DNA of 64,000 nt, taken from positions 124,001 through 188,000 of the forward strand of contig JBLDXI010000050.1 of NCBI GenBank assembly GCA_047495785.1, read 5' to 3'. The stretch is from Lepidodermella squamata. Taxonomy: Eukaryota; Animalia; Gastrotricha. Numbering within the stretch: the stretch's first letter is position 1; every line of letters starts with the position of its first letter. The notes beneath the pieces were generated by a model. The model made no database searches. It had not been told where the DNA came from and saw only the letters and a program-made list of their open reading frames with translations. A program made the position numbers and the translations under genes. Shown here piece by piece: positions 1 to 64,000 of this stretch.

Positions 1-1
1 C

Positions 2-250
2 CTATTCCAATCAGACCCGATAACTCCTATACCACTCGACGACTACGGCCAACCGGACGAGGCTGGGAAGCGATACCCACCCGGGGCCTATTTCCGATAC
101 GCCTGTAACGATGGCTACAACAAGATTGACGAAGATCTGGACACAATTTACTGCCGAAATGGCGGATATTGGCTTACGAAGCTTAACAAAGAGATTGGAG
201 AGATTTGCTTGTTTTTCCCTAACTGGATGGCTCAAAAACGGCTAAAATAG
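2..250 (+). CDS. 3' end of a Sushi/CCP-domain protein (gene starts before the window)
   Basis: Frame 2 is open from the window start to TAG at 248-250: ...YPPGAYFRYACNDGY...IYCRNGGYW...C..., the CCP pattern. AATAAA follows immediately. Not in the ORF track because there is no start codon. Confidence 0.7.
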   Translation, partial: LFQSDPITPIPLDDYGQPDEAGKRYPPGAYFRYACNDGYNKIDEDLDTIYCRNGGYWLTKLNKEIGEICLFFPNWMAQKRLK

Positions 251-368
251 AAATAAAACAATCTATTGTATTAGAAAAATGTACTAAAGTGATTTTTTTG
301 CTTACAACCTATTCAAAGTCAACTTGGGTGGGGCGGGGAGCTACATAGTACCATTCAGTGCTTTAACA

Positions 369-827
369 ATGAGATTTCAATTAGCTCTATGGCTTCTCGG
401 TGCTTGGTTGGGCTTTTCTGTTGGCAGGGTTACTTTCCAGGCAGATTACGGGGCTGATTGCTTCTTCGACTCGCAGTGCTTTTCCGTACTCGAATGCAAG
501 AAGGTAAACGAAACGTATCAGCGCGGGGAGTGCTCTTGCAAGGACGATTGGATCTGGAACGCCTCGGACCAGCAATGTGTCGATCCGGAGCCTGAGACAA
601 CGACTACGAGTACTACGACTCAAAGTACAACACCAGCGACTACGCTGAGCCCGGAGGACATGTTTAATGCGGCGATGGCCAAGTGCAACTTGAATTGTCA
701 GCAGGTCTATCGGAAGAAATACATTGGGCTAGTTGCGGCTGGATCTTGTGAAGTTGTTGGAGATCCGGCTAAAATCTCTGTTATTTGCCCGAGAGGATAC
801 ACCTGTAAATGCTACTTGCTACTTTGA
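369..827 (+). CDS. Secreted Cys-rich protein: EB/EGF-like module, Thr-rich linker, second 6-Cys domain
   Basis: ATG 369 begins the signal peptide MRFQLALWLLGAWLGFSVG. It is followed by YGADCFFDSQC...C..CSCKDDW.W.....C, a TTTT linker and a C-terminal CNLNC...C...C....C.C. AATAAA at 841. Confidence 0.75.
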   Translation: MRFQLALWLLGAWLGFSVGRVTFQADYGADCFFDSQCFSVLECKKVNETYQRGECSCKDDWIWNASDQQCVDPEPETTTTSTTTQSTTPATTLSPEDMFNAAMAKCNLNCQQVYRKKYIGLVAAGSCEVVGDPAKISVICPRGYTCKCYLLL

Positions 828-1764
828 ATTGATCCAAGCTAATAAAGAAGTTGAGACACAATGCAGCAGAGTGGTTCAAATTAGTTTGGGAATTTTCACT
901 TAAAGAGAGGAATTAACCCTCCTTAATAGATTTCACTCTAGACTCCAGATGTGAAGTAGTAATTTAACTTAAGCATGTGCCTGCGTGACTAAAGAATTGA
1001 AAGAATTAATCAAGGATATGAGTCAATTTCGCCAGTCGAAGACTAGCCAAGAAACCAGTGATTGTCGCATCTAACGTTGCTATGACTAGTCGCTGAATTT
1101 CTGTTGCTGCACGATTCCGGATGGAAAACCGGATCTGCATCGCGACAGCTACCAACAAGAGATTTCGACGACCTCGTTTTTCACCTCATTTTGTCAAATT
1201 TTTAGTTTTGCACGTGAAATTGCTTTTGAATAAAATTAGGGTTTTCGCTGTTCTATTGACTTTCCTAAGATTCTCGAGAAAATGCGTTTTCTGGGGGTTT
1301 TGAGGCCAATTCCGAGCAAAATGCTGCCCAAATTTGTGGCAGTTTCAAACCATTGAGAAACATATGTTTGTATGTATTGTATTGTATTGTATTATATTGA
1401 TTGTATTGAATTGTATGTATTGAGGCATTATTTGCTTTTTGAGCCCATCCGCATAGCTGATAGCCGACCCGTTAGGTTTGAGATCCCAAGAGACCAACCC
1501 TGGTTTTCATCAGAATTTCCCGCTCTACAGGATGATACACATATACCTCTAGGCCATGAATAATTGAGCGCTATGGGTAATTATATGTTCACATAATTTT
1601 ACACGTTGGACATTTTTCTATTGTTCAGACCTCAGACCCACAGGAAGTTTGATATTCGGGAAGTTCGAAATTACAAGTGACGCGTGATCGATGAGTTATA
1701 TTCGGCTGTATCGTCATTTCAGCGTTGCAGCTACACATAATAAAAACCCCGCGGTATCAACTAC

Positions 1765-2934
1765 ATGGCATCCCTTATAATTTTGCTTTTGGTGGTTGAG
1801 CTGGCGTCTGTAGAAGCTGCGTCATCAGCAGCTGGGAAGTTTGAGGCGAGATTCGCTGAATCCTGTCCAGCAGTTCTGTCAAAAAGTCTACCGATGGATC
1901 AAGCGGTTTACACCAACAACAGCCGTCCGATTGTCGTGAATATCAAAATGCTTCTCCATCATTTCGTCGGTATCGATGACGTGGAGCAAAAGCTGTCTCT
2001 TCTTGCGCAGCTGTCTATGCATTGGGCGTTGCCATGCGAAACTCCGGATTGCACAGATTTATTACCTGAACCAGAGTGCAATATGCCCTACCGTGATGAC
2101 TTATATTTCAAGGTTCCCGCTTTGGATATATGGACGCCGGAGATTTATCATTTTACAGCATTTCATTCGCCTTTTTTTGGTCGCAGAAACATTGATCAGG
2201 TCTGGATCTATCCATTTTATCCACGTGAAGTAAATTATATCGTGTTTGACCGGTTCGATGTTTCCTGCACAGATTTCAGTTACAGAAAATTCCCGTTCGA
2301 CACCCAAGCCTGCTCTTTAGTTTTCGAATCAGCTGATGCTAACAGGGACGTGGCGCTGTACCTTCAAAAATTTGAAATCGACACAGCTGCGCGCAACTCC
2401 TTCATCGTGGACTCGGATATATGGTCTCTTGTGGAGCCCCTTGAGAATGTCAGCAAACCATCCTCGCATGGAAGCGGCACGTTCGTTGTTGACCAAGTAA
2501 ATTTGACAATGAGATTCCGGCGCAAAAGTGGCTACTACGTCTGTAACATTTTCGTCCCAACTATCACACTTTTTGTTCTTCAAGTGGTTTCTTTGATTGC
2601 CGAGTCTGTAAATAGAGATCAATCAGCGTTTTGCGTGACTGTCGTGCTTTCCTATGTGGTATTTCTCACCTTGATTTTTGGCATGATTCCGACAACTTCA
2701 GACCATGTATACCTTGTGTACATGGTCGCAGCTAAATTTATCGTGGCAGTCATGATCACGGCTTACACTTGTTTGAGTCCTAGTATTTCTCAGTCTCTAA
2801 AATCTCGTGTTGTCGAGTTACACAAATCGCTGACTATACCAATGCATCGGTTTATGGACCTGGGGATTGTTGGAGCGGCAGGCCTTATTGTAATTATTAT
2901 TGATGCTGTTCTTTTCTCCCTCATGCTATCTTGA
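1765..2934 (+). CDS. Divergent Cys-loop ligand-gated ion channel subunit (nAChR-like, non-alpha), intronless
   Basis: Signal peptide, IWTP motif, Cys-loop CTDFSYRKFPFDTQAC, RRKSGYY before M1, four TM helices, PTTSD M2-M3 loop. Confidence 0.92.
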   Translation: MASLIILLLVVELASVEAASSAAGKFEARFAESCPAVLSKSLPMDQAVYTNNSRPIVVNIKMLLHHFVGIDDVEQKLSLLAQLSMHWALPCETPDCTDLLPEPECNMPYRDDLYFKVPALDIWTPEIYHFTAFHSPFFGRRNIDQVWIYPFYPREVNYIVFDRFDVSCTDFSYRKFPFDTQACSLVFESADANRDVALYLQKFEIDTAARNSFIVDSDIWSLVEPLENVSKPSSHGSGTFVVDQVNLTMRFRRKSGYYVCNIFVPTITLFVLQVVSLIAESVNRDQSAFCVTVVLSYVVFLTLIFGMIPTTSDHVYLVYMVAAKFIVAVMITAYTCLSPSISQSLKSRVVELHKSLTIPMHRFMDLGIVGAAGLIVIIIDAVLFSLMLS

Positions 2935-3203
2935 ACTCTCAAATTCTCATCCCAATTTCTAATTTTCAGTAATTTTTATCACTGAGCTTTCAATCACTCA
3001 CGTGGCGCCAGTGCCCCATGGTTGGTATAATTTATTTAATGTGAACGACTAGGTATCTATTAAATAAAGTACCTGAGGAAATTTAAGTTGTGTATGTCCT
3101 TTTAGGCAAAAGAAAATCGAGTTATTCAAGGCTGCTTTCGTAGTGCAGGGAAAGCAACCACGTATCCAAACTCGAGGATCTTATTTCGTTGTTCTATTGA
3201 CAG

Positions 3204-3430
3204 GAACATTTCATGGTATCACCATAGTCGAGAAGGAATGCATGCCAGTCACACCTGAGGCTTATAACGGGTGTAAGACGCGGGCCACTGTAACCATCCC
3301 GATCCTCGATTGCAAATGCAACGATCGAGATTACTGCAACAGCTCCCCAAAGGCGAATTCTGCTGTTTCAGCGCTCATACTCGCATTTATCTGGTTTTTG
3401 TTAGAGATTTTGATCAGTGATCAAGCTTGA
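3204..3430 (+). CDS. Terminal exon of a Ly6/uPAR (three-finger, quiver/lynx-like) GPI-anchored protein; upstream exons not identified
   Basis: Acceptor cag at 3201-3203, then ...KEC...GC...CKCNDRDYCN followed by small residues (SS..ANSA) and a hydrophobic tail typical of a GPI signal. Confidence 0.6.
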
Positions 3431-3708
3431 TATTTGAACAATATATCCGAGCTGTAACCTTCCTGTTCTGTTATGCGTTTATTTTTTGCTCGTTACAGTA
3501 ATTTTTGGCAAAGAACAAAGAAGAAGCGTGTCTTCTTTCAAACAGCACACATGTCAACAAATAAACGTAGAGTAAAAATACTTTATTCAACAGCTTGTTT
3601 ATGACCTCTTTGTTCTCAGTTAAGCACAGTACTCGTAGCATACAACACATAGTATAATGACCGGCACGCATGAAAGCACTGGAATTGGCTCGTTATTGTT
3701 ACAATGAA

Positions 3709-4491
3709 TCACCACCACGTTTTTGGATAAGTCCTCTTCATTACTAAATTATTGAAAATCCAAGCAACAATGACCATAACAATCGCACCACAAGCGATAG
3801 GGAGGACTACGAAGATGAAAGCAGTGCCGTCTCGAGGTATCGGGCTGAAAGTTGCCCCGACAAGGGCTGTCGCGCCACCCGGGGGATGCGTCGTCCCAGT
3901 CAGTCGCATCGCAGCAACAGCTAGAGCCACTGATAACGGGGTGGCGACTAACGGGTAGTCGTAGAGCGCCAATCGGACGCAAATGCCGAGAATCGCGCTG
4001 ATAACATGCCCGCCTACAACGTTTCTCGGTTGGGCCAAGGGCGAGTCGTAAGCGTCGTAGGTCAGGACTGAAGTCGCTCCGAATGAGAAGGCAACGAATG
4101 CTAGTGGCAGGTTATCATGTGCCTTCGGGTCGTAGTACTTGTAGATCAACTCGTATTGGAACAACGCGACAACTAGCATTCCGATGAAGGAGATAAGGAA
4201 AGAAGCTAGGGCGTGAAGGAACAGGTTCTTCGCCTCCTCTGGGCTGCAGCATTCACATTTTTTCGCCGGAGGTTTCGCGGGGGCTTGAGACGTTCCAGGG
4301 GCGACCAAAGGAATGGCTTGATTCACCGGTTCGCCAGGCTTCAGCTGAGGCTTCCCAACAAGTTTCCTGAAGTAGTTGATAAAGTAGAGCTCGACAGGAT
4401 TTTGCCGTTGTTGCTTTCGTTGTGGTTTAGGCTCTTCAGCCATTTTCGACTCGAAAGTGGTGATGGTTGCGATTTCGCAGCCGTCGGCCAT
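3709..4491 (-). CDS. HPP-family integral membrane protein (nitrite-transporter-like), intronless
   Basis: Family motifs SFGATSVL, SPLAQPRNVVGGH and THPPGGATAL, C-terminal YPKTWW. The start is likely 4491 or 4443; the ORF track start is 4593. Confidence 0.9.
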   Translation of the reverse strand: MADGCEIATITTFESKMAEEPKPQRKQQRQNPVELYFINYFRKLVGKPQLKPGEPVNQAIPLVAPGTSQAPAKPPAKKCECCSPEEAKNLFLHALASFLISFIGMLVVALFQYELIYKYYDPKAHDNLPLAFVAFSFGATSVLTYDAYDSPLAQPRNVVGGHVISAILGICVRLALYDYPLVATPLSVALAVAAMRLTGTTHPPGGATALVGATFSPIPRDGTAFIFVVLPIACGAIVMVIVAWIFNNLVMKRTYPKTWW

Positions 4492-6109
4492 TTTTATACC
4501 CGGCGCTTTGTCGGAGTAGCAGCAGTGTGATGGCGGTGGTGAGAGAAAAACACTACGAGTTGGCTTGCCACCACTGTGGCGCACAGGCGGCATTTTTTGA
4601 AAAAAAATCGCCTATTCAATATTTTATGAGTTGTGCGTGTTAAATTATCATTGGCGCAGATGATATTTTACCGAAAGATCGCTATCTATAATACAGCGTT
4701 ATAGGGAGCTAGGCAGAACTCACGAATTTTAATTATCTAGATAGCGATCTCAGGTCGCGAATGACGTGCGTCAGAATATGGCCATGAAATTGAAGATAGC
4801 TGCTTACATTCGTTCAGCCTTGGTGAAATATCAGAAGCGAGAGCTATTCTGATGTTATAGAATACAGTTTTCGAAATCTAATAGCTGCACCCAAGGCTTT
4901 GTATTTTTACAAATGACTTTTGATAGCGGAACCTTTAAATAAGGACTATACAAGGTGCTTCATAATTCGTAATTTGCAAATTTTCGGAAAATGGAGATCT
5001 CAAGTGTTACACAATGATCAAGGGCGAGATTTTCTTAGCATTAATTCAATTAATCCAATAAGGTAATGTAAAAATACAGAAATACAATTAATTTATGGAA
5101 ATTTTAACTCAGAATTCTGGAATTTTGTTTATCGTATTTCCTAGAAAAGTGTGCCAAAGAAATTTAAAAAGTAAGTAAAATTTATGAGCTTTTCCTAACA
5201 GTGAAAGAGACATTTCAAGTAAATTAATGACAATATGCCAAAAACGATGAATAGGAACATATCTGTAGTGCCTGCACTGACCATATTGTAATAATGTTTA
5301 ATATTAAAGCTTGATATGTTTTTGAAAAAAATAGTCCTAAGTGCTGTAGTGTGTAAAATAATGAATGAGCTGTCGCGTGCTGGTTTCATTTTTTTCCGGA
5401 GTATTCTTTAGTTTGCTTCCTGCTTCAAAATACTACATAACTGAGTCACTACTATTAGGCTTGTGATCGAAAGAAAATTTCAAACTTTGAGTTTCAAAAA
5501 TAATAGAATGGGTTATCCTAGTGGGTCAATATTTCTCCCACACATAGCTCTTAGGTATGGCTAACACCAGGTAAAATTGGGTTATTATCCGATCGTTGAT
5601 TGCTGCGTAAAAGAATTCGCAAACTTACGCTATTCCTTCGATCAGAACCCTAAATTATACTGGATTTGTTGGTTTCCTTTGCGATAGTTTCGAGTCAGGT
5701 GGACAGAAACCATTGACCAGCATGTAATTCAATATTCAACCCTTGCCTAGCAGAATTCGTCAATTTTATCATGAAAAAGTAGCCCATTTAATCATAAAGG
5801 ATGCTTCGCGAACCCGTATGGTTTTCTCAATATTGCAGTCTCATTTTTTATCAAATTTTTCAAATTCGAATAAATAACGTGTGTTCTGCCTCGAAATTGT
5901 GCAGTAGACAGCAGAAGAATCGGAGCGACAGTTGCGCTTCTAGCTAAATCGATAGAATGATGTATGAATGACGCTCACCCATTCTTACCAGTGCATTGGC
6001 TGAGCTTATCAAATATTCCGCATTCAATCGAATGTAGTCTACATCGATTTCACGGGTAATATAACCAGTTGCCGCTTTTACGCCTTACGGAGAAACGTTA
6101 TTGGAAAAC

Positions 6110-6585
6110 ATGAATCAAACAACATTATCCTCGAGTTCAAACTCGACAGAAACAACGACCAACAAACGGCCATTTTTCTACCAATTTGAAAATGTAAGCC
6201 TTTTCAAGCGATGAATAACTCAACAGCCACATTTTCTTTGCGTTTCCAGACCGACTTTATAGGACACTGGGAATTCTCAGGCCCTGTAATAAGCGGCACC
6301 CTAATTGTCGTATCTCTATGCATTGGCATTACAGCCTTGGTCATATGGAAGTCGAACCAAGCGGACGAGCAAAGGAGGGCAACTACGGCACAACGGACGG
6401 ATACTGAAGCCAACGTGACTATAGTACAACCTTTATTGCCAGCAATTTCTTCAACAATAACAACGGAAGATACCCATCCGACAGAGACGACAAACTCCCC
6501 CGGGGCGAGTTGTGTTGTAGCAACGGAACAACTAAGTTCAATTAAGGAGACAATTTATAGAGGGGAAGGAACGAGCAACGAATAA
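6110..6585 (+). CDS. Small single-pass membrane protein (2 exons: 6110-6193, 6250-6585)
   Basis: ATG 6110, GTAAG donor at 6194, TTCCAG acceptor at 6249, phase 0. Ser/Thr-rich N-terminus with N-glycosylation sequons, one TM (VISGTLIVVSLCIGITALVIW), Thr-rich tail. Confidence 0.6.
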
Positions 6586-6989
6586 AGGGGAATAACAATA
6601 ATCTGTCTTTTTGTAACGAGCAACGTTTCCTGGTTTAGCCTAATTCCGTTTCAAGCCTAAGCAGCAATTACCTACTCACACACAAGCAGCGTATAAATCA
6701 TTCACGCCAGGTTAACGTGTAGGCCTGAGCCAAATTCGTGAAACAATAAAGCCGCTCAGTACACGGCTATATGCGACGTCACGAGCGTGAAAGGGAAAGC
6801 GTACTGAAACATGAGTCGATGCAGCAGCGTAAGATGAAAAAGCGGTGAGTTGTGCATGAAAAAACTAAACGCAGCAATTTGAATCAGCCTCAAAGCATAA
6901 ATAACGCGAATACATGGCTGTGCCGGAGTTATTCACTCGTTGATAATTCATCCGGCAAGTCATATCCTCTTAACTTTTTGATTAACTAA

Positions 6990-7862
6990 ATGCCCGACAA
7001 AGACTTCATCACTTGTAAATCAATGGCAGTTAAGCCAGATAATCGAATGTTGGAGGAACATTTGTTCCTTCGATGCGACGTGGTCCATTATTCGAATTTC
7101 AACCCGGAAGTTACATTCTGCATCACTGTTCGGCAATGTGACAGCAATGGATTGGTGATAGATCATAAAACTTTCCCTCGGAAACTTGGTCAAACCTTTG
7201 ATAGCCGAGTGAGGTAACACAATCATTACCTAATCATCCCTATTCATCCCTATAACTGATTTGTCTTATAGGAAAAATCGATTTTACGATATCAAAGTTC
7301 ATTCAACTTCGAATTTTGCTGAATCGTTAATCCTTGGAAGATGCTCGATGGCTCTTTCAGATTTATCTGATATTTGCTCCAAAAACGGTCTGGTCACAAC
7401 TGTCCCGGTAAGTCGGACACATTTTGCAGGTGATTCATTAGCTACAACTTCCGGTTTTTGTTTTAGTGCGATCTCGAGCCGAAAAATTCGGGAAAATTAA
7501 CACTTCGAGTTCGCCTCTTAAAAGAGTCTACAAGCCCCCCTGCAACTAGGGCCCCTCCTGTAATAAGGCAATCAATCGTCTCGTCAACTGGAAGTTCGTC
7601 CAGAAACAGCCAAAGGCTGTCTAATTTCTCGGCAGTTGAGAACGATTACGAAGCTCTGGTCAAACCTTTAATTCAGGTATTTTCGCGAAAATTCCTCCTT
7701 AAATCTAGGATAACTTTGTATTTTGTTCTATAGATTCCCTCTTTATCCTATGAAAGTGACCACGTTGTAGTCCAACGTCCCACTTCATCAATATCAACGA
7801 CATCAAGCTCTTCCGGTCAAAAACGGCGGTCTAGTTTATTCGAGAAATTGTTCAAAAAATAA
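6990..7862 (+). CDS. C2-domain-like protein with Ser-rich tail (4 exons: 6990-7213, 7272-7407, 7467-7676, 7734-7862)
   Basis: GT-AG introns join in frame. LGRCSMALSDL...DLEPKNSGKLTLRVRL resembles the final strands of a C2 domain. Ends KRRSSLFEKLFKK*. The start is uncertain. Confidence 0.55.
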
Positions 7863-7873
7863 AAAAAAATAAT

Positions 7874-9043
7874 TCAAGCAACAAATGTGCAGTAATCTAT
7901 ATAGGTACTGTTGCTGGTTACATTTGTAGAGAACTGACAATTGCCACCCATAACGCAGTCCGCAGTGAATTGCACCTCGTCATTGCGGCAAATCGACTCC
8001 ATTGTCGCAGTTATGAGCACTGAGACAATGGTCATTGTTTCGAAGAAGAAACTGGCAAGACGCCATTGCCATCTTATCGCAAATTTAGGCCGAGGTTTTG
8101 CGACAGGCTTTTTACTACAACACGACTTGCCAACCTCAACCATCTCATCTTCGTCTGATATTTTATGAACTATATGCATTACTTCATCATCCTCCTCAGA
8201 CATAACAACCAGTTTTATATCATTCGATAGGTCGATGTCTAGATTTGAAATACTTCCGCCAACCGGGTTTGAAAAGGCAGGGTCGAACTCGGTTTGAGTG
8301 GCGATTGTCGCAGACTTAGGCGGCATGTACGGGATTTCAGTGAAAAATAGATCGAAGATCTTAGAGTCGTATCTTCGATGGGTGAAACGCTTCAGTACCC
8401 CTTTGATCAACATTTGAGACAGTAGGAACAGGCAGACAAATGTGACTGTAGTCCAGCATAAGATGTTGAACAGCGTCCTGTGTTGCATGTTCTCATCCAG
8501 GCTCAACGTCCAGCGAATGTTTGTCGCAGTGTTGATAGTCATGAATGCAAAAGTTCCGATCAAATGAAAGGCGTTACTTATAGCTATCGGGATTTTGAAG
8601 CAATAGAAATTACAAAATGCGATCTTACCGCCTCCATCAGTGTGGAAAATCCCGATAAGAGGTAGACATAGGACTGAAATCAAATCGAGCCAGAACAACA
8701 CCCGTTCAGTATCATCCACGTTTTGAGTATAGGAATTGTACTGGCTGATGTAAAGAGCTGCTAAGCTACTTCCGATAATACAGGTTAGGGTTAGCAAGAA
8801 TCGATGACCAGCTCGTTTCGGATCAGCACAGTGCGAGCTGATCGTGTCATACAGCCCTTCTTTATCTTTGAAAATCAGATAAAGCGTTGCGTAGATGAAG
8901 TAAGGCAACATGAATGTCAGGATGAGGATCATGAGGATGTAGAGAAACACGGTCACGAATGGTGTGAAGTGCTCCGGCCGTGGAGGGGGAGCGATTGGAT
9001 GGTCGCCAAAGAGAAAATCCGTGTCATTGCTGAATTCTGACAT
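7874..9043 (-). CDS. Multi-pass membrane protein, Frag1/DRAM/TMEM150-like, intronless
   Basis: 389-aa ORF with about 6 hydrophobic helices, H-x-x-G (FHLIGTFAF) in a central helix, and FFE in the last helix after a long acidic loop. Confidence 0.6.
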   Translation of the reverse strand: MSEFSNDTDFLFGDHPIAPPPRPEHFTPFVTVFLYILMILILTFMLPYFIYATLYLIFKDKEGLYDTISSHCADPKRAGHRFLLTLTCIIGSSLAALYISQYNSYTQNVDDTERVLFWLDLISVLCLPLIGIFHTDGGGKIAFCNFYCFKIPIAISNAFHLIGTFAFMTINTATNIRWTLSLDENMQHRTLFNILCWTTVTFVCLFLLSQMLIKGVLKRFTHRRYDSKIFDLFFTEIPYMPPKSATIATQTEFDPAFSNPVGGSISNLDIDLSNDIKLVVMSEEDDEVMHIVHKISDEDEMVEVGKSCCSKKPVAKPRPKFAIRWQWRLASFFFETMTIVSVLITATMESICRNDEVQFTADCVMGGNCQFSTNVTSNSTYIDYCTFVA

Positions 9044-9640
9044 GATGTTAGCGAGGTGTGGCTTTGTTTGAAAGACTTGTTTTCTAAAAAAGCTACCGAT
9101 GCGCGTTTTTTAGCCTTATCATAGAACAAACATTCTTTTATCACAGGAAGAGATATTGCTTAATGAAGAGATAACGTCATTGCGGCTTTTTTTATCGAGA
9201 AAATTCTAAATTTCCATTTTTTAGGTTAATTTTTTCATGAAATTCATTTTTTTCTTCGCCATGGTAGAAATCTTATTATTCAACTTGTTTGCTATTAGGA
9301 AAATTCATTTGAAATTTATATAAAATTATTCATGCCTTAAAGTTGAAAATGAATCATCTTATTTTTTTTTATGAATTTCGAAAAATTGGTGATAGATGCA
9401 CCAATTTCTATGCCTATTTCAAACTAAAGTGAGCCATTACGCAAATTTATTTGGATACGTAACTTATCTCTGCGTGACTCTTTAAACCAGACATCGTGTG
9501 ACTCGAATTTATCTGAGGGCAAGAAGATACCCCCTTACTTCTTATCAGCAGGCAACTACGCAGTGCGCATTGCTTACTTAGATGATAACAACTGGTACGG
9601 AGCGGCCCGAAATTTACCAAGTGTTCTTATTTTACCCAAA

Positions 9641-14438
<4,798 letters not shown>

Positions 14439-14560
14439 AGCTATATAATTACTATCATATTAGAATAATTATTTTGATTACATTCAAATTATAAAAACTT
14501 GTCACGTACACATATCAGCTTTACGATGGAAATAAAAAAGTAATTGAACAACGTAAAATT

Positions 14561-16127
14561 ATGATTTTGACCCTAATTTACCTGGTGGCTGCTGTCGCTG
14601 ATCCAGCTTTATCAGCACTTGTCGCCATAACCACCCCCTCCTTACAAGAAGGTATGATTTTGAGGTCTTTTGAATCATAGACTTAGTTTCAAGTCTATGT
14701 AGGTCGGCCTTGTAATCGTCCTGATTTCGAAGCGGCAAGAGGCAGAGTTTTTCAGGGCGAAGAGCTTCAAGGTTCAGCGCCGTGGATTGCTGTAATTTTG
14801 GAGCTGTAAGTTCAATATTCTCGAATAAATTGCAAATTTTCTCATGGATTCAATCCAGAAATAAGAAAGGCAACGAAACTAGCAAATTAGGGTTAGCGAA
14901 GCTGTTTTTGATAGGAATTATTATATTGCTATTTCATGTCATAGAGGTCAATACAAAAGCGTTTGTACAGGATCTCTGATCAGGGAAGAATGGGTGCTGA
15001 CTGCAGCTCACTGTCTGACGAAAAGCGACTCTGACTCAGAAATGTATGACGTTCGCCATTTCAACATCTCTCAACATTAAACTGCCTCCTAGGATTTGGA
15101 GCGAAGAGTATGGACCAATGACCTGCAGCAAGCATTACGACATCATCGTTCGTTTTGGTCGAGGGCCAGTTGATGGCCCCAATCGAGAAATCATCGATAT
15201 CCCAGTCGATCACTACATCTACCATTCTGATTTCGATGCTGGTTCGTTATAACAGTCCTAGAGATAAGTATCTCAAAATATCTCCTAAATTTAGCGGACG
15301 AAATCGACTTAGCCTCTGGTGACATTGCCCTATTGCACCTTCGTCTTAATCGGTCCACCAATTCGAGATATACGATGGAAAAGGCAAATGAGCGTCATTT
15401 GTGTCTCCCCAAGTTGAATGATACCTTCACGATATTCCCAGAGATCACTCAAGACCCAGACCACGTTTGCGTAACTATCGGATTTGGCTTATGGTGGTCA
15501 CCGATTTTTAGCTCGACCCAACATGGGAAGCCCCAATCTTCTGTGAATGCAAGAGCTGGGATGGTGTTTTTAGCCCCTTTGGAGAACTGCTCCGAGCATT
15601 CGTATTTCGAAGAGGGAGGGTCAAGAATTTGCACACAGCCCCATGTCGACGAAACAAAACTCCGCCCAGTTTTACCGAATATGACTGCACTTCAAATATC
15701 AGAGGCAAATTCCGCTGGTAGGACGCAGGTTTGCGTCGGAGATTCCGGCGGTCCGCTGTTCTGCCGAGATGAGCACTCAAGATTTCGTTTCTCTGGCATT
15801 ACTTCTACAACTTTGGATACATTTTTCGGGATATGCGGGACTGGGAAATTTGACGTCTTTACGAATTTGTTTCATAACGACTACAACAAGTGGTTGCATG
15901 ATGTCTGGGTAAAATGGCCGTTGTGGAAGGCGCGATTTGAATGTGACGAGCTTGTCAATCGGGCCACTTTGTACTGCCTTAAAAAGTATCGCCGGACGTG
16001 CCCTTATGACATCAAATGTGGTGTGAATAAGACGCAGCGAGTTGTGCCTTATAATCAGCGACAGTATACCAGAATTAATTCGCTTGATCCTAAATACATT
16101 GTAAGATCAGCCTTTTATTGCCAGTAA
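14561..16127 (+). CDS. Secreted S1 (chymotrypsin-fold) serine protease with Cys-rich C-terminal extension, multi-exon
   Basis: Signal peptide MILTLIYLVAAVADPALS and activation site R-VFQG. Full catalytic triad: CTGSLIREEWVLTAAHC (~14965-15015), DIALLHL and GDSGGPL. Confidence 0.88.
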
Positions 16128-16644
16128 ATCTTTAAAATTGGCTTACTGTGAGACACCTTGCTAGGTTATGAATTATTTTTTATAATTTATAATTATCAAG
16201 TTATTTATTTATTTATTTATTTATCAAAAATTCATTCCCAAATTAAAAATTCACGAAAATTAATTGACGAAATTATTTATTTTGAATTTGAATTATTTCG
16301 AAATTATTTCCAATTAGCAAGGGTGCTAAGAAAAAAATCTTGTACTTTGATTCAATAGCAGTTTGTAGAGCTCCTGAGTAAACAAAGGGCATTCATTCAA
16401 AAACTAAGGCTAAGAACCAACTAAGCAATATACTGTAATATACGTCAGTGCTAGCTTTCGGCTCGTAGTCGTAGGTATAACAATTGCGGCGCTGTGTAAT
16501 CAGATGCCGACTCGGAACATATCATCTTTACGAGTAGTAGCCGCATGAAAATTTACCATATACCAGCAATTAGCTGCGATAATTTATTCAAGAAAAGAAC
16601 ATACATCAGACACTCAGCACCGTTTTTCACTCATTTTCGGTTCA

Positions 16645-18126
16645 ATGTTCACCAGCTCGCAGCCGAGAAAACTTTTTATTGACGAAGAAGGTATTTACTC
16701 TGTATATTTCCCATATTTCGAATCACCAGGGTCATTTTTACAGATTTTTTACAACCAAAATCCAGCTCAGTCCCTGGCGAGAAAGATGCAGTCGTGAATT
16801 TCGGAATCTCCCCAGTTGAGAACAGATGCTTCGACGTCCTAAATAATACCAATCGGATTACAATTCGAAAACCATCGAATTCGCTGTCTTCAAGTAGGGA
16901 AAACTTGTTCTGCGGTTCAAGTCGGTGTGAAAGCGCGACAGATCACGAAGAGCCGGCGAGGACATTCCAAGTTGTGGACTCCGACACAGGCCAGCATTTT
17001 CTCACTATCGTCCGGGGGCAATGCAGCCGAACTCAGTATTTAGTCTCAACCAACGATGAAGTTCTAGCAATATTCCAGAGGCAAAAGGGCCGGAAAGACT
17101 TTATGACCGTTTCAAATGCAAGCAATCGACTTTTAGGCATCGTAATTCCAGAGTAGGTCAAATTCATATGGTGATTCTAAAGTTCTATAATTTTCGGATA
17201 GCCAAGCACATTCCGGCATGATTTGCGGCTACCACTGCCTGGATAGCAGTAGCAGCGCAAAAATCATGGATTTGGAGCTGACTACAGCTTTCTGCTGTAC
17301 AAGTTGGAACGATCCGCTGCAATATGAAGTAATTTTTTCCTGTCGTGGGATTTTAAATAATACCTTGAAAATGTGCCTTAGATTTCTGCTAATCGTCAAT
17401 GGTCAATCGGAACATTTACCCGGCTGAGGCGAAATATTTACGGAATAGAATGTATGCCGCCAAAATAATCTTGAATTAACACTTTAACTGCAAAAACTAG
17501 ACTGCGAGATCCGACATTTGGATCCAAATCTTGAGTCTGTCAAAAGTCTTTTTTCGGGCCAACGATGCGTCGAGGGACAAAATGCCTGACGGCGAAATGT
17601 AGGCCATGGCCCAGCGGTTCTTTTGACACCAAATTCGGGGCCACATGGTCTGAGCAAATAGTCTTTGCTCTGTGAAATAACGTCGAAATTTTGGATTAGA
17701 CCCAAGAATTGGACCTAATTATTAGACCCAGATTGTGGCGCAACAATCGAAATTTCACTGTTTTTACAAGTTGATTTCTTTGCGCTCCTTGAAGTCTTTG
17801 GTGTCAAAAGAACCGCCGGGCCATGGCCTACATTTCGCCGTCAGGCATTTTGTCCCTCGACGCATCGTTGGCCCGAAAAAGGACTTTTGGCAGACTCAGG
17901 ATTTGGATCCAACTATCGGATCTCGCAGTCTATTTTTTGCAATTAAAGTGTTAACCCTTCACTTTTTTCCAGTTGATGGCAATACTGACAGTTTAATCAA
18001 GATTCTTTCTATTGCAGCAGCTATTTTTAAAGTGAGCATTTGTGTCGTCACAGGAGTACGTCAACAACCCACTCATATGCTTTCGTTTTACAGGAGCACT
18101 ACTTTGACAAGTTTTTTGCTGCGTGA
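16645..18126 (+). CDS. Phospholipid scramblase / tubby-C-like protein, about 6 exons
   Basis: Spliced reading ends ...IYGIEFDGNTDSLIKILSIAAAIFKEHYFDKFFAA*, matching the scramblase C-terminal F-G-I-x-F ... K helix pattern. There is an internal FCC motif. Confidence 0.6.
17480..17950. mobile_element. piggyBac-type MITE in a scramblase intron
   Basis: About 154-bp near-perfect TIRs starting CACTTTAA(C/T)TGC, flanked by TTAA on both sides (17476-17479, 17951-17954). Confidence 0.9.
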
Positions 18127-18315
18127 ATAGTAAAAAATGTAAAGAAGAAAAGTATTTCTCTTATGATAAACAATCCTTTTTTACTACCAGTGCTTTGAAA
18201 TCTATCATTCCGAAACCGGGTCACAAAAGCAACTCAATTTTCAATTCTTTATATCCACAAATCAATATTTTGCACTTCAAGCAACGATTCATAGCCATTT
18301 TAATTCAGCTCTTTA

Positions 18316-19736
18316 ATGAGGAACGCATCGAATCAGTTTCTTCAGATTCTGTATGGAGTTTCCATATTTATCTTCCTAGTCGCTGCGATTCCAAACAGCC
18401 AGAGCATGAACAAGGTACTTAAATTTGACGTGTCTCCTACGATTAAATTGAATTCTCCCAGATTTTCATTGAAGCAGTGAAAACAGGCAACATCACCCTG
18501 GTAGGAGAGCTTCTCGCTCAAAATAAATCCCTGGCTAACGCTCGATTCACTGATTTACCCCCGTTGAACGGATATGAACGACCCCCTTTCGATCGGCTTA
18601 TCGAAAACGCTCCAGCTATAGAAATCGCGGCTATTTACAACCAAAGCTACGAATTGGCCAAGATGTTACTTGAGAATGGCGCTCGAGTTGATGTGAAGGA
18701 TGACGGATTCTTGAGTGAAGGAAAAACGGCCTTACACTGGGCGGTCGTGAACGGGAGAGCTGACCTTGTCGAGCTTTTCATCAAATATAACGCCAGTGTC
18801 ACTTCTAAAGACAAAGAGGGCCAAGACGCCCTGTTTCTAGCTGTTGACTCCGTAAATCTCGACCTGGCCAAGTTCCTTTTGGCAAAGGGGGCGAAAATCG
18901 GTACAACAAACAAAAATAACGAGAGTTTAGTCTTCCTATCAGCTTCGAGGTGTAACTTGGAAATGGTACAGTACTTTCTATCGCAAAATCTTTCAGCTGA
19001 TGCTGAATCGTTATGGAAATGGCGGCCGATCTGCTTTTGCCTCTGGAATTCAAATGTGACCCAGCTGTTACTATCAAAAGGCGCCAAAGTGACGGGTGTT
19101 TGCGGAAATAAGCCTTTCATGATTCATTTGGTTGACCATTACAGCAACTGGAATATTCCAGTAGATGCAATCCGAATTTTGATCGAGAATGGCGCCAATG
19201 TTAACGCTTTATCACAATGGGGCGATTCTGTGTTGCAACAAGCTGTTTCTGATACTGACGTTGAGGTCGTTCGGCTTTTGATTGAAAATGGCGCGAAAAT
19301 GATTGTAGACAAAAATGGCTATTCAATATCGCTGAAAACTGCCTTAGATCAGCGAAATTTAACAATATCTCTCGACATTTTAAATTACTTGTCGGCGAAA
19401 GGCGACGCAATTGATGGAAAGTTGCGGAATAACGATACATTCCTATCGATGGTACTCAAGAAGAGAAATGTCATGTTGCCCTTTGTAAAGTTTGCCGTCG
19501 AAAAGGGCAAGGCGAATGTGAATAAGACGGATTCGGATGGCCGCAACTCTTTGCACCTGGCGGTTTTGAATTCATGGGCACCAACAGATGATAAATTGGG
19601 AACAGTAAAATATTTGGTCTCAAAGGGAGTGAATCGCAATGCGAAGGACAAACGCGGAAAAGCTGCTCTGCAATACGTCCAGGAGAGCCCAAATAATGCC
19701 GACCGACAGGATATCATCAATCTGCTGAGGTCTTGA
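18316..19736 (+). CDS. Signal-peptide-bearing ankyrin-repeat protein, copy 1 (exons 18316-18414, 18462-19736)
   Basis: Exon 1 reads MRNASNQFLQILYGVSIFIFLVAAIP..., followed by a phase-0 intron. About 10 ANK repeats (GKTALHWAV, GRNSLHLAV, LLENGA.VD). Confidence 0.9.
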
Positions 19737-19872
19737 CATTTCTTTTGTATACAATTTTCCGTCTCTTCAGCTTTCGTTTGACATAAAAATCAAGACAATT
19801 GGGGCAGATGGGGTTTCAAGCCGTTAAACTTCGGATGCGGTTTTGGGAGCCCCTTTCTAATAATCGAATATA

Positions 19873-22521
19873 CACTAGAAAAAAAATTAGGTTTATTAGC
19901 TAGATAAATAGCTAAAATTTAGGCTGGGATAATAACCCCGCTGGCGACGGGTTTATTATCTATTTTGGGTATGTATTTAGCTGGCGGTTTATTAGCTGAC
20001 TTTGGTTTATTAGCCTTCGTCCACGAAGCGAGCAGCATTATAGTTATCACCATCTGTGACCCATGACGCAACAATCGATTGAATTTTCGGACCCAGCAGG
20101 CCCTTCCTCCCTCCTCTTCCCTTTTTCTATTTTTCAGCGGAATTCGACAAAGTAGATTCCTCGATATTAATTATTACTTTATTAAAAAATATTCGCGAAA
20201 AAATTCACAATTCGAACATCAGGTAGATCAGGTAGATATAAATTCACAATATCAAACAGAGTTAATCAATTAATTCTATGTCAATGTCAATTTCCCGCGG
20301 AGATTTTCGAAGAGAAATCGACGAGATCGAGAAACGCATCGATTGTGTTCGCCCGCCGTGCGATTTCTAACGCAGCTTGATTAGGTTTTAGCTAGCCGCA
20401 TTCGATTCGCCATGACTGAGTCCACAAGCTTTCCACCAGCCATCTGAAAAATACCATAATATCAATCAAAATTAAACATGAAATTCGGAAAAAATTAAGA
20501 AATTATTTTGAATTTGAAAGAGCTCATTTGATATATATATATATGTCGTATCGTATAAGGCAATTTCTTCCAATAGCCGATTGAGATATCTCTATGAGCA
20601 ATCCGAATTGTTCCCAACGTCATTTTCAGTTATATTAATCATTTTTTAAAATTAGGAAACCAAGCAAGATTACAGAATAGCCCTTCGCCTATCTAGCAGA
20701 GCCCACTTTCCCTAATAACTTGTACCGCATCTGTGTGTTTTATGAGTTTCTAAAAAGCTAGCGCATTTTCACTGTAACTGTCTTCTGGCCTTCTGGGTCC
20801 ATTTAAACTGTTTATTAATAAATTATTAGTCTAATCGATTGGGCTATTCGGGCTCTTTAATATGTGATAGATCACAATTCAATAACCTGAAGGTTGATGA
20901 AAACATCAGTCAGAAAGTAAATTTCCGATTGCTCATTGATATATCTCTATCGGCCATTGGAGGGATTGCCTTTTACGATACGACATATATATTACTACCG
21001 GAAAAAATTGAATTTTCTAAATTTGCCTATAAATTTCGAATAAAAATGGCTCCTATTTAGAACGAATTGTCCCCATGAAATGAAGAAAATGTGAAATTTA
21101 TTTAGCGAGATCGAAGTGGTTCGACGGACATAATTTGTTTTCCGTTCGAAAGAGAAACCTGTCAAATTTCCGAGCGATTAGGATACAGTTTTAAAAATCG
21201 TCACGGTTGACTGGACCTGCGATATCATAGGCCACGCTCTATTAATTATTTTTAAAACGCAAGAACACTTAAACGCAATTATCAAAAGGAATTCCCAATT
21301 TAAATTCCTATCCTTAAAATCAACATACTATGCCAGGCAATCTTTTACTAGACAATGGTTTGGAGAAAAAATTCGCGAAATTCGATCAAAGTCCAAGTCT
21401 GAATTAATTGAAAAATTTGAAAACCTCGAAATGTAAAATTTGCCGTAATAGGAAAATATTTGAGATTAATCGCAATTGAAAATTATTTTTGAATAAATAA
21501 TTCATTCGGAAATTCACCTTAATTCGCCGTACAAATCTGACAAGTCGGCTCTTTGTTTCACAGCTAGCCAAGTGAGTCGATCTGAACCAGAGAGCAGAGG
21601 CGGGTCATTCGCTTCAGTTTGAAATTGAGCATGGCCGTGTTCGCCGTGTAGTCGATGCTTTCTAGCTTGATCGAACACCGGCCAATGTGCTTCGATTTTT
21701 CTGTTAATTGTTGTCAAAAAATCACAGCTTATTTTGTGATAAAACTGAGAAACTTACGGTTTTGCATATCTTCGCAACTATCAACAGCAGCGAAGCTGAA
21801 CATGCCGAAAATTCAACTGAAAATATTTAAAATTTAGAACCCGAACAGAGATCATTAGAACTCGAATTTTTTAAATTTTAATAAAATTTTACTCTTGAAA
21901 AATCCATAGTGAATACCGTAGATCATCAGCATATTCAACCTCCGAATAACACGAGCTTTGGTTAGGTTAGTATGTTAGTTTAATTATAAGTTACCGGTGT
22001 TAGAAAAGTCCGTGTTGGCCGGAGATAATTAGCTGATTTTCTGATTAAAATTTATTCCAATGTAAAAAAATTAATTCAGGAATGAAATAAAACGCGTCAG
22101 GTCAAGCCATCAAAATATCAATAAACAGGTAAATAGATAGAAGTTCTCACCTGACAGCCCTCCAATTTCGACTAATTGGTTCGGAAATCGACGCGGTTGT
22201 TCTTCCCGCGGTTTTAACTCTGAAAAACTACGAAAAATCGCTGCTGTGTTTGTGTGTGAAAAAGTCGAATGAAATACTTTCAAGTCGTAATCAGAAAGGG
22301 TCATGACTGCTGTTGCGTGGCGGGCGAATTTTATCAACAATGAAATCGATGGCTTTTTATCCGAAATTTCTCGATTTTCCGCGGCAATTTGTCCTAATTG
22401 CAGGCTGATTCATTTGACGCAGCTAAAAAACCATGAGATAAAAATCCGCTAATAAACCTCAGGATAAATAGCCATAAAAGATGATTATCTTCAGCTAATA
22501 AACCTAATTTTTTTTCTAGTG
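19873..22521. mobile_element. Non-autonomous CACTA/CMC-like DNA transposon
   Basis: Perfect 29-bp TIR CACTAGAAAAAAAATTAGGTTTATTAGCT. Subterminal GGTTTATTAGC repeats at both ends. The TSD is imperfect (ATA/AAA). Confidence 0.8.
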
Positions 22522-23221
22522 AAAAGTTTTCAATAAAAGTTGGCATAAGTATTCTCCTATCTTTACTTTCCCTCGAAGAAACAATAAAGATTTAACGACG
22601 CGTTTTAGCATGGCCTTTACCTGAAAAACGGGGTAATTTTGGACCTTATGCTTCAGATACGGGCCGATTGATTGATTTAGGATTCATCACATTAAAATTA
22701 AACTGATTTTGATGTAGACACAGAAAAACAAAAAATTCGAATTCTTTAAAACCGATGTCGAACCGTTTAAACTGATATGACATTCGGGCACGATTTGTGG
22801 CTACCCTTGCATGTTAAGGAATCTCTGAAGCTTTGACAAAGGATTTGAAACTGCACAAAGATCTTGACATTGCGATTTTATTTTATTTCAACATTATGAT
22901 TTACAAGTTGGAGCAATACGTTGCAATATGAATTAACTTCAGAAAGAATTCAAATAACCACCTGGCAAAGACATATTATATCATACGTATTTTCTCACAG
23001 TTTTTTGCTGCATGATCACTACAAAAGGAAAAAATCGTTTATTGCCTTTACTGACAAATGAAAAAGTCTTGGTAGCGTGTTTATGTCATGTTTCATGCAT
23101 TCCTAACTTGATAATTGGGTAATGCTTAAACCCTTCAACGGCAGCAAACCCTTTTTAATCTCAGATAAATGTTCGTTCTCTTGAAAAAAGTTGTTCAAAT
23201 TTTCAATAATTAACCTGTCAG

Positions 23222-24640
23222 ATGAGGATCTTATCCAACCAGTTTTTTCTGAGACTCTATGGAATTTGTATGCTAAGCTTCTTTATCGCTGCACTGCCAG
23301 AGAAGCAGGACGACATTAAGGTACCTAGATTTTCAAAATTTAGAGATTAGGGCTCCATGCTCCATAATTTACGATTTTCATAGATTTTCTTCGAAGCTGT
23401 GAGAAATGGCAGCACACCAGTGGTAAAAGATCTTCTCGCTAAGAATAATTCGCTGGCTAATGCTCGGCAACCGCCTCCTCTCCTGTGGCCAGTAGACGAG
23501 CGATACGAAAACGCCCCTGCACTAGAAGTCGCTGTTGCCTTCGACCAAAGCTACGAATTAGTTAAGCTGTTACTTGACAATGGAGCTGACGTGAATGCGA
23601 AAGATGATGGTTATCAGAGAACACCTTTACTCTGGGCAGTTGTGAATGACAGAATAGATCTTGTCGAGCTACTTATCGAAAATAATGCCACCATCAGCGA
23701 TAGGGAAGTAATTGATGACGATGATGCCCTGTTACTGGCGGTGGATCAAGATAATCTCAACATTACCAAGTACTTGGTGTCGAAAGGGGCCGATGTTAGA
23801 ACGAAAAACTTCTTTAACCTGACTTTACTCGATTCCGCGGCTAATGAATGCAGCTTTGAAATGCTGCAGTATTTGCTGTCGCAAAACTTGACAGCGAACG
23901 ACAATAATTGGCCAGAAGGAGCTTGGCGGCCGATTTGCAATTGCCTGTCCTATGCAGATGTAACTCGGCTGTTACTGTCAAATGGCGCAAACGTGAATGG
24001 TAAATGCAGTGAAGAACCTCTCATCTGCACCGCGGTGCATTGTCATCGGGATTCAGTTGCCGCCACTATTCGAGTTTTGATGGACAACGGCGCAGATGTT
24101 AATGCTGTTTCGAAAAATGGCGATTCTGTGCTGCAGCTAGCTGTTTCTGAAGCTAACGCTGATATCGTTAAGCTTCTGATTGAAAATGGCGCTAATATGA
24201 TTGTGGACAAAAATGGCTATTCCCTATCGCTTAGAGCTGCCTTGGATCAGATGAACGTAACATCGTCTCTCGAGATCTTAAATTATTTGTTGGAAAAAGG
24301 TGACGCGATCGATGGCAGGTTGGGAAATAACGACACGTTCCTATCGACGGTGCTCAAGAAGAGCAGAAACCAAGTCCTGCCGGTAGTCAAGTTTGCTGTG
24401 GAAAAGGCCAATGCGAATATTAACGCGACAGATTCAGATGGACGCAACGCTTTGCATCTGGCGGTTTTGATGAACACGTGGACAAGCTATACTAAATCGG
24501 ATACTGTCGAATACTTAGTCTCCAAAGGGGCGAATCGCAATGCAGAGGACAAACTTGGTAAAACGGCCCTGCAGTACGCCCAGGAGATCGAATTTCCCCC
24601 TGAACGATATCAAATCTCGAAAATATTGTCACACTATTGA
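23222..24640 (+). CDS. Signal-peptide-bearing ankyrin-repeat protein, copy 2 (exons 23222-23320, 23384-24640)
   Basis: Exon 1 reads MRILSNQFFLRLYGICMLSFFIAALPEKQDDIK. Same intron position and phase as copy 1, with colinear ANK repeats. Confidence 0.9.
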
Positions 24641-25587
24641 ATCAAGCCGAGCTGACACTAATTAAACGCTATTTTCCGCTTATCATATAATATGCTGTAC
24701 AGTGATTAATTTGAAACAGCATGCTCATGGCTAAAATCAGGCAGGATAAGACTTGTGTACAGTCTTATTCAATCTTATACCCTCTGTTTTCTGATATTGG
24801 TTGGTTGATTTATTTATGATTATATGATTCATGATTCTACTAATTTTGATTCAGCTGTGGAATTTTTCGTAATTAAAAACAAGTCGATTGCTCTGATTTT
24901 TTCTGATTTGCTAATGAAATGCCTTGAATTTTCGCTTTTTACATTCTATTTAAACGTTATTCTCTTCCTATAAATTATATTTAAAAAAATGGAAAAAATT
25001 GTGGATTCATTTTAGATAAAACGCCAATATCACTTCGAAGAAGTGTCAAATGACTCAGCCTGATTACCGGATTTACTGATTTACTGTCACGACTCCCGAA
25101 AGGAAACTGAAACACCTGAAAAGGAATTTGAAGCCGTGTCAGATCGGGGCAAAGCTTCATTTCACTTGCTGAATGCTTACTTAGCTGAATAGAATAATCT
25201 TCTACACATAGGAAAGCTCACGTTCTTTCACATTTTCATTCATGTTTTTAACGCCCATTTTTACACTTCCGCTTTAACACTGACAGCTTTGCTATTTATA
25301 GAGTATGAAGTGAGATTTCGTATAGTAGTCACAACTCTGTCTTACGTATATTTTTTGGGAGAATTGCTTTGACAAGTTTTTTTCTGCATTAACGGCCAAT
25401 GTCGAACATTACACATTAAACATTAAATATGAGGGAAATATGTAATTCTCTCGAAAAACCTTCATTGTTTGTGCATTGTCGGATTTTTGCAGTTCACTTA
25501 TTATTAGTTTCAGCAGAAAAGAAAAGAAATTTAGTTTCACCTTCAAAATCAATATTTCAAGATTGCAAGGCAACATCTATCTGTTAC

Positions 25588-27049
25588 ATGGGAAAGTTAT
25601 CCTATCGGTTTTTGCTGGGCCTGTTTGGAATTTTCGTGCTAAGCTTCCTTATAGCTGCACTACAGGAGAATCAGGACGACAACTGGGTATCTATTTTTCT
25701 AATCTTTAAAAATCAGAAATCAGAAATTCATTAGATTTTCTGGGAAGCCGTGGGAAGTGACAACATCAGCCTGGTAAAAGATCTTCTCGCAAAAAATGAA
25801 ACGCTTGCCAAAGCTCGATTACCGGAGTTACATCGAAACGCCTGGGGCATTGAGCCTCTAGAAATGGCATACCAAAACGCCCCGTTTATAGAAGTCGCTG
25901 CTATTTACAACCGAAGCTACGAACTGGCTAAGCTGTTACTTGACAATGGCGCTGAAGTGGATGCGAGAGATTATGGCGAGTTTGGGAGAACGGCCTTACA
26001 CTGGGCGGCCGTTAGACGGAGGCTAGATATTGCCGAGCTACTCGTCGAAAATAAAGCTAACATCACTGTGAAGGACAAACAAGGAGGCGACGATGCCCTG
26101 TTACTGGCTGTTGCTTCTGGAAATTTCAACCTGGTCAAGTACCTTGTGTCGAAAGGGGCCGATATCAACACATCAGACAACAATAACTACGGTGTGGTGG
26201 ATCGCGCAGCTGGTGCATGCAGCTTAGAAATGCTGCAGTATTTTCTATCGCAAAATCTCTCAGCTGATGGCACGAGAGGAAATGGGTCCGAAGGAACATT
26301 GTGGCCGATCTGCAAATGCCTTTGGAATCCGAATATCACTGGGCTTTTAATGTCGAGTGGCGCCAAAGTACCTCGTCTATGTGCTCATCAACCTCTTCTG
26401 CTGCACATGGTTTATAATTACGAGAGAAACTTTGACTCTATTCCCGTTGAAACGTTTCGAACTATGATCGACATGGGTGCAGATGTTAACGCTGTTCCAT
26501 ATGGCGGTTCTGTCTTGCAGGAAGCTGTTTCTTTTACTAATAAAGACATCGTCCAGCTTTTGGTTGAAAGAGGCGCTAAAATGACTGTGGACGAAGATGG
26601 TTATTCCCTATCACTGAGAGCTGCCTTGCGTTCGAAAAACACAGCTGCAGCTTTCCAGATCGTGAATTACCTACTAGAAAATGGCGATGCGATCGACGGA
26701 AAGTTGAATAATAGCGAAACGTTCCTATCGATGGTACTCAAGAAAGGAAACGGCCCTTTGCTGTCGTTTGTCTGGTTTGCCGTCGAAAAGGGCAAAGGGC
26801 AAGGCGGATGTTAACGCGACGGATTCCGATGGCCGAAACGCTTTGCATCTAGCCGTTTGTTTTTTCTCCTGGTATGACAACTTGGATACTGTCAGATATT
26901 TGGTCTCCAAGGGGGTGAATCACAATGCGAAGGACAAATTCGGCAAAACAGCTCTGAACTATGTCATGGAGAATCCTTATTTTCCGCATCAACAGGATGT
27001 GATCAAAGTGCTGTCAACTATGACTTCGCGACACTACATTGAATCTTGA
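25588..27049 (+). pseudogene. Ankyrin-repeat copy 3, frameshifted near the C-terminus (exons 25588-25686, 25735-27049)
   Basis: A 7-nt duplication (AAAGGGC) at ~26787-26800 relative to paralogues shifts the last two repeats into ORF 26768-27049. It could be a truncated allele or an assembly error. Confidence 0.8.
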
Positions 27050-28075
27050 TGAGTTCAACATGATTTAAAAATATAATGATTGCTTCATTTTAGCTTGAAT
27101 CAACTGATTTCGATTTAGCTTTACTCGCAATTCACGTTCAATAGTACAGCCGCTACTTGTGTGGACAATTATAATGGAATTAGAACAAGCCCAGAAGCCT
27201 TACCGACTCGACTTTCTTCACTTGGCTTTACGTGGATCAACGTTTGAAAGGATGCTCGGCTAGCCTTGCTAGCTAGATAAGGAATTTCTGTTTCGTGTTT
27301 CGTGATGATAGAGAGGGACCTTGAGATGAGAAAAACCTCACAGGGAGAACCCTCTAGTGAAAATGGACCTGCTTTGTTACGTTATGGCACATAACGTTGT
27401 AACGTTGCGGTTTAACGTTTCTTACACCACCTGAAAGAAAAAATGGCAAAAATTGCAAAACGAGAGATCACAGGATAGATGAAAGCGGAAGATGACATGA
27501 CACCATCTCACTCATCACAACAAGCTCAAGGGTCACAAAAAACTGATGAAAGATAGCTACATAAATGTTCAGCAGCGCGAACAGTTAAAAAGGGTGTGAA
27601 GTAGGATCTAAAGCTGAGGTGTTTCTCAGAGCCCAACCGAAGGGTCCTCCATTTCAGGTATTTCAGCCTATCTGTGGTTAGAAACTCGAAAATGGGGTGT
27701 CACATCACCACTTCACCACAGCACCCCTGTACTTCGCACTTCGCCCCCTGAATAAGTTGGAACTCTCATCGCGTGGCCAAAAGCTTCAAAGAATGCAACC
27801 GACTGGGTCTGGCTCGAAAGCTCAAACACCCTTCAACGGCGGGACGACATCTAATCGGCACAAGTCTGCCTTCGCCCCACTGGAAGATCATCTGAATCTG
27901 GATGAACATGTAAAGAAGCTTCAACTATGGCATCCGGATTCCGAATAAAATTCAAACATGCATCTTGCAATAAGCATAATAAAAAATCAGTTCAACAAAC
28001 ATCCGAAGTACAAAGAAACATTTATTTACCAGAATTAGTCATATTCTTTTAATGATAGTTTTCAGAGAAGGGATA

Positions 28076-30109
28076 TTAAATTTCAATCATTTTTTGTACA
28101 TAATATGCGTCCACGAAAGCAGTTACAATAACGACCAAACTCGCAGCGCAAACATCCGCAACTCTGACATACTCAACCGATTTTTGATTTTCTATTCTGT
28201 GTAACGACACAGTGAACGTAATGAACTCATAAAAGCAAATTAAAAGCCCCATGGTAAATTTGAAAGAGATGATGCTGACGAGGTAAACAGTCTCTGAAGT
28301 CTTGGGTATGTTCTCGAACACCAATGACAGCATAACAGCAAACGATAAAACCAAAGCGACGCTGATACCAGGTCGATCCGGTACCTCCGGCGGTAAGACC
28401 AGTGTTGTAGTTTGAAGTATGTACAGCGAGATAACTGGGAGAAACAAATATGTGACGTAGTATTCAGCTCGACGTTTGAATGTGACCGGGAAATACAACC
28501 GGCTAGATTCTAGCTCTGTGTAATCAATACGCGTCTTACCACGGCCCACGAATGTCCAGAGATCTGTGTCGCCGATGAATGTCAGCCTAGACGACGATTC
28601 AAGTTCGAAATTGGTGATATTGTATGTTGCGTAATCAACGACTTCCTCGCTTGCAAAGACGATATTGCACTCGAGAACATCGAATGGGAACTTGGCGAAG
28701 GAAAATTCAGCGCACACTGTGTCCAAGCGAGTTGTCACCCAAATCGACGAGATGCCATCGTCAGTGAATGGCCAAGTTATTACTTTTTTGTCAGGATCGC
28801 TGGGAAGATAATACATTTAAAACTATGCATGTAGTCCTATATAGGGCTTCAATATTGAAATTTCACATTTTTGAAGTTAACAATATTTTCATTTTTCTCG
28901 GGGCAGTTATGACTCGATGACATTTGACCGTTAATAGCAAGTAAAATTGGGGTTTGGCAGTGCGAGAAGTAGGATCCTCGAACTAGGGGGTATTTTCGGG
29001 CCCAAATTTTATGACCAAAGGGTCCCCCTGTGGGTTTTTGAGGGAATTTTCCCCTTCGGCCTCGGCCTTGAGATGGGTAAATCGAGTACGGAGAGTTCAG
29101 ATATGAACGATTTACGAATGTTACACCGTAAAATATCGAATTGGCCAAGCTACTCGACCTATATTTTTGAGGACAATTCTATATTTTATACAATATCCGG
29201 GTGGATATCATAGGTGGATAGCACGATGGATATCAGCCTGAAGGATGAATATCCATCGCTGTCCACCGATGGCACCCGGATATGGTGTTATCGGGCGTCA
29301 AAATCATCAAATCCGGATAAACGAGTAAATTATGCTAATTTTAATGAAATGCGCGCTTAAAGAATTTAGTTATTTAATGTATCATAATCATATGATGATA
29401 ATAGTGCAAACTAATTCCCCACGCAATAAATTCTGATCTCATTTTCTTGTGCACACTCGAAATTATTTAGGGTAATCTGAGGTGAGGAATCTCGCTAGAT
29501 ATTCAAAAATGTTGTTGGGGTCAAGCTAGTGTCTCTACGACAACCTGAGCAAATAACATTATTCACTTGTTAGTGGTCATTTTTCAAATTATCAAGAATA
29601 ACCTGAATATCGGTGGAGATGTTCTCAGCGGGTTGACTTGAATGAGCGATGGGATCCAGCGATGAATCCCCAGCTTCACTACCGTCAGCTGTTCCAACTT
29701 TTGTGTCTCTATTAGATCTCTGCACAGTGTCTCGTTTTGAATTAGGTCTTCGCAGCTCGCGACTGGACAAGTTGATCGCCAAGATGCCGTAATTGACACC
29801 AGCAGGGACAAGCTATAAGATTAGACATTTTGTGATATTTTATGAATGATGGCAAAACTATGCTCTAATTATATACCTTTGATCAAGGTCATCGATAGCC
29901 AAGAACTGAAAGAGGCTGAAGGTTATTTGCACCTCAAGAGGTTGATTGCGGTAGATTATCCAATAGTTAGGTAAATCTGGGGCTGAAGCTTCTGGGCAGA
30001 ACTGATCGTAAGCTTTCCCTATTGAAACCTTGGATAGCTCTGGAGCTTCCAAAGCGTCGGAAACGCAGATAAATTTAAGAATGATCAGAAGTAGCGCTCT
30101 CCCTTTCAT
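28076..30109 (-). CDS. Divergent Cys-loop ligand-gated ion channel subunit, 3 exons (30109-29877, 29812-29603, 28799-28076)
   Basis: Two phase-2 GT-AG introns join in frame. Signal peptide, WIP, Cys-loop CAEFSFAKFPFDVLEC, KRRAEYY, 4 TM. Confidence 0.85.
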
Positions 30110-30591
30110 TTTAGCTTGAGCTGCAATTGAAATTACTCGACTGGAGACAATATTCCTTGAATTAGATGGAGTACTGACAACTTCGATACTGGTTTCCTGT
30201 GGCTATTTGCATAGCATTGATTCTCATCTTTCATATCAAAATAAAGTGCTGTTGTGGAAAATTTGAGCTTGGGATCGCTTAGTAAACCAATAGAGCTTGT
30301 TGACATTTCTTAAACCGGGTCTGTTTTATTCTTTTCAGGCCTTAATCAATTCACCATTGAATAAAACTAAACTGATTTGATTTAGAGTGGTGTTCAAATC
30401 TATGCATAAAGGAAGGTGTGAAATGGATGAAACGGGATTAACAAAAATAGTTCACGTTTGGGCAAAGTAACCTGACAGAATGTAGATAATTGTAAAGGCG
30501 CGTTGCAGCTCAGTCTTGCTAGCAAAATTCGATTCGGGTTAATTGCAGGCGCCAGCTGAAACATAGCGGAAAAAATTTGGCTGAAACATTA

Positions 30592-30772
30592 ACAATTTGG
30601 CTTTTGAAATTCGATCCGCCGTAGACATTCCGAAAAGTCCGATAGCATTCATATGATATAGGATTTAAGAAGGTTTTTTGTGAGCCTCTACGGAATTTCC
30701 ATGCTTAGCTTCCTTATCGCTGCTCTGCCAGAGAAGCAGGACGACAGATTATGGCTCTATAATTTACGATTC
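30592..30772 (+). pseudogene. Remnant of a fifth ankyrin paralogue (upstream block, partial exon 1, partial intron)
   Basis: SLYGISMLSFLIAALPEKQDD is near-identical to copy-2 exon 1 and is followed by a copy-2-like intron tail (ataatttacgatt). 30592-30668 resembles 34312-34380. No exon 2 follows. Confidence 0.8.
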
Positions 30773-30910
30773 ACTCTCGGAATTCTCCTGTTACTAAACA
30801 CGAGAACCTACAGTTGTATCGAAAAAATCTTTTTCCTCAACTCCGGGGTCATTAAACCGCTTTTAGACCAGTCCCGCCAAAACCAACCTTAACATTTGCA
30901 GGTGTCCTAA

Positions 30911-30948
30911 GAAATGTACCCTAAAACTCAAGTTTTAGGGTACATTTC
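30911..30948. repeat. Perfect 18-bp inverted repeat with a 2-nt loop
   Basis: GAAATGTACCCTAAAACT-CA-AGTTTTAGGGTACATTTC. Confidence 0.9.
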
Positions 30949-32803
30949 GATGCGAGAGATTTAATTTGATTTGATTTACAGGGTCTGATGATTTGATTTG
31001 ATTTGATTGATTGATTTGATTTGGTGGGGATTTGGGGAATTTATTTAAAAGGACCCGTGATTTACTGAAGAAATCAAATCAAATCTAATCTAATCACTGG
31101 CAATGGTGCTGTGAAAAGTGGATGTGAACAATTATTGCGAATTTCAAAGATGCTAGGATGCTAGGATGCTATATCTTGCTACAGTAGTAAATTGTTCAGA
31201 TTCCTCGCCTGTAATACGGCGGCCATAGATCGATCCCCAGCCAAAAAGTGATTTTTCATTTCTTCTTCTCTATTTTCTCTCATTTGAATATGCACACATC
31301 GAATGAATCAAAACACATGAATTCACAGGGCGTGAAATAACGTGCATGTGTTTGATGCCTTCTCAAAAAAGCATGAAAAGGCTACGCACAGGGAGCGAAG
31401 TACAGGGTGCTGGGTTCCATAGGGCTCAGATTACATAGAACATAGAGCGTCTGTAAGCTCGCTAATGTTACCAAAAACCGCAAATTAATGGATTATTTTT
31501 TCCTGTGAAGCCTTTATACCATAAATATAAACCGCAGGCTGACCTTATCAAAACGTTTCTCCGTGAGCCGGTAACTTTTGGTCGCTGACTGGAGCATTCG
31601 AAAAAGTATAAATGTCGTGGTTTTCTTTCGGGCAGTACGGTTTTTAAATGCATAGTTCAATACTGAACATCGGTGGGCACCTGCCCTCTTGTGATCAAAG
31701 AAAGTCCATAAAGAAAATAAAAGTGGACACGCAGGATCCATCAAATCCCACAGCCTTCACAATTTTTTATTTTTGTTGTCTGAAATTATTTTCCTTGAAT
31801 TTGAGATTTCCGAACAAAGAAAAACAAATTGGCGTAAAAGCAGCCGAACAAGTCAGTGCAATTCGATTTTACCCCTTTCTTCGGCGAGAATTTCCCCTTC
31901 TAAGGCTAAGGAAAGTCGATGGCCGTTATGATTGAGTTGACTGTGCGGGCCGATTGAACTAGGGGAGAGATGATCCCTAGCGGTACTTCGCTCTCTGGAA
32001 CGATGCGCTTCAGCAAGGGAAGCGTTAACAGCGCAGCGATAATTCGTCAGGCGCGTTAGCCGGTCGCCAAATTGTGAAATTGTGATATCGTCGAGTAGCG
32101 AAAATGGGACGTCCAGCAAGGTTTCACGCCCCGCAGATTCTCTCGAAACCTTTCGGGACGATAATTTTGTCCATTTGCCTCGCACCTTGCACCTTGCGCC
32201 TTGCACCTTGTTTGAGCTTGAATGACAAGTGATGATTTGAAGATTGGTAAGCCGAGCGGTTATTGCGAAACCAACTGGAATTCTATGGTCAGATCAGTAC
32301 ATTGTAAATCTCACCTGGGTTCTGAGCTGGAAGAATTCGTCGGCGTGAGTGCTTCCACCGGTTCGACGGACTTCGCAGCATTCGACAGGGCTCGTCGGAT
32401 GCGTCGCTAGACCGAAGCGGTACACGGGCCCGCTCGGTTGCCTGACATAACCGTAATCCATACCGACTTGATCCCAGAACCGCTGGAGAACGATAGCCGG
32501 GCGTCCAGTTTCCACAAAAATGTAATGGAGGAAAACGACTCGACTGACAAACTAAATTGTTGTTATTAAATCTTTTTTGGGGTTAAAATAGTGCACTTGT
32601 TAACAACTGAAGGGCGAGGCGCGAGACGGCACGCGTCAAACCGGTGACGTCTTGCTGCGCACTACAATTGTTTGCAACATGTTGTACCAATCTGGCGGGC
32701 CACACATTGCTACAAGCTAAGCCTTTATAAGCGAAGCAATCAGAGCTAAAGTCTATCATTCCTCACTTGAATTTCTTAAAGTTACTTGAATTTTCCATTC
32801 TTT

Positions 32804-33849
32804 ATGGAGCCGCTCAACTTGTCGATCTCAGCCATCAACCATCAGCCGCCTGTCATTCAGCCCGTCTCTCAACCGTCCATGCCCCAACCAGCCTCCAGTC
32901 GAATCAACAATCCACCTCGTTTGAAAGCCGATGGAAAAAGACCGGGTCCAAGAAAAGTGAGACTTTGCTTTTTGGTCATTAAATTTGTTTATATTGTAAT
33001 CCTTGTTTAGTGAACAGACGTCGGAACTGGTCTACGGAGGAACTGCGGGAATTAGATGCCTTTATCGAATACTGCGAAGACCTAGTGCCGCCCGCCAAGC
33101 CGTCGCAGGCCACCTTTCGTCGATGGCTGGAATATTGTGAGGAAAATAGCAGAAATTGGATGCTCAATTTTCCGAATCGACGGCAGAGCGCGGTGCTATT
33201 CAAGGCACGGGGAGTGGTCCGAAAGCGAGCAATGGGCTGTGCCTCGTCTCCACAGCCAGCAGTCCAACCAGCTCCTCCGATGCAGCAACCAAGGTCAAAT
33301 CAATTGGTGTTATCATCAACCGTCAACCATCAGCCGCCTGTCTCTCAGCCGTGTGTGTCCCAGCCTGCCTCAAGCCGAATCAACAATCCACCTCGTTTGA
33401 TAGCCGATGAAAGGGAGACCGAGTCCAAGAAAAGTGAGACTTCGCTTTTTTGGTTCAATTTGTTTATTGTAATCCTTTTAGTGAGGAATTGGTCGAAGGC
33501 GGAACTGCGCGCGTTGGACGCATTAATTGAATACTGCCAAGACCTAGTGCCGCCCGCCAAGCCGTCGAAGATCACTTTTCAGGGATGGCTGAAATATTGC
33601 GAGGAGAATAACAGCAACTGGTTGCTCAATTTTCCAAATTGCCGGGAGAGCGCGGTGCTATTCAAGGCGAGGGAAGTGGTCCGAGAGCGAGCAATGGGCA
33701 GGGCTTCGGCTCCACAGCCAGCAGTCCCACCAGTTCCACCGATGCAGCAACAGGTGTGGTATCAACAGGTGTGGCAGCCCCAGCCGCTGTTTTGGCAATT
33801 GGCTCAGCAACCGTTTTATCCGATCAATTGCGGGCGAATGGAAAACTGA
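32804..33849 (+). CDS. Internally duplicated Myb/SANT-like protein with P/Q-rich linkers; possibly TE-derived or degenerate
   Basis: Two ~490-bp units, each with an equivalent GTGAG...TTTAG intron and the domain RNWS..EL..LDA.IEYC.DLVPPAKPS..TF..WL.YCEEN...FPN...SAVLFKAR. Unit 1 lacks 1 nt relative to unit 2 near 32940. Confidence 0.5.
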
Positions 33850-34972
33850 CTGTGACATTTCATTTAGTCTGAAGTTTTTTCTATTTCTGCGATCTCGTGG
33901 CTGCTTTGAAAATATTGATTTCGGATTCAATTATAAAAAAAAATAGTTTTTTGTGAACCTTCTACTTCCATAACACAATTATAAAACAAAATAAAATGCA
34001 ATCTTAGAAAACAATGGGGAACGGTGTCTTTTTGGCATATCAATTATGAGCTTATTCCTCATTGCATTGGCAGATACCGATTACGGCGTTGACAACGATG
34101 ACTCGATGATAATAAATATACCTCAAGAATATCCGGGATGGCCGTTTTTACCTCCACAGAGCCGAGGGAAGAAAGGGGATAAAATGACTTACAGTAACCA
34201 GCTTTTCTTAGCTAAAAACGTGTTTAGTACACTCAGAGCCGTTTCCTGTTTCATAATTTCGTGTATTTTTGAAAACTGTGTTTGAAACTGGTTTAGGACA
34301 TCACTCATTAGCAATTTGGCTTTTGAAATTCTATCCGCCTTTAACATTCCGAAAAGTATTTATATTGTATAGGATTTAAGTAAATATTTTGTTGAAGCAA
34401 ACCAAGCTGACGTAAACACCACGTGATTCTCTGTAGGTATGCTATTTATCCAAACACAATAATAATGTCTCTCTGGCTATCATTCATTTCTTTTATTCAT
34501 CATTCATTAGAAAACTCAACCCGTGTATATGTTTTTTACACGCCCGCTTTAACACTGACACATTTTTTAAAGCTATTTTAAAAAGTGGGATTTCGTATAG
34601 TAATAGCTTATCCTTACGTATTTTTCTTTATAGAGAGCATTATTACCTTGACAAGTTTTTTCTGCATGAACGGCATCAATGTCGAACCTTAAAAAAAATA
34701 GGAGAAATAATCTTCTCTCGAAAAACCTTCATTTGTTAAGGAAAAGTTTCACCATTGTGTTTAATCCGAATTTTGCTGTCCGTAATCAGTGCATAGCATC
34801 AACGGCCCAAAACACTTCGGTTTCTCCTTGCAAAATCAAAAGTTAAAAATTATACTCCAATGTATTGTTTTACCATTGTTACATCCTCAAGCCTGCGACC
34901 TCGGATATTCGGAGCTTGTCTCGATTATCTCCAAAACACAGTAGTATAATCCATCCATTATCCATCTGTTAG

Positions 34973-36422
34973 ATGAATAACTTTTTACACCGGTTTTTGC
35001 TGAGCCTTCTCGGAACCGCCATGCTGCTTTTCCTTATCGCTGCATTGCCAGAGCAGCAGGAAGAGGTATTTAACTTTCAAAATTTGACGATAAGAGCGCT
35101 GAAATTCACGATTGTCATAGCTTTTCTTCAGAGCTGTGAATACTGGTTATACCTTCGAAGTCAAAGACCTTCTCGCTAAGAACAAATCGTTGATCAAGGC
35201 TAGGCATACTGGTCCGCGTCTTTTTCAAATCCTTTTCGAAGAGCATTTTGGCAATGCCACCGCATTAGAAATCGCTGTTGTTTACAACCGAAGCTTTGCA
35301 TTGGCTAAGCTTTTGCTTGACAGTGGAGCTGAGGTGGATGCGAAAGATTACGGACGATACAGTTATGAAAGAACGGCCTTAATCTGGGCGGCCTATTGGG
35401 GGAGGCTAGATCTTGCCTCGCTGCTCATCGAAAATAAAGCTAACATCAGTGTGAAGGACAAAATGGGTGACGATGCCCTGTTACTGGCGGTTCAATCTCG
35501 AAATTTAAACCTGGTCAAGTACCTTTTGTCTAAAGGGGCCGATATCAACACATCAAACAACGATAACTACGGTGTTGTGGATCGGGCAGCCGACGGATGC
35601 AGCTTAGAAGTATTACAGTATTTTCTTTCGCAAAATCTTTCAGCTGATGGCTCGAGAGTTATTGGGTCTGGGAGAACACTGTGGCCCATCTGCAAATGCC
35701 TTTGGAATTCGAATATCACACAGCTTTTACTTTCAAATGGCGCTACATTTCCTGTTCTCTGCCTTGATGTGCCTTTTCTGATCCATATGGCTAATAGCTA
35801 CGAGACTTGGGATGGAGAATTCAGAGAATTCAGGTATATTCCTACTACATCGTATCAAACTATGATCGACCTTGGCGCAGACGTTAACGCTGTTTCAGAT
35901 GGCTTATCAGTCTTACAGGTAGCTGTTACTCGTTCTAATAAAGACATCGTCCAGCTTTTGATTGAACGAGGCGCGAAGATGACGGTAGACAAAAATGGCT
36001 ATTCCCTATCGCTGAGAGCTGCCTTGCGTACTTGGAAACCAAACGCATCTATCGAGATCTTGGATTACTTGCTGGAAAAAGGTGACGCGATCGATGGAAA
36101 CTTGAATAATAGCGAAACGTTCCTATCGATGGTGCTCAAAAACAGAACCGGCTTCGTGCTACCGGTTGTCAAGTTCGCTGTCGAAAAGGGCAATGCGAAT
36201 GGTAACGCGACGGATTCTGTTGGACGAAACGCTTTGCATCTAGCTGTTTTGATGAACAGTTTGACAGTCATCGATAAATTGGATACTGTTAGATATTTGG
36301 TCTTAAAGGGAGTGAATCGCAACGCTAAGGACAACCTTGGAAAAACGGCCCTGCAGCACGCCCATGAGATAAGTCGACCAGATGATCGCCAGGCTTCAAT
36401 GAAAATACTCACATACTATTGA
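34973..36422 (+). CDS. Signal-peptide-bearing ankyrin-repeat protein, copy 4 (exons 34973-35065, 35121-36422)
   Basis: Exon 1 reads MNNFLHRFLLSLLGTAMLLFLIAALPEQQEE. Phase-0 intron, colinear ANK repeats. Confidence 0.9.
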
Positions 36423-37979
36423 ATCTTGCTGAGCTGATCATGCTTAAATCTTAAGGGCACGGCGACAAAACAGCAAATTTGTTATTTCGGGAGAACACAG
36501 CGAAAACTTTCTTTGTAAAATATGCATTGTGCTTCTGCTCTTATGTCGCAAGTTAAAAAATGTGCTGTTATGTCGCTGTTGCTGTTTTGGGTATTTGCGC
36601 CGATCATTTTACAATTTGCTGTTGATAAGAATAGTTCTCAAAACATGTTCGCTTCCGGCCGTAGAGGGGTGTAACCGAATAAGGCTGTTAGCGAAAATAG
36701 AACCATCCCGGCTGCCTGCCTCTAAAATCGAAAATTGAAGATTTGGAGTCCGATATCAAATATAAATAAAGCTTAAAAAGTAAACATTTACTACAAAATT
36801 TCCAACGCTGGGAAGAGGTCAGTACAGGTCATAAGGGTAGCTTTCATTTCTGTTTCAGAAAGCAAGTCTGTGCACGGAATCTCGCATGGCAGTCCCCAAT
36901 ACAGTGACAATAAAAATATCCGCACGGTGGAATTGAGGCGACACTAGTTGAAATGTTTCGCACGTGCGAAATAATACTGTTTATCTCCTGCAAAACGGAA
37001 CAAAATGACGCCTTTCGCACGGGCTCCAAAAACAGCTCCATGGAAGGGGGGATAGTTTCAAGAATATGAATATATTCATGAGGTGTCATGAAACTAGGAC
37101 ATTCTCAAATAAGTGCCAAAAAATGAAAAAAATATGAGCAATTGGAATAAGGTGTCGGCAGATCAAAAATAATTTTTTCGGAATTTTTCTGACATAATTA
37201 TCAACTTTGAGGGCTTCGGAATATTAATTAGCACCTTATAAATATACATATTTTTACAACTATTAAAACTTCTTGGTCTGTAACACTTTATTTTTAGCTG
37301 ATTTTAACCCAAGCTTGGAGCTAAAAATAGTTCGGGCGCGTGCGAGATGTTTTTAGTTTTAACTCAACAAATTCCTGACCGTGCGTAACTTTTGATTTTC
37401 ACTGTACATCTGCAATTTGACAATCTTATACTATCTACTAACGCCGCCTTGCTGATATTTCTTGCTTCCTGCTATGTTACAATCTGGTTAGAAATCCTAT
37501 CATTCACGTGAGTTCGATGCACGTATATGCTCGCTCCTTAGCTGTTTTCTTAACTTAGCTCGTAACTTGTCCAGATACGAGAAAAATGGAGGTGATTTCA
37601 AAAGTTATAAAACAAGGGGGAATGCTGGCCTCGAAAAATCAAAAAATGAAATCGGGCTGGAAATGAAAAGTATGTCAAAACTAGGAATTTTTTTCTTTTT
37701 TTATTATCGAGATGGAGTAGAAACATGACAGTATCGAGAAAGCAATTCAACTTAGCAATTAGCAATTCAAATAGAATTATAATTTAATACGTTTGTGAAC
37801 GACATAGACGACGTAGCCTTCGGATCTTACTCAACAATATTTCATAGAGCGTAAAACCAGCCATAACCGCATAATTTTCTTACGTGCAAAATAATAAATA
37901 ATGACCCTAAAATGTTCAGTCACATCGTCGATCGACGTCAGAGCATATTTATGTCGACGATTGACAGTCATGTCTCATG

Positions 37980-38333
37980 TCATTGTTGGTTTTTGTTTGA
38001 TTTTCCAGCCTTTTTCGATTTCTCCCCGGTTTTCGACTTTTGATGACCGTTTTTTGATTTTCCACTCTTTTCCGATTTCTGACCATGTTTTCCATTCTTT
38101 CCGTGTTTTCCAGCCTTTGCATGTTCATGTGCCTTTCCATGTGTTTGCTTCACATCCGAACCTTCACTGCCAGTTCCAACTTCCTCGTTATGCTGATGTT
38201 TCTTTCCTTCTCCGAGTTCGACAGACCACACAGCAATTAATGCCTGAAATAGATGAAGAATAGAGAATTGAGATGTTTCATTTCACAAGCAAGAAATTAC
38301 CACAATAACGGTGAATAAAATTAACTTGTTCAT
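37980..38333 (-). CDS. Secreted Lys/His/Gly-rich cationic peptide, 98 aa (exons 38333-38301, 38243-37980)
   Basis: AAAAATG start, GTAATT donor, TTTCAG acceptor. Signal MNKLILFTVIVALIAVWSVELGEG, then KKHQH...HGKNGKHGQKSEKSGKSK... Confidence 0.8.
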
Positions 38334-41300
38334 TTTTCAGCAGGAAAATATTATTCAAGCAATTATCTGAATTCTAAATGGAAGGATGAAGGATGGAAGG
38401 ACGATGCCTCGGTATTTCAGCCTTTGATCAGCAAAACTATATCGGTTAATCTAGGCTAGGTTTATGAGTCTATACTCTATTGAGCTAGCTTTTATTTTCT
38501 GCTTTTTAGGAAGCAATCAAGATTTTCACCTTTCGTTTCGACTATTTTGTGTAAAATGATGAAAAATCATGGATGTATTACCCGCAAACATTGAACTGGA
38601 GCCTAACTTATCAAGTATAAATCGCAAAAGAATATACTACACTTTACTTGGTCATATTTACCAGCAAAAAAAGCAAAGAGAAATGCAGAAGAAAAACTGG
38701 GTCCTTACTCGTAGGAGCATAGCTCTAAATATAATGATCATGACTTCTTACGAAACAATCAAAAGCGATATATAGAGCCTATTTTCGAGCTTTAAGTGTA
38801 TTGATAATTGACACGACATTTTTCGCGCATTCCACACATGGGACCATGAAGATCCCAGGCGTTTCGTTTTTACCTGGCCTAGTCACGCAGAACCCTTGGC
38901 TCAGGCCCAGGTCATTTGATTCGTGATATCAAGACATCTTCGGAAATTTGAGGTTATGCCCTAGTACTGCGGTTATATCCATAGCGCCGTTAAAAAGCTC
39001 GGTTCAACAGTGTTGCGCTAAGAATTGCAGATCGAATTTTACCATGCGCATGTCGTTCGTGTTGCGACGTAAGAGACCGCCAGTGCTAGCGCATATTTCT
39101 ATATATCATTATACGGCTATATTGCGGCTGTTTACAACTGTGGAGCGGTTGCATCCCAAATTACTATCTTCGGTTCAAGGGCTATAAAATTGCCATTAGC
39201 TGCGATTGCTATCTTGCGTTCTTGGACTCTTGAAGATAAAAGAAGATGAATTCATCTGCTTCGCCTATCCTTCCTATAATTCTTCAAAGTTTTCTCGCGA
39301 TCTTCTGCAATTCTTCGATTGAAGATTTTACAGGTAGCAAAAACGAGCTGCCGTGACCAATGAAAAAGTATTATTATCCGTGACCCGTCGCAGTACATCT
39401 TTATTTGAAACGCAGTGAAATAATTGAAAATGAACAAAGGAAATGAAACCAAGAGAATAATTTATCACACTTTGTTTCAACAGAAATGGCGATAATACAG
39501 GTTGAATAATATCAGCAGAGCCAGCACTCAGCACTCAGCAATAGTATAGTAGCGACCTTTTGCCGGAATTTCGCTATTTTTCCATTTCCATTTCCGATTC
39601 CCAATCAATATCCAATATCCAATCAGCTATAAATAAAGTGGCGATTCGAGTAAAAGTTTAAGTAAAATAATCCTATCAACAACGCAGAAATTAAAATTTA
39701 ATACAGCAGCTAATTGGATTTACTATTACTGTACTATTAGATAGCTTCGGGAGATATTGCAATACGATAGTAATGAATCATTAATACCTATTTTAGAAAC
39801 GAGCCATTCTAAAAAAAAATTCTTTGATTTCTACGATAAATTATAGAATGATGCTAATGAACACGTAATATTACTGGAAGGAGATCTCGTCCATTGAAGT
39901 TTTGGCGGATAAATCTTTGAAGTGTCGCAATTAGGAAACAAGCGGTCTGTAACGATTTCTGAAAATGTATCACTTAAAACCGAAATGAACTAACAATTTT
40001 CAAGAATCCATGACGGCGATACTCCATTGGTTATCTAACTAAAACTAACTAACTAACGATAACTAAATTGGCAAACCACAGAAATGGGACTGAAGGTAAT
40101 ATCAGAGTTTGTATGTGAATGAAAGGGGGAAGCAAACTTGTCACCCGTCAACTGTCTCTAACTGACGTGAACAAGCCCGATTCCGAGTTATTCAACGACG
40201 CTAACGACTACGGGGCGGTGATGGTAATTCATCCTACTTTGACTGCTTTGGTCAAGCTTTGGGAAGCTGTTTTCTTCCCCTTCAAAGCAAAGAATGTCCA
40301 TATCTATTGGCCATTAATTAAGTGTTAAATTTCAATTCCTAACCCAGAGCAGATCAGATTGGTCTCTAAAAAGCTGCGCTTTGATTTAGCCTTGCAAGGC
40401 GTAGAACAAATCGCTCCATCGCTCCAGAGATCTACCTTAACCCTTTTTCACCGCCGGCATTTTTGGCGGCCGGAAAGCCTTGGCAGACAATCAGACAATC
40501 TCTGACAGCAGACAATCTCCGGCCGCACCAACATGGGAATGCTCTTTCATCGGCAGCAGATTTTTTAGCTTCAAGCACATTTTTCTTTCTCGCAAGCGCT
40601 TTGAGCGGAGGGGGTTAATTAACAGAGGCCTTTATAAACAGGTAATTACCTAAGCGGACTGCTTCCCCACAACTTGAGTCAATATGAGCGATTCCTTCAG
40701 CGGTACTTGTTCCTAAGCAATTCTATGCGCAGAGAGAACGAAGTGATCTATGCCTATGCTGTATAACTTTTTCCAGTACGGGCCACAGTTGTAAAGCGCT
40801 GGGCAACCGACACGACTAGGGGTCTTAACTTCAATTCACCTTACTTGTTTTGCTCTAACTGTTTTCTACTCGAACAAAGATGATGGAAAATGTTCAAAAT
40901 GGCCGCATTGGACCCACCAAACCAGTGGTTAATAATATATGCGAGCGAAGCGAGCTTTAGCCAACGGAACTTTACAGAAATTTTGGCTGAAAGTAGTATA
41001 AAATTGGTTGATATTCGCGTCATGATCGAAGGAAACGGGTAGCCGGTCGCATTCCAGCCATTATTCGAGAAAAGCTTTCCGGCCGCGGTGAACAACTCCG
41101 CCGGCCGCAGGGGGCCGGAACAACGGATTTTGCGGAACACTGTCGTAACCCATTCTCAGGATAAAGCACGCGCCACTTTTTTGCCTTCACTTACTCTGAA
41201 ACCCTAAGAATTATTCTGCATTCTCGCCAATAGATCGGTTAATTTGAAGTGCCGTAAGCACTTCTGATAGCCCTAATCATAGATGGGATTTTGGATTCCA

Positions 41301-42105
41301 GCCAAAATGATCGAGTAGATGCGCTTTGTAAATTATTCTTCTATTAATTGTTTTCTTTTGATAAAACTACTATTGGTATTAGTATAATCAGCACCATCGG
41401 ACCAAATGTGTCGTAGTATTTCCTTAAGAAATCCGCGCAAAAATCGTGAAACCCAAATTTGAATGGTGGGTCCCGTTTTGTCGTATACGAATCATGCCAA
41501 GCGAGTTGCATGTCAAGCATTCCTCAAATACGGCGGTTTCGTTGCTATAATTGCTAATCATCAATCATCGCTAAATCGCTAAGCAGATCACATTACCAAG
41601 ACAATCCGCTATCTTTCTTAGGATGCAGGGATACAAGCCATCCTTACAATTCTTGAATGCTACCAACTTCATTAACTTTGTGTGATTCTACTATTGACCT
41701 CATGTGGCTGCGAATCTACTTCAGCGATTCCACGAGCTTCGGGGAAGGTTTTTGTTCAGTTTGTCCCAACAGATCAACGGCTCATATTTGTATGACATAG
41801 CACGAGTAAAGAGTCATATCTGAACGGAGCTGGCCGAGATTTACGAATCGAAACGAGCCGGAGGCGAGTTGAGATGAGTATTTAAGAAGGATATCCAAAT
41901 GTCTGCGAGATAATGGAGAAGTATAACCACAGATTAGATTATAACTAATAGCGTAATAAGTGCTCTCTTGGCAGTTTCATGATTTAGGGGCTGAATAATA
42001 GAAAAATTGGCTCATCTAGTCCATAATTCCAAAATATGCATTTTACGTGATGATAACTGTATGGGTCCCATGAAATGTTGAAAGTTTGAACAATAAGTGG
42101 TGATG

Positions 42106-42109
<4 letters not shown>

Positions 42110-42139
<30 letters not shown>
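42110..42139. repeat. (GA)n microsatellite
   Basis: About 15 GA units. Confidence 0.95.
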
Positions 42140-42142
<3 letters not shown>

Positions 42143-42490
42143 TAGCCTACGGATGTTGAGGAAAATTGATGGAATTATCCTAGACTACGCTTGAAGGGAA
42201 CGAATATGAAATAAGCAAGATATGGATAAATTTGGTTGATCTTAAGAATTTAGCCATGATAACGGAGAAATTGTCTGAAACGTTTGTGCGCAGTACGCAT
42301 TCTGGTAGGCGTTGTAACCGCTAGGTATCGGATGCGCCGCAATAATGATGCTATTACCGACTAATAAAAAGTAGCTTATACCAGTACCAAGTATTTTATT
42401 ACAAACAGCATGAAAGTACTGCCTAACGAGGTCTCTTACGTCGCAACACGAACGATGTAGGAATATCTAAATATCCGCATTTACAGCAGA

Positions 42491-42521
42491 CATAGAGAAC
42501 GGAGTCACTTCGTTCTCTATG
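42491..42521. mobile_element. 31-bp head-to-head TIR remnant with an 8-bp TSD (P-element-type footprint)
   Basis: ACAGCAGA [CATAGAGAACGGAGT-C-ACTTCGTTCTCTATG] ACAGCAGA. Confidence 0.85.
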
Positions 42522-43131
42522 ACAGCAGATTATATATATTAAAATTATAATATTATTAACCGTGCCAATATTGGTATTTGTCGAAATAAGGAAAGAAATA
42601 AGTTTTTTAAAATATCACTGGACACCATTAACTACAACGAATGATGCAGTGATTCTCCGAGATCAGCCAATTCCTGTATAGACAAGTTGCGAATTGCGAA
42701 TCTTGGATCCTGGAGGATGGAAAATAATTGTTTGCTGTATTTGCCAGCATTACTATGTAGTGAATCAATCAAAAAACGAGCGAAGCGCGGAAATGTTGAA
42801 GATTGTCCAATAAAAGACGCTCGAAAACCTCGAAGAACGAAAATAAGAGGGCAGAGGGCAGAATTTTCATGTTCTTGTCCGGCCTGGACAAGCTTCAGTG
42901 ATGTTCCCCCCATTATGCTGAAAAGCTAGCAATCATCGATCTCCTGATGGCTTGAGACTTCCGCGGATTGTAAACATTTGCATAAACATAGCATGATTGC
43001 TTCAGAACCCTTTATATATAAATGTGACAAATAAAAGAAAGAAAATAATTAGTACCTATTATGAATCATTTTTGCAACAACGAAACCGATATGTTGTTAT
43101 CATGTTTCTTCAACTCAGTAGCGGAATTCCA

Positions 43132-44270
43132 TCACTTTGGTTCCCATTGGCTCTCCAATTTCGATAGCAACAGTGAAATCTTGCGTGTCCAACCAGGTCT
43201 GAGCATTTGCACGCAAGCTCCTACGGTAGCATGCAAATTGACGCAAACAACGCCCATCTTTTGCAACCAGCTCGAGGCATGGTGCGGCCCAAAATCGGTG
43301 TAGAATAATTTGAAGACGACTGCGAAAAGCGCGGGTGCGTATGAGGCGCAATATATGAAAAAAACTACGACAGACTGCTGAGCGAAGAAAATGTCACGAT
43401 CTCGCCATCTCTCCACCTTGAACGATCGACCCCGATGTCGAGTACTCACGCTGTTATCACTAGCCTTTAGCCTTCATTTGCAAATTTCGGATACATCGAA
43501 AAATCATGTAGTAATTTTTGGCTAATAAAGATACTGGAATCGTGACGCTGGTACAACAGTAACAATAGAAAACTTGAATCAAGATCACCAATCAGCCTAT
43601 ATTGGAAAGCACTGCAGATCCAACCTGGATTGCCATCGTTCAACCCTTCAATCTCAATAAGTTCATTCCGCCAGATTCCGACGAAGAAACAAATGGCAAT
43701 ACAACAGCAGTAGAGGCCAATAACCCATGACAGGAGACGTTTCGTACTGGCTTCGTAATTTGGGCTGTTTGAAAGGATGCAGAGACGGCGCTCGTATGAA
43801 ATCATCGCGTTCATATAAGTTCCAAAGGCCCCATTAGCGTATTGTATCCAAAATAAGGCAGTGCATGTCCACTGATCAGCTTCCCAGTAGCCTGTTCTAA
43901 AATTTATCGCAAGACCGAGACAACAGATGAAAGCTAAAACAATATTCCTAGCACCGTCAATCGCGATTAGCATAAGAAGACCACGTTTTACTTGCCGCTT
44001 GTACAAATCGACGCAGCTAACGATTGTTACTACGGTTACTAAGACCAGGCTGATCGCAAACATCAGCAAATGAATGAGACGGCCGTTCATTGTGACGTAG
44101 TCGAGGTCATGGAACCAGCCGATGAAATGGGGTCTCGGGTTATCATAGCCCGAGCCAGGCAAGTAAACCTCGATCCAGCCTCCGTTGATCAGCCGTGCTC
44201 TCAGATACGACGAGTTTCCATGCTGCGTTGTTTCATTGCTCTGCAATAAATTTGACGTATTGCTGTTCAT
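43132..44270 (-). pseudogene. Rhodopsin-class GPCR, copy 1, frameshifted
   Basis: N-terminal sequons, TM3 Cys, ISYERR (DRY equivalent) and TM6 YAP. Relative to copy 2 there is a 5-nt deletion at ~43550 and a 7-nt duplication at ~43461-43474. Confidence 0.85.
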
Positions 44271-44994
44271 TTTTTGCTTCGAGATGATTTGCTTTGAAAA
44301 GTAAAATGACTACACCCATACGGGCGCCGCCGTTCACATATTAATTTCCACACAAATCACTAATACTGGCCAGAACGAGGTCATGATCGTAACATTGCAT
44401 AATCGCGCCAGAATGCGCGTAATAGGCCGCATTTTGATTTTGAGACTTGATAGAATTTGTTTAAAATTGAACCATTTGAAATGCCCGAGTCGCATTTTTT
44501 GCAGGTTTTGATCGGCGATTTTTTGGGCGGTTAGCTACTATTTCGCCAGTTATTTCATATATATTGAAGCGCGGCAATTTTAGCTAAAATCACGACAATT
44601 GCGAATTTTTATAGATTTTATAGAATGTTTATAACCCTCGCTTAGATTACGGCCAAATTCAAGGACATTTCCATAAATTATCAAACTATTTGTATTGCAA
44701 TTTTTCCTGATTTTTATCGACAAACAATTTATAATTGAATTTATTATTAAAAATAATATTATTAAATCAACTTCATCCTTTGATGTTCTAACGAAAGTGC
44801 CAATTGAAATTGGAATTGAAATTGATTGATTGCACTGACTCGAAATTGGCCGACTTTGGCCTTGAATTCGTTATAAAAAAAATCCCTCTCGATGAGACCA
44901 GTGTAAAAATATTTGTTGCGCAGATTCAGCCACCGATGATTTTTATATTCATTTTCTTAAAAGTTTAAAAAACACAAAAATTTTGAAATAAGTA

Positions 44995-45124
44995 CCGTCA
45001 ACTGGGGTGACTTTGGGCAGTGGGGTCACTTCGACGTACAAAAATGGGGTGACTTTGGCGTACCAAAAATCAAACATGGTAAGGTAAATACCCCGCGAGT
45101 GGGAAAAGTCACCCCAGTTGACGG
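44995..45124. mobile_element. pogo/Tigger-type (Tc1/mariner superfamily) MITE
   Basis: TIR CCGTCAACTGGGGTGACTTT, with TA on both sides. Confidence 0.85.
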
Positions 45125-48009
45125 TATATTTTTTGTCTACTTGTTCATAAGGTGCGAAGCCGCGCTATAGTTGGAGCAAATTGCAAATTTTAGGGGAATC
45201 ATGCTATAATGTCTCTTAGTCAACATGAATCGCTAAGATGTTTCGACGACGGCTAGTTTCTTTTCAAGCCATTTTTTACGATTTTCCGAAAAATACGAAA
45301 AATTCGCCTCACCTGTCACTTGCTTATGATTATTTTATTTAGAAATAATCACAAATCATGACGATAGAATGAAAAGTTGCTTGAAGTTAAATCTACTACA
45401 GCACCATCTATAGATAGCAAATAGCAGGCGGTCGATTATCCAAGTAGAAACGTTCAAATTTATTTGACGAGTAAATCACATTAATATTCACAGATCGGAA
45501 ATATCCAAAAAATCGACATAGAACAGCGATCGGCTATGTATTCCGATCAAACTTTTTTCCGATTTGAAGTATAAAATTCTCAAAAAATCTCATCGATAAT
45601 TTACGATTTGGCGATCGTTTTTCTACTGATTTCATGGCTATGTGTGGTTCGGTGGTCCGTCTATGTAGCGTTCCAAACTTTATGTTGCGAAATGGGAATG
45701 TTTGCCGGATAACAGAGGTTTACTAGCAAAATAACATGCCAAAGTAAACGAGAAAGCAGTCCTATTTACGAACAACTTTATTAACGAACGAACCACGACA
45801 TACGAACAACGTGGCAGTTACGAATTCCCCCAACATCAAATGGGCATTACGAATAATAATAATATCTATTTTCAACCTGTGCTGTAACAATTTACGGCAT
45901 ATTTCAGGAGATGAGTCATTTCACCAGAACACCAACGATTAGGCCTGGGCTACTTGAGTAAATTGCTGCGAATTTTCCTGGTGGAGTGGCAGATTTCGAA
46001 TGATTGAAGTTGAGGTATAAATAGGGAAAATGAGGTGTTTTGAGGTACACTGTTTTCCAGCTGCGGTATATAAGAATAATACCGTATTTGTTCCTATAGC
46101 AGCCCGGGCTACTAAAATTTCACCAGAAATTTCCGAACAAAAAGCCGCCTATTTCCTATTTGTACCAGCAGGCGTTATATCGATTTACGCTTTAGCCGTA
46201 TCTTGGTATGCATCATTATTCGCAGCTCAGCATTCTCTGTGCTACGTGCTCCGGGCTACGGTTATTTCGTTTTCATGTTTCCTGTATCTCAAGGTGCGGT
46301 TCATTTTTCTGGTAATTAGGAACCTTGTGATAACCCTACAATGAGGAAATGGCTCTTCCTCCAATATAAAATTATGTAAAATGTAAAAGTCCAACCAAGC
46401 ATCAATCGACAAGACTGCCATAGTTTTGAAAATGCTACATAGGTACAGATAAATGTTCTCAAAAAAACACAATTAATAGCTCAAAAGGTTGAATTGTTCT
46501 TGTATTAAGGAGGCTTAACCCGCGTCACGGCTCATGGCAAGAGTTGAGCAGAGAGCTCCGATTTCGATGATTCGCCGCGGCCGTTGCGAGTTTGGAAGAT
46601 CGACTTTCGAGACATAGGCAGAGCTGTGATGCGTCCATGGACGTTTCGATGAGCCCAATCGCCACGCCATGCCCAACACGGTTGTTGGCGGCGGGTTTAC
46701 CGAATAGCAATTTTTGGGCCAGGCCATTTTAAAAAGTTGGATAAAATTATTCTAGAATATTCACTTATATATTTCTTGAATAAAAGGGAAGTTAAGATGA
46801 CTTTTTCGGCCAAATTACGGAGTCGAGAGGTATGCGAGAGTTAGGCGAGAGCTAATATCCAAATTACATTTATACCATAACATTTTCCTACAATTTTTCA
46901 AAATTTAGAAAAAAACGAGAGTATATTATTCCTAATTCCTATTCTAGTAATTCTTGAAATAAGAGCCATCCAGCCGCATAACCCTCTCTACTGATATCAC
47001 AGTAAATTTATAATTGGTCCAAATATTTGCTCCGCTATAAAAATGAGGTTCCAGCACTAACTTGATGCGTCCTGGCTCTAAATTTCTCATTCGTAGAAAT
47101 TTCGGCGTTTTCGTTTTTTGATCGATACCGAACCTAATAGGATTAGGATTTTTTATTTTAGCTACCTGGCGCCCCAAGCTAAGTAGAAAAATTATCGATA
47201 TATGTTTCCACGACGGCTTGTATCAACAAATTTGGGATTCTAGTGAAGACTAGAAATTCGAAACCCCATATTCAGGGGAAATCTAGTGCTTGAGTCTCAA
47301 ATTTAGTGCTGCAACCCTAAATTCACGGTGCACATCCATTTTTGATGTCACCCGAGATTGTCTAAAAATTGGATGCACCGAAATTTAATTCGATGAATTA
47401 TTGGATGAATCTAAATTGCAAAAATGAGCTCATATGTTTTAGCGTGAGATCTATTTTTTTCGAAGATTAGTCATTAGCAGAGTAGGAGTGGCAATATTTT
47501 CTATGATTTTTTTCCCATGGAGAATCACTGAGGAATAAAAATTTGATGCAGGGCTTAAGGGAAAAGGGGAAGCCCGCATTTTCGATTGATGCTCAAAAGT
47601 TGGCAATTTATCTCGATCTATAAGATGATGAACAAGATCACGGGATTAGGAGATTAGGAACAAGATACAAGATTGAGCGATCGACAACAAAATGATGCTA
47701 TAAAATAGAACGGAAGTCAATACGGAAAATAGAAAAATAGATCATGGCAGGTTTTTCATCTATAACGAGCTATGCCAAATTTGAAACAGTCCATCTTCTT
47801 ATAAAACTTAATTTTATTTATCAGTCATGCTCATGTGAGTGTAGACAGGCTTTAGATTACGATTCTGTGTGTTGCAGCATTGCGCAACATCGAACGCAAT
47901 TGTTACACTTGACTTTGATGGTTCTAGTTTTCCATTCTAATTTATCTATTTTTGGATGTCCTAATTTTCTCCAACTTTTTGGCTTCGAAACCGAAATTTA
48001 GACCGCGAG

Positions 48010-48441
48010 GGGCGCGTTCAAAAAGTCTCAGAGCTTCTGAATGCCGTTTCTTAATTACTTGGGATTGTTCTCTGATTGCGTAATAATATTTTAAACTGAA
48101 AATCGTGAATTTATTCTTTCTCGCAACTTCTTTTTCAGGACAAATAGTACTGCCATTCTGACTTTTCTAGGTCATTTTTATTGTTAAATAACCCAACTCA
48201 CGTGGGTAATCAAGGAACAGTTTCAGAGAGCTCGAGCAGCCTGAAACTTCGAACAATGGTTTATTCTCGCTGAACGTTCTGAGCATTAAAAAATCGCGTG
48301 AAAGCGTAATCAGGCACTTCTGTGTCCCTCTTCTCTGAAACTAAACAATGCAAAAAACCACTCTGAACATTAAAAAACGCGTATTTTGAGTAATTAACAA
48401 AAAACAGCGTTCCAGAGCGCTGGGACTTTTTGAACATGCCC
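48010..48441. mobile_element. PIF/Harbinger-like MITE
   Basis: TIR GGGC(GC/AT)GTTCAAAAAGTC, 3-bp TSD GAG. Confidence 0.7.
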
Positions 48442-49196
48442 GAGGTTCATACTCTTCCCTCGAGAGTTCACATTGTTCTCTGACATTGATTACGCCATCG
48501 ATTACATCGATATTTTGAGGGTTGTCCTATTTTTAACCACAGCAAAGTTTCAATTTCAGCCGCGGCCTGCTTTGCGTTCCGATGAGAGTTCATATTGTTC
48601 TCAGATTCTGATTACGTCGATTACGTCGACTGCGCTCATTTTAGCTCGAGGCTAGCTTAGCCGTTTTTCTCCATTTTGGTTTATAACTGCGTATAGAGCC
48701 TGCCTATAGCGTGGATATTTGGGCTGGCAAATTTAATTAAGAAAATTAATTGGTGGACGACTCGTTTTTGATAATATTCGTGCGGCCAAGTCACTTTATA
48801 GAGTCTTTCAAATTGCTTCAATCGCTACGGAATCGATTAATTTTAATTTTATCGGCCTTCTTTCATCGGCTTTGAACGCCTCTCGATGAGAATTATGAGA
48901 AAATAATAGGTAAATGGTGTGGATAGCATCATAAATAATCATAATAAACAGTAAAGCCGATGATTGAAATTCACTGGTATTATTCACTGAAGAAAAAAAA
49001 AAGTATATATAACCTTGCGGAACTAGCAACTAAAATTACCTAGCGGATCCTGAACCACGGCTTGCTGAAATACGTATTATATGTAATTGAGGTTAAAAAG
49101 CGCTGATAACCAGGTGTGAAGCTAAATTATCGGTGAACGCATAAACTGAACAATAAATAGAAAAAAATCAGAAATGATGAAAACACGGATGAAAAC

Positions 49197-50000
49197 GGTC
49201 GCCTGACATTTGAGTCCCGCGACACTTGCGCCGCGACACTTGCGCCCCGACAATTGAGTACCGACATTTGCACCCAGGTTTAACTTGCGCCCGACGACAC
49301 TTGCGCCCATTTATAAAAATAATAAATTTATTTCAACTTGCGCCCAAGCTGGCGACACTTGCGTCCAAAAACACTTCCGCCCCGGACTCAACTGTCGCCG
49401 AAATTAAATAAATAGATAGATAGCATAAATAACACAACGGGGTAGAGGTTAGAAATGTGATGACCAATTTCCATTTTTGAATGCTATTTTGGGGTCTACA
49501 TCCCTCTGGTTGTTTCACCGACTTCCAAAGGGGTAACGCTAACGAAAACCGTTCGTTATCGTCGTGAACAGAATTTTCTTCATCATTTTTCTCTCCCGAA
49601 TCCGAAGCTGATGAGGCCTCGAGTAAAGTTTACCGCTCACTAAGATCTATCGACTGGTGAAAACCGCATCATAATTCCTCTTGGTTCGGGAGGTATTGAA
49701 ATAATGCGAGGCGAGAAATTAGGTACGGCGACAAAATATAACTATAACAGCGAGTAAATTCGGAATAAAGCTGGGCGCAAGTGTCGCAGATGATTGGGCG
49801 GAAATGTCGCGGGCTGAACTCAAGTGTCGCCGGGCGCTTCTGTCGTGTTTGCAAATGTCGCCCCTGAATATTTTAGTTTGGGCGCAAATGTCTCGTACTC
49901 AAGTGTCGTTTTTAAAACGGGGCGCAAGAGTTTTTGGGCTCATTTGTCGGGGCGCAAGTGACGGGGCTCAAGTGTTGCGGTACTCATTTGTCGGCACACC
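49197..50000. mobile_element. Foldback-type MITE (MULE- or Merlin-like)
   Basis: GG...CC ends and 8-bp TSD ATGAAAAC. Arrays of GACACTTGCGCCC on the left and GGGCGCAAGTGTC on the right. Confidence 0.85.
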
Positions 50001-50262
50001 ATGAAAACCTAACTGAGAAATTAATTGATTGGTTTTTTTAATTATTCAATTAATTAATTGCAAAAAATTAGGGCAATCGCAATTTAGTTAGTGATTTCTT
50101 CCGCACAGCCTCAATAATTTTGAAAATTTCAAAATTTTCATCGACTCCCCGAGTGAATAAAATTTCAAGCATGTTACGCTCACTATTACGCGAAGTGGAA
50201 CAATGCACGCGTCTCATGGGATCTTTTTTCCTTCGACTTTGTGAATGGCGGCGCCCGTATGC

Positions 50263-50639
50263 CAGCGCTGAAAGTAGTGCCAGGTACGCAAGGGACGCCG
50301 AGTATACCGCCAGGTACGCGTACCTGGCAGGTTTGGGCTCCTGTTGTACCTGCCAGGTACGCTGAAATCCCTGGCGGATTAGAAGTTCGAAATTCGAAAT
50401 TCGATCCATGTCAGCTAACATTTGAAGCATTTTTTGCTAACTGAGCTCAAAATGTAAGACAAAAAAAGCGTCAGCTAAAGCTCGCCTTGTAATATCAAAG
50501 AGAGATTGGCATAATACCCAGAAATATATTAGCCAACTCCTGATTGGAAGGTTCGCGAGCGAGCGTAGCGAGCGAGCGCAAATTTTGTTGCTCAGTTACA
50601 TGCGTACCTGGCAGGTCAAATGTCCTACTTTCAGCGCTG
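50263..50639. mobile_element. hAT-like MITE
   Basis: 15-bp TIR CAGCGCTGAAAGTAG and internal GCCAGGTACGC repeats. No TSD. Confidence 0.65.
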
Positions 50640-50659
50640 TACTGCATTCAGCGCTGTAC

Positions 50660-50718
50660 AGAAGTGTACTGCATTTAGATTGTGTAGTCACTACACAATC
50701 TAAATGCAGTACACTTCT
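50660..50718. repeat. Perfect 29-bp palindrome with a 1-nt loop
   Basis: AGAAGTGTACTGCATTTAGATTGTGTAGT-C-ACTACACAATCTAAATGCAGTACACTTCT. Confidence 0.9.
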
Positions 50719-51382
50719 ATATAACCGCTTCGAGACAATCGATACTTTTTCGTGCGTGGTCTATGTATCAATATTGGTAATTAAAGGCATAAATTCTTCC
50801 CGCTGTCATTCAGCACATTTAGCATGTGAACCTGCGTGGTGAGAAAGCCTCAGTATTCTCAGCAAAATTTCGTGAGGTGCTTACGATAGAGAGGAAAGCT
50901 CTAATTTCGGTCGGGGCAGGGTTCCCGATTTCGGACATCGCGAACTGACGACGAAACAGAATTACGCCTTTACGTAAACCACCTAGCCTTACGCAGGTGC
51001 GGGATTTAATCCTGCAAACCGGAGAGGTGAATATTGATCTGAATACTGAGCTTTGAAAATTTAAAATGACTATAAGGCAAAGGTGTTAGCGAACGCACTA
51101 CCTTGCTCTTTTCGGTGATGTTCACGCTCCAGCTTTAGCTAGCGCACATCGCACCCGTGTACCAAGTTACATGCCTCCGTGTGTCATGAGATGTGCGTTA
51201 GCTAAACGGGATGCTGATTTTCTGAAGTTGCACGCACATATGAAACGATTGGGCTGATCGAAAAATCCGCTGGGCCAATAGAGCGATTTCGACCACTTTT
51301 CGCACAGGCATAACGGTGGTGCATATAAGTGCATATCTACAAACGGGTTTGAAAATCGGGCCTCCCCATAGATCCCATAGAC

Positions 51383-51530
51383 CAGAGAGCGAAGTACCGC
51401 TGGTGATGGTAGGGATCATCCCTACCAGTTTCATCAGCCCGTACGGTGAGCACAGTCAAAGACCAAAGGGGGGACCGTTATGTCGATTTTCCTCATCCCA
51501 ACCAGTTCCGATGTCCTACTTCGCTCTCTG
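51383..51530. mobile_element. hAT-like MITE (related fragments at ~27590-27743, ~28960-29055, ~31389, ~31915-31997, ~59480-59645, ~62075-62230)
   Basis: TIR CAGAGAGCGAAGTA, 8-bp TSD CCATAGAC. Confidence 0.85.
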
Positions 51531-51779
51531 CCATAGACCATAGACCCTGAACTATTATAAACATTACATTATAGGCGATTTTGTTTTCTTGGCAGACTCT
51601 GGAACCCCTGTGTACGATACCCCGTACTGCTTGTCACGTGGCAACGAGCTAGACAGTTCCGATATCTTCGGGGAGCTATTTCGATCCGAAGCCTTTATTC
51701 TTTATTCTCTTCAATTAGTACACTCGCTCTTGATCACAAAATAATCTGACGTGGCACCTCATGCAATCACAAGTCATAG

Positions 51780-53553
51780 TTATCCCGCCAAGCTTTCCAC
51801 GCATAAATCATGATTGGATTGATAGTTGTTGGACGTCGAGTACAGCGCCTCCTGTGAATGTTGATCAACAATTTTAGAAAACTATGGCGAATTGGTATAG
51901 GCCTGTTTTACCTGAGTTGATACGCCAATGCAAGACCCCAGGCAAAATTCCATGTCAGATTCGTCCTTGCACTTCACAGCTTTCTGCAACGAAATTGCGT
52001 CAAAAATTCGATTCGAAAAAATTCAAAACACAAATTCACCCCAGCGAGGCACAAATCGCGGGTTCGGTAAATGTAGACCCAATGGTTTCGAGTCTCACCA
52101 GTTGGGCAGCCAGAGCTTTGAGGGCGGCAGTCGGCGTAATACAAACTCTCAGAATTGAAGCAACGAACGTGCGGCTTCTCGCTGTCTGGAAGCGAGACTG
52201 AAAAACCCGGGAATATAATAGTCGAACAAATTCATCAACATTTGGAAAAAACCCACTCTGTCCGTTTGTGCACGATGCGAGATTATTGTAAACAGTTGTT
52301 TCAGTGGTCTGAAAAAATTCAGAAAAATAAAAAAGAAGACTATAAATAACCACTGGCGAACCAAGGTGCCCGGGCACGGATACGGCGTGGGCACGCAAGT
52401 TGTGATGTTGCCGCCGGACGTGCAACGCCTGAATGGCAAATTCTGGAAATAGAAGAAGAACAATTTATCGATTTGTCAAAACGGAGCTTAGATGAAACAC
52501 CCACAGCAAATGAACCCCTTGTCTTTTCGCACAGGTTGAGGTTGAAAACGAGACTCAGCGTTGCCGTTCGGTTGAACGTGAAAAGCTGGAAAACAATTAT
52601 TTCAACTAGAAATTCTAAATAAATTCAATATTTCAATAGAAAATCAAAAGGAGATTTGAAATTTGCCCTTCCGAATTTAGTCTAGTTGGAATAGAAGGTC
52701 CATACCGTTATTTCGTTGGCGTCGCATTGATCGCGCCCTGTAACGCAACGCGGGCTTAGCGCCTCATATTTGTAGCAAATTTTGGCAGTCTAAAATGAAA
52801 CAAGTTGCACAAAATTTCATAGCGAATTAAAAAGTAGCTTACCCCGCGGTAACAGGAACCCTTAGCAGGGAAGATTGGTCCGCTCTGAAAATTGGATAAA
52901 TTTAGAACAAATATTTAGAATTTTAGGAAACACGGCTTTACCTGGTACCGTATTTACTTGAATAAAGGCCGCGGCGATTATTTTCCTAATTTTTCAGAAA
53001 AGGTAAAAAAACGCGGCGATTAATCGAGTGCGGTCTTTATTCGCGTGCGGCCTTTATTTTCCTCTCTTAGCCAAAAAACGATTTTTTTCAAATGTAACTT
53101 GTCTATTTCATTATTGTCACTCAATTTCGATTTCATCTTCTTCGTTTGGATCGGTTTCGGCGTCATTTTTCGCATTTTCTTCGGCGTCGACAAAAAATAT
53201 TTGAAAATTGAAAAAAATAATTAAACATTTTCACCTCTCGCGATGATGCTGTGCCGCGCGTGTTAGAGCTGCGCTGATTAATCGCGTGCGGCCTTTATTT
53301 CGATTGTTTTTTTTAAATAACACAATTTTGCGGCGATTATTCGCGTGCGGCCTTTATTCGGAATGCGGCCTTTATTCAAGTAAATACGGTATTCGAATAA
53401 TTGATCGCAGGTCTCAGAAGATTTGACGCACCTTGCGAATCGCCCAGTTATCTGGGAGAAGCAACGAACCCAGTTTCTACCCTTGGCACTAGATGCCAGG
53501 TCGATGCGAGTAAGCATCAGCGCGAACAGCATAGCCCACATAATGCCAGCCAT
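51780..53553 (-). pseudogene. Secreted Cys-module repeat protein A (about 9 exons), exon 1 interrupted by a MITE
   Basis: Signal MAGIMWAMLFALMLTRIDLASS. Exons correspond one-to-one with gene B (WVRCFSQ...EYQ; TAKICY; CVPTPYPCP; KPHVRCFN; AVKC). Ends NHDLCVESLAG* with no lectin domains. Confidence 0.75.
52948..53389. mobile_element. Tc1/mariner-superfamily (pogo-like) MITE inserted in a coding exon
   Basis: TIR CCGTATTTACTTGAATAAAGGCCGC, TA duplication, internal GCGGCCTTTATT repeats. Confidence 0.9.
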
Positions 53554-54818
53554 TTCCAGTGAAATTCAACATCAATAAAAAATTCTAGTAATAAATGAAC
53601 CTTTCTTCAAACAAAAAATTGAATGAATGAAAAGTGAACGTTTTTCAGCGATATTAAAGGTGGCGACGTGTCTGATTTTTTTTTACGGCACGTGTCTCTT
53701 TCTCTGCCGACATTATTTTAATAGGTTAAAATAATAGGTTTCGGACACAAATAAATTAAGAATATCTTGTTGTTGTTGTAAACTAGCATGACGAGTACGA
53801 AAATCCTTGAAAATCTATATCGATAGCAGTATAATAAATCAATAGAATTTTTCAGTATTTTTCACGTTGAAAAATTATGTGAAAATCGAATCCATTTTTG
53901 ACCCCGAACTCATCAGCCGTTTGATCCGGCTCTTGAGGATATCATGTTACGCAATCGGGCTGCAAAATCGCGTGCTGTTTATCGCCATTTTCGAAAGCTT
54001 GCCTGAAGTGAAGGGCTCAATGAGAGAGAAAAAAACCGTTCAATATTTATTCAATTCATTTTATTTTCATTCTAATTATTTTATTTTGTTTTGCGAGCAG
54101 TTTTTATCCGATTTTTTGTGAGACAAATGTTTGGTTTATTTCAACGGTTTACTCATACCGCTACGGCATTTCACGATTTCCTCGGATTTTTTTGGTCAAT
54201 TTGGCAAAATACAGGATTATTCTACAGCTAGCCATAGAGAAATGAAATTTACCCCTGATCTGGAACCTATGGCTATTAGCTATAGAATAATAAGTATGGT
54301 GACGCAGGAAAATAGGCAATATATGTTGCTGAAGCCGAAGCCAGCGAGAGAAATAGCGGGGAGACTGGGAGTACGGTACTCCCAGTTCGAGCGGCCGAAA
54401 GAATGACAAGAGTACTAGGACAAGTTTCTCGAGAATTTGCGACAAGTTTCACTCTTGGATTGGAGACCATTTTCTGGCCATTCTTAATAGATTTAGTACC
54501 TTGACATCCAATTTGTCAAATTTTAACAGGTTTTCTGTAATTTTCCAACATCTCGTGAAGAGAGCTTTAACTAAGGTATCATGAATCGCTGTGATTCATC
54601 GCATAAAATCTTTATTAGAAATGGTAAAAGCCTCAAAGGAGATGAAAATAAAAGATACAATATTGAATGTATATATTAGCCTCCCAGGGTCTATAAAATA
54701 ATGGGTTTTAAATTACCCCAAATACGCGGAATAAGCAGAAATTAGCAATAGCAGTACCAAAACACTTGTTGCGAATTTGCTTCATCGCTTCAAGCACAGT
54801 GAAATGATACAAAAAAGT

Positions 54819-55985
54819 TTAAGATAACATTAGCGAGAAAAGAACTGCATCGATGACCATCACAATGAGGCCTGCCGTTATGGCGAGTACGATATCCAGA
54901 AGGCGATTGAGTGGAAATGTTAAAAATTTATGCAATTTGACAACTTTGGTTTTCACAGAATCCGGGATACTCGGGCTCAAGCAGGTATAGGCCGTAATTA
55001 TGACAGCTATAACAAATTTAGCTGCCACCATATAGACAAGGTAGACGTGGTCTGAAGTTTTTGGCATCATGCCAAAAATTAAGGTGAGAAGTACAACGTA
55101 AGACAGCACGACAGTCACGCAGAATGCTGATTGGTCCCTGTTCACTGGCTCTGCTATCAAGGAAACGACTTGAAGGACGAACAGCGATATAGTCGGGACG
55201 AAGATGTTGTAGACGTAGTAGCCGCTTTTGCGGCGAAAAATGATCGTCATGTTAATATGGTTAACGCCAGATAAGGCTAATGTCGGCAGAGGTGCATAGC
55301 TGGTGCCCTCAAGTGGCTCTACAACCGACCATATATCAGTATCCACGATGAATGACTGAACTGTCTCGTCGATTTCAAACGACTTGAGATAAATTGATAC
55401 CTCTCTCATGACATTTGCGGATTCAAAAACCAACGAGCAGGCTTGCGTATCGAAGGGAAATTTGCGGTAGCTGAAAGCAGTGCAGGATACGTCGAATCGG
55501 TCGAAAACGACGTAACTCATCGAATCCGATTGGAAAGGATAGACCCAGACCAGGTCAGTGAATTTGCGACCGACAACAGGTGATTCGTAAGCTGTCAAGT
55601 GAGAGATCCCCGGCGTCCAAATTTCCAATGCTGGAATAAGAAAGTGCAAATCGCCAGGGTAGCTTATCTTACATTCTGCTGCCGATAGTAAATCTGTGCA
55701 CTTCGGGATTTCGCATGGCAGTGTCCAAGACATCTGCAGATTAGCGAGTAATGACAGCTTTTGCGCCACGTCGTCGATTCCAACAAAGCGATGAAGATAC
55801 ATTGTCATTATCACGACAACCGGACGGGTGTTGTTCGAATAAATTGCTTGATCGGTGGGTAGGCACTTTGAACGAACTGCTGGACAGATTTCAGTGAATT
55901 TTGCCTCCAGCTTACCAGCCCCAGACAGAACCGCTTCCATCGACGCGAACCTAACGACTATCAGCAAAACAGAAAACGAGTTCAT
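54819..55985 (-). CDS. Divergent Cys-loop ligand-gated ion channel subunit, intronless paralogue
   Basis: Colinear with 1765-2934. CTAFSYRKFPFDTQAC, 4 TM. Confidence 0.92.
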   Translation of the reverse strand: MNSFSVLLIVVRFASMEAVLSGAGKLEAKFTEICPAVRSKCLPTDQAIYSNNTRPVVVIMTMYLHRFVGIDDVAQKLSLLANLQMSWTLPCEIPKCTDLLSAAECKISYPGDLHFLIPALEIWTPGISHLTAYESPVVGRKFTDLVWVYPFQSDSMSYVVFDRFDVSCTAFSYRKFPFDTQACSLVFESANVMREVSIYLKSFEIDETVQSFIVDTDIWSVVEPLEGTSYAPLPTLALSGVNHINMTIIFRRKSGYYVYNIFVPTISLFVLQVVSLIAEPVNRDQSAFCVTVVLSYVVLLTLIFGMMPKTSDHVYLVYMVAAKFVIAVIITAYTCLSPSIPDSVKTKVVKLHKFLTFPLNRLLDIVLAITAGLIVMVIDAVLFSLMLS

Positions 55986-56459
55986 GAAAATTGTGATTTA
56001 TACAAGGCCGAAATTTATCTCAGACTGTTGCATTGCGTAGAACGAATAGATCGACAGAGTCGTCATTTCAAATTTCCTGCAGAACCTTTGTATGCGTAAG
56101 GATTTATCCTTGAGCTCGGATATCGATTGATTGGCTAGAAAATCCGTTATTTGACTTTTACCCGTTCTGATTTTTGAACTTCCAGCGAATAAGTAACTCA
56201 GTCTCATTTTCATTTTTAGAGTATCATCAATTATTCGGTCTCTCGGTCAGATTATCCCTCACAAGAGTCGATACGACGATTGAACACGTTTTAGCCACTA
56301 CTCGGTAGTTTTTTATTTACAACTCATTTTTGAACTGGTACGCGGCATTAAGCTGGCGCAACCATTACAAGAGAAATCAGAAGGAGAAACTATGGTAAAG
56401 AAATGTTAACAGCTTGAGATTGCCTGCAATTTTTTCTGCTGGTGGAAATTGTTAATAGA

Positions 56460-59011
56460 TTAGCCTTGTGTGCGCTCACATAGACCTGGAAGGCGTATAG
56501 CACCGTTGCAAGGTCTTCGGACGAACTTGCTTTGACTGAGCGTAACGCCTAGAAACAGAATGAATAACAAGCAATAAACAGTGAATCTAATGAGCTGTAT
56601 TACAGTGGAATAAATCAGAGGACTCGGCGGGGTAGTCGATAAGTGAATTAACGAACGGCTCTCCAGTTACCCACGTATAATCGGTCGAATTTCCACGATG
56701 AGCACCGATCCACGCTCGGCCCGAGTAGACGGCATTTTGAGTTACGAAATCGTGCGCCGCGTTGTACGTCGCTTCTTCTTTGAGTATAGCCAAGGATTTT
56801 CCGAGGGCTGCGCAGTCATCAGCTTTTTGGGATTTGCTGCCAAACGTATCGGTGACTTGCGGGTTGGAAAATGCCTGCAATGATATGCAATGATAAGTTA
56901 CGTCTAAACTATGCGCAAAGCTTTTCTCACCGAGCCAGAACAGAGACCAACGTTCCCGGAGTTGCAATCTATATCCCAAAATCCGGTCTGGCGAATGACA
57001 AGACCTTTGAGAAATTAACAAAATTCAATGCTCATGTTTCACCATGGGTAATTCCAGCTTAAAACGCCCAGTGACCAAGCCTGAGTATAAAATCCAGTCA
57101 AAACTATTTTTTCCTGGCGTATTTTATAAAACCTCAAAAGGGATATAGTGAATGATTATCGCATTATTGAATTCAGTACCAAATTATTTCAATCAGTTTC
57201 AAAAATCCCCAATTTTAAGAGATAGCTTTCAACCTAACCTAACCCGAACCCAACCTTATCCTAGCCTCAACCCTAACCCTAGCCCGTTAAATAAGGAATA
57301 AAATGGTTAGGTATTGAATTAAATGAAATTTGGTACCGGCGTAAGATTTTCCCAACCTCAAACACTTCTGTGAAATGATAGTATAAGATAAAATATCTAT
57401 TTTTCATATCTGCTTTTGATCGCACTGTCCAATCGTTTCCTTCGTTCATGGGGACTTGAGGATTTAAGTAAACTTAGCTTACACAAGCCGTTTTGCTGCG
57501 GGTTGTTTGGCCCCCATGCTGGTGAATTGATGTCCACAACACTGCCATCGTCGTCCCATCTGAAACTGGCTGTTAGTCCGATGTACGCCTCTGCATTGCC
57601 TAAAACTCGCATGGCTGCATCCAGATCAGCCTGAGTATAAATCGTTGCCAATCGCCCACTTTCGTTCCTACACGCAAGCAGTTGCGTGCGGAAACCACTA
57701 GGAGCTTGCGATGACAGGAAATAACGGTTTGAATCGCGTAGACAGGCTGCGTGATTTTCAGCGAATTTTGTTGAATTCGAATAGATTTTCACCTACATTT
57801 ATTTCAATAATTTTGAAAATTTTGAAAAAGCTAGCTTCGACTTACGATGGCTGCCCCGTTCGGACAAATGTTGTAACATTTCTTGCCAGCCGAAGTGTCG
57901 CATTGTACTGCATTCTGGAAAATAGATTTAGAAAGATATAAATTCAATCTTTTAAAATCTCACCCATGATAGGCAGCTGGCTCTGTTTCTGTAGACTCCC
58001 ATTGAGTATTCCTCGGTCTCATTAGCTGGACAGCGGGAACTGTTCAATCGGCAGCCGGTAAATGCCCATGTAGCAGGGTTGAAGCATCGGATGTGTGGTT
58101 TCACAGAATCTACAAGATCACCTGGAAAATATGGTTTGAAATAATAATTCTCGGAATTTTAAAATTGCTTACTGCCGCCGGTTCGCAGACAGGCGTCCAA
58201 GTCCGAATTCATCAATCCTGTTGTCACAGTCGATTTTGTCTGAAGTCCAGGAGAAATTCACGGCAATCTCCTAATTGAATTTTAAACTACCGTATTAGCC
58301 GGGCAGGAATATTTGCTTGGAACGCAAGTAAAAAATTGCTGTGCTGCATTAACACATGGATAAAACTTCAAGTTCTATTGAGAAAAGAGCAAACATGGAG
58401 TATGGAATAGAACCTAATTAAATTTACTTACCGGCAATGAGGCGATGTCCTTAGTGCAGGCCAGTAAATTGGCCCTGAAAGGAAACGCGCCGTTGTATGG
58501 ACCGCCCACCTGGAAAGAGGAAAAAATTATCGATAATTTTCTCTAAATTAAATTTAAATAAAATTGTGAAAATCTAAGTGAGTAGGCCGTCGAAAACCAC
58601 AATAAGACAAACCATTATTTCGCTTGTTTGCCCACATCCTGGATTACCCGGTCGACACGTTGCTACGTTTGTGGCATAAGCATAGCATAGCCGAGCGGTC
58701 TGAAAGAAAAGTGTAATAAATCGAGAAAAATGAAACAATTATTGAATAATATTTCATACCGCTCGCATGCACGTTGCTCGATCTGGTTGATTGGTTCCAA
58801 TCTGGGCAAAAAAAGATGGGGGTTGTTCACGGGATTTCTGATATTTTTGAGACTTCACCTGATACTCGCGTAGCCTAGGGCAGCCATTCGGTAACTCACG
58901 GCAATCTGTAAATCTATCATCAAATTGGGAAAAGCATCGAGCCCACGGGCCACAGAGTACCAGATCACAGGCAGCGATGCTCACAATTGTTATGCTGACT
59001 AGAAGTTTCAT
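56460..59011 (-). CDS. Secreted Cys-module repeat protein B with two C-terminal C-type lectin-like domains (about 12 exons)
   Basis: Signal MKLLVSITIVSIAACDLVLC, then repeated 4-Cys modules. CTLD1: C..ESGRLATI...YIGL...FRWDD...W...C...W.IDC...C. CTLD2: C...GKSLA...AWIGA...YTWVTG...C...C...C. Stop at 56460. Confidence 0.8.
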
Positions 59012-60134
59012 CTTCTTCTAGTTCCTGAGTTAAAAGGAATCGAAAAGCCTAAATCCTTAACATCCAAATAAAAAAGAATTAACTGGATTTGGCTGACACG
59101 AATCGCGTGTGTTTCTTCTCCAGCAGCATTAGGACGTTTTTTTATTACACGTGCTGACTACTGTTTTCCCGTTGAGAACACAGCGTCCGAACACAAATGG
59201 AGAAGAAAACAAACGCGATTTCATTTGGCCTATATAGACCATTCAATTTTATTTCGATGTTTAGTATTTATGATGATGAGCGTTTATTACCAAACAATTA
59301 AAGTAATAATCGAATGAAAATACTGATGGAAATTCGGGCTTGCGATTGTCTTAAAACCGATTCATTCATCATTTTTCATGTTTTATTCCCGAACATTGTC
59401 GATCATTCGCCTCCAATTACAACCTTCGAACATGCTTAAATTGAAAAGTAAAAATGATGTAAAAAAGCAGTACCCAAACCGGAAATGCGAAGTGCAGGGG
59501 TGCTGGGGTGTCGTAACACCTCAGCTCCAGGGCTCCAACCAGAAGAAGGCTGAAAAACTACATGGGGGACCCTTTGGTTTCTTCGGCTGGGTGCCGAAGA
59601 AACCGAGAAAACTCCTCAATCCCCGGAACTTTACTTCGCACATTGCATGCGACTTTTGACCACGCATGAGGCTCAGTGATCACGGGCTTTGCAGACGTAA
59701 TGTTATTCCGTCCAGTCTCAACAACAGCAGAAATAGTCCCATAGTCGACCAGATAGTCATCTGCCGCAGCTTCAGTCGTAGCTTCTTCGGTATTACATGC
59801 ATGGAATCGTTGGACGCAGCCTATCCATTCCTCTGGCTTAGTTCGTCTCTTCGCCAAGGCTCATCTCCTGGCAGCTGCTCAACATTCAGGCGAGGCCACG
59901 CTGCTCACTGCTCACCGAGTGCGACATCGGGCCAGAAGCGAAAAAATGACGAAAATAGACATTTTAATACGTTTATCAATGAGATGGAGAAGAAGCACGA
60001 TAGCTGTATCAAAGCAATACAACTATGGGCTGAATAACAGAAATTATAAATGTATTAGTGGTTAGTTGAATCGAGACATTTTCATAAATGCAGTATCATA
60101 CAGTATGTTAGCTTCATGTCAGGGATCTGTAAGT

Positions 60135-60137
<3 letters not shown>

Positions 60138-60169
<32 letters not shown>
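60138..60169. repeat. (TA)n microsatellite
   Basis: About 16 AT units just 3' of the channel stop codon. Confidence 0.95.
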
Positions 60170-60171
<2 letters not shown>

Positions 60172-60182
60172 ACAAAGTTTAT

Positions 60183-61358
60183 TTAGGATAGCATCAGCGT
60201 GAAAAGAACTGCGTCAATTATCATCACCGCAAGACTTGCCGAGGCGGCGATCGCAAGATCCAGAAAACGATTAAGTGGCATTGCCAAAGATTTGCGAAAT
60301 TTGACAACTTTGGTTTTCACTGAATCCGGGATACTCGGGCTCAAGCAAGTATAGGCCGTAATTATGACAGCTACAACAAATTTAGCTGCGACCATGTACA
60401 CAAGATAGACGTGATCTGAAGTTTTTGGCATCATGCCAAAAATCATCGTGAGAAATACAACGTAGGAAAGCACGACAGCCACGCAAAATGCTGATTGGTC
60501 TCTGTTCACCGGCTCAGCTATCAAGGAAACGACTTGAAGAATGAAAAGGGTAATAGTTGGGACGAAAATGTTATAGATGTAGTAGCCACTTTTGCGGCGA
60601 AATCGAATTGTCATACTGACTCGGTCAGTAGCGTAAGTGCTATTATCATGCAAAGATGCATAGCTGCTATACTCAAGCGGCTCCACAACAGACCATATAT
60701 CAGTGTCAGCGATAAACGCATTCTTAGCAGCCATGTCGATTTCAAAAATTTCAAGATATAGCACTACGTCTGTGTGATAATCGTTGACTTCTAAAATCAA
60801 CGTGCAGGCTTGCGTATCGAAGGGAAATTTGCGGTAGCTGAAAGTAGTGCATGAGACGTCGAATCGATCGAAAAGGGAATACTGCATTCGAAGTGGGCGT
60901 GGGAATAGTGGATAGACCCAGACCTGGTCACTGAATTTACGAGTGAAAGCAGGCGATTCGAAAGCCGTCAAGTGAGAGATTACTGGCGTCCAAATATCCA
61001 TCGCTGCAACTGGATAATACAGCTCACCAGAGCGAGTCATATTGCACTCTTTTTCAGACAGCAAATCCGTGCAATTCGGAGTCCCGCATGGCAGCCCCCA
61101 TTCCATTGTCAGATGCGCAATTAAAGACAGTTTTTGCGCCACGTCGTCGATCCCCACAAAGCGATGCAGGGCCATTCTCAACTTAACGAAAACCGGTTGG
61201 GCATGATTGGTAAGAACGGCTTGTTCCGTTGGTAAGCTTTTCGAAAGAACAGCCGGGCAAAATTCAGCAAATTTCGCCTCCAACTTGCTAGCAATCGGCG
61301 AGGCAGCTTCCATCGACGCAGGCCTAACCAACATCAGCAAAACGAAAAGCGATTTCAT
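60183..61358 (-). CDS. Divergent Cys-loop ligand-gated ion channel subunit, intronless paralogue
   Basis: Start MKSLFVLLMLV at 61358 aligns with paralogue starts. CTTFSYRKFPFDTQAC, 4 TM. Confidence 0.92.
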   Translation of the reverse strand: MKSLFVLLMLVRPASMEAASPIASKLEAKFAEFCPAVLSKSLPTEQAVLTNHAQPVFVKLRMALHRFVGIDDVAQKLSLIAHLTMEWGLPCGTPNCTDLLSEKECNMTRSGELYYPVAAMDIWTPVISHLTAFESPAFTRKFSDQVWVYPLFPRPLRMQYSLFDRFDVSCTTFSYRKFPFDTQACTLILEVNDYHTDVVLYLEIFEIDMAAKNAFIADTDIWSVVEPLEYSSYASLHDNSTYATDRVSMTIRFRRKSGYYIYNIFVPTITLFILQVVSLIAEPVNRDQSAFCVAVVLSYVVFLTMIFGMMPKTSDHVYLVYMVAAKFVVAVIITAYTCLSPSIPDSVKTKVVKFRKSLAMPLNRFLDLAIAASASLAVMIIDAVLFTLMLS

Positions 61359-62355
61359 GAATCCTCTATAGTACCATGGCTTGTAAAGCTGAAACAAGTC
61401 GTCTGCTAGCTGTTGCCTGCAAATCATTGATCAACAGATCCGCTTAGTTTAATATCCGGAAAATTGTTTGCACTGTTAGGAATTTTAATATCTAGGAAAT
61501 CCAGCTTTCGAATTACAATATCACGACCTTATCCAGCCTTGCCCTGTTCAGTCATGGTAAAATATCGCGAGCTTGTTTCTTTCTGCAGCTGCTGAATATA
61601 TTCTTAGCATTAGGTTTATCGATCCATTATTCCTTCATGCTATAGCAAGAGATTGAAGCCCCAACCCATTTTCTAGCAGAGGTACGGACGGATGCTATGA
61701 TCAGGTGATAATGCGATTAAACATCCTGAAACTGGGTAACTGGTCTTTAAGCGTCCTTCGTAATGACGTTGGCTTTCTATGTGTATGTAGCTGTAAGCAA
61801 CGATGCGAAAGATTATGAAGAGCTCAGCCTTTTCTAGGAAGAACTGATGAATGTCGGCAAAATGAAAGTCCGCTATCGTGGATAATATCCTTGTGTCTTC
61901 ATCCTAAGACGAACTATCAGAGGCAAAAATCATTCTATCAGCCGTACCAACATTATTTGAAATCAGGGAGGAAACGTTATTTTCGGTGAATGTCACTCGG
62001 CTAAATTAATTGACAAATAGCACCAGAGATGATTTTTTGAGATGGGTTAATTGCTGAATAGAAAAGGACAATATGCGGAGTAGGATCCGGGAGCTGAGGT
62101 GTTTTCTACTGTCACGCAGCCGAAGAAACCAAAAGGGCCCCCTTGTGGTTTTTCCAGCCTTCCCTCTGGTTGAACCCCCGGAGCTGGGGTGTCTCGCGAC
62201 ACCCCGGCACCCCTGCTCTTCTCACCCTGTCAAAAGATGAAACAGCTCTTTCATTATTCATTTATTTAAGGTGCGCATTATAATCATCATGAATGATTTT
62301 GCTGTACAATAACGACAGAGATAAGTTTTTATCAGGTTTTCTCAACTAAATTCCT

Positions 62356-63533
62356 TCACTTTGGTTCACATTGGTTTTTCCATTTCGACAGCAATAGTGA
62401 AACCTTACGTGTCCAACCTGGCCTGAGCATTTGCACGCAAGCTCCTACGGTAGCATGCAAATTAACGCAAATAACGCCTATCTTTTGCAACCAACTTGAG
62501 GCATGGTGCGGCCCAAAATCAGTGTAGAACAATTTGAAAACGACTGAGATTAGCGCGGGTGTGTAGGAGGCGCAGAATATTGCAAAAACGACGATGGATT
62601 GCTGAGCGAAAAAGATGTCACGATCTCGCCATCTCTCCGCCTTGGACGATCGACCTCGAGCCCTGCTATTCTCACTGTTATCACTTGCCCTCATTTGCAA
62701 ATTTAGTTTTCGGATACTTCGAAATATCATGTAGTAATTTTTGGCTAAGAAGTTTAGCGGGATCGTGATGGTGGCCGCGGAAATCAGGAGAAATAGAAGA
62801 CCTGAATCAATATTGCCAATCAGCCTGTAAGCCTGTATTGCCAATCAGCCAATCAGGCAGTGCAGATCCAAACTGGGTTGCCATCATTCAACCCTTCAAT
62901 CACGATAAATTCATTGAGCCAGATTTGACGAGGCCAGATTGCGACGAAGAAACAACCAATAGTACAAAAGCAGTAGAGGCCAATAACCCATAATATGAGA
63001 CGTTTGGTGCTGGCTTCGTAATTCGGGCTGTTCGAAAGGATACAGAGACGGCGCTCATATGAAATCATAGCGCTAATAAAAATGCCAAAAGCCCCATGGG
63101 AGTATTCAACCCAAAATACGACAGGGCATGTCCAGTAATCCGCTTCCCAGTAGCCTGTTCTAAAAATGACCGCAAGACCGGCAGTGCTGATGAAAGCGAA
63201 AATGATATTTCTAGCACCGTTGATCGCGATCAGCATAAGAAATCCACGTTTTACCTGCCGCTTGTACAAATCGATGCAGCTGGCGATTGTTACTACGGTT
63301 ACGATAGCCAGGGTGATTGCATACATTAGCAAATGAATGAGACGGCCGTTCATTGTGACGTAGTCGAGGTCATGGAACCAGCCGATGAAATGGGGTCTCG
63401 GGTAGTCGTAGCCAGAATCTGGCAGGTAAACGTCAATCCAGCCTCCGTTGATCAGCCGTGCTCTCAAACATGACGAGTTTCCTTGCTGCGCCGTTTCATT
63501 GGTCTGCAATAAATTCGATGTATTGCTGTTCAT
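62356..63533 (-). pseudogene. Rhodopsin-class GPCR, copy 2, disrupted in extracellular loop 2
   Basis: Close paralogue of 43132-44270. A locally templated insertion at ~62825-62856 introduces TGA and splits the ORF in two. Confidence 0.85.
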
Positions 63534-64000
63534 TTCTGCTTCGAGAAGGCTTTCTTCTGAAAAGCAAACTTTTCAAAAGTAGCACAGTTTCACACAAACT
63601 CCTCGAGACAATCGATAATTTTACCTGCGTGGTCAATGTATCAATATTGGTAATTAAACTCACCCAGCTCATCCCGCACTTCAGTATTAGACCGTCTGAG
63701 TGTATTGAAGCGGCCTCAGCAAATCTCCACACAATTTCTTGTCTATATGATCAAGAGGGCAGCGCTTAAATTCCTTATTTCGGACGTCTCGAACACTGTA
63801 GTTCCTGAGTGCGATGGTTTAATCAAACCGCCCAGGGTTTGTGCGTGATTTCTGTGCTGAATAATTGTCCTGCGGAAACACTGGAATAGCTTATTACCGA
63901 TCTGAATGTAACAAACCTCGTTATTATTTCGTTATTTAGAAATATTTTATTATTTCGAGGGTTTCAACATCGTGATCTATGTTCGCAGCATCATCGAAAT

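What the first reader, a model, noticed from the sequence alone, without database searches (positions are those of the whole stretch)
3709..4491. Intronless HPP-family transporter embedded among animal genes: horizontal transfer candidate
Seen: complete HPP motifs in a single exon, flanked by unmistakably metazoan genes, so it is not simple contamination at contig level. Established: characterised HPP proteins are cyanobacterial and plastid-envelope nitrite transporters, and the family is typical of bacteria, plants, algae, fungi and protists rather than model animals. Inference: an acquired nitrite or anion transporter. This would be especially notable if the host carries algal symbionts or lives in low-oxygen sediment.
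Basis: partly seen in the sequence, partly recalled or inferred. Interest (0 to 1): 0.72.

Follow-up and report, generated by a model that had tools for sequence, protein, structure and literature searches.

The report
HPP anion-transporter gene in an animal genome
An intact, single-exon gene for an HPP-family membrane transporter (the family of plant and cyanobacterial nitrite transporters) sits among animal-type genes; it is rare in animals, but it looks like an old, fully domesticated eukaryote-type gene, and recent bacterial transfer is not shown.

Summary
An uninterrupted ORF at 3709-4593 (-) matches Pfam TM_HPP at E=1e-41. It keeps 30 of 31 family-conserved positions and folds confidently as a helical membrane protein. 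It lies in gap-free sequence among Cys-loop receptor, C-type lectin, trypsin, rhodopsin-type GPCR and ankyrin genes, and near a gene with 50-60 bp GT-AG introns. The contig is therefore eukaryotic and almost certainly metazoan; the phylum is unknown.

The HGT interpretation is only partly supported. No protein in about 15 billion is more than 50% identical. The nearest relatives are two unnamed single-exon genes on gene-poor eukaryotic contigs from SRA assemblies.

In the ML tree these three fall in a clade (97/96) whose named members are all eukaryotes: bdelloid rotifers, dictyostelids and green algae. Bacteroidota and Desulfobacterota lie outside it. Inside, the clade is a polytomy. AU tests reject neither a union with rotifers (p=0.29) nor one with Bacteroidota (p=0.12).

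Codon usage and tetranucleotide make-up match the host, so any transfer is old. Old eukaryote-to-animal transfer is my preferred reading. Patchy vertical retention is not excluded. Nitrite or small-anion transport is inferred from family membership only.

The parts
3709..4443 (-). Preferred coding sequence of the HPP protein: Met51 of the long ORF, 244 aa plus stop codon.
   Evidence: ORF; sequence. ATG 4443-4441 has the context aaaATGg and is the first ATG downstream of the TATAAAA box. AlphaFold model of the 244 aa: pLDDT 87.2, pTM 0.81.
4444..4593 (-). In-frame upstream extension of the ORF (Met1, Met35). It is probably promoter and 5' UTR rather than coding, and it holds TATAAAA at 4492-4498.
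   Evidence: Read. No homologue aligns to this part. That this is a promoter is inference.
3724..4218 (-). TM_HPP domain (PF04982): five long hydrophobic helices plus one short helix after the HPP motif.
   Evidence: Pfam E=1e-41; hydropathy; helices 68-103, 112-130, 139-159, 164-182, 187-198 and 206-231 in the model.
3862..3888 (-). Signature motif HPPGGATAL that names the family.
   Evidence: H186 and P188 are invariant, and P187, G189, G190, A191, A193 and L194 are >=90% conserved, in the 78-sequence alignment.
4357..4398 (-). N-terminal helix VELYFINYFRKLVG (residues 16-29). It is separated from TM1 by a Pro/Ala/Lys-rich linker of low model confidence.
   Evidence: pLDDT 91-94. Among 363 fetched HPP proteins, the YF[IVL][NDE]YF core is shared only with two dictyostelid-type proteins, P0011 and P0278.
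3582..3587 (-). AATAAA polyadenylation-type signal, about 120 nt after the stop codon.
   Evidence: Read. That it functions as a signal is inference.
1765..2934 (+). Context: convergent neighbour, a single-exon Cys-loop (nAChR/5-HT3-type) receptor-like gene. Its stop lies 775 bp from the HPP stop.
9563..14198 (+). Context: multi-exon PEP-synthase-like gene (PPDK_N domain) with 50-60 bp GT-AG introns. It shows that the contig is a spliceosomal eukaryote.

Best explanation
This is a functional, host-integrated gene for a small HPP-family membrane protein: an N-terminal amphipathic helix, a flexible linker, five long membrane helices and one short one. By homology it most likely conducts nitrite or a similar small anion across a membrane, as shown for Arabidopsis NITR2;1/2;2 and cyanobacterial HPP proteins. 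It belongs to a eukaryote-type branch of the family. Together with two unnamed genes from other eukaryotic (probably invertebrate) genomes it forms a small, deeply diverged subgroup. The most likely history is an old acquisition by the host lineage from another eukaryote (alga or amoebozoan type), followed by full adaptation to the host genome. It is not a recent bacterial transfer and not contamination.

Shown: gene integrity, family membership, linkage to animal-type genes, host-like composition, and lack of close relatives.
Inferred: substrate, direction of transport, membrane location, and the transfer itself.
For: Family membership and integrity.

Linkage to animal-type, intron-bearing genes in N-free sequence.

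No close kin: the exhaustive search of 1.84 billion representatives gave 3376 hits, none above 50% identity. A profile word search with the three-member subgroup recovered only P0142 at 380 bits, the next hit scoring 187 bits (P0127, also in the query alignment, was not listed), and no named animal orthologue.

Phylogeny: the careful IQ-TREE (96 rows, 187 columns) has a 97/96 split that puts the window with P0127 and P0142 (89/88), Adineta, dictyostelids, Chlorokybus and Chlamydomonas, apart from Bacteroidota and Desulfobacterota. FastTree and the quick tree agree.

Where context could be read, members of that clade are eukaryotic: a UQ_con neighbour on L004, transcript-like contigs for P0124, and a spliced Adineta vaga gene.

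Signatures: the N-terminal YFINYF motif is shared only with dictyostelid-type proteins. The loop after the HPP motif is of the eukaryote-clade type; none of 38 clade members has the HxLG form that 12 of 56 outgroup rows carry.

Old residence: the codon-usage fit is +0.032 against a host range of -0.033 to +0.049, and the tetranucleotide z-score is <=1.24. GC3 of the three subgroup genes tracks their own genomes: 0.57, 0.35 and 0.43.

Function of the family: PMC10605003, citing Maeda et al. 2014.
Against: - The inside of the eukaryote-type clade is a polytomy, so no donor can be named.
- AU tests do not reject placing the subgroup with Bacteroidota (p=0.118, dlnL 15.3) or with the rotifer clade (p=0.287). 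With 187 columns the signal is weak.
- Identity to the best bacterial proteins (up to about 47%) is close to identity to the best eukaryotic ones (48%).
- The host is unidentified, so 'absent from relatives' is untested.
- Only the best 120-150 hits of each search were visible, so more distant animal HPPs may exist.
- There are no expression data and no transport assay.
- No solved structure resembles the model, so the mechanism rests on family annotation.
Confidence: 0.5

Rival explanations
1. Vertical retention. HPP was present in the ancestor of animals, as it is in amoebozoans, plants and other eukaryotes. It survived in a few invertebrate lineages (this host, the hosts of P0127 and P0142, rotifers) and was lost elsewhere.
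For: The gene falls in an all-eukaryote clade. Monophyly with the rotifer clade is not rejected (p=0.287). The N-terminal motif is shared with dictyostelids, which are fellow Amorphea. Composition is fully host-like. The three subgroup members are 36-43% identical, so the subgroup is old.
Against: It needs very many independent losses. No named holozoan, fungal or other animal protein appeared among the best hits of three searches. The rotifer clade and this subgroup are not sisters in any tree. Bdelloid rotifers are well known for acquiring foreign genes (from memory).
Confidence: 0.22
2. Direct bacterial-to-animal transfer, for example from Bacteroidota or Desulfobacterota. These dominate similarity lists.
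For: Most word-search hits are Bacteroidota at 40-47% identity. The AU test does not reject a union with Bacteroidota (p=0.118). The gene has a single exon.
Against: The ML trees place it across a 97/96 split from all named bacteria. The N-terminal extension, the linker and the loop signature are eukaryote-type. Bacteroidota proteins lack the terminal YPxxWW and carry a basic tail instead. Lack of introns is uninformative in this genome. There is no compositional anomaly.
Confidence: 0.12
3. Assembly chimera or contaminant. The HPP segment comes from an associated microbe or protist and was joined to animal sequence by the assembler.
For: This cannot be excluded without reads. The gene's GC (0.526) is somewhat above that of its neighbours (0.44-0.50).
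Against: There are no N and no repeat or junction signature in 2900-6300. The tetranucleotide profile across 2501-6000 is within 1.3 sd of the window mean, and codon usage is host-like. TATA- and AATAAA-type signals are present. No near-identical microbial protein exists in 15 billion. The nearest relatives also sit on gene-poor eukaryotic contigs.
Confidence: 0.05
4. A decaying relic: the ORF is intact by chance but is no longer expressed or functional.
For: There are no expression data. The branch is long (0.83 changes per column), and one conserved position differs (G for A at 196).
Against: 244 codons are open with 30 of 31 conserved positions kept. The model is confident. A host-adapted sequence that still keeps these positions implies long purifying selection.
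Confidence: 0.05

Closest known systems
Arabidopsis AtNITR2;1 / AtNITR2;2 and cyanobacterial HPP nitrite transporters (Maeda et al. 2014, as summarised in PMC10605003)
   Same: Same Pfam family (PF04982), same HPPGGATAL core and same membrane-helix layout. Green-lineage HPP proteins (Chlamydomonas, Chlorokybus) share the 97/96 clade with the window protein.
   Different: The host is a heterotrophic animal without plastids or a known nitrite-assimilation pathway. Identity to green-lineage members is only 32-40%. The characterised proteins themselves were not available for comparison here. The substrate is untested.
HPP genes of bdelloid rotifers (Adineta vaga, A. ricciae, A. steineri; P0009, P0006, P0017)
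   Same: They are the only named animal HPP proteins seen. They have similar length (233-238 aa), an N-terminal extension and the C-terminal YPxFWW. They are chromosomal among eukaryotic genes and fall in the same eukaryote-type clade.
   Different: Identity is about 43%. They are not sister to the window gene in any tree, although monophyly is not rejected. The A. vaga gene is spliced, whereas this one has a single exon.
Unnamed genes P0127 (Logan SRR25018404, L002) and P0142 (Logan SRR12417985, L003)
   Same: They are the nearest relatives (89/88). Both are single-exon genes on gene-poor eukaryotic contigs. They share the R[LF]AL[YF]D[YF]P motif and the 'IPxG' loop.
   Different: Identity is only 43% and 36%. 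Their organisms are unknown, and their genome GC is 0.35 and 0.31 against 0.42 here. P0142 has HPPAG in place of HPPGG.
Dictyostelid HPP proteins (Dictyostelium purpureum P0278, Polysphondylium violaceum P0157, EukProt P0011)
   Same: Same clade. P0011 and P0278 share the near-identical N-terminal helix motif (VE[IL]YFINYF / YFIDYF), which is unique to these among 363 fetched proteins.
   Different: Identity is 35-47%, and no supported sister relationship is seen.
Bacterial HPP family proteins (Flavobacterium, Chitinophaga, Desulfobacterota and others)
   Same: The core domain is 38-47% identical, and all catalytic-looking motifs are shared.
   Different: They are short (about 178-205 aa) and lack the long N-terminal extension. 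They have a different loop (KIHxLG) and, in Bacteroidota, a different C-terminus. They lie on the other side of the 97/96 split.

Membership tests
HPP family (Pfam PF04982, TM_HPP) | Match to the family profile above the curated threshold | tested here: met
   142.6 bits against a cut-off of 27.2, E=1e-41, profile positions 7-157 of 157.
HPP family (Pfam PF04982, TM_HPP) | His-Pro-Pro motif and the other conserved positions (SFGA, QPRN, GGH, NN, YP..W) | tested here: met
   30 of 31 invariant or >=90%-conserved columns are kept. The only difference is G for A at position 196.
HPP family (Pfam PF04982, TM_HPP) | Integral membrane protein with several transmembrane helices | tested here: met
   Hydropathy peaks. 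AlphaFold model with pLDDT 87.2 and six helices in the domain.
HPP family (Pfam PF04982, TM_HPP) | Nitrite (anion) transport activity | not testable with these tools
   Known only for plant and cyanobacterial members. No solved structure is available for comparison.
Plastid/cyanobacterial NITR2-type nitrite transporters | Specific grouping with green-lineage or cyanobacterial members | tested here: inconclusive
   It shares the 39-row clade with Chlamydomonas and Chlorokybus, but the clade is a polytomy. No cyanobacterium was among the best 80 prokaryotic loci.
Plastid/cyanobacterial NITR2-type nitrite transporters | Plastid targeting or a nitrite-assimilation context | not tested
   No targeting predictor was run. 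No nitrite reductase or nitrate-assimilation domain was found among the window ORFs that were scanned.
Horizontally acquired gene in an animal | Physical linkage to bona fide host genes | tested here: met
   The sequence is continuous and N-free, with Cys-loop receptor, lectin, GPCR and intron-bearing genes on both sides. Read support is not testable.
Horizontally acquired gene in an animal | Supported nesting inside a donor clade | tested here: not met
   The position inside a eukaryote-type clade is unresolved. AU p=0.287 with rotifers and 0.118 with Bacteroidota.
Horizontally acquired gene in an animal | Absence from related animals | tested here: inconclusive
   The only named animal hits are the Adineta proteins. 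The rough alien index E-values is about 28 (Adineta 4.3e-33 against Thraustotheca 2.7e-45). The host is unidentified, and only the top 120-150 hits were visible.
Horizontally acquired gene in an animal | Foreign composition (expected only if the transfer is recent) | tested here: not met
   Codon usage and tetranucleotides are host-like. GC3 is 0.574 against 0.46-0.55 in the neighbours.

The most novel reading that the evidence does not exclude
The window gene, P0127 and P0142 define a previously unrecognised, animal-restricted HPP subfamily. On this reading, some compact-genome invertebrates have a dedicated nitrite or small-anion channel, acquired long ago from an alga or amoebozoan. It would be used for nitrite/NO handling in hypoxic or nitrite-rich habitats, or for nitrogen exchange with symbionts.
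Probability: 0.15. Interest if true: 0.6.

Novelty: new member of a known kind. Interest (0 to 1): 0.35.

Why it matters
Animals are not known to carry dedicated nitrite transporters of this family. A domesticated HPP gene would add a small, testable case to the list of non-animal membrane transporters recruited by invertebrates. It would also offer a handle on nitrite/NO physiology in the host.

The case shows the limits of the usual HGT cues. Here lack of introns and a bacteria-dominated hit list are misleading: the gene is eukaryote-type, old and compositionally native. The value is modest unless the host turns out to have a relevant ecology or the transport activity is shown.

Tried and rejected
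- Host identification failed. Exact look-up of ten window proteins found none in the collection. A word search with the flanking Cys-loop ORF found nothing at E<=1e-3. Rfam and tRNA scans of the window were empty. Further Pfam scans of 24 smaller ORFs gave only lectin and 7tm_1 hits.
- The SRA run ids of the nearest relatives do not occur in the paper library. Rfam on their contigs was empty. Neither DNA (blastn) nor any other window ORF matches those contigs.
- Two cluster look-ups named only 4 of 20 clade members.
- The first tree, on the word-search hits alone, gave a very long window branch and an unreliable pairing with P0003. It was superseded by the domain-trimmed trees.
- The C-terminal YPxxWW and the N-terminal Y..K..G were first taken as eukaryote-specific. 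This was rejected because deltaproteobacterial-type proteins have them too.
- Structure comparison with the PDB gave no match at E<=0.001.
- No flanking repeats or mobile-element remnants were found.
- Literature searches found no study of HPP genes in animals beyond one table entry for Longidorus.
- The metagenome scan and the viral collections were not used, since the exhaustive protein search already covered those sources.

Full report
**Observation.** The minus strand carries an uninterrupted ORF at 3709-4593 (294 aa).

Pfam TM_HPP (PF04982) matches at E=1e-41: 142.6 bits against a threshold of 27.2, over ORF residues 126-290 and nearly the whole profile. NCBIfam has no model that hits.

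A TATAAAA box at 4492-4498 abuts the ATG at 4491. The next ATG (4443, context aaaATGg) is therefore the more likely start, giving 244 aa. An AATAAA lies at 3582-3587. These signals are read from the sequence; their function is inferred.

Numbered from Met51, 30 of 31 invariant or nearly invariant columns of a 78-sequence family alignment are kept, including SFGA, QPRN, GGH, HPPGGATAL, NN and YP..W. AlphaFold2 with that alignment gives pLDDT 87.2 and pTM 0.81. The model has an N-terminal helix (16-29), a low-confidence Pro/Ala/Lys linker, and helices 68-103, 112-130, 139-159, 164-182, 187-198 and 206-231.

**Surroundings.** The window is gene-dense and holds many long single-exon ORFs.
- The convergent neighbour at 1765-2934(+) is a Cys-loop receptor with the canonical C-x14-C/FPFD loop. 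It scores 3e-12 on Pfam Neur_chan_LBD and about 4e-12 against PDB nAChR alpha7 and 5-HT3A. Three paralogues occur further on.
- There are also four ankyrin ORFs, a C-type lectin fragment, a trypsin fragment and rhodopsin-type GPCR-like ORFs.
- A PEP-synthase-like gene (PPDK_N) at about 9563-14198(+) is split by GT-AG introns of 50-60 bp. I scanned its exons one by one and did not build a joined model.

The window has no N. CpG o/e is 1.10. So the contig is a spliceosomal eukaryote and, from this gene set, almost certainly a eumetazoan with a compact, apparently unmethylated genome.

I could not name the phylum:
- none of ten window proteins is in the 15-billion-protein collection;
- the Cys-loop ORF has no word-search relative;
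- Rfam and tRNA scans are empty.

The sequence is not human-like.

**Relatives.**
- The word search gave 2386 hits but nothing near-identical. The best were a two-domain oomycete protein (Thraustotheca), three Adineta rotifer proteins (about 43%), two EukProt proteins and many Bacteroidota (40-47%).
- The claim rests on absence of relatives, so I ran the exhaustive search. It gave 3376 hits at E<=1e-3, none above 50% identity, and many proteins of eukaryotic length, including tandem double-HPP proteins.
- A profile word search with the window protein and its two nearest relatives returned P0142 at 380 bits, then dropped to 187 bits (P0127, itself part of the query alignment, was not listed). 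No named animal orthologue appeared. The named hits were Dictyostelium purpureum, Adineta, a colponemid and bacteria.
- The scan of one genome per prokaryotic species returned Bacteroidota, Desulfobacterota, Nitrospirota and others at 33-50%, all but one match (L035) over the membrane domain only, and no cyanobacterium among the best 80.

**Phylogeny.** I trimmed all proteins to HPP domains and split the double-domain proteins.
- FastTree on 188 domains put the window gene in a 40-row clade (95) with Adineta, a dictyostelid-like EukProt protein and others.
- Names obtained for that clade were Chlorokybus atmophyticus, Polysphondylium violaceum and Chlamydomonas schloesseri. The rest are unnamed Logan, JGI or ENA sequences.
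- A careful IQ-TREE run (LG+C20+F+G4 PMSF, 96 rows, 187 columns) recovers a 97/96 split. On one side are 39 rows: the window, P0127, P0142, the rotifer clade, dictyostelids, Chlorokybus and a 15-row green clade. On the other are 57 rows: Bacteroidota, deltaproteobacterial types, the oomycete clade, the colponemid clade and the double-HPP clade.
- The window groups with P0127 and P0142 at 89/88. The rest of the 39-row clade is a polytomy (the quick tree agrees).
- AU tests do not reject the trio plus rotifers (p=0.287). They also do not reject the trio plus Bacteroidota (dlnL 15.3, p=0.118).

The eukaryote-type placement is therefore favoured but not statistically secured, and no donor can be named.

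**Independent qualitative characters point the same way.**
- The N-terminal helix motif (VELYFINYF) recurs only in two dictyostelid-type proteins among 363 fetched HPP proteins.
- The loop after HPPGGATAL is of the clade's 'P..[WG]G-aromatic' type rather than the bacterial 'KIHxLG' type. None of 38 clade members has HxLG, against 12 of 56 outside.
- Bacteroidota proteins end in a basic tail instead of YPxxWW.
- Where context could be read, clade members are eukaryotic. L004 has a ubiquitin-conjugating-enzyme neighbour. P0124 sits on transcript-like contigs. The Adineta vaga gene is chromosomal and spliced.

**The nearest relatives.** P0127 (43% identity) and P0142 (36%) are single-exon genes on gene-poor, AT-rich contigs of 6.7 and 3.3 kb from SRA assemblies. 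They share the R[LF]AL[YF]D[YF]P motif and an 'IPxG' loop with the window protein. Their organisms are unknown.

The GC3 of the three genes (0.57, 0.35, 0.43) follows the GC of their own contigs (0.42, 0.35, 0.31). Each has evidently been resident in its genome for a long time.

**Composition.** Gene GC (0.526) and GC3 (0.574) are somewhat above the neighbours (0.44-0.50 and 0.46-0.55). However, synonymous-codon usage fits the pooled host genes as well as those genes fit each other (+0.032; range -0.033 to +0.049). The tetranucleotide profile of 2501-6000 lies within 1.3 sd of the window mean. No repeats or mobile-element remnants flank the gene. There is no sign of a recent insertion or a chimeric join, though reads are needed to prove the joins.

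**Mechanism.** Shown: the gene is an intact member of PF04982 with a confident all-helical membrane model. Established from the literature: the family's only characterised members, Arabidopsis NITR2;1/2;2 and cyanobacterial homologues, transport nitrite (PMC10605003 citing Maeda et al. 2014).

Inferred: this protein conducts nitrite or a similar small anion, with the conserved Arg (QPRN) and His (GGH, HPP) residues lining the path. The N-terminal helix and the Cys-rich linker (CECC) may anchor or regulate it. The PDB holds no similar fold, so structure adds nothing on mechanism.

An animal has no use for nitrite assimilation. Plausible roles are nitrite export or import linked to NO metabolism, tolerance of nitrite-rich or hypoxic habitats, or exchange with symbionts. 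All of these are speculative.

**History.** I rate the alternatives as follows:

| Explanation | Confidence |
|---|---|
| Old acquisition from another eukaryote | about 0.5 |
| Vertical retention with many losses | about 0.2 |
| Direct bacterial origin | about 0.1 |
| Artefact | about 0.05 |
| Non-functional relic | about 0.05 |

The rough alien index from the E-values is about 28 (Adineta 4.3e-33 against Thraustotheca 2.7e-45), which is indeterminate. It is not very meaningful, because the rotifer genes may themselves be acquired. A PF04982 domain is listed among HGT candidates of the nematode Longidorus elongatus (PMC5664137). HPP genes in animals are therefore rare but not unprecedented.

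**Verdict.** This is a real, probably functional HPP transporter gene in an animal genome: a new member of a known family in an unusual host. The HGT reading is only partly supported: the gene is old, eukaryote-type, of unresolved donor, and vertical retention is not excluded. Interest is moderate to low unless the host's ecology or a transport assay makes it more than a curiosity.

**Limits.**
- The host is unidentified.
- Most relatives are unnamed.
- Only the top 120-150 hits of each search could be seen.
- The alignment is short.
- There are no reads and no expression data.

Noticed in passing
window 1765-2934(+), 28076-28816(-), 54819-55985(-), 60183-61427(-): Four paralogous single-exon Cys-loop receptor-like ORFs with the canonical FPFD Cys-loop. 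They are so divergent that a word search of 5.8 billion proteins found no relative at E<=1e-3. This looks like a lineage-specific expansion.
   Followed up: partly
window 18477-19736, 23399-24640, 25750-26814, 35136-36422 (+): A tandem family of four single-exon ankyrin-repeat ORFs of about 350-430 aa with conserved N- and C-terminal parts.
   Followed up: no
window 9563-14198 (+): A PEP-synthase-like gene (PPDK_N, E=1.7e-66) with a 400-aa upstream ORF lacking any Pfam match and several 50-60 bp GT-AG introns. It is a bacterial-looking enzyme family in an animal context and is itself worth a phylogeny.
   Followed up: partly
window 33010-33849 (+), GC peak 32001-34000: This ORF has an internal duplication of a module of about 70 aa (NWS.EELR.LDA.IEYC..LVPPAKPS...). 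It sits in the GC-richest segment (0.486), which is also the strongest tetranucleotide outlier of the window. It has only a sub-threshold Pox_D5 hit.
   Followed up: no
window 43467-44270(-) and 62356-63533(-): Two paralogous GPCR-like genes with a weak 7tm_1 match. The second is split into two ORFs (62853-63533 and 62356-62844) by a stop, so it has either a short intron or is a pseudogene.
   Followed up: no
window 4485-4500 and 6167-6182: A 16-nt motif CGGCCATTTTT[A/C]TACC occurs at the HPP TATA/ATG and again about 30 nt upstream of the ATG of the ORF at 6211(+). The orientation relative to the gene is opposite in the two cases. It may be chance.
   Followed up: no
whole window: CpG observed/expected is 1.10 and introns are 50-60 bp. 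This suggests a compact genome without germline CpG methylation, which narrows the host to lineages such as nematodes, rotifers, tardigrades or similar.
   Followed up: partly
P0001, P0002, P0004, P0013, P0121, P0123, P0126, P0128, P0131, P0134, P0140, P0159: Many eukaryote-length relatives carry two HPP domains in tandem (an oomycete and unnamed metagenome proteins). The tree suggests duplications both within single proteins (for example P0134) and in shared ancestors of related proteins (for example P0121/P0122 and P0002/P0004/P0013).
   Followed up: partly
L088 6001-6770 (Adineta vaga CP075496.1): The rotifer HPP gene spans 770 bp for 238 aa, so it contains a short intron. It lies between CH-domain and dsRBD/MATH-domain genes.
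   Followed up: partly

Follow-up and report, generated by a model that had tools for sequence, protein, structure and literature searches.

Leader-bearing ankyrin-repeat genes of Lepidodermella squamata: a candidate family of secreted, N-glycosylated proteins with a variable concave face

Results

Structure of the four-copy ankyrin gene cluster

We analysed a 64-kb stretch of DNA (hereafter, the window) from Lepidodermella squamata, an animal with a small genome, and detected by ORF scan four ankyrin genes, c1 to c4, all on the + strand. The four genes shared the same plan: a leader-like exon of 31–33 codons starting with ATG, a phase-0 GT..AG intron (47, 63, 48 and 55 nt in c1, c2, c3 and c4, respectively), and a second exon about 420 codons long. 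Exon 1 ended in every copy in V/I-A-A, followed by IP, LP or LQ (arrows below mark the putative cleavage point). A trypsin-like gene was found immediately upstream and, like the ankyrin exon, the neighbouring Cys-loop channel-like genes were intronless.

Exon 1 of c1 (18316..18414, +; 33 codons) was signal-peptide-like, with R in the n-region, a 15-residue hydrophobic core and VAA↓IP. It was followed by the intron (18415..18461, +) and by exon 2 (18462..19736, +; 424 codons plus stop), which comprised 12 ankyrin repeats, four Cys and, as the first-pass annotation had counted, 10 N-x-S/T sequons. The c2 gene combined a signal-peptide-like exon 1 (23222..23320, +; 33 codons, IAA↓LP), placed by the leader and splice model as were those of c3 and c4, with an intron (23321..23383, +) and an exon 2 identified by ORF and Pfam (23384..24640, +; 418 codons plus stop) that contained ankyrin repeats and 9 sequons. 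The c4 gene consisted of a signal-peptide-like exon 1 (34973..35065, +; 31 codons, IAA↓LP), an intron predicted from the sequence (35066..35120, +) and an exon 2 (35121..36422, +; 433 codons plus stop; ORF and Pfam) with ankyrin repeats, 11 sequons and four Cys.

The signal-peptide-like exon 1 of c3 (25588..25686, +; 33 codons, IAA↓LQ) and its GT..AG intron, also predicted from the sequence (25687..25734, +), preceded an exon 2 that was open for 359 codons up to a premature stop (25735..26814, +; ORF); a tandem duplication of 7 nt (26787-26800) puts this exon out of frame. The last two repeats were open in another frame (26801..27046, +). This displaced tail had been described as a remnant next to four paralogues: the four genes are present, but the remnant is c3's own frameshifted C-terminal end, and a search for an additional remnant copy across the window at E<=10 recovered none.

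The proposed splicing of a signal-peptide exon to the ankyrin exon was confirmed for c1 and c2 by RNA-like contigs. These belonged to a public run (X1), whose RNA nature is guessed and whose organism label differs from that of the DNA run (X2), and they held precisely the predicted exon 1-exon 2 joints (one X1 contig per joint), which X2 lacked. In particular, the c1 joint led from exon 1 to 18462, skipping 47 nt bounded by GT..AG (cut +2), and c1 exon 2 matched X1 contigs at about 99% identity; the c2 joint led from 23320 to 23385, with one letter substituted at 23384. The mature mRNAs of c1 and c2 include the leader.

An irregular 12-repeat ankyrin solenoid

ANK-type Pfam families (Ank, Ank_2, Ank_3, Ank_4 and Ank_5) were the only ones detected above the curated cut-off in exon 2 of all four copies (Ank_2, E=4e-40 to 3e-58; Ank, 1e-26 to 1e-36); no non-ANK family passed it in c1-c4, and no toxin, pore-forming or translocation domain was found. 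The AlphaFold2 model (pLDDT 90.3) had 12 helix pairs, which corrects an initial estimate of about 10 repeats. According to this model, the fold is a continuous 12-repeat ankyrin solenoid of stacked helix-turn-helix and hairpin units, with irregularities in repeat 6 (a truncated helix) and in repeats 7, 9 and 11 (insertions).

Canonical ankyrins (AnkR D34 and AnkB R13-24) form the same continuous 12-repeat superhelix, and Foldseek aligned them with the model at TM 0.72–0.76 and an rmsd of about 4 Å (TM 0.74–0.76 for AnkB R13-24). Canonical ankyrins are, however, adaptors of the cytosol that also carry ZU5, UPA and death domains, whereas the family studied here shares about 20% identity with them, carries a leader exon and matches ANK families only.

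Leader, sequons and cysteines

By inspection and hydropathy, all 10 modelled members of the family carried the same leader features: K or R first, a hydrophobic core of 13–18 residues, and then A↓xP or S↓AP. The flank N-terminal to the core was positive and the C-terminal flank acidic, which gives an N-in/C-out bias. A small-x-small site followed by a helix-breaking P, Q or S was present in every member (AA↓LP, SA↓LP, HS↓AP, SA↓AP), and even L009 and L010 (33–38% identical) had textbook leaders (VHS↓AP and ISA↓AP, respectively). No 19-residue segment of exon 2 had a Kyte-Doolittle mean above 1.65, in agreement with the claim that there is no TM segment besides the leader core.

Sequon density was 2.1–2.5 per 100 aa, against an expectation of 0.6–1.1 given the composition (P<=0.02 for every one of the 8), a 2–4-fold excess; the median of generic ANK proteins (n=120) was 0.54 per 100 aa. 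The sequons at c1 residues 21, 60 and 354 were retained in 8/8 or 7/8 close copies, while those at 110/112 and at 322/324 had each shifted position inside their own loop. The four Cys that had been singled out as conserved (C-x-[LF]-E, PICxC and a downstream C) were invariant in 8/8 close paralogues and also present in L011. Both C191 and C214 were lost in L009 and L010, which kept C164 and C193. Judging from this one paired-loss event, the pairing is probably C164-C193 and C191-C214, and the two disulfides would brace the irregular repeat 6.

A predicted extracytosolic location of the ankyrin domain is supported by the charge bias with the A↓xP site, the lack of any other span, the sequon excess and the invariant Cys. 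We propose that the leader targets the growing polypeptide to the ER, with probable cleavage after the conserved small-x-small site, and that the ankyrin domain would then fold in the ER lumen and gain about 8–11 N-glycans. As the protein lacks a membrane span, a retention signal and a GPI-type tail, it would be released from the cell. On these sequence features, c1-c4 probably encode ankyrin-repeat proteins that are soluble, secreted and N-glycosylated and that would act extracellularly as binders, as their fold suggests. The more specific roles put forward by the first-pass annotation (immunity, symbiont recognition, mucus or toxin) are speculative.

The same sequons and Cys would be accounted for equally well if the leader were not cleaved and tethered the glycosylated ankyrin domain at the cell surface or in the Golgi or vesicle lumen, as in type II membrane proteins, for which the charge bias predicts an identical N-in/C-out topology. 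The core had 18 residues in 5/8 close copies, and 17–18 in 6/10 modelled members (L002, L003, L004, L005, c3 and c4), a borderline length that is compatible with an uncleaved signal anchor. The cores of c2, c1 and L009 (13–15 residues), however, are too short for a stable span, and the helix-breaking residue follows the small-x-small site in every member; we consider such membrane tethering unlikely.

Variation among paralogues and selection

We recovered the near-invariant framework segments and the variable helix-1 ends at the places where they had first been described. Variation was not spread uniformly: entropy was concentrated on the face (1.30 bits), compared with the outer helix 2 (0.98; P=0.009) and the framework (0.69). 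The positions most variable among paralogues were those randomised in DARPins (2, 3, 5, 13, 14 and 33), and face variability peaked in R3-R8 and was lowest in R11-R12.

Pairwise dN/dS (NG86) was 0.24–0.48 overall and 0.11–0.87 on the face. With our own code for M0, M1a and M2a, the M0 omega was 0.457, consistent with the IQ-TREE values (0.41–0.45). The M1a/M2a comparison gave 2dlnL 21.9 for all 414 codons, with 5% of sites at omega 3.9, and 2dlnL 4.9 (p=0.085) when restricted to 343 well-aligned codons; three of the four candidate sites were face positions. We relied on the pairwise and the M0/M1a/M2a estimates and set aside the per-partition omegas of IQ-TREE, which carried no information, since that analysis fitted branch lengths anew for each partition. 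The evidence for positive selection is only suggestive: face omega was about 0.3–1, and the test was significant only with the poorly aligned loops in. Of the diversifying selection on the binding surface suggested by the first-pass annotation, the concentration of variation on a DARPin-type face held, but diversifying selection itself was not established.

A family of pseudogenes was ruled out by the long open frames, by dN/dS values below 0.5, and by transcription. The family appears to be under overall purifying selection, with a face that probably evolves nearly neutrally. The C-terminal module (repeats 9–12) would be constant among the paralogues, whose differences lie mostly on the concave face of repeats 3–8, so they would probably recognise different ligands.

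Family size and homologue searches

Genome-wide, the 12-repeat, 4-Cys subfamily was a closed set of 11 genes, one of them broken, and 5 were located on the same contig. The plan of exon 1, phase-0 intron and exon 2, including the intron position, was common to 10/10 modelled members. L042 (C23) was excluded, as it had 31% identity and lacked the Cys pattern. The window copies were separated by dS of 0.5–0.95 and were not mutual closest relatives, which rules out a recent tandem amplification; the family appears to have expanded through old duplications. To call it a repertoire is generous for 11 genes, one broken, which fall short of the large number of variants that the word implies.

Word-index homologue searches with the whole exon 2 and with residues 160–352 returned generic partial ANK matches only (23–35% identity), from a database that lacks the family's own proteins, so that missing orthologues there are no proof of lineage restriction. 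Among the best outside matches were ANK proteins from bacteria and metagenomes, some of which carried extracellular modules such as dockerin (P0019). A query with a Cys-loop channel-like protein gave no match at the strict cut-off of E<=1e-10, an exact-protein look-up was empty, and the assembly contained no COX1. When the family alignment was searched as a profile against 1.84 billion representatives, the top 150 consisted entirely of giant multi-ANK proteins whose scores were summed, which swamped the search and made it unable to reveal orthologues. The ESM Atlas gave only generic bacterial ANK clusters, and neither an orthologue nor a published animal counterpart was found in the homology and literature searches.

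Discussion

Known systems with secreted ankyrin repeats

The secreted ANK proteins that we found described in publications serve as effectors or inhibitors. Among them, the ANK family of oomycetes, like the one described here, is a lineage-specifically expanded eukaryotic ankyrin-repeat family that is predicted to be secreted, and its members are effectors of plant pathogens with a presumed site of action inside host cells (PMC11139960); we found no specific similarity to it, and our family comes from an animal. Bd3460 of Bdellovibrio bacteriovorus is a signal-peptide ANK protein that is exported to the periplasm, where it works outside the cytoplasm and its concave face binds and blocks an enzyme (PMC4686830), but it is bacterial, has six repeats and no glycans, and its sequence kinship to the family is limited to the ANK consensus. 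Latrotoxins, which were among the fold matches (Foldseek 9go9 and 7pty), are animal ANK-repeat proteins acting outside the producing cell; they exceed 1000 residues and have N-terminal pore-forming parts, whereas here ANK repeats alone follow the leader.

By analogy with these proteins, and with a trypsin-like gene just upstream, the products of c1-c4 might be secreted to serve as effectors, or be made by glands (venom-like, digestive or adhesive), with targets on or in the cells of another organism, and would then not be receptors for self-surveillance. We regard this as improbable, given that only ANK families match, with no domain for toxicity, pore formation or translocation, and that the heavy predicted glycosylation and the disulfides point to an extracellular working site.

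DARPins offer a structural parallel to the secreted binders that we favour: the fold is the same, the top Foldseek match (6mol_A) is an extended DARPin, and the positions randomised in DARPins coincide with the most variable ones here. Unlike DARPins, c1-type genes are natural and encode 12 irregular repeats with a leader, many sequons and four conserved Cys, and there are 11 genes only, which diverged via ordinary duplication.

Origin and compartment

The first-pass annotation had suggested that the intronless ANK exon was acquired by horizontal transfer or retroposition behind a host signal exon. The ANK part is indeed a single exon, bacterial and metagenomic ANK proteins (some dockerin-bearing) are among the best outside matches, and bacteria have Sec-exported ANK proteins (PMC4686830). 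Nevertheless, the low and partial identity of those matches corresponds to generic ANK similarity, and the profile search, swamped as it was, named no specific donor. GC (0.45) and GC3 (0.47–0.49) of the family equal those of the intronless Cys-loop channel-like neighbours, and the spliceosomal intron is identical in phase and position in 10/10 modelled members. The capture of a host signal exon by a foreign or retro-copied gene is very unlikely, and we abandon this part of the earlier proposal.

Hardly any weight can be given to cytosolic ANK proteins on an N-out membrane anchor, with functionless sequons and Cys: ANK domains of animals are almost always cytosolic, but the positive charge before the core and the acidic one after it are the reverse of such an anchor, and the sequon excess, its conservation and its within-loop relocation would be left unexplained, as would the four invariant Cys.

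Ankyrin repeats outside the cell

Few protein-binding modules are as common as ankyrin repeats, which in animals are regarded as intracellular. To carry outside a fold that normally works inside cells, as the soluble, secreted reading predicts, would be unusual for an animal. It is conceivable, although we hold it only tentatively, that an animal lineage made the ankyrin repeat a general extracellular recognition scaffold, with soluble humoral binders whose central concave face is diversified between paralogues and whose constant C-terminal repeats would dock on a common partner. This would recall the use of LRRs by jawless vertebrates: lamprey VLRs employ an LRR solenoid extracellularly, with a variable concave face. 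The likeness to VLRs is a functional analogy only, as these have another fold and are somatically assembled, and nothing in our family hints at somatic diversification or an immune role.

If the secreted reading is true, a transcribed and selectively maintained animal family with leader, sequons and Cys would change the view of ankyrin as an intracellular fold, and would represent a natural adaptation of this fold to the oxidising, glycosylating secretory pathway. The predicted disulfides and glycan sites may show how nature would stabilise DARPin-type reagents meant for secretion. The locus is also a warning for annotation, since one missed mini-exon alters the predicted compartment of entire gene families. 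Finally, the family would suggest that an invertebrate lineage which has received little study has a class of recognition or inhibitor proteins, extracellular in location, that is still to be explored.

Gene structures and splicing

The window (C50:124001–188000) belongs to a 121-Mb assembly (151 contigs), and we detected four long open frames on its + strand whose Pfam matches were to ankyrin-repeat families only (Ank_2, E 4e-40 to 3e-58). Upstream of every long frame lies a mini-exon with an ATG (31–33 codons), which encodes 1–2 K/R, a hydrophobic core of 14–18 residues, and ...(V/I)AA with IP, LP or LQ behind it, and then an acidic segment. Its GT donor is in phase 0, and the AG acceptor, 47–63 nt downstream, is in frame with the first ankyrin helix, [IL]F[IFW]xAV. 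The four genes, all on the + strand, are c1 (exon 1, 18316–18414; exon 2, 18462–19736), c2 (23222–23320; 23384–24640), c3 (25588–25686; 25735–26814) and c4 (34973–35065; 35121–36422). A tblastn search of the window with each copy, down to E=10, recovered no copies beyond these four, and c3 was split over two frames. Alignment of c3 with c1, c4 and L005, a close paralogue outside the window, revealed AAAGGGC twice, a 7-nt tandem duplication at 26787–26800 that shifts the frame and leads to a stop at 26812–26814, with the last two repeats open in the shifted frame (26801–27046). This duplication may be allelic, arise from misassembly or mark a recently formed pseudogene. Four paralogues and a remnant had been described in the first-pass annotation; the four copies were confirmed, but c3 is broken and the "remnant" is its displaced tail.

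We compared two public sequencing runs, X1 and X2, over 18250–24249, which spans c1 and c2. The depth of X2 was even over the whole stretch (~80–140 outside repeats), and we therefore consider it DNA. X1 dates from 2015 and carries an organism label different from that of X2; its run type is a guess, but it behaves as RNA, because its depth was zero over the intergenic positions 21050–22449 and 22650–23249 while c1 and c2 were covered. In X1, a single contig joined 18414 to 18462 ("skips 47, GT..AG, cut +2"), exactly the predicted c1 intron, and a single contig joined 23320 to 23385, with one base substituted at 23384, corresponding to the predicted c2 intron. Neither joint was found in X2 over the same stretch. 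Over 301 nt, the contig with the c1 joint matched c1 at ~99% identity and so does not come from a paralogue. The proposed splicing of the signal exon to the ankyrin exon is borne out by these two joints, one contig each.

Neighbouring elements and genes

Between c1 and c2 we found a 2.65-kb element (19873–22521) with perfect 29-nt terminal inverted repeats (19873–19901 and 22493–22521). One X1 contig joined 19855 to 22521 with 17 other letters, and the insertion may therefore be polymorphic or missing in that sample. Nested inside it is a MITE-like element of 456 nt (20537–20992) with 28-nt inverted ends, whose DNA depth of 2000–3300, against ~110 elsewhere, implies many copies. Transcription of this element is seen in X1, and the interval 20530–20985 is skipped by one X2 contig.

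Several intronless genes of ~390–415 codons (1765–2934, +; 54819–55985, −; 60183–61427, −) contain a neurotransmitter-gated ion-channel ligand-binding domain and have typical signal peptides (e.g. ...ASVEA|AS); the first, used as query, had no database relative at E<=1e-10. These channel-like genes and the short spliceosomal introns of the window mark the source as an animal. An open frame 2 kb upstream of c1 (15333–16127, +) corresponds to the C-terminal half of a trypsin-type protease and contains GDSGGP. Between c3 and c4, a frame of 279 codons without a Pfam match (33010–33849, +) contains a ~70-residue motif twice (NWS.EELR.LDA.IEYC.DLVPPAKPS...), with a segment rich in Pro and Gln after each copy. 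Finally, we identified an HPP-family membrane protein frame (3709–4593, −; Pfam TM_HPP, E=1e-41) with a GC3 of 0.575 versus 0.46–0.52 in its neighbours, and a frame with a PPDK_N domain (pyruvate phosphate dikinase/PEP-synthase N-terminal; 10970–12208, +; E=2e-66) that may continue the frame at 9563–10765.

Family size, history and origin

At the first-look stage of the genome search, ~1,900 candidate places in the 121-Mb genome matched an ankyrin query. Six-frame whole-genome searches with c1 and the distant member L009 as separate queries recovered an identical closed set of 8 close and 3 distant members. The close copies comprise c1–c4, L004 (C50:13554–17834, lying 109 kb upstream on the window's own contig), L002 (contig C34), L003 (C30:1391844–1396124) and L005 (C30), and share 49–72% mutual identity, except for L003 and L004 (96% in protein). 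The distant copies, L009, L010 and L011, are all on contig C30 and are 33–38% identical. The next match, L042, was without the family features and was rejected as a member. The plan of exon 1, phase-0 intron and exon 2 was present in all 10 modelled members, with introns of 47–72 nt. The leaders of L009 and L010 are of textbook type, with VHS|AP and ISA|AP at their ends; L011 has a leader-like start within its own exon.

The codon tree, (c1,(c2,(c3,(c4,L005))),(L002,(L003,L004))), indicates that the window copies are not each other's closest relatives. Pairwise dS among copies was 0.45–0.95, and the window array is old. L003 and L004, on different contigs, are 88–93% identical over 4 kb including flanks, which points to a recent segmental duplication or, alternatively, to separate assembly of divergent haplotypes.

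Horizontal transfer or retroposition of the ankyrin exon, suggested earlier, is unsupported: the GC (0.45) and GC3 (0.47–0.49) of the ankyrin exons equal those of the neighbouring Cys-loop channel-like genes, which are likewise single-exon, the leader intron is common to all modelled members, and outside database matches were generic (partial, 23–35% identity), the databases being swamped by ankyrin consensus similarity.

Topology, sequons and cysteines

The net charge before the hydrophobic core was positive in 7 of the 10 modelled members and zero in the other 3, and after the core it was acidic in 9 out of 10, a pattern that predicts an N-in/C-out orientation. All 10 have a small-x-small site with x-P (or Q-S/Q-E) after it, despite subgroup differences in the rest of exon 1. 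In exon 2 we detected no 19-residue Kyte-Doolittle mean >1.65, in agreement with the absence of a transmembrane segment noted before, and no hydrophobic C-terminus or KDEL-type end.

The eight close copies contain 8–11 N-x-S/T sequons per protein, compared with 2.6–4.4 expected from residue shuffling (P <0.0002 to 0.02), and their density (2.1–2.5 per 100 aa) exceeded that of 120 generic ankyrin proteins (median 0.54, maximum 1.37). In c1 numbering, the sequon at residue 21 was conserved in 8/8 close copies, that at 60 in 9/10 members and that at 354 in 8/9. In two loops the subgroups share a sequon whose position differs by two residues (110 or 112; 322 or 324). Other ankyrin open frames of the same genome ranged from no excess to a similar one, strong in L016 and L018 as well, so a high sequon density is not a feature of the genome as a whole. 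The four cysteines previously described as conserved were invariant across the eight close copies and L011. L009 and L010 both retain C164 and C193 and both miss C191 and C214, a single evolutionary event that weakly suggests disulfide pairs C164–C193 and C191–C214.

The main rival to a cleaved leader is an uncleaved type II anchor, in view of the hydrophobic cores of 18 residues in several copies. Based on the charge pattern, the cleavage-type site, the sequons, the cysteines and the lack of a transmembrane segment, the most likely reading is that the ankyrin domain is lumenal or extracellular.

Fold and variable positions

The AlphaFold2 model of c1 exon 2, built with a 10-sequence alignment, had a mean pLDDT of 90.3 and a pTM of 0.80, and comprised 12 helix pairs instead of the ~10 repeats originally counted per copy. 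It includes a low-confidence loop after repeat 1 (residues 33–39), a truncated helix 1 in repeat 6, which bears the PICxC motif, and insertions in repeats 7, 9 and 11. The best full-length Foldseek matches were AnkB R13-24 (TM 0.74–0.76, rmsd 3.9 A), AnkR D34 and an extended DARPin.

We assigned c1 residues to the 33-residue DARPin register via the model helices and calculated mean column entropies over 7 non-redundant close copies. Entropy was highest at the concave-face positions 2, 3, 5, 13, 14 and 33 (1.30 bits), followed by the exposed face of helix 2 (0.98 bits), other loops (0.87 bits) and the framework (0.69 bits); the face exceeded both the outer positions of helix 2 (P=0.009) and the framework (P=7e-9), which confirms the earlier description of variation concentrated on the binding face. 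Register position 15 was very variable too. Face variability was highest in repeats 3–8 (1.3–1.9 bits) and lowest in repeats 11–12 (0.5–0.8), and the atypical repeats 9–10 were nearly invariant overall. The paralogues combine a variable central face with a constant C-terminal module.

Selection

Pairwise Nei-Gojobori dN/dS was 0.24–0.48 overall, 0.11–0.87 at the face and 0.16–0.44 in the framework, with face dN similar to or higher than framework dN (up to 2.7x). Codon-model likelihoods (M0, M1a and M2a; custom code, F3x4, optimised branch lengths) gave an M0 omega of 0.457, in agreement with IQ-TREE (0.41–0.45). M2a was preferred over M1a on all 414 codons (2dlnL = 21.9; 5% of sites with omega ~3.9), though half of the high-posterior sites were in indel-rich loops, and the difference was not significant when the test was restricted to the 343 codons that have a register assignment and lie away from gaps (2dlnL = 4.9, p = 0.085). 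Three of the four candidate sites remaining in this set were at face positions (Fisher P = 0.01), and the posterior mean omega was ~1.0 at the face and 0.54 elsewhere. The genes are under purifying selection, with the face evolving about neutrally; positive selection is suggestive, and the diversifying selection proposed in the first-pass annotation is unproven.

Relation to known secreted ankyrin proteins

In the full-text literature, we found secreted or exported ankyrin proteins in three contexts only: as effectors of bacteria and protists, in the bacterial periplasm (for example Bd3460, which has a signal peptide and inhibits an enzyme; PMC4686830), and in a family of oomycete effectors (PMC11139960). 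In the full text of open-access papers, we found no animal family of ankyrin proteins with signal peptides described. The secretory, glycosylated character first proposed for the family is likely, given the leader, the sequons and the cysteines, and its variation is focused on the face. The leader exon family would represent a small set of putative secreted ankyrin binders. The most likely mechanism is that each presents a glycan-covered, disulfide-braced ankyrin domain whose central face would be specific to each paralogue.
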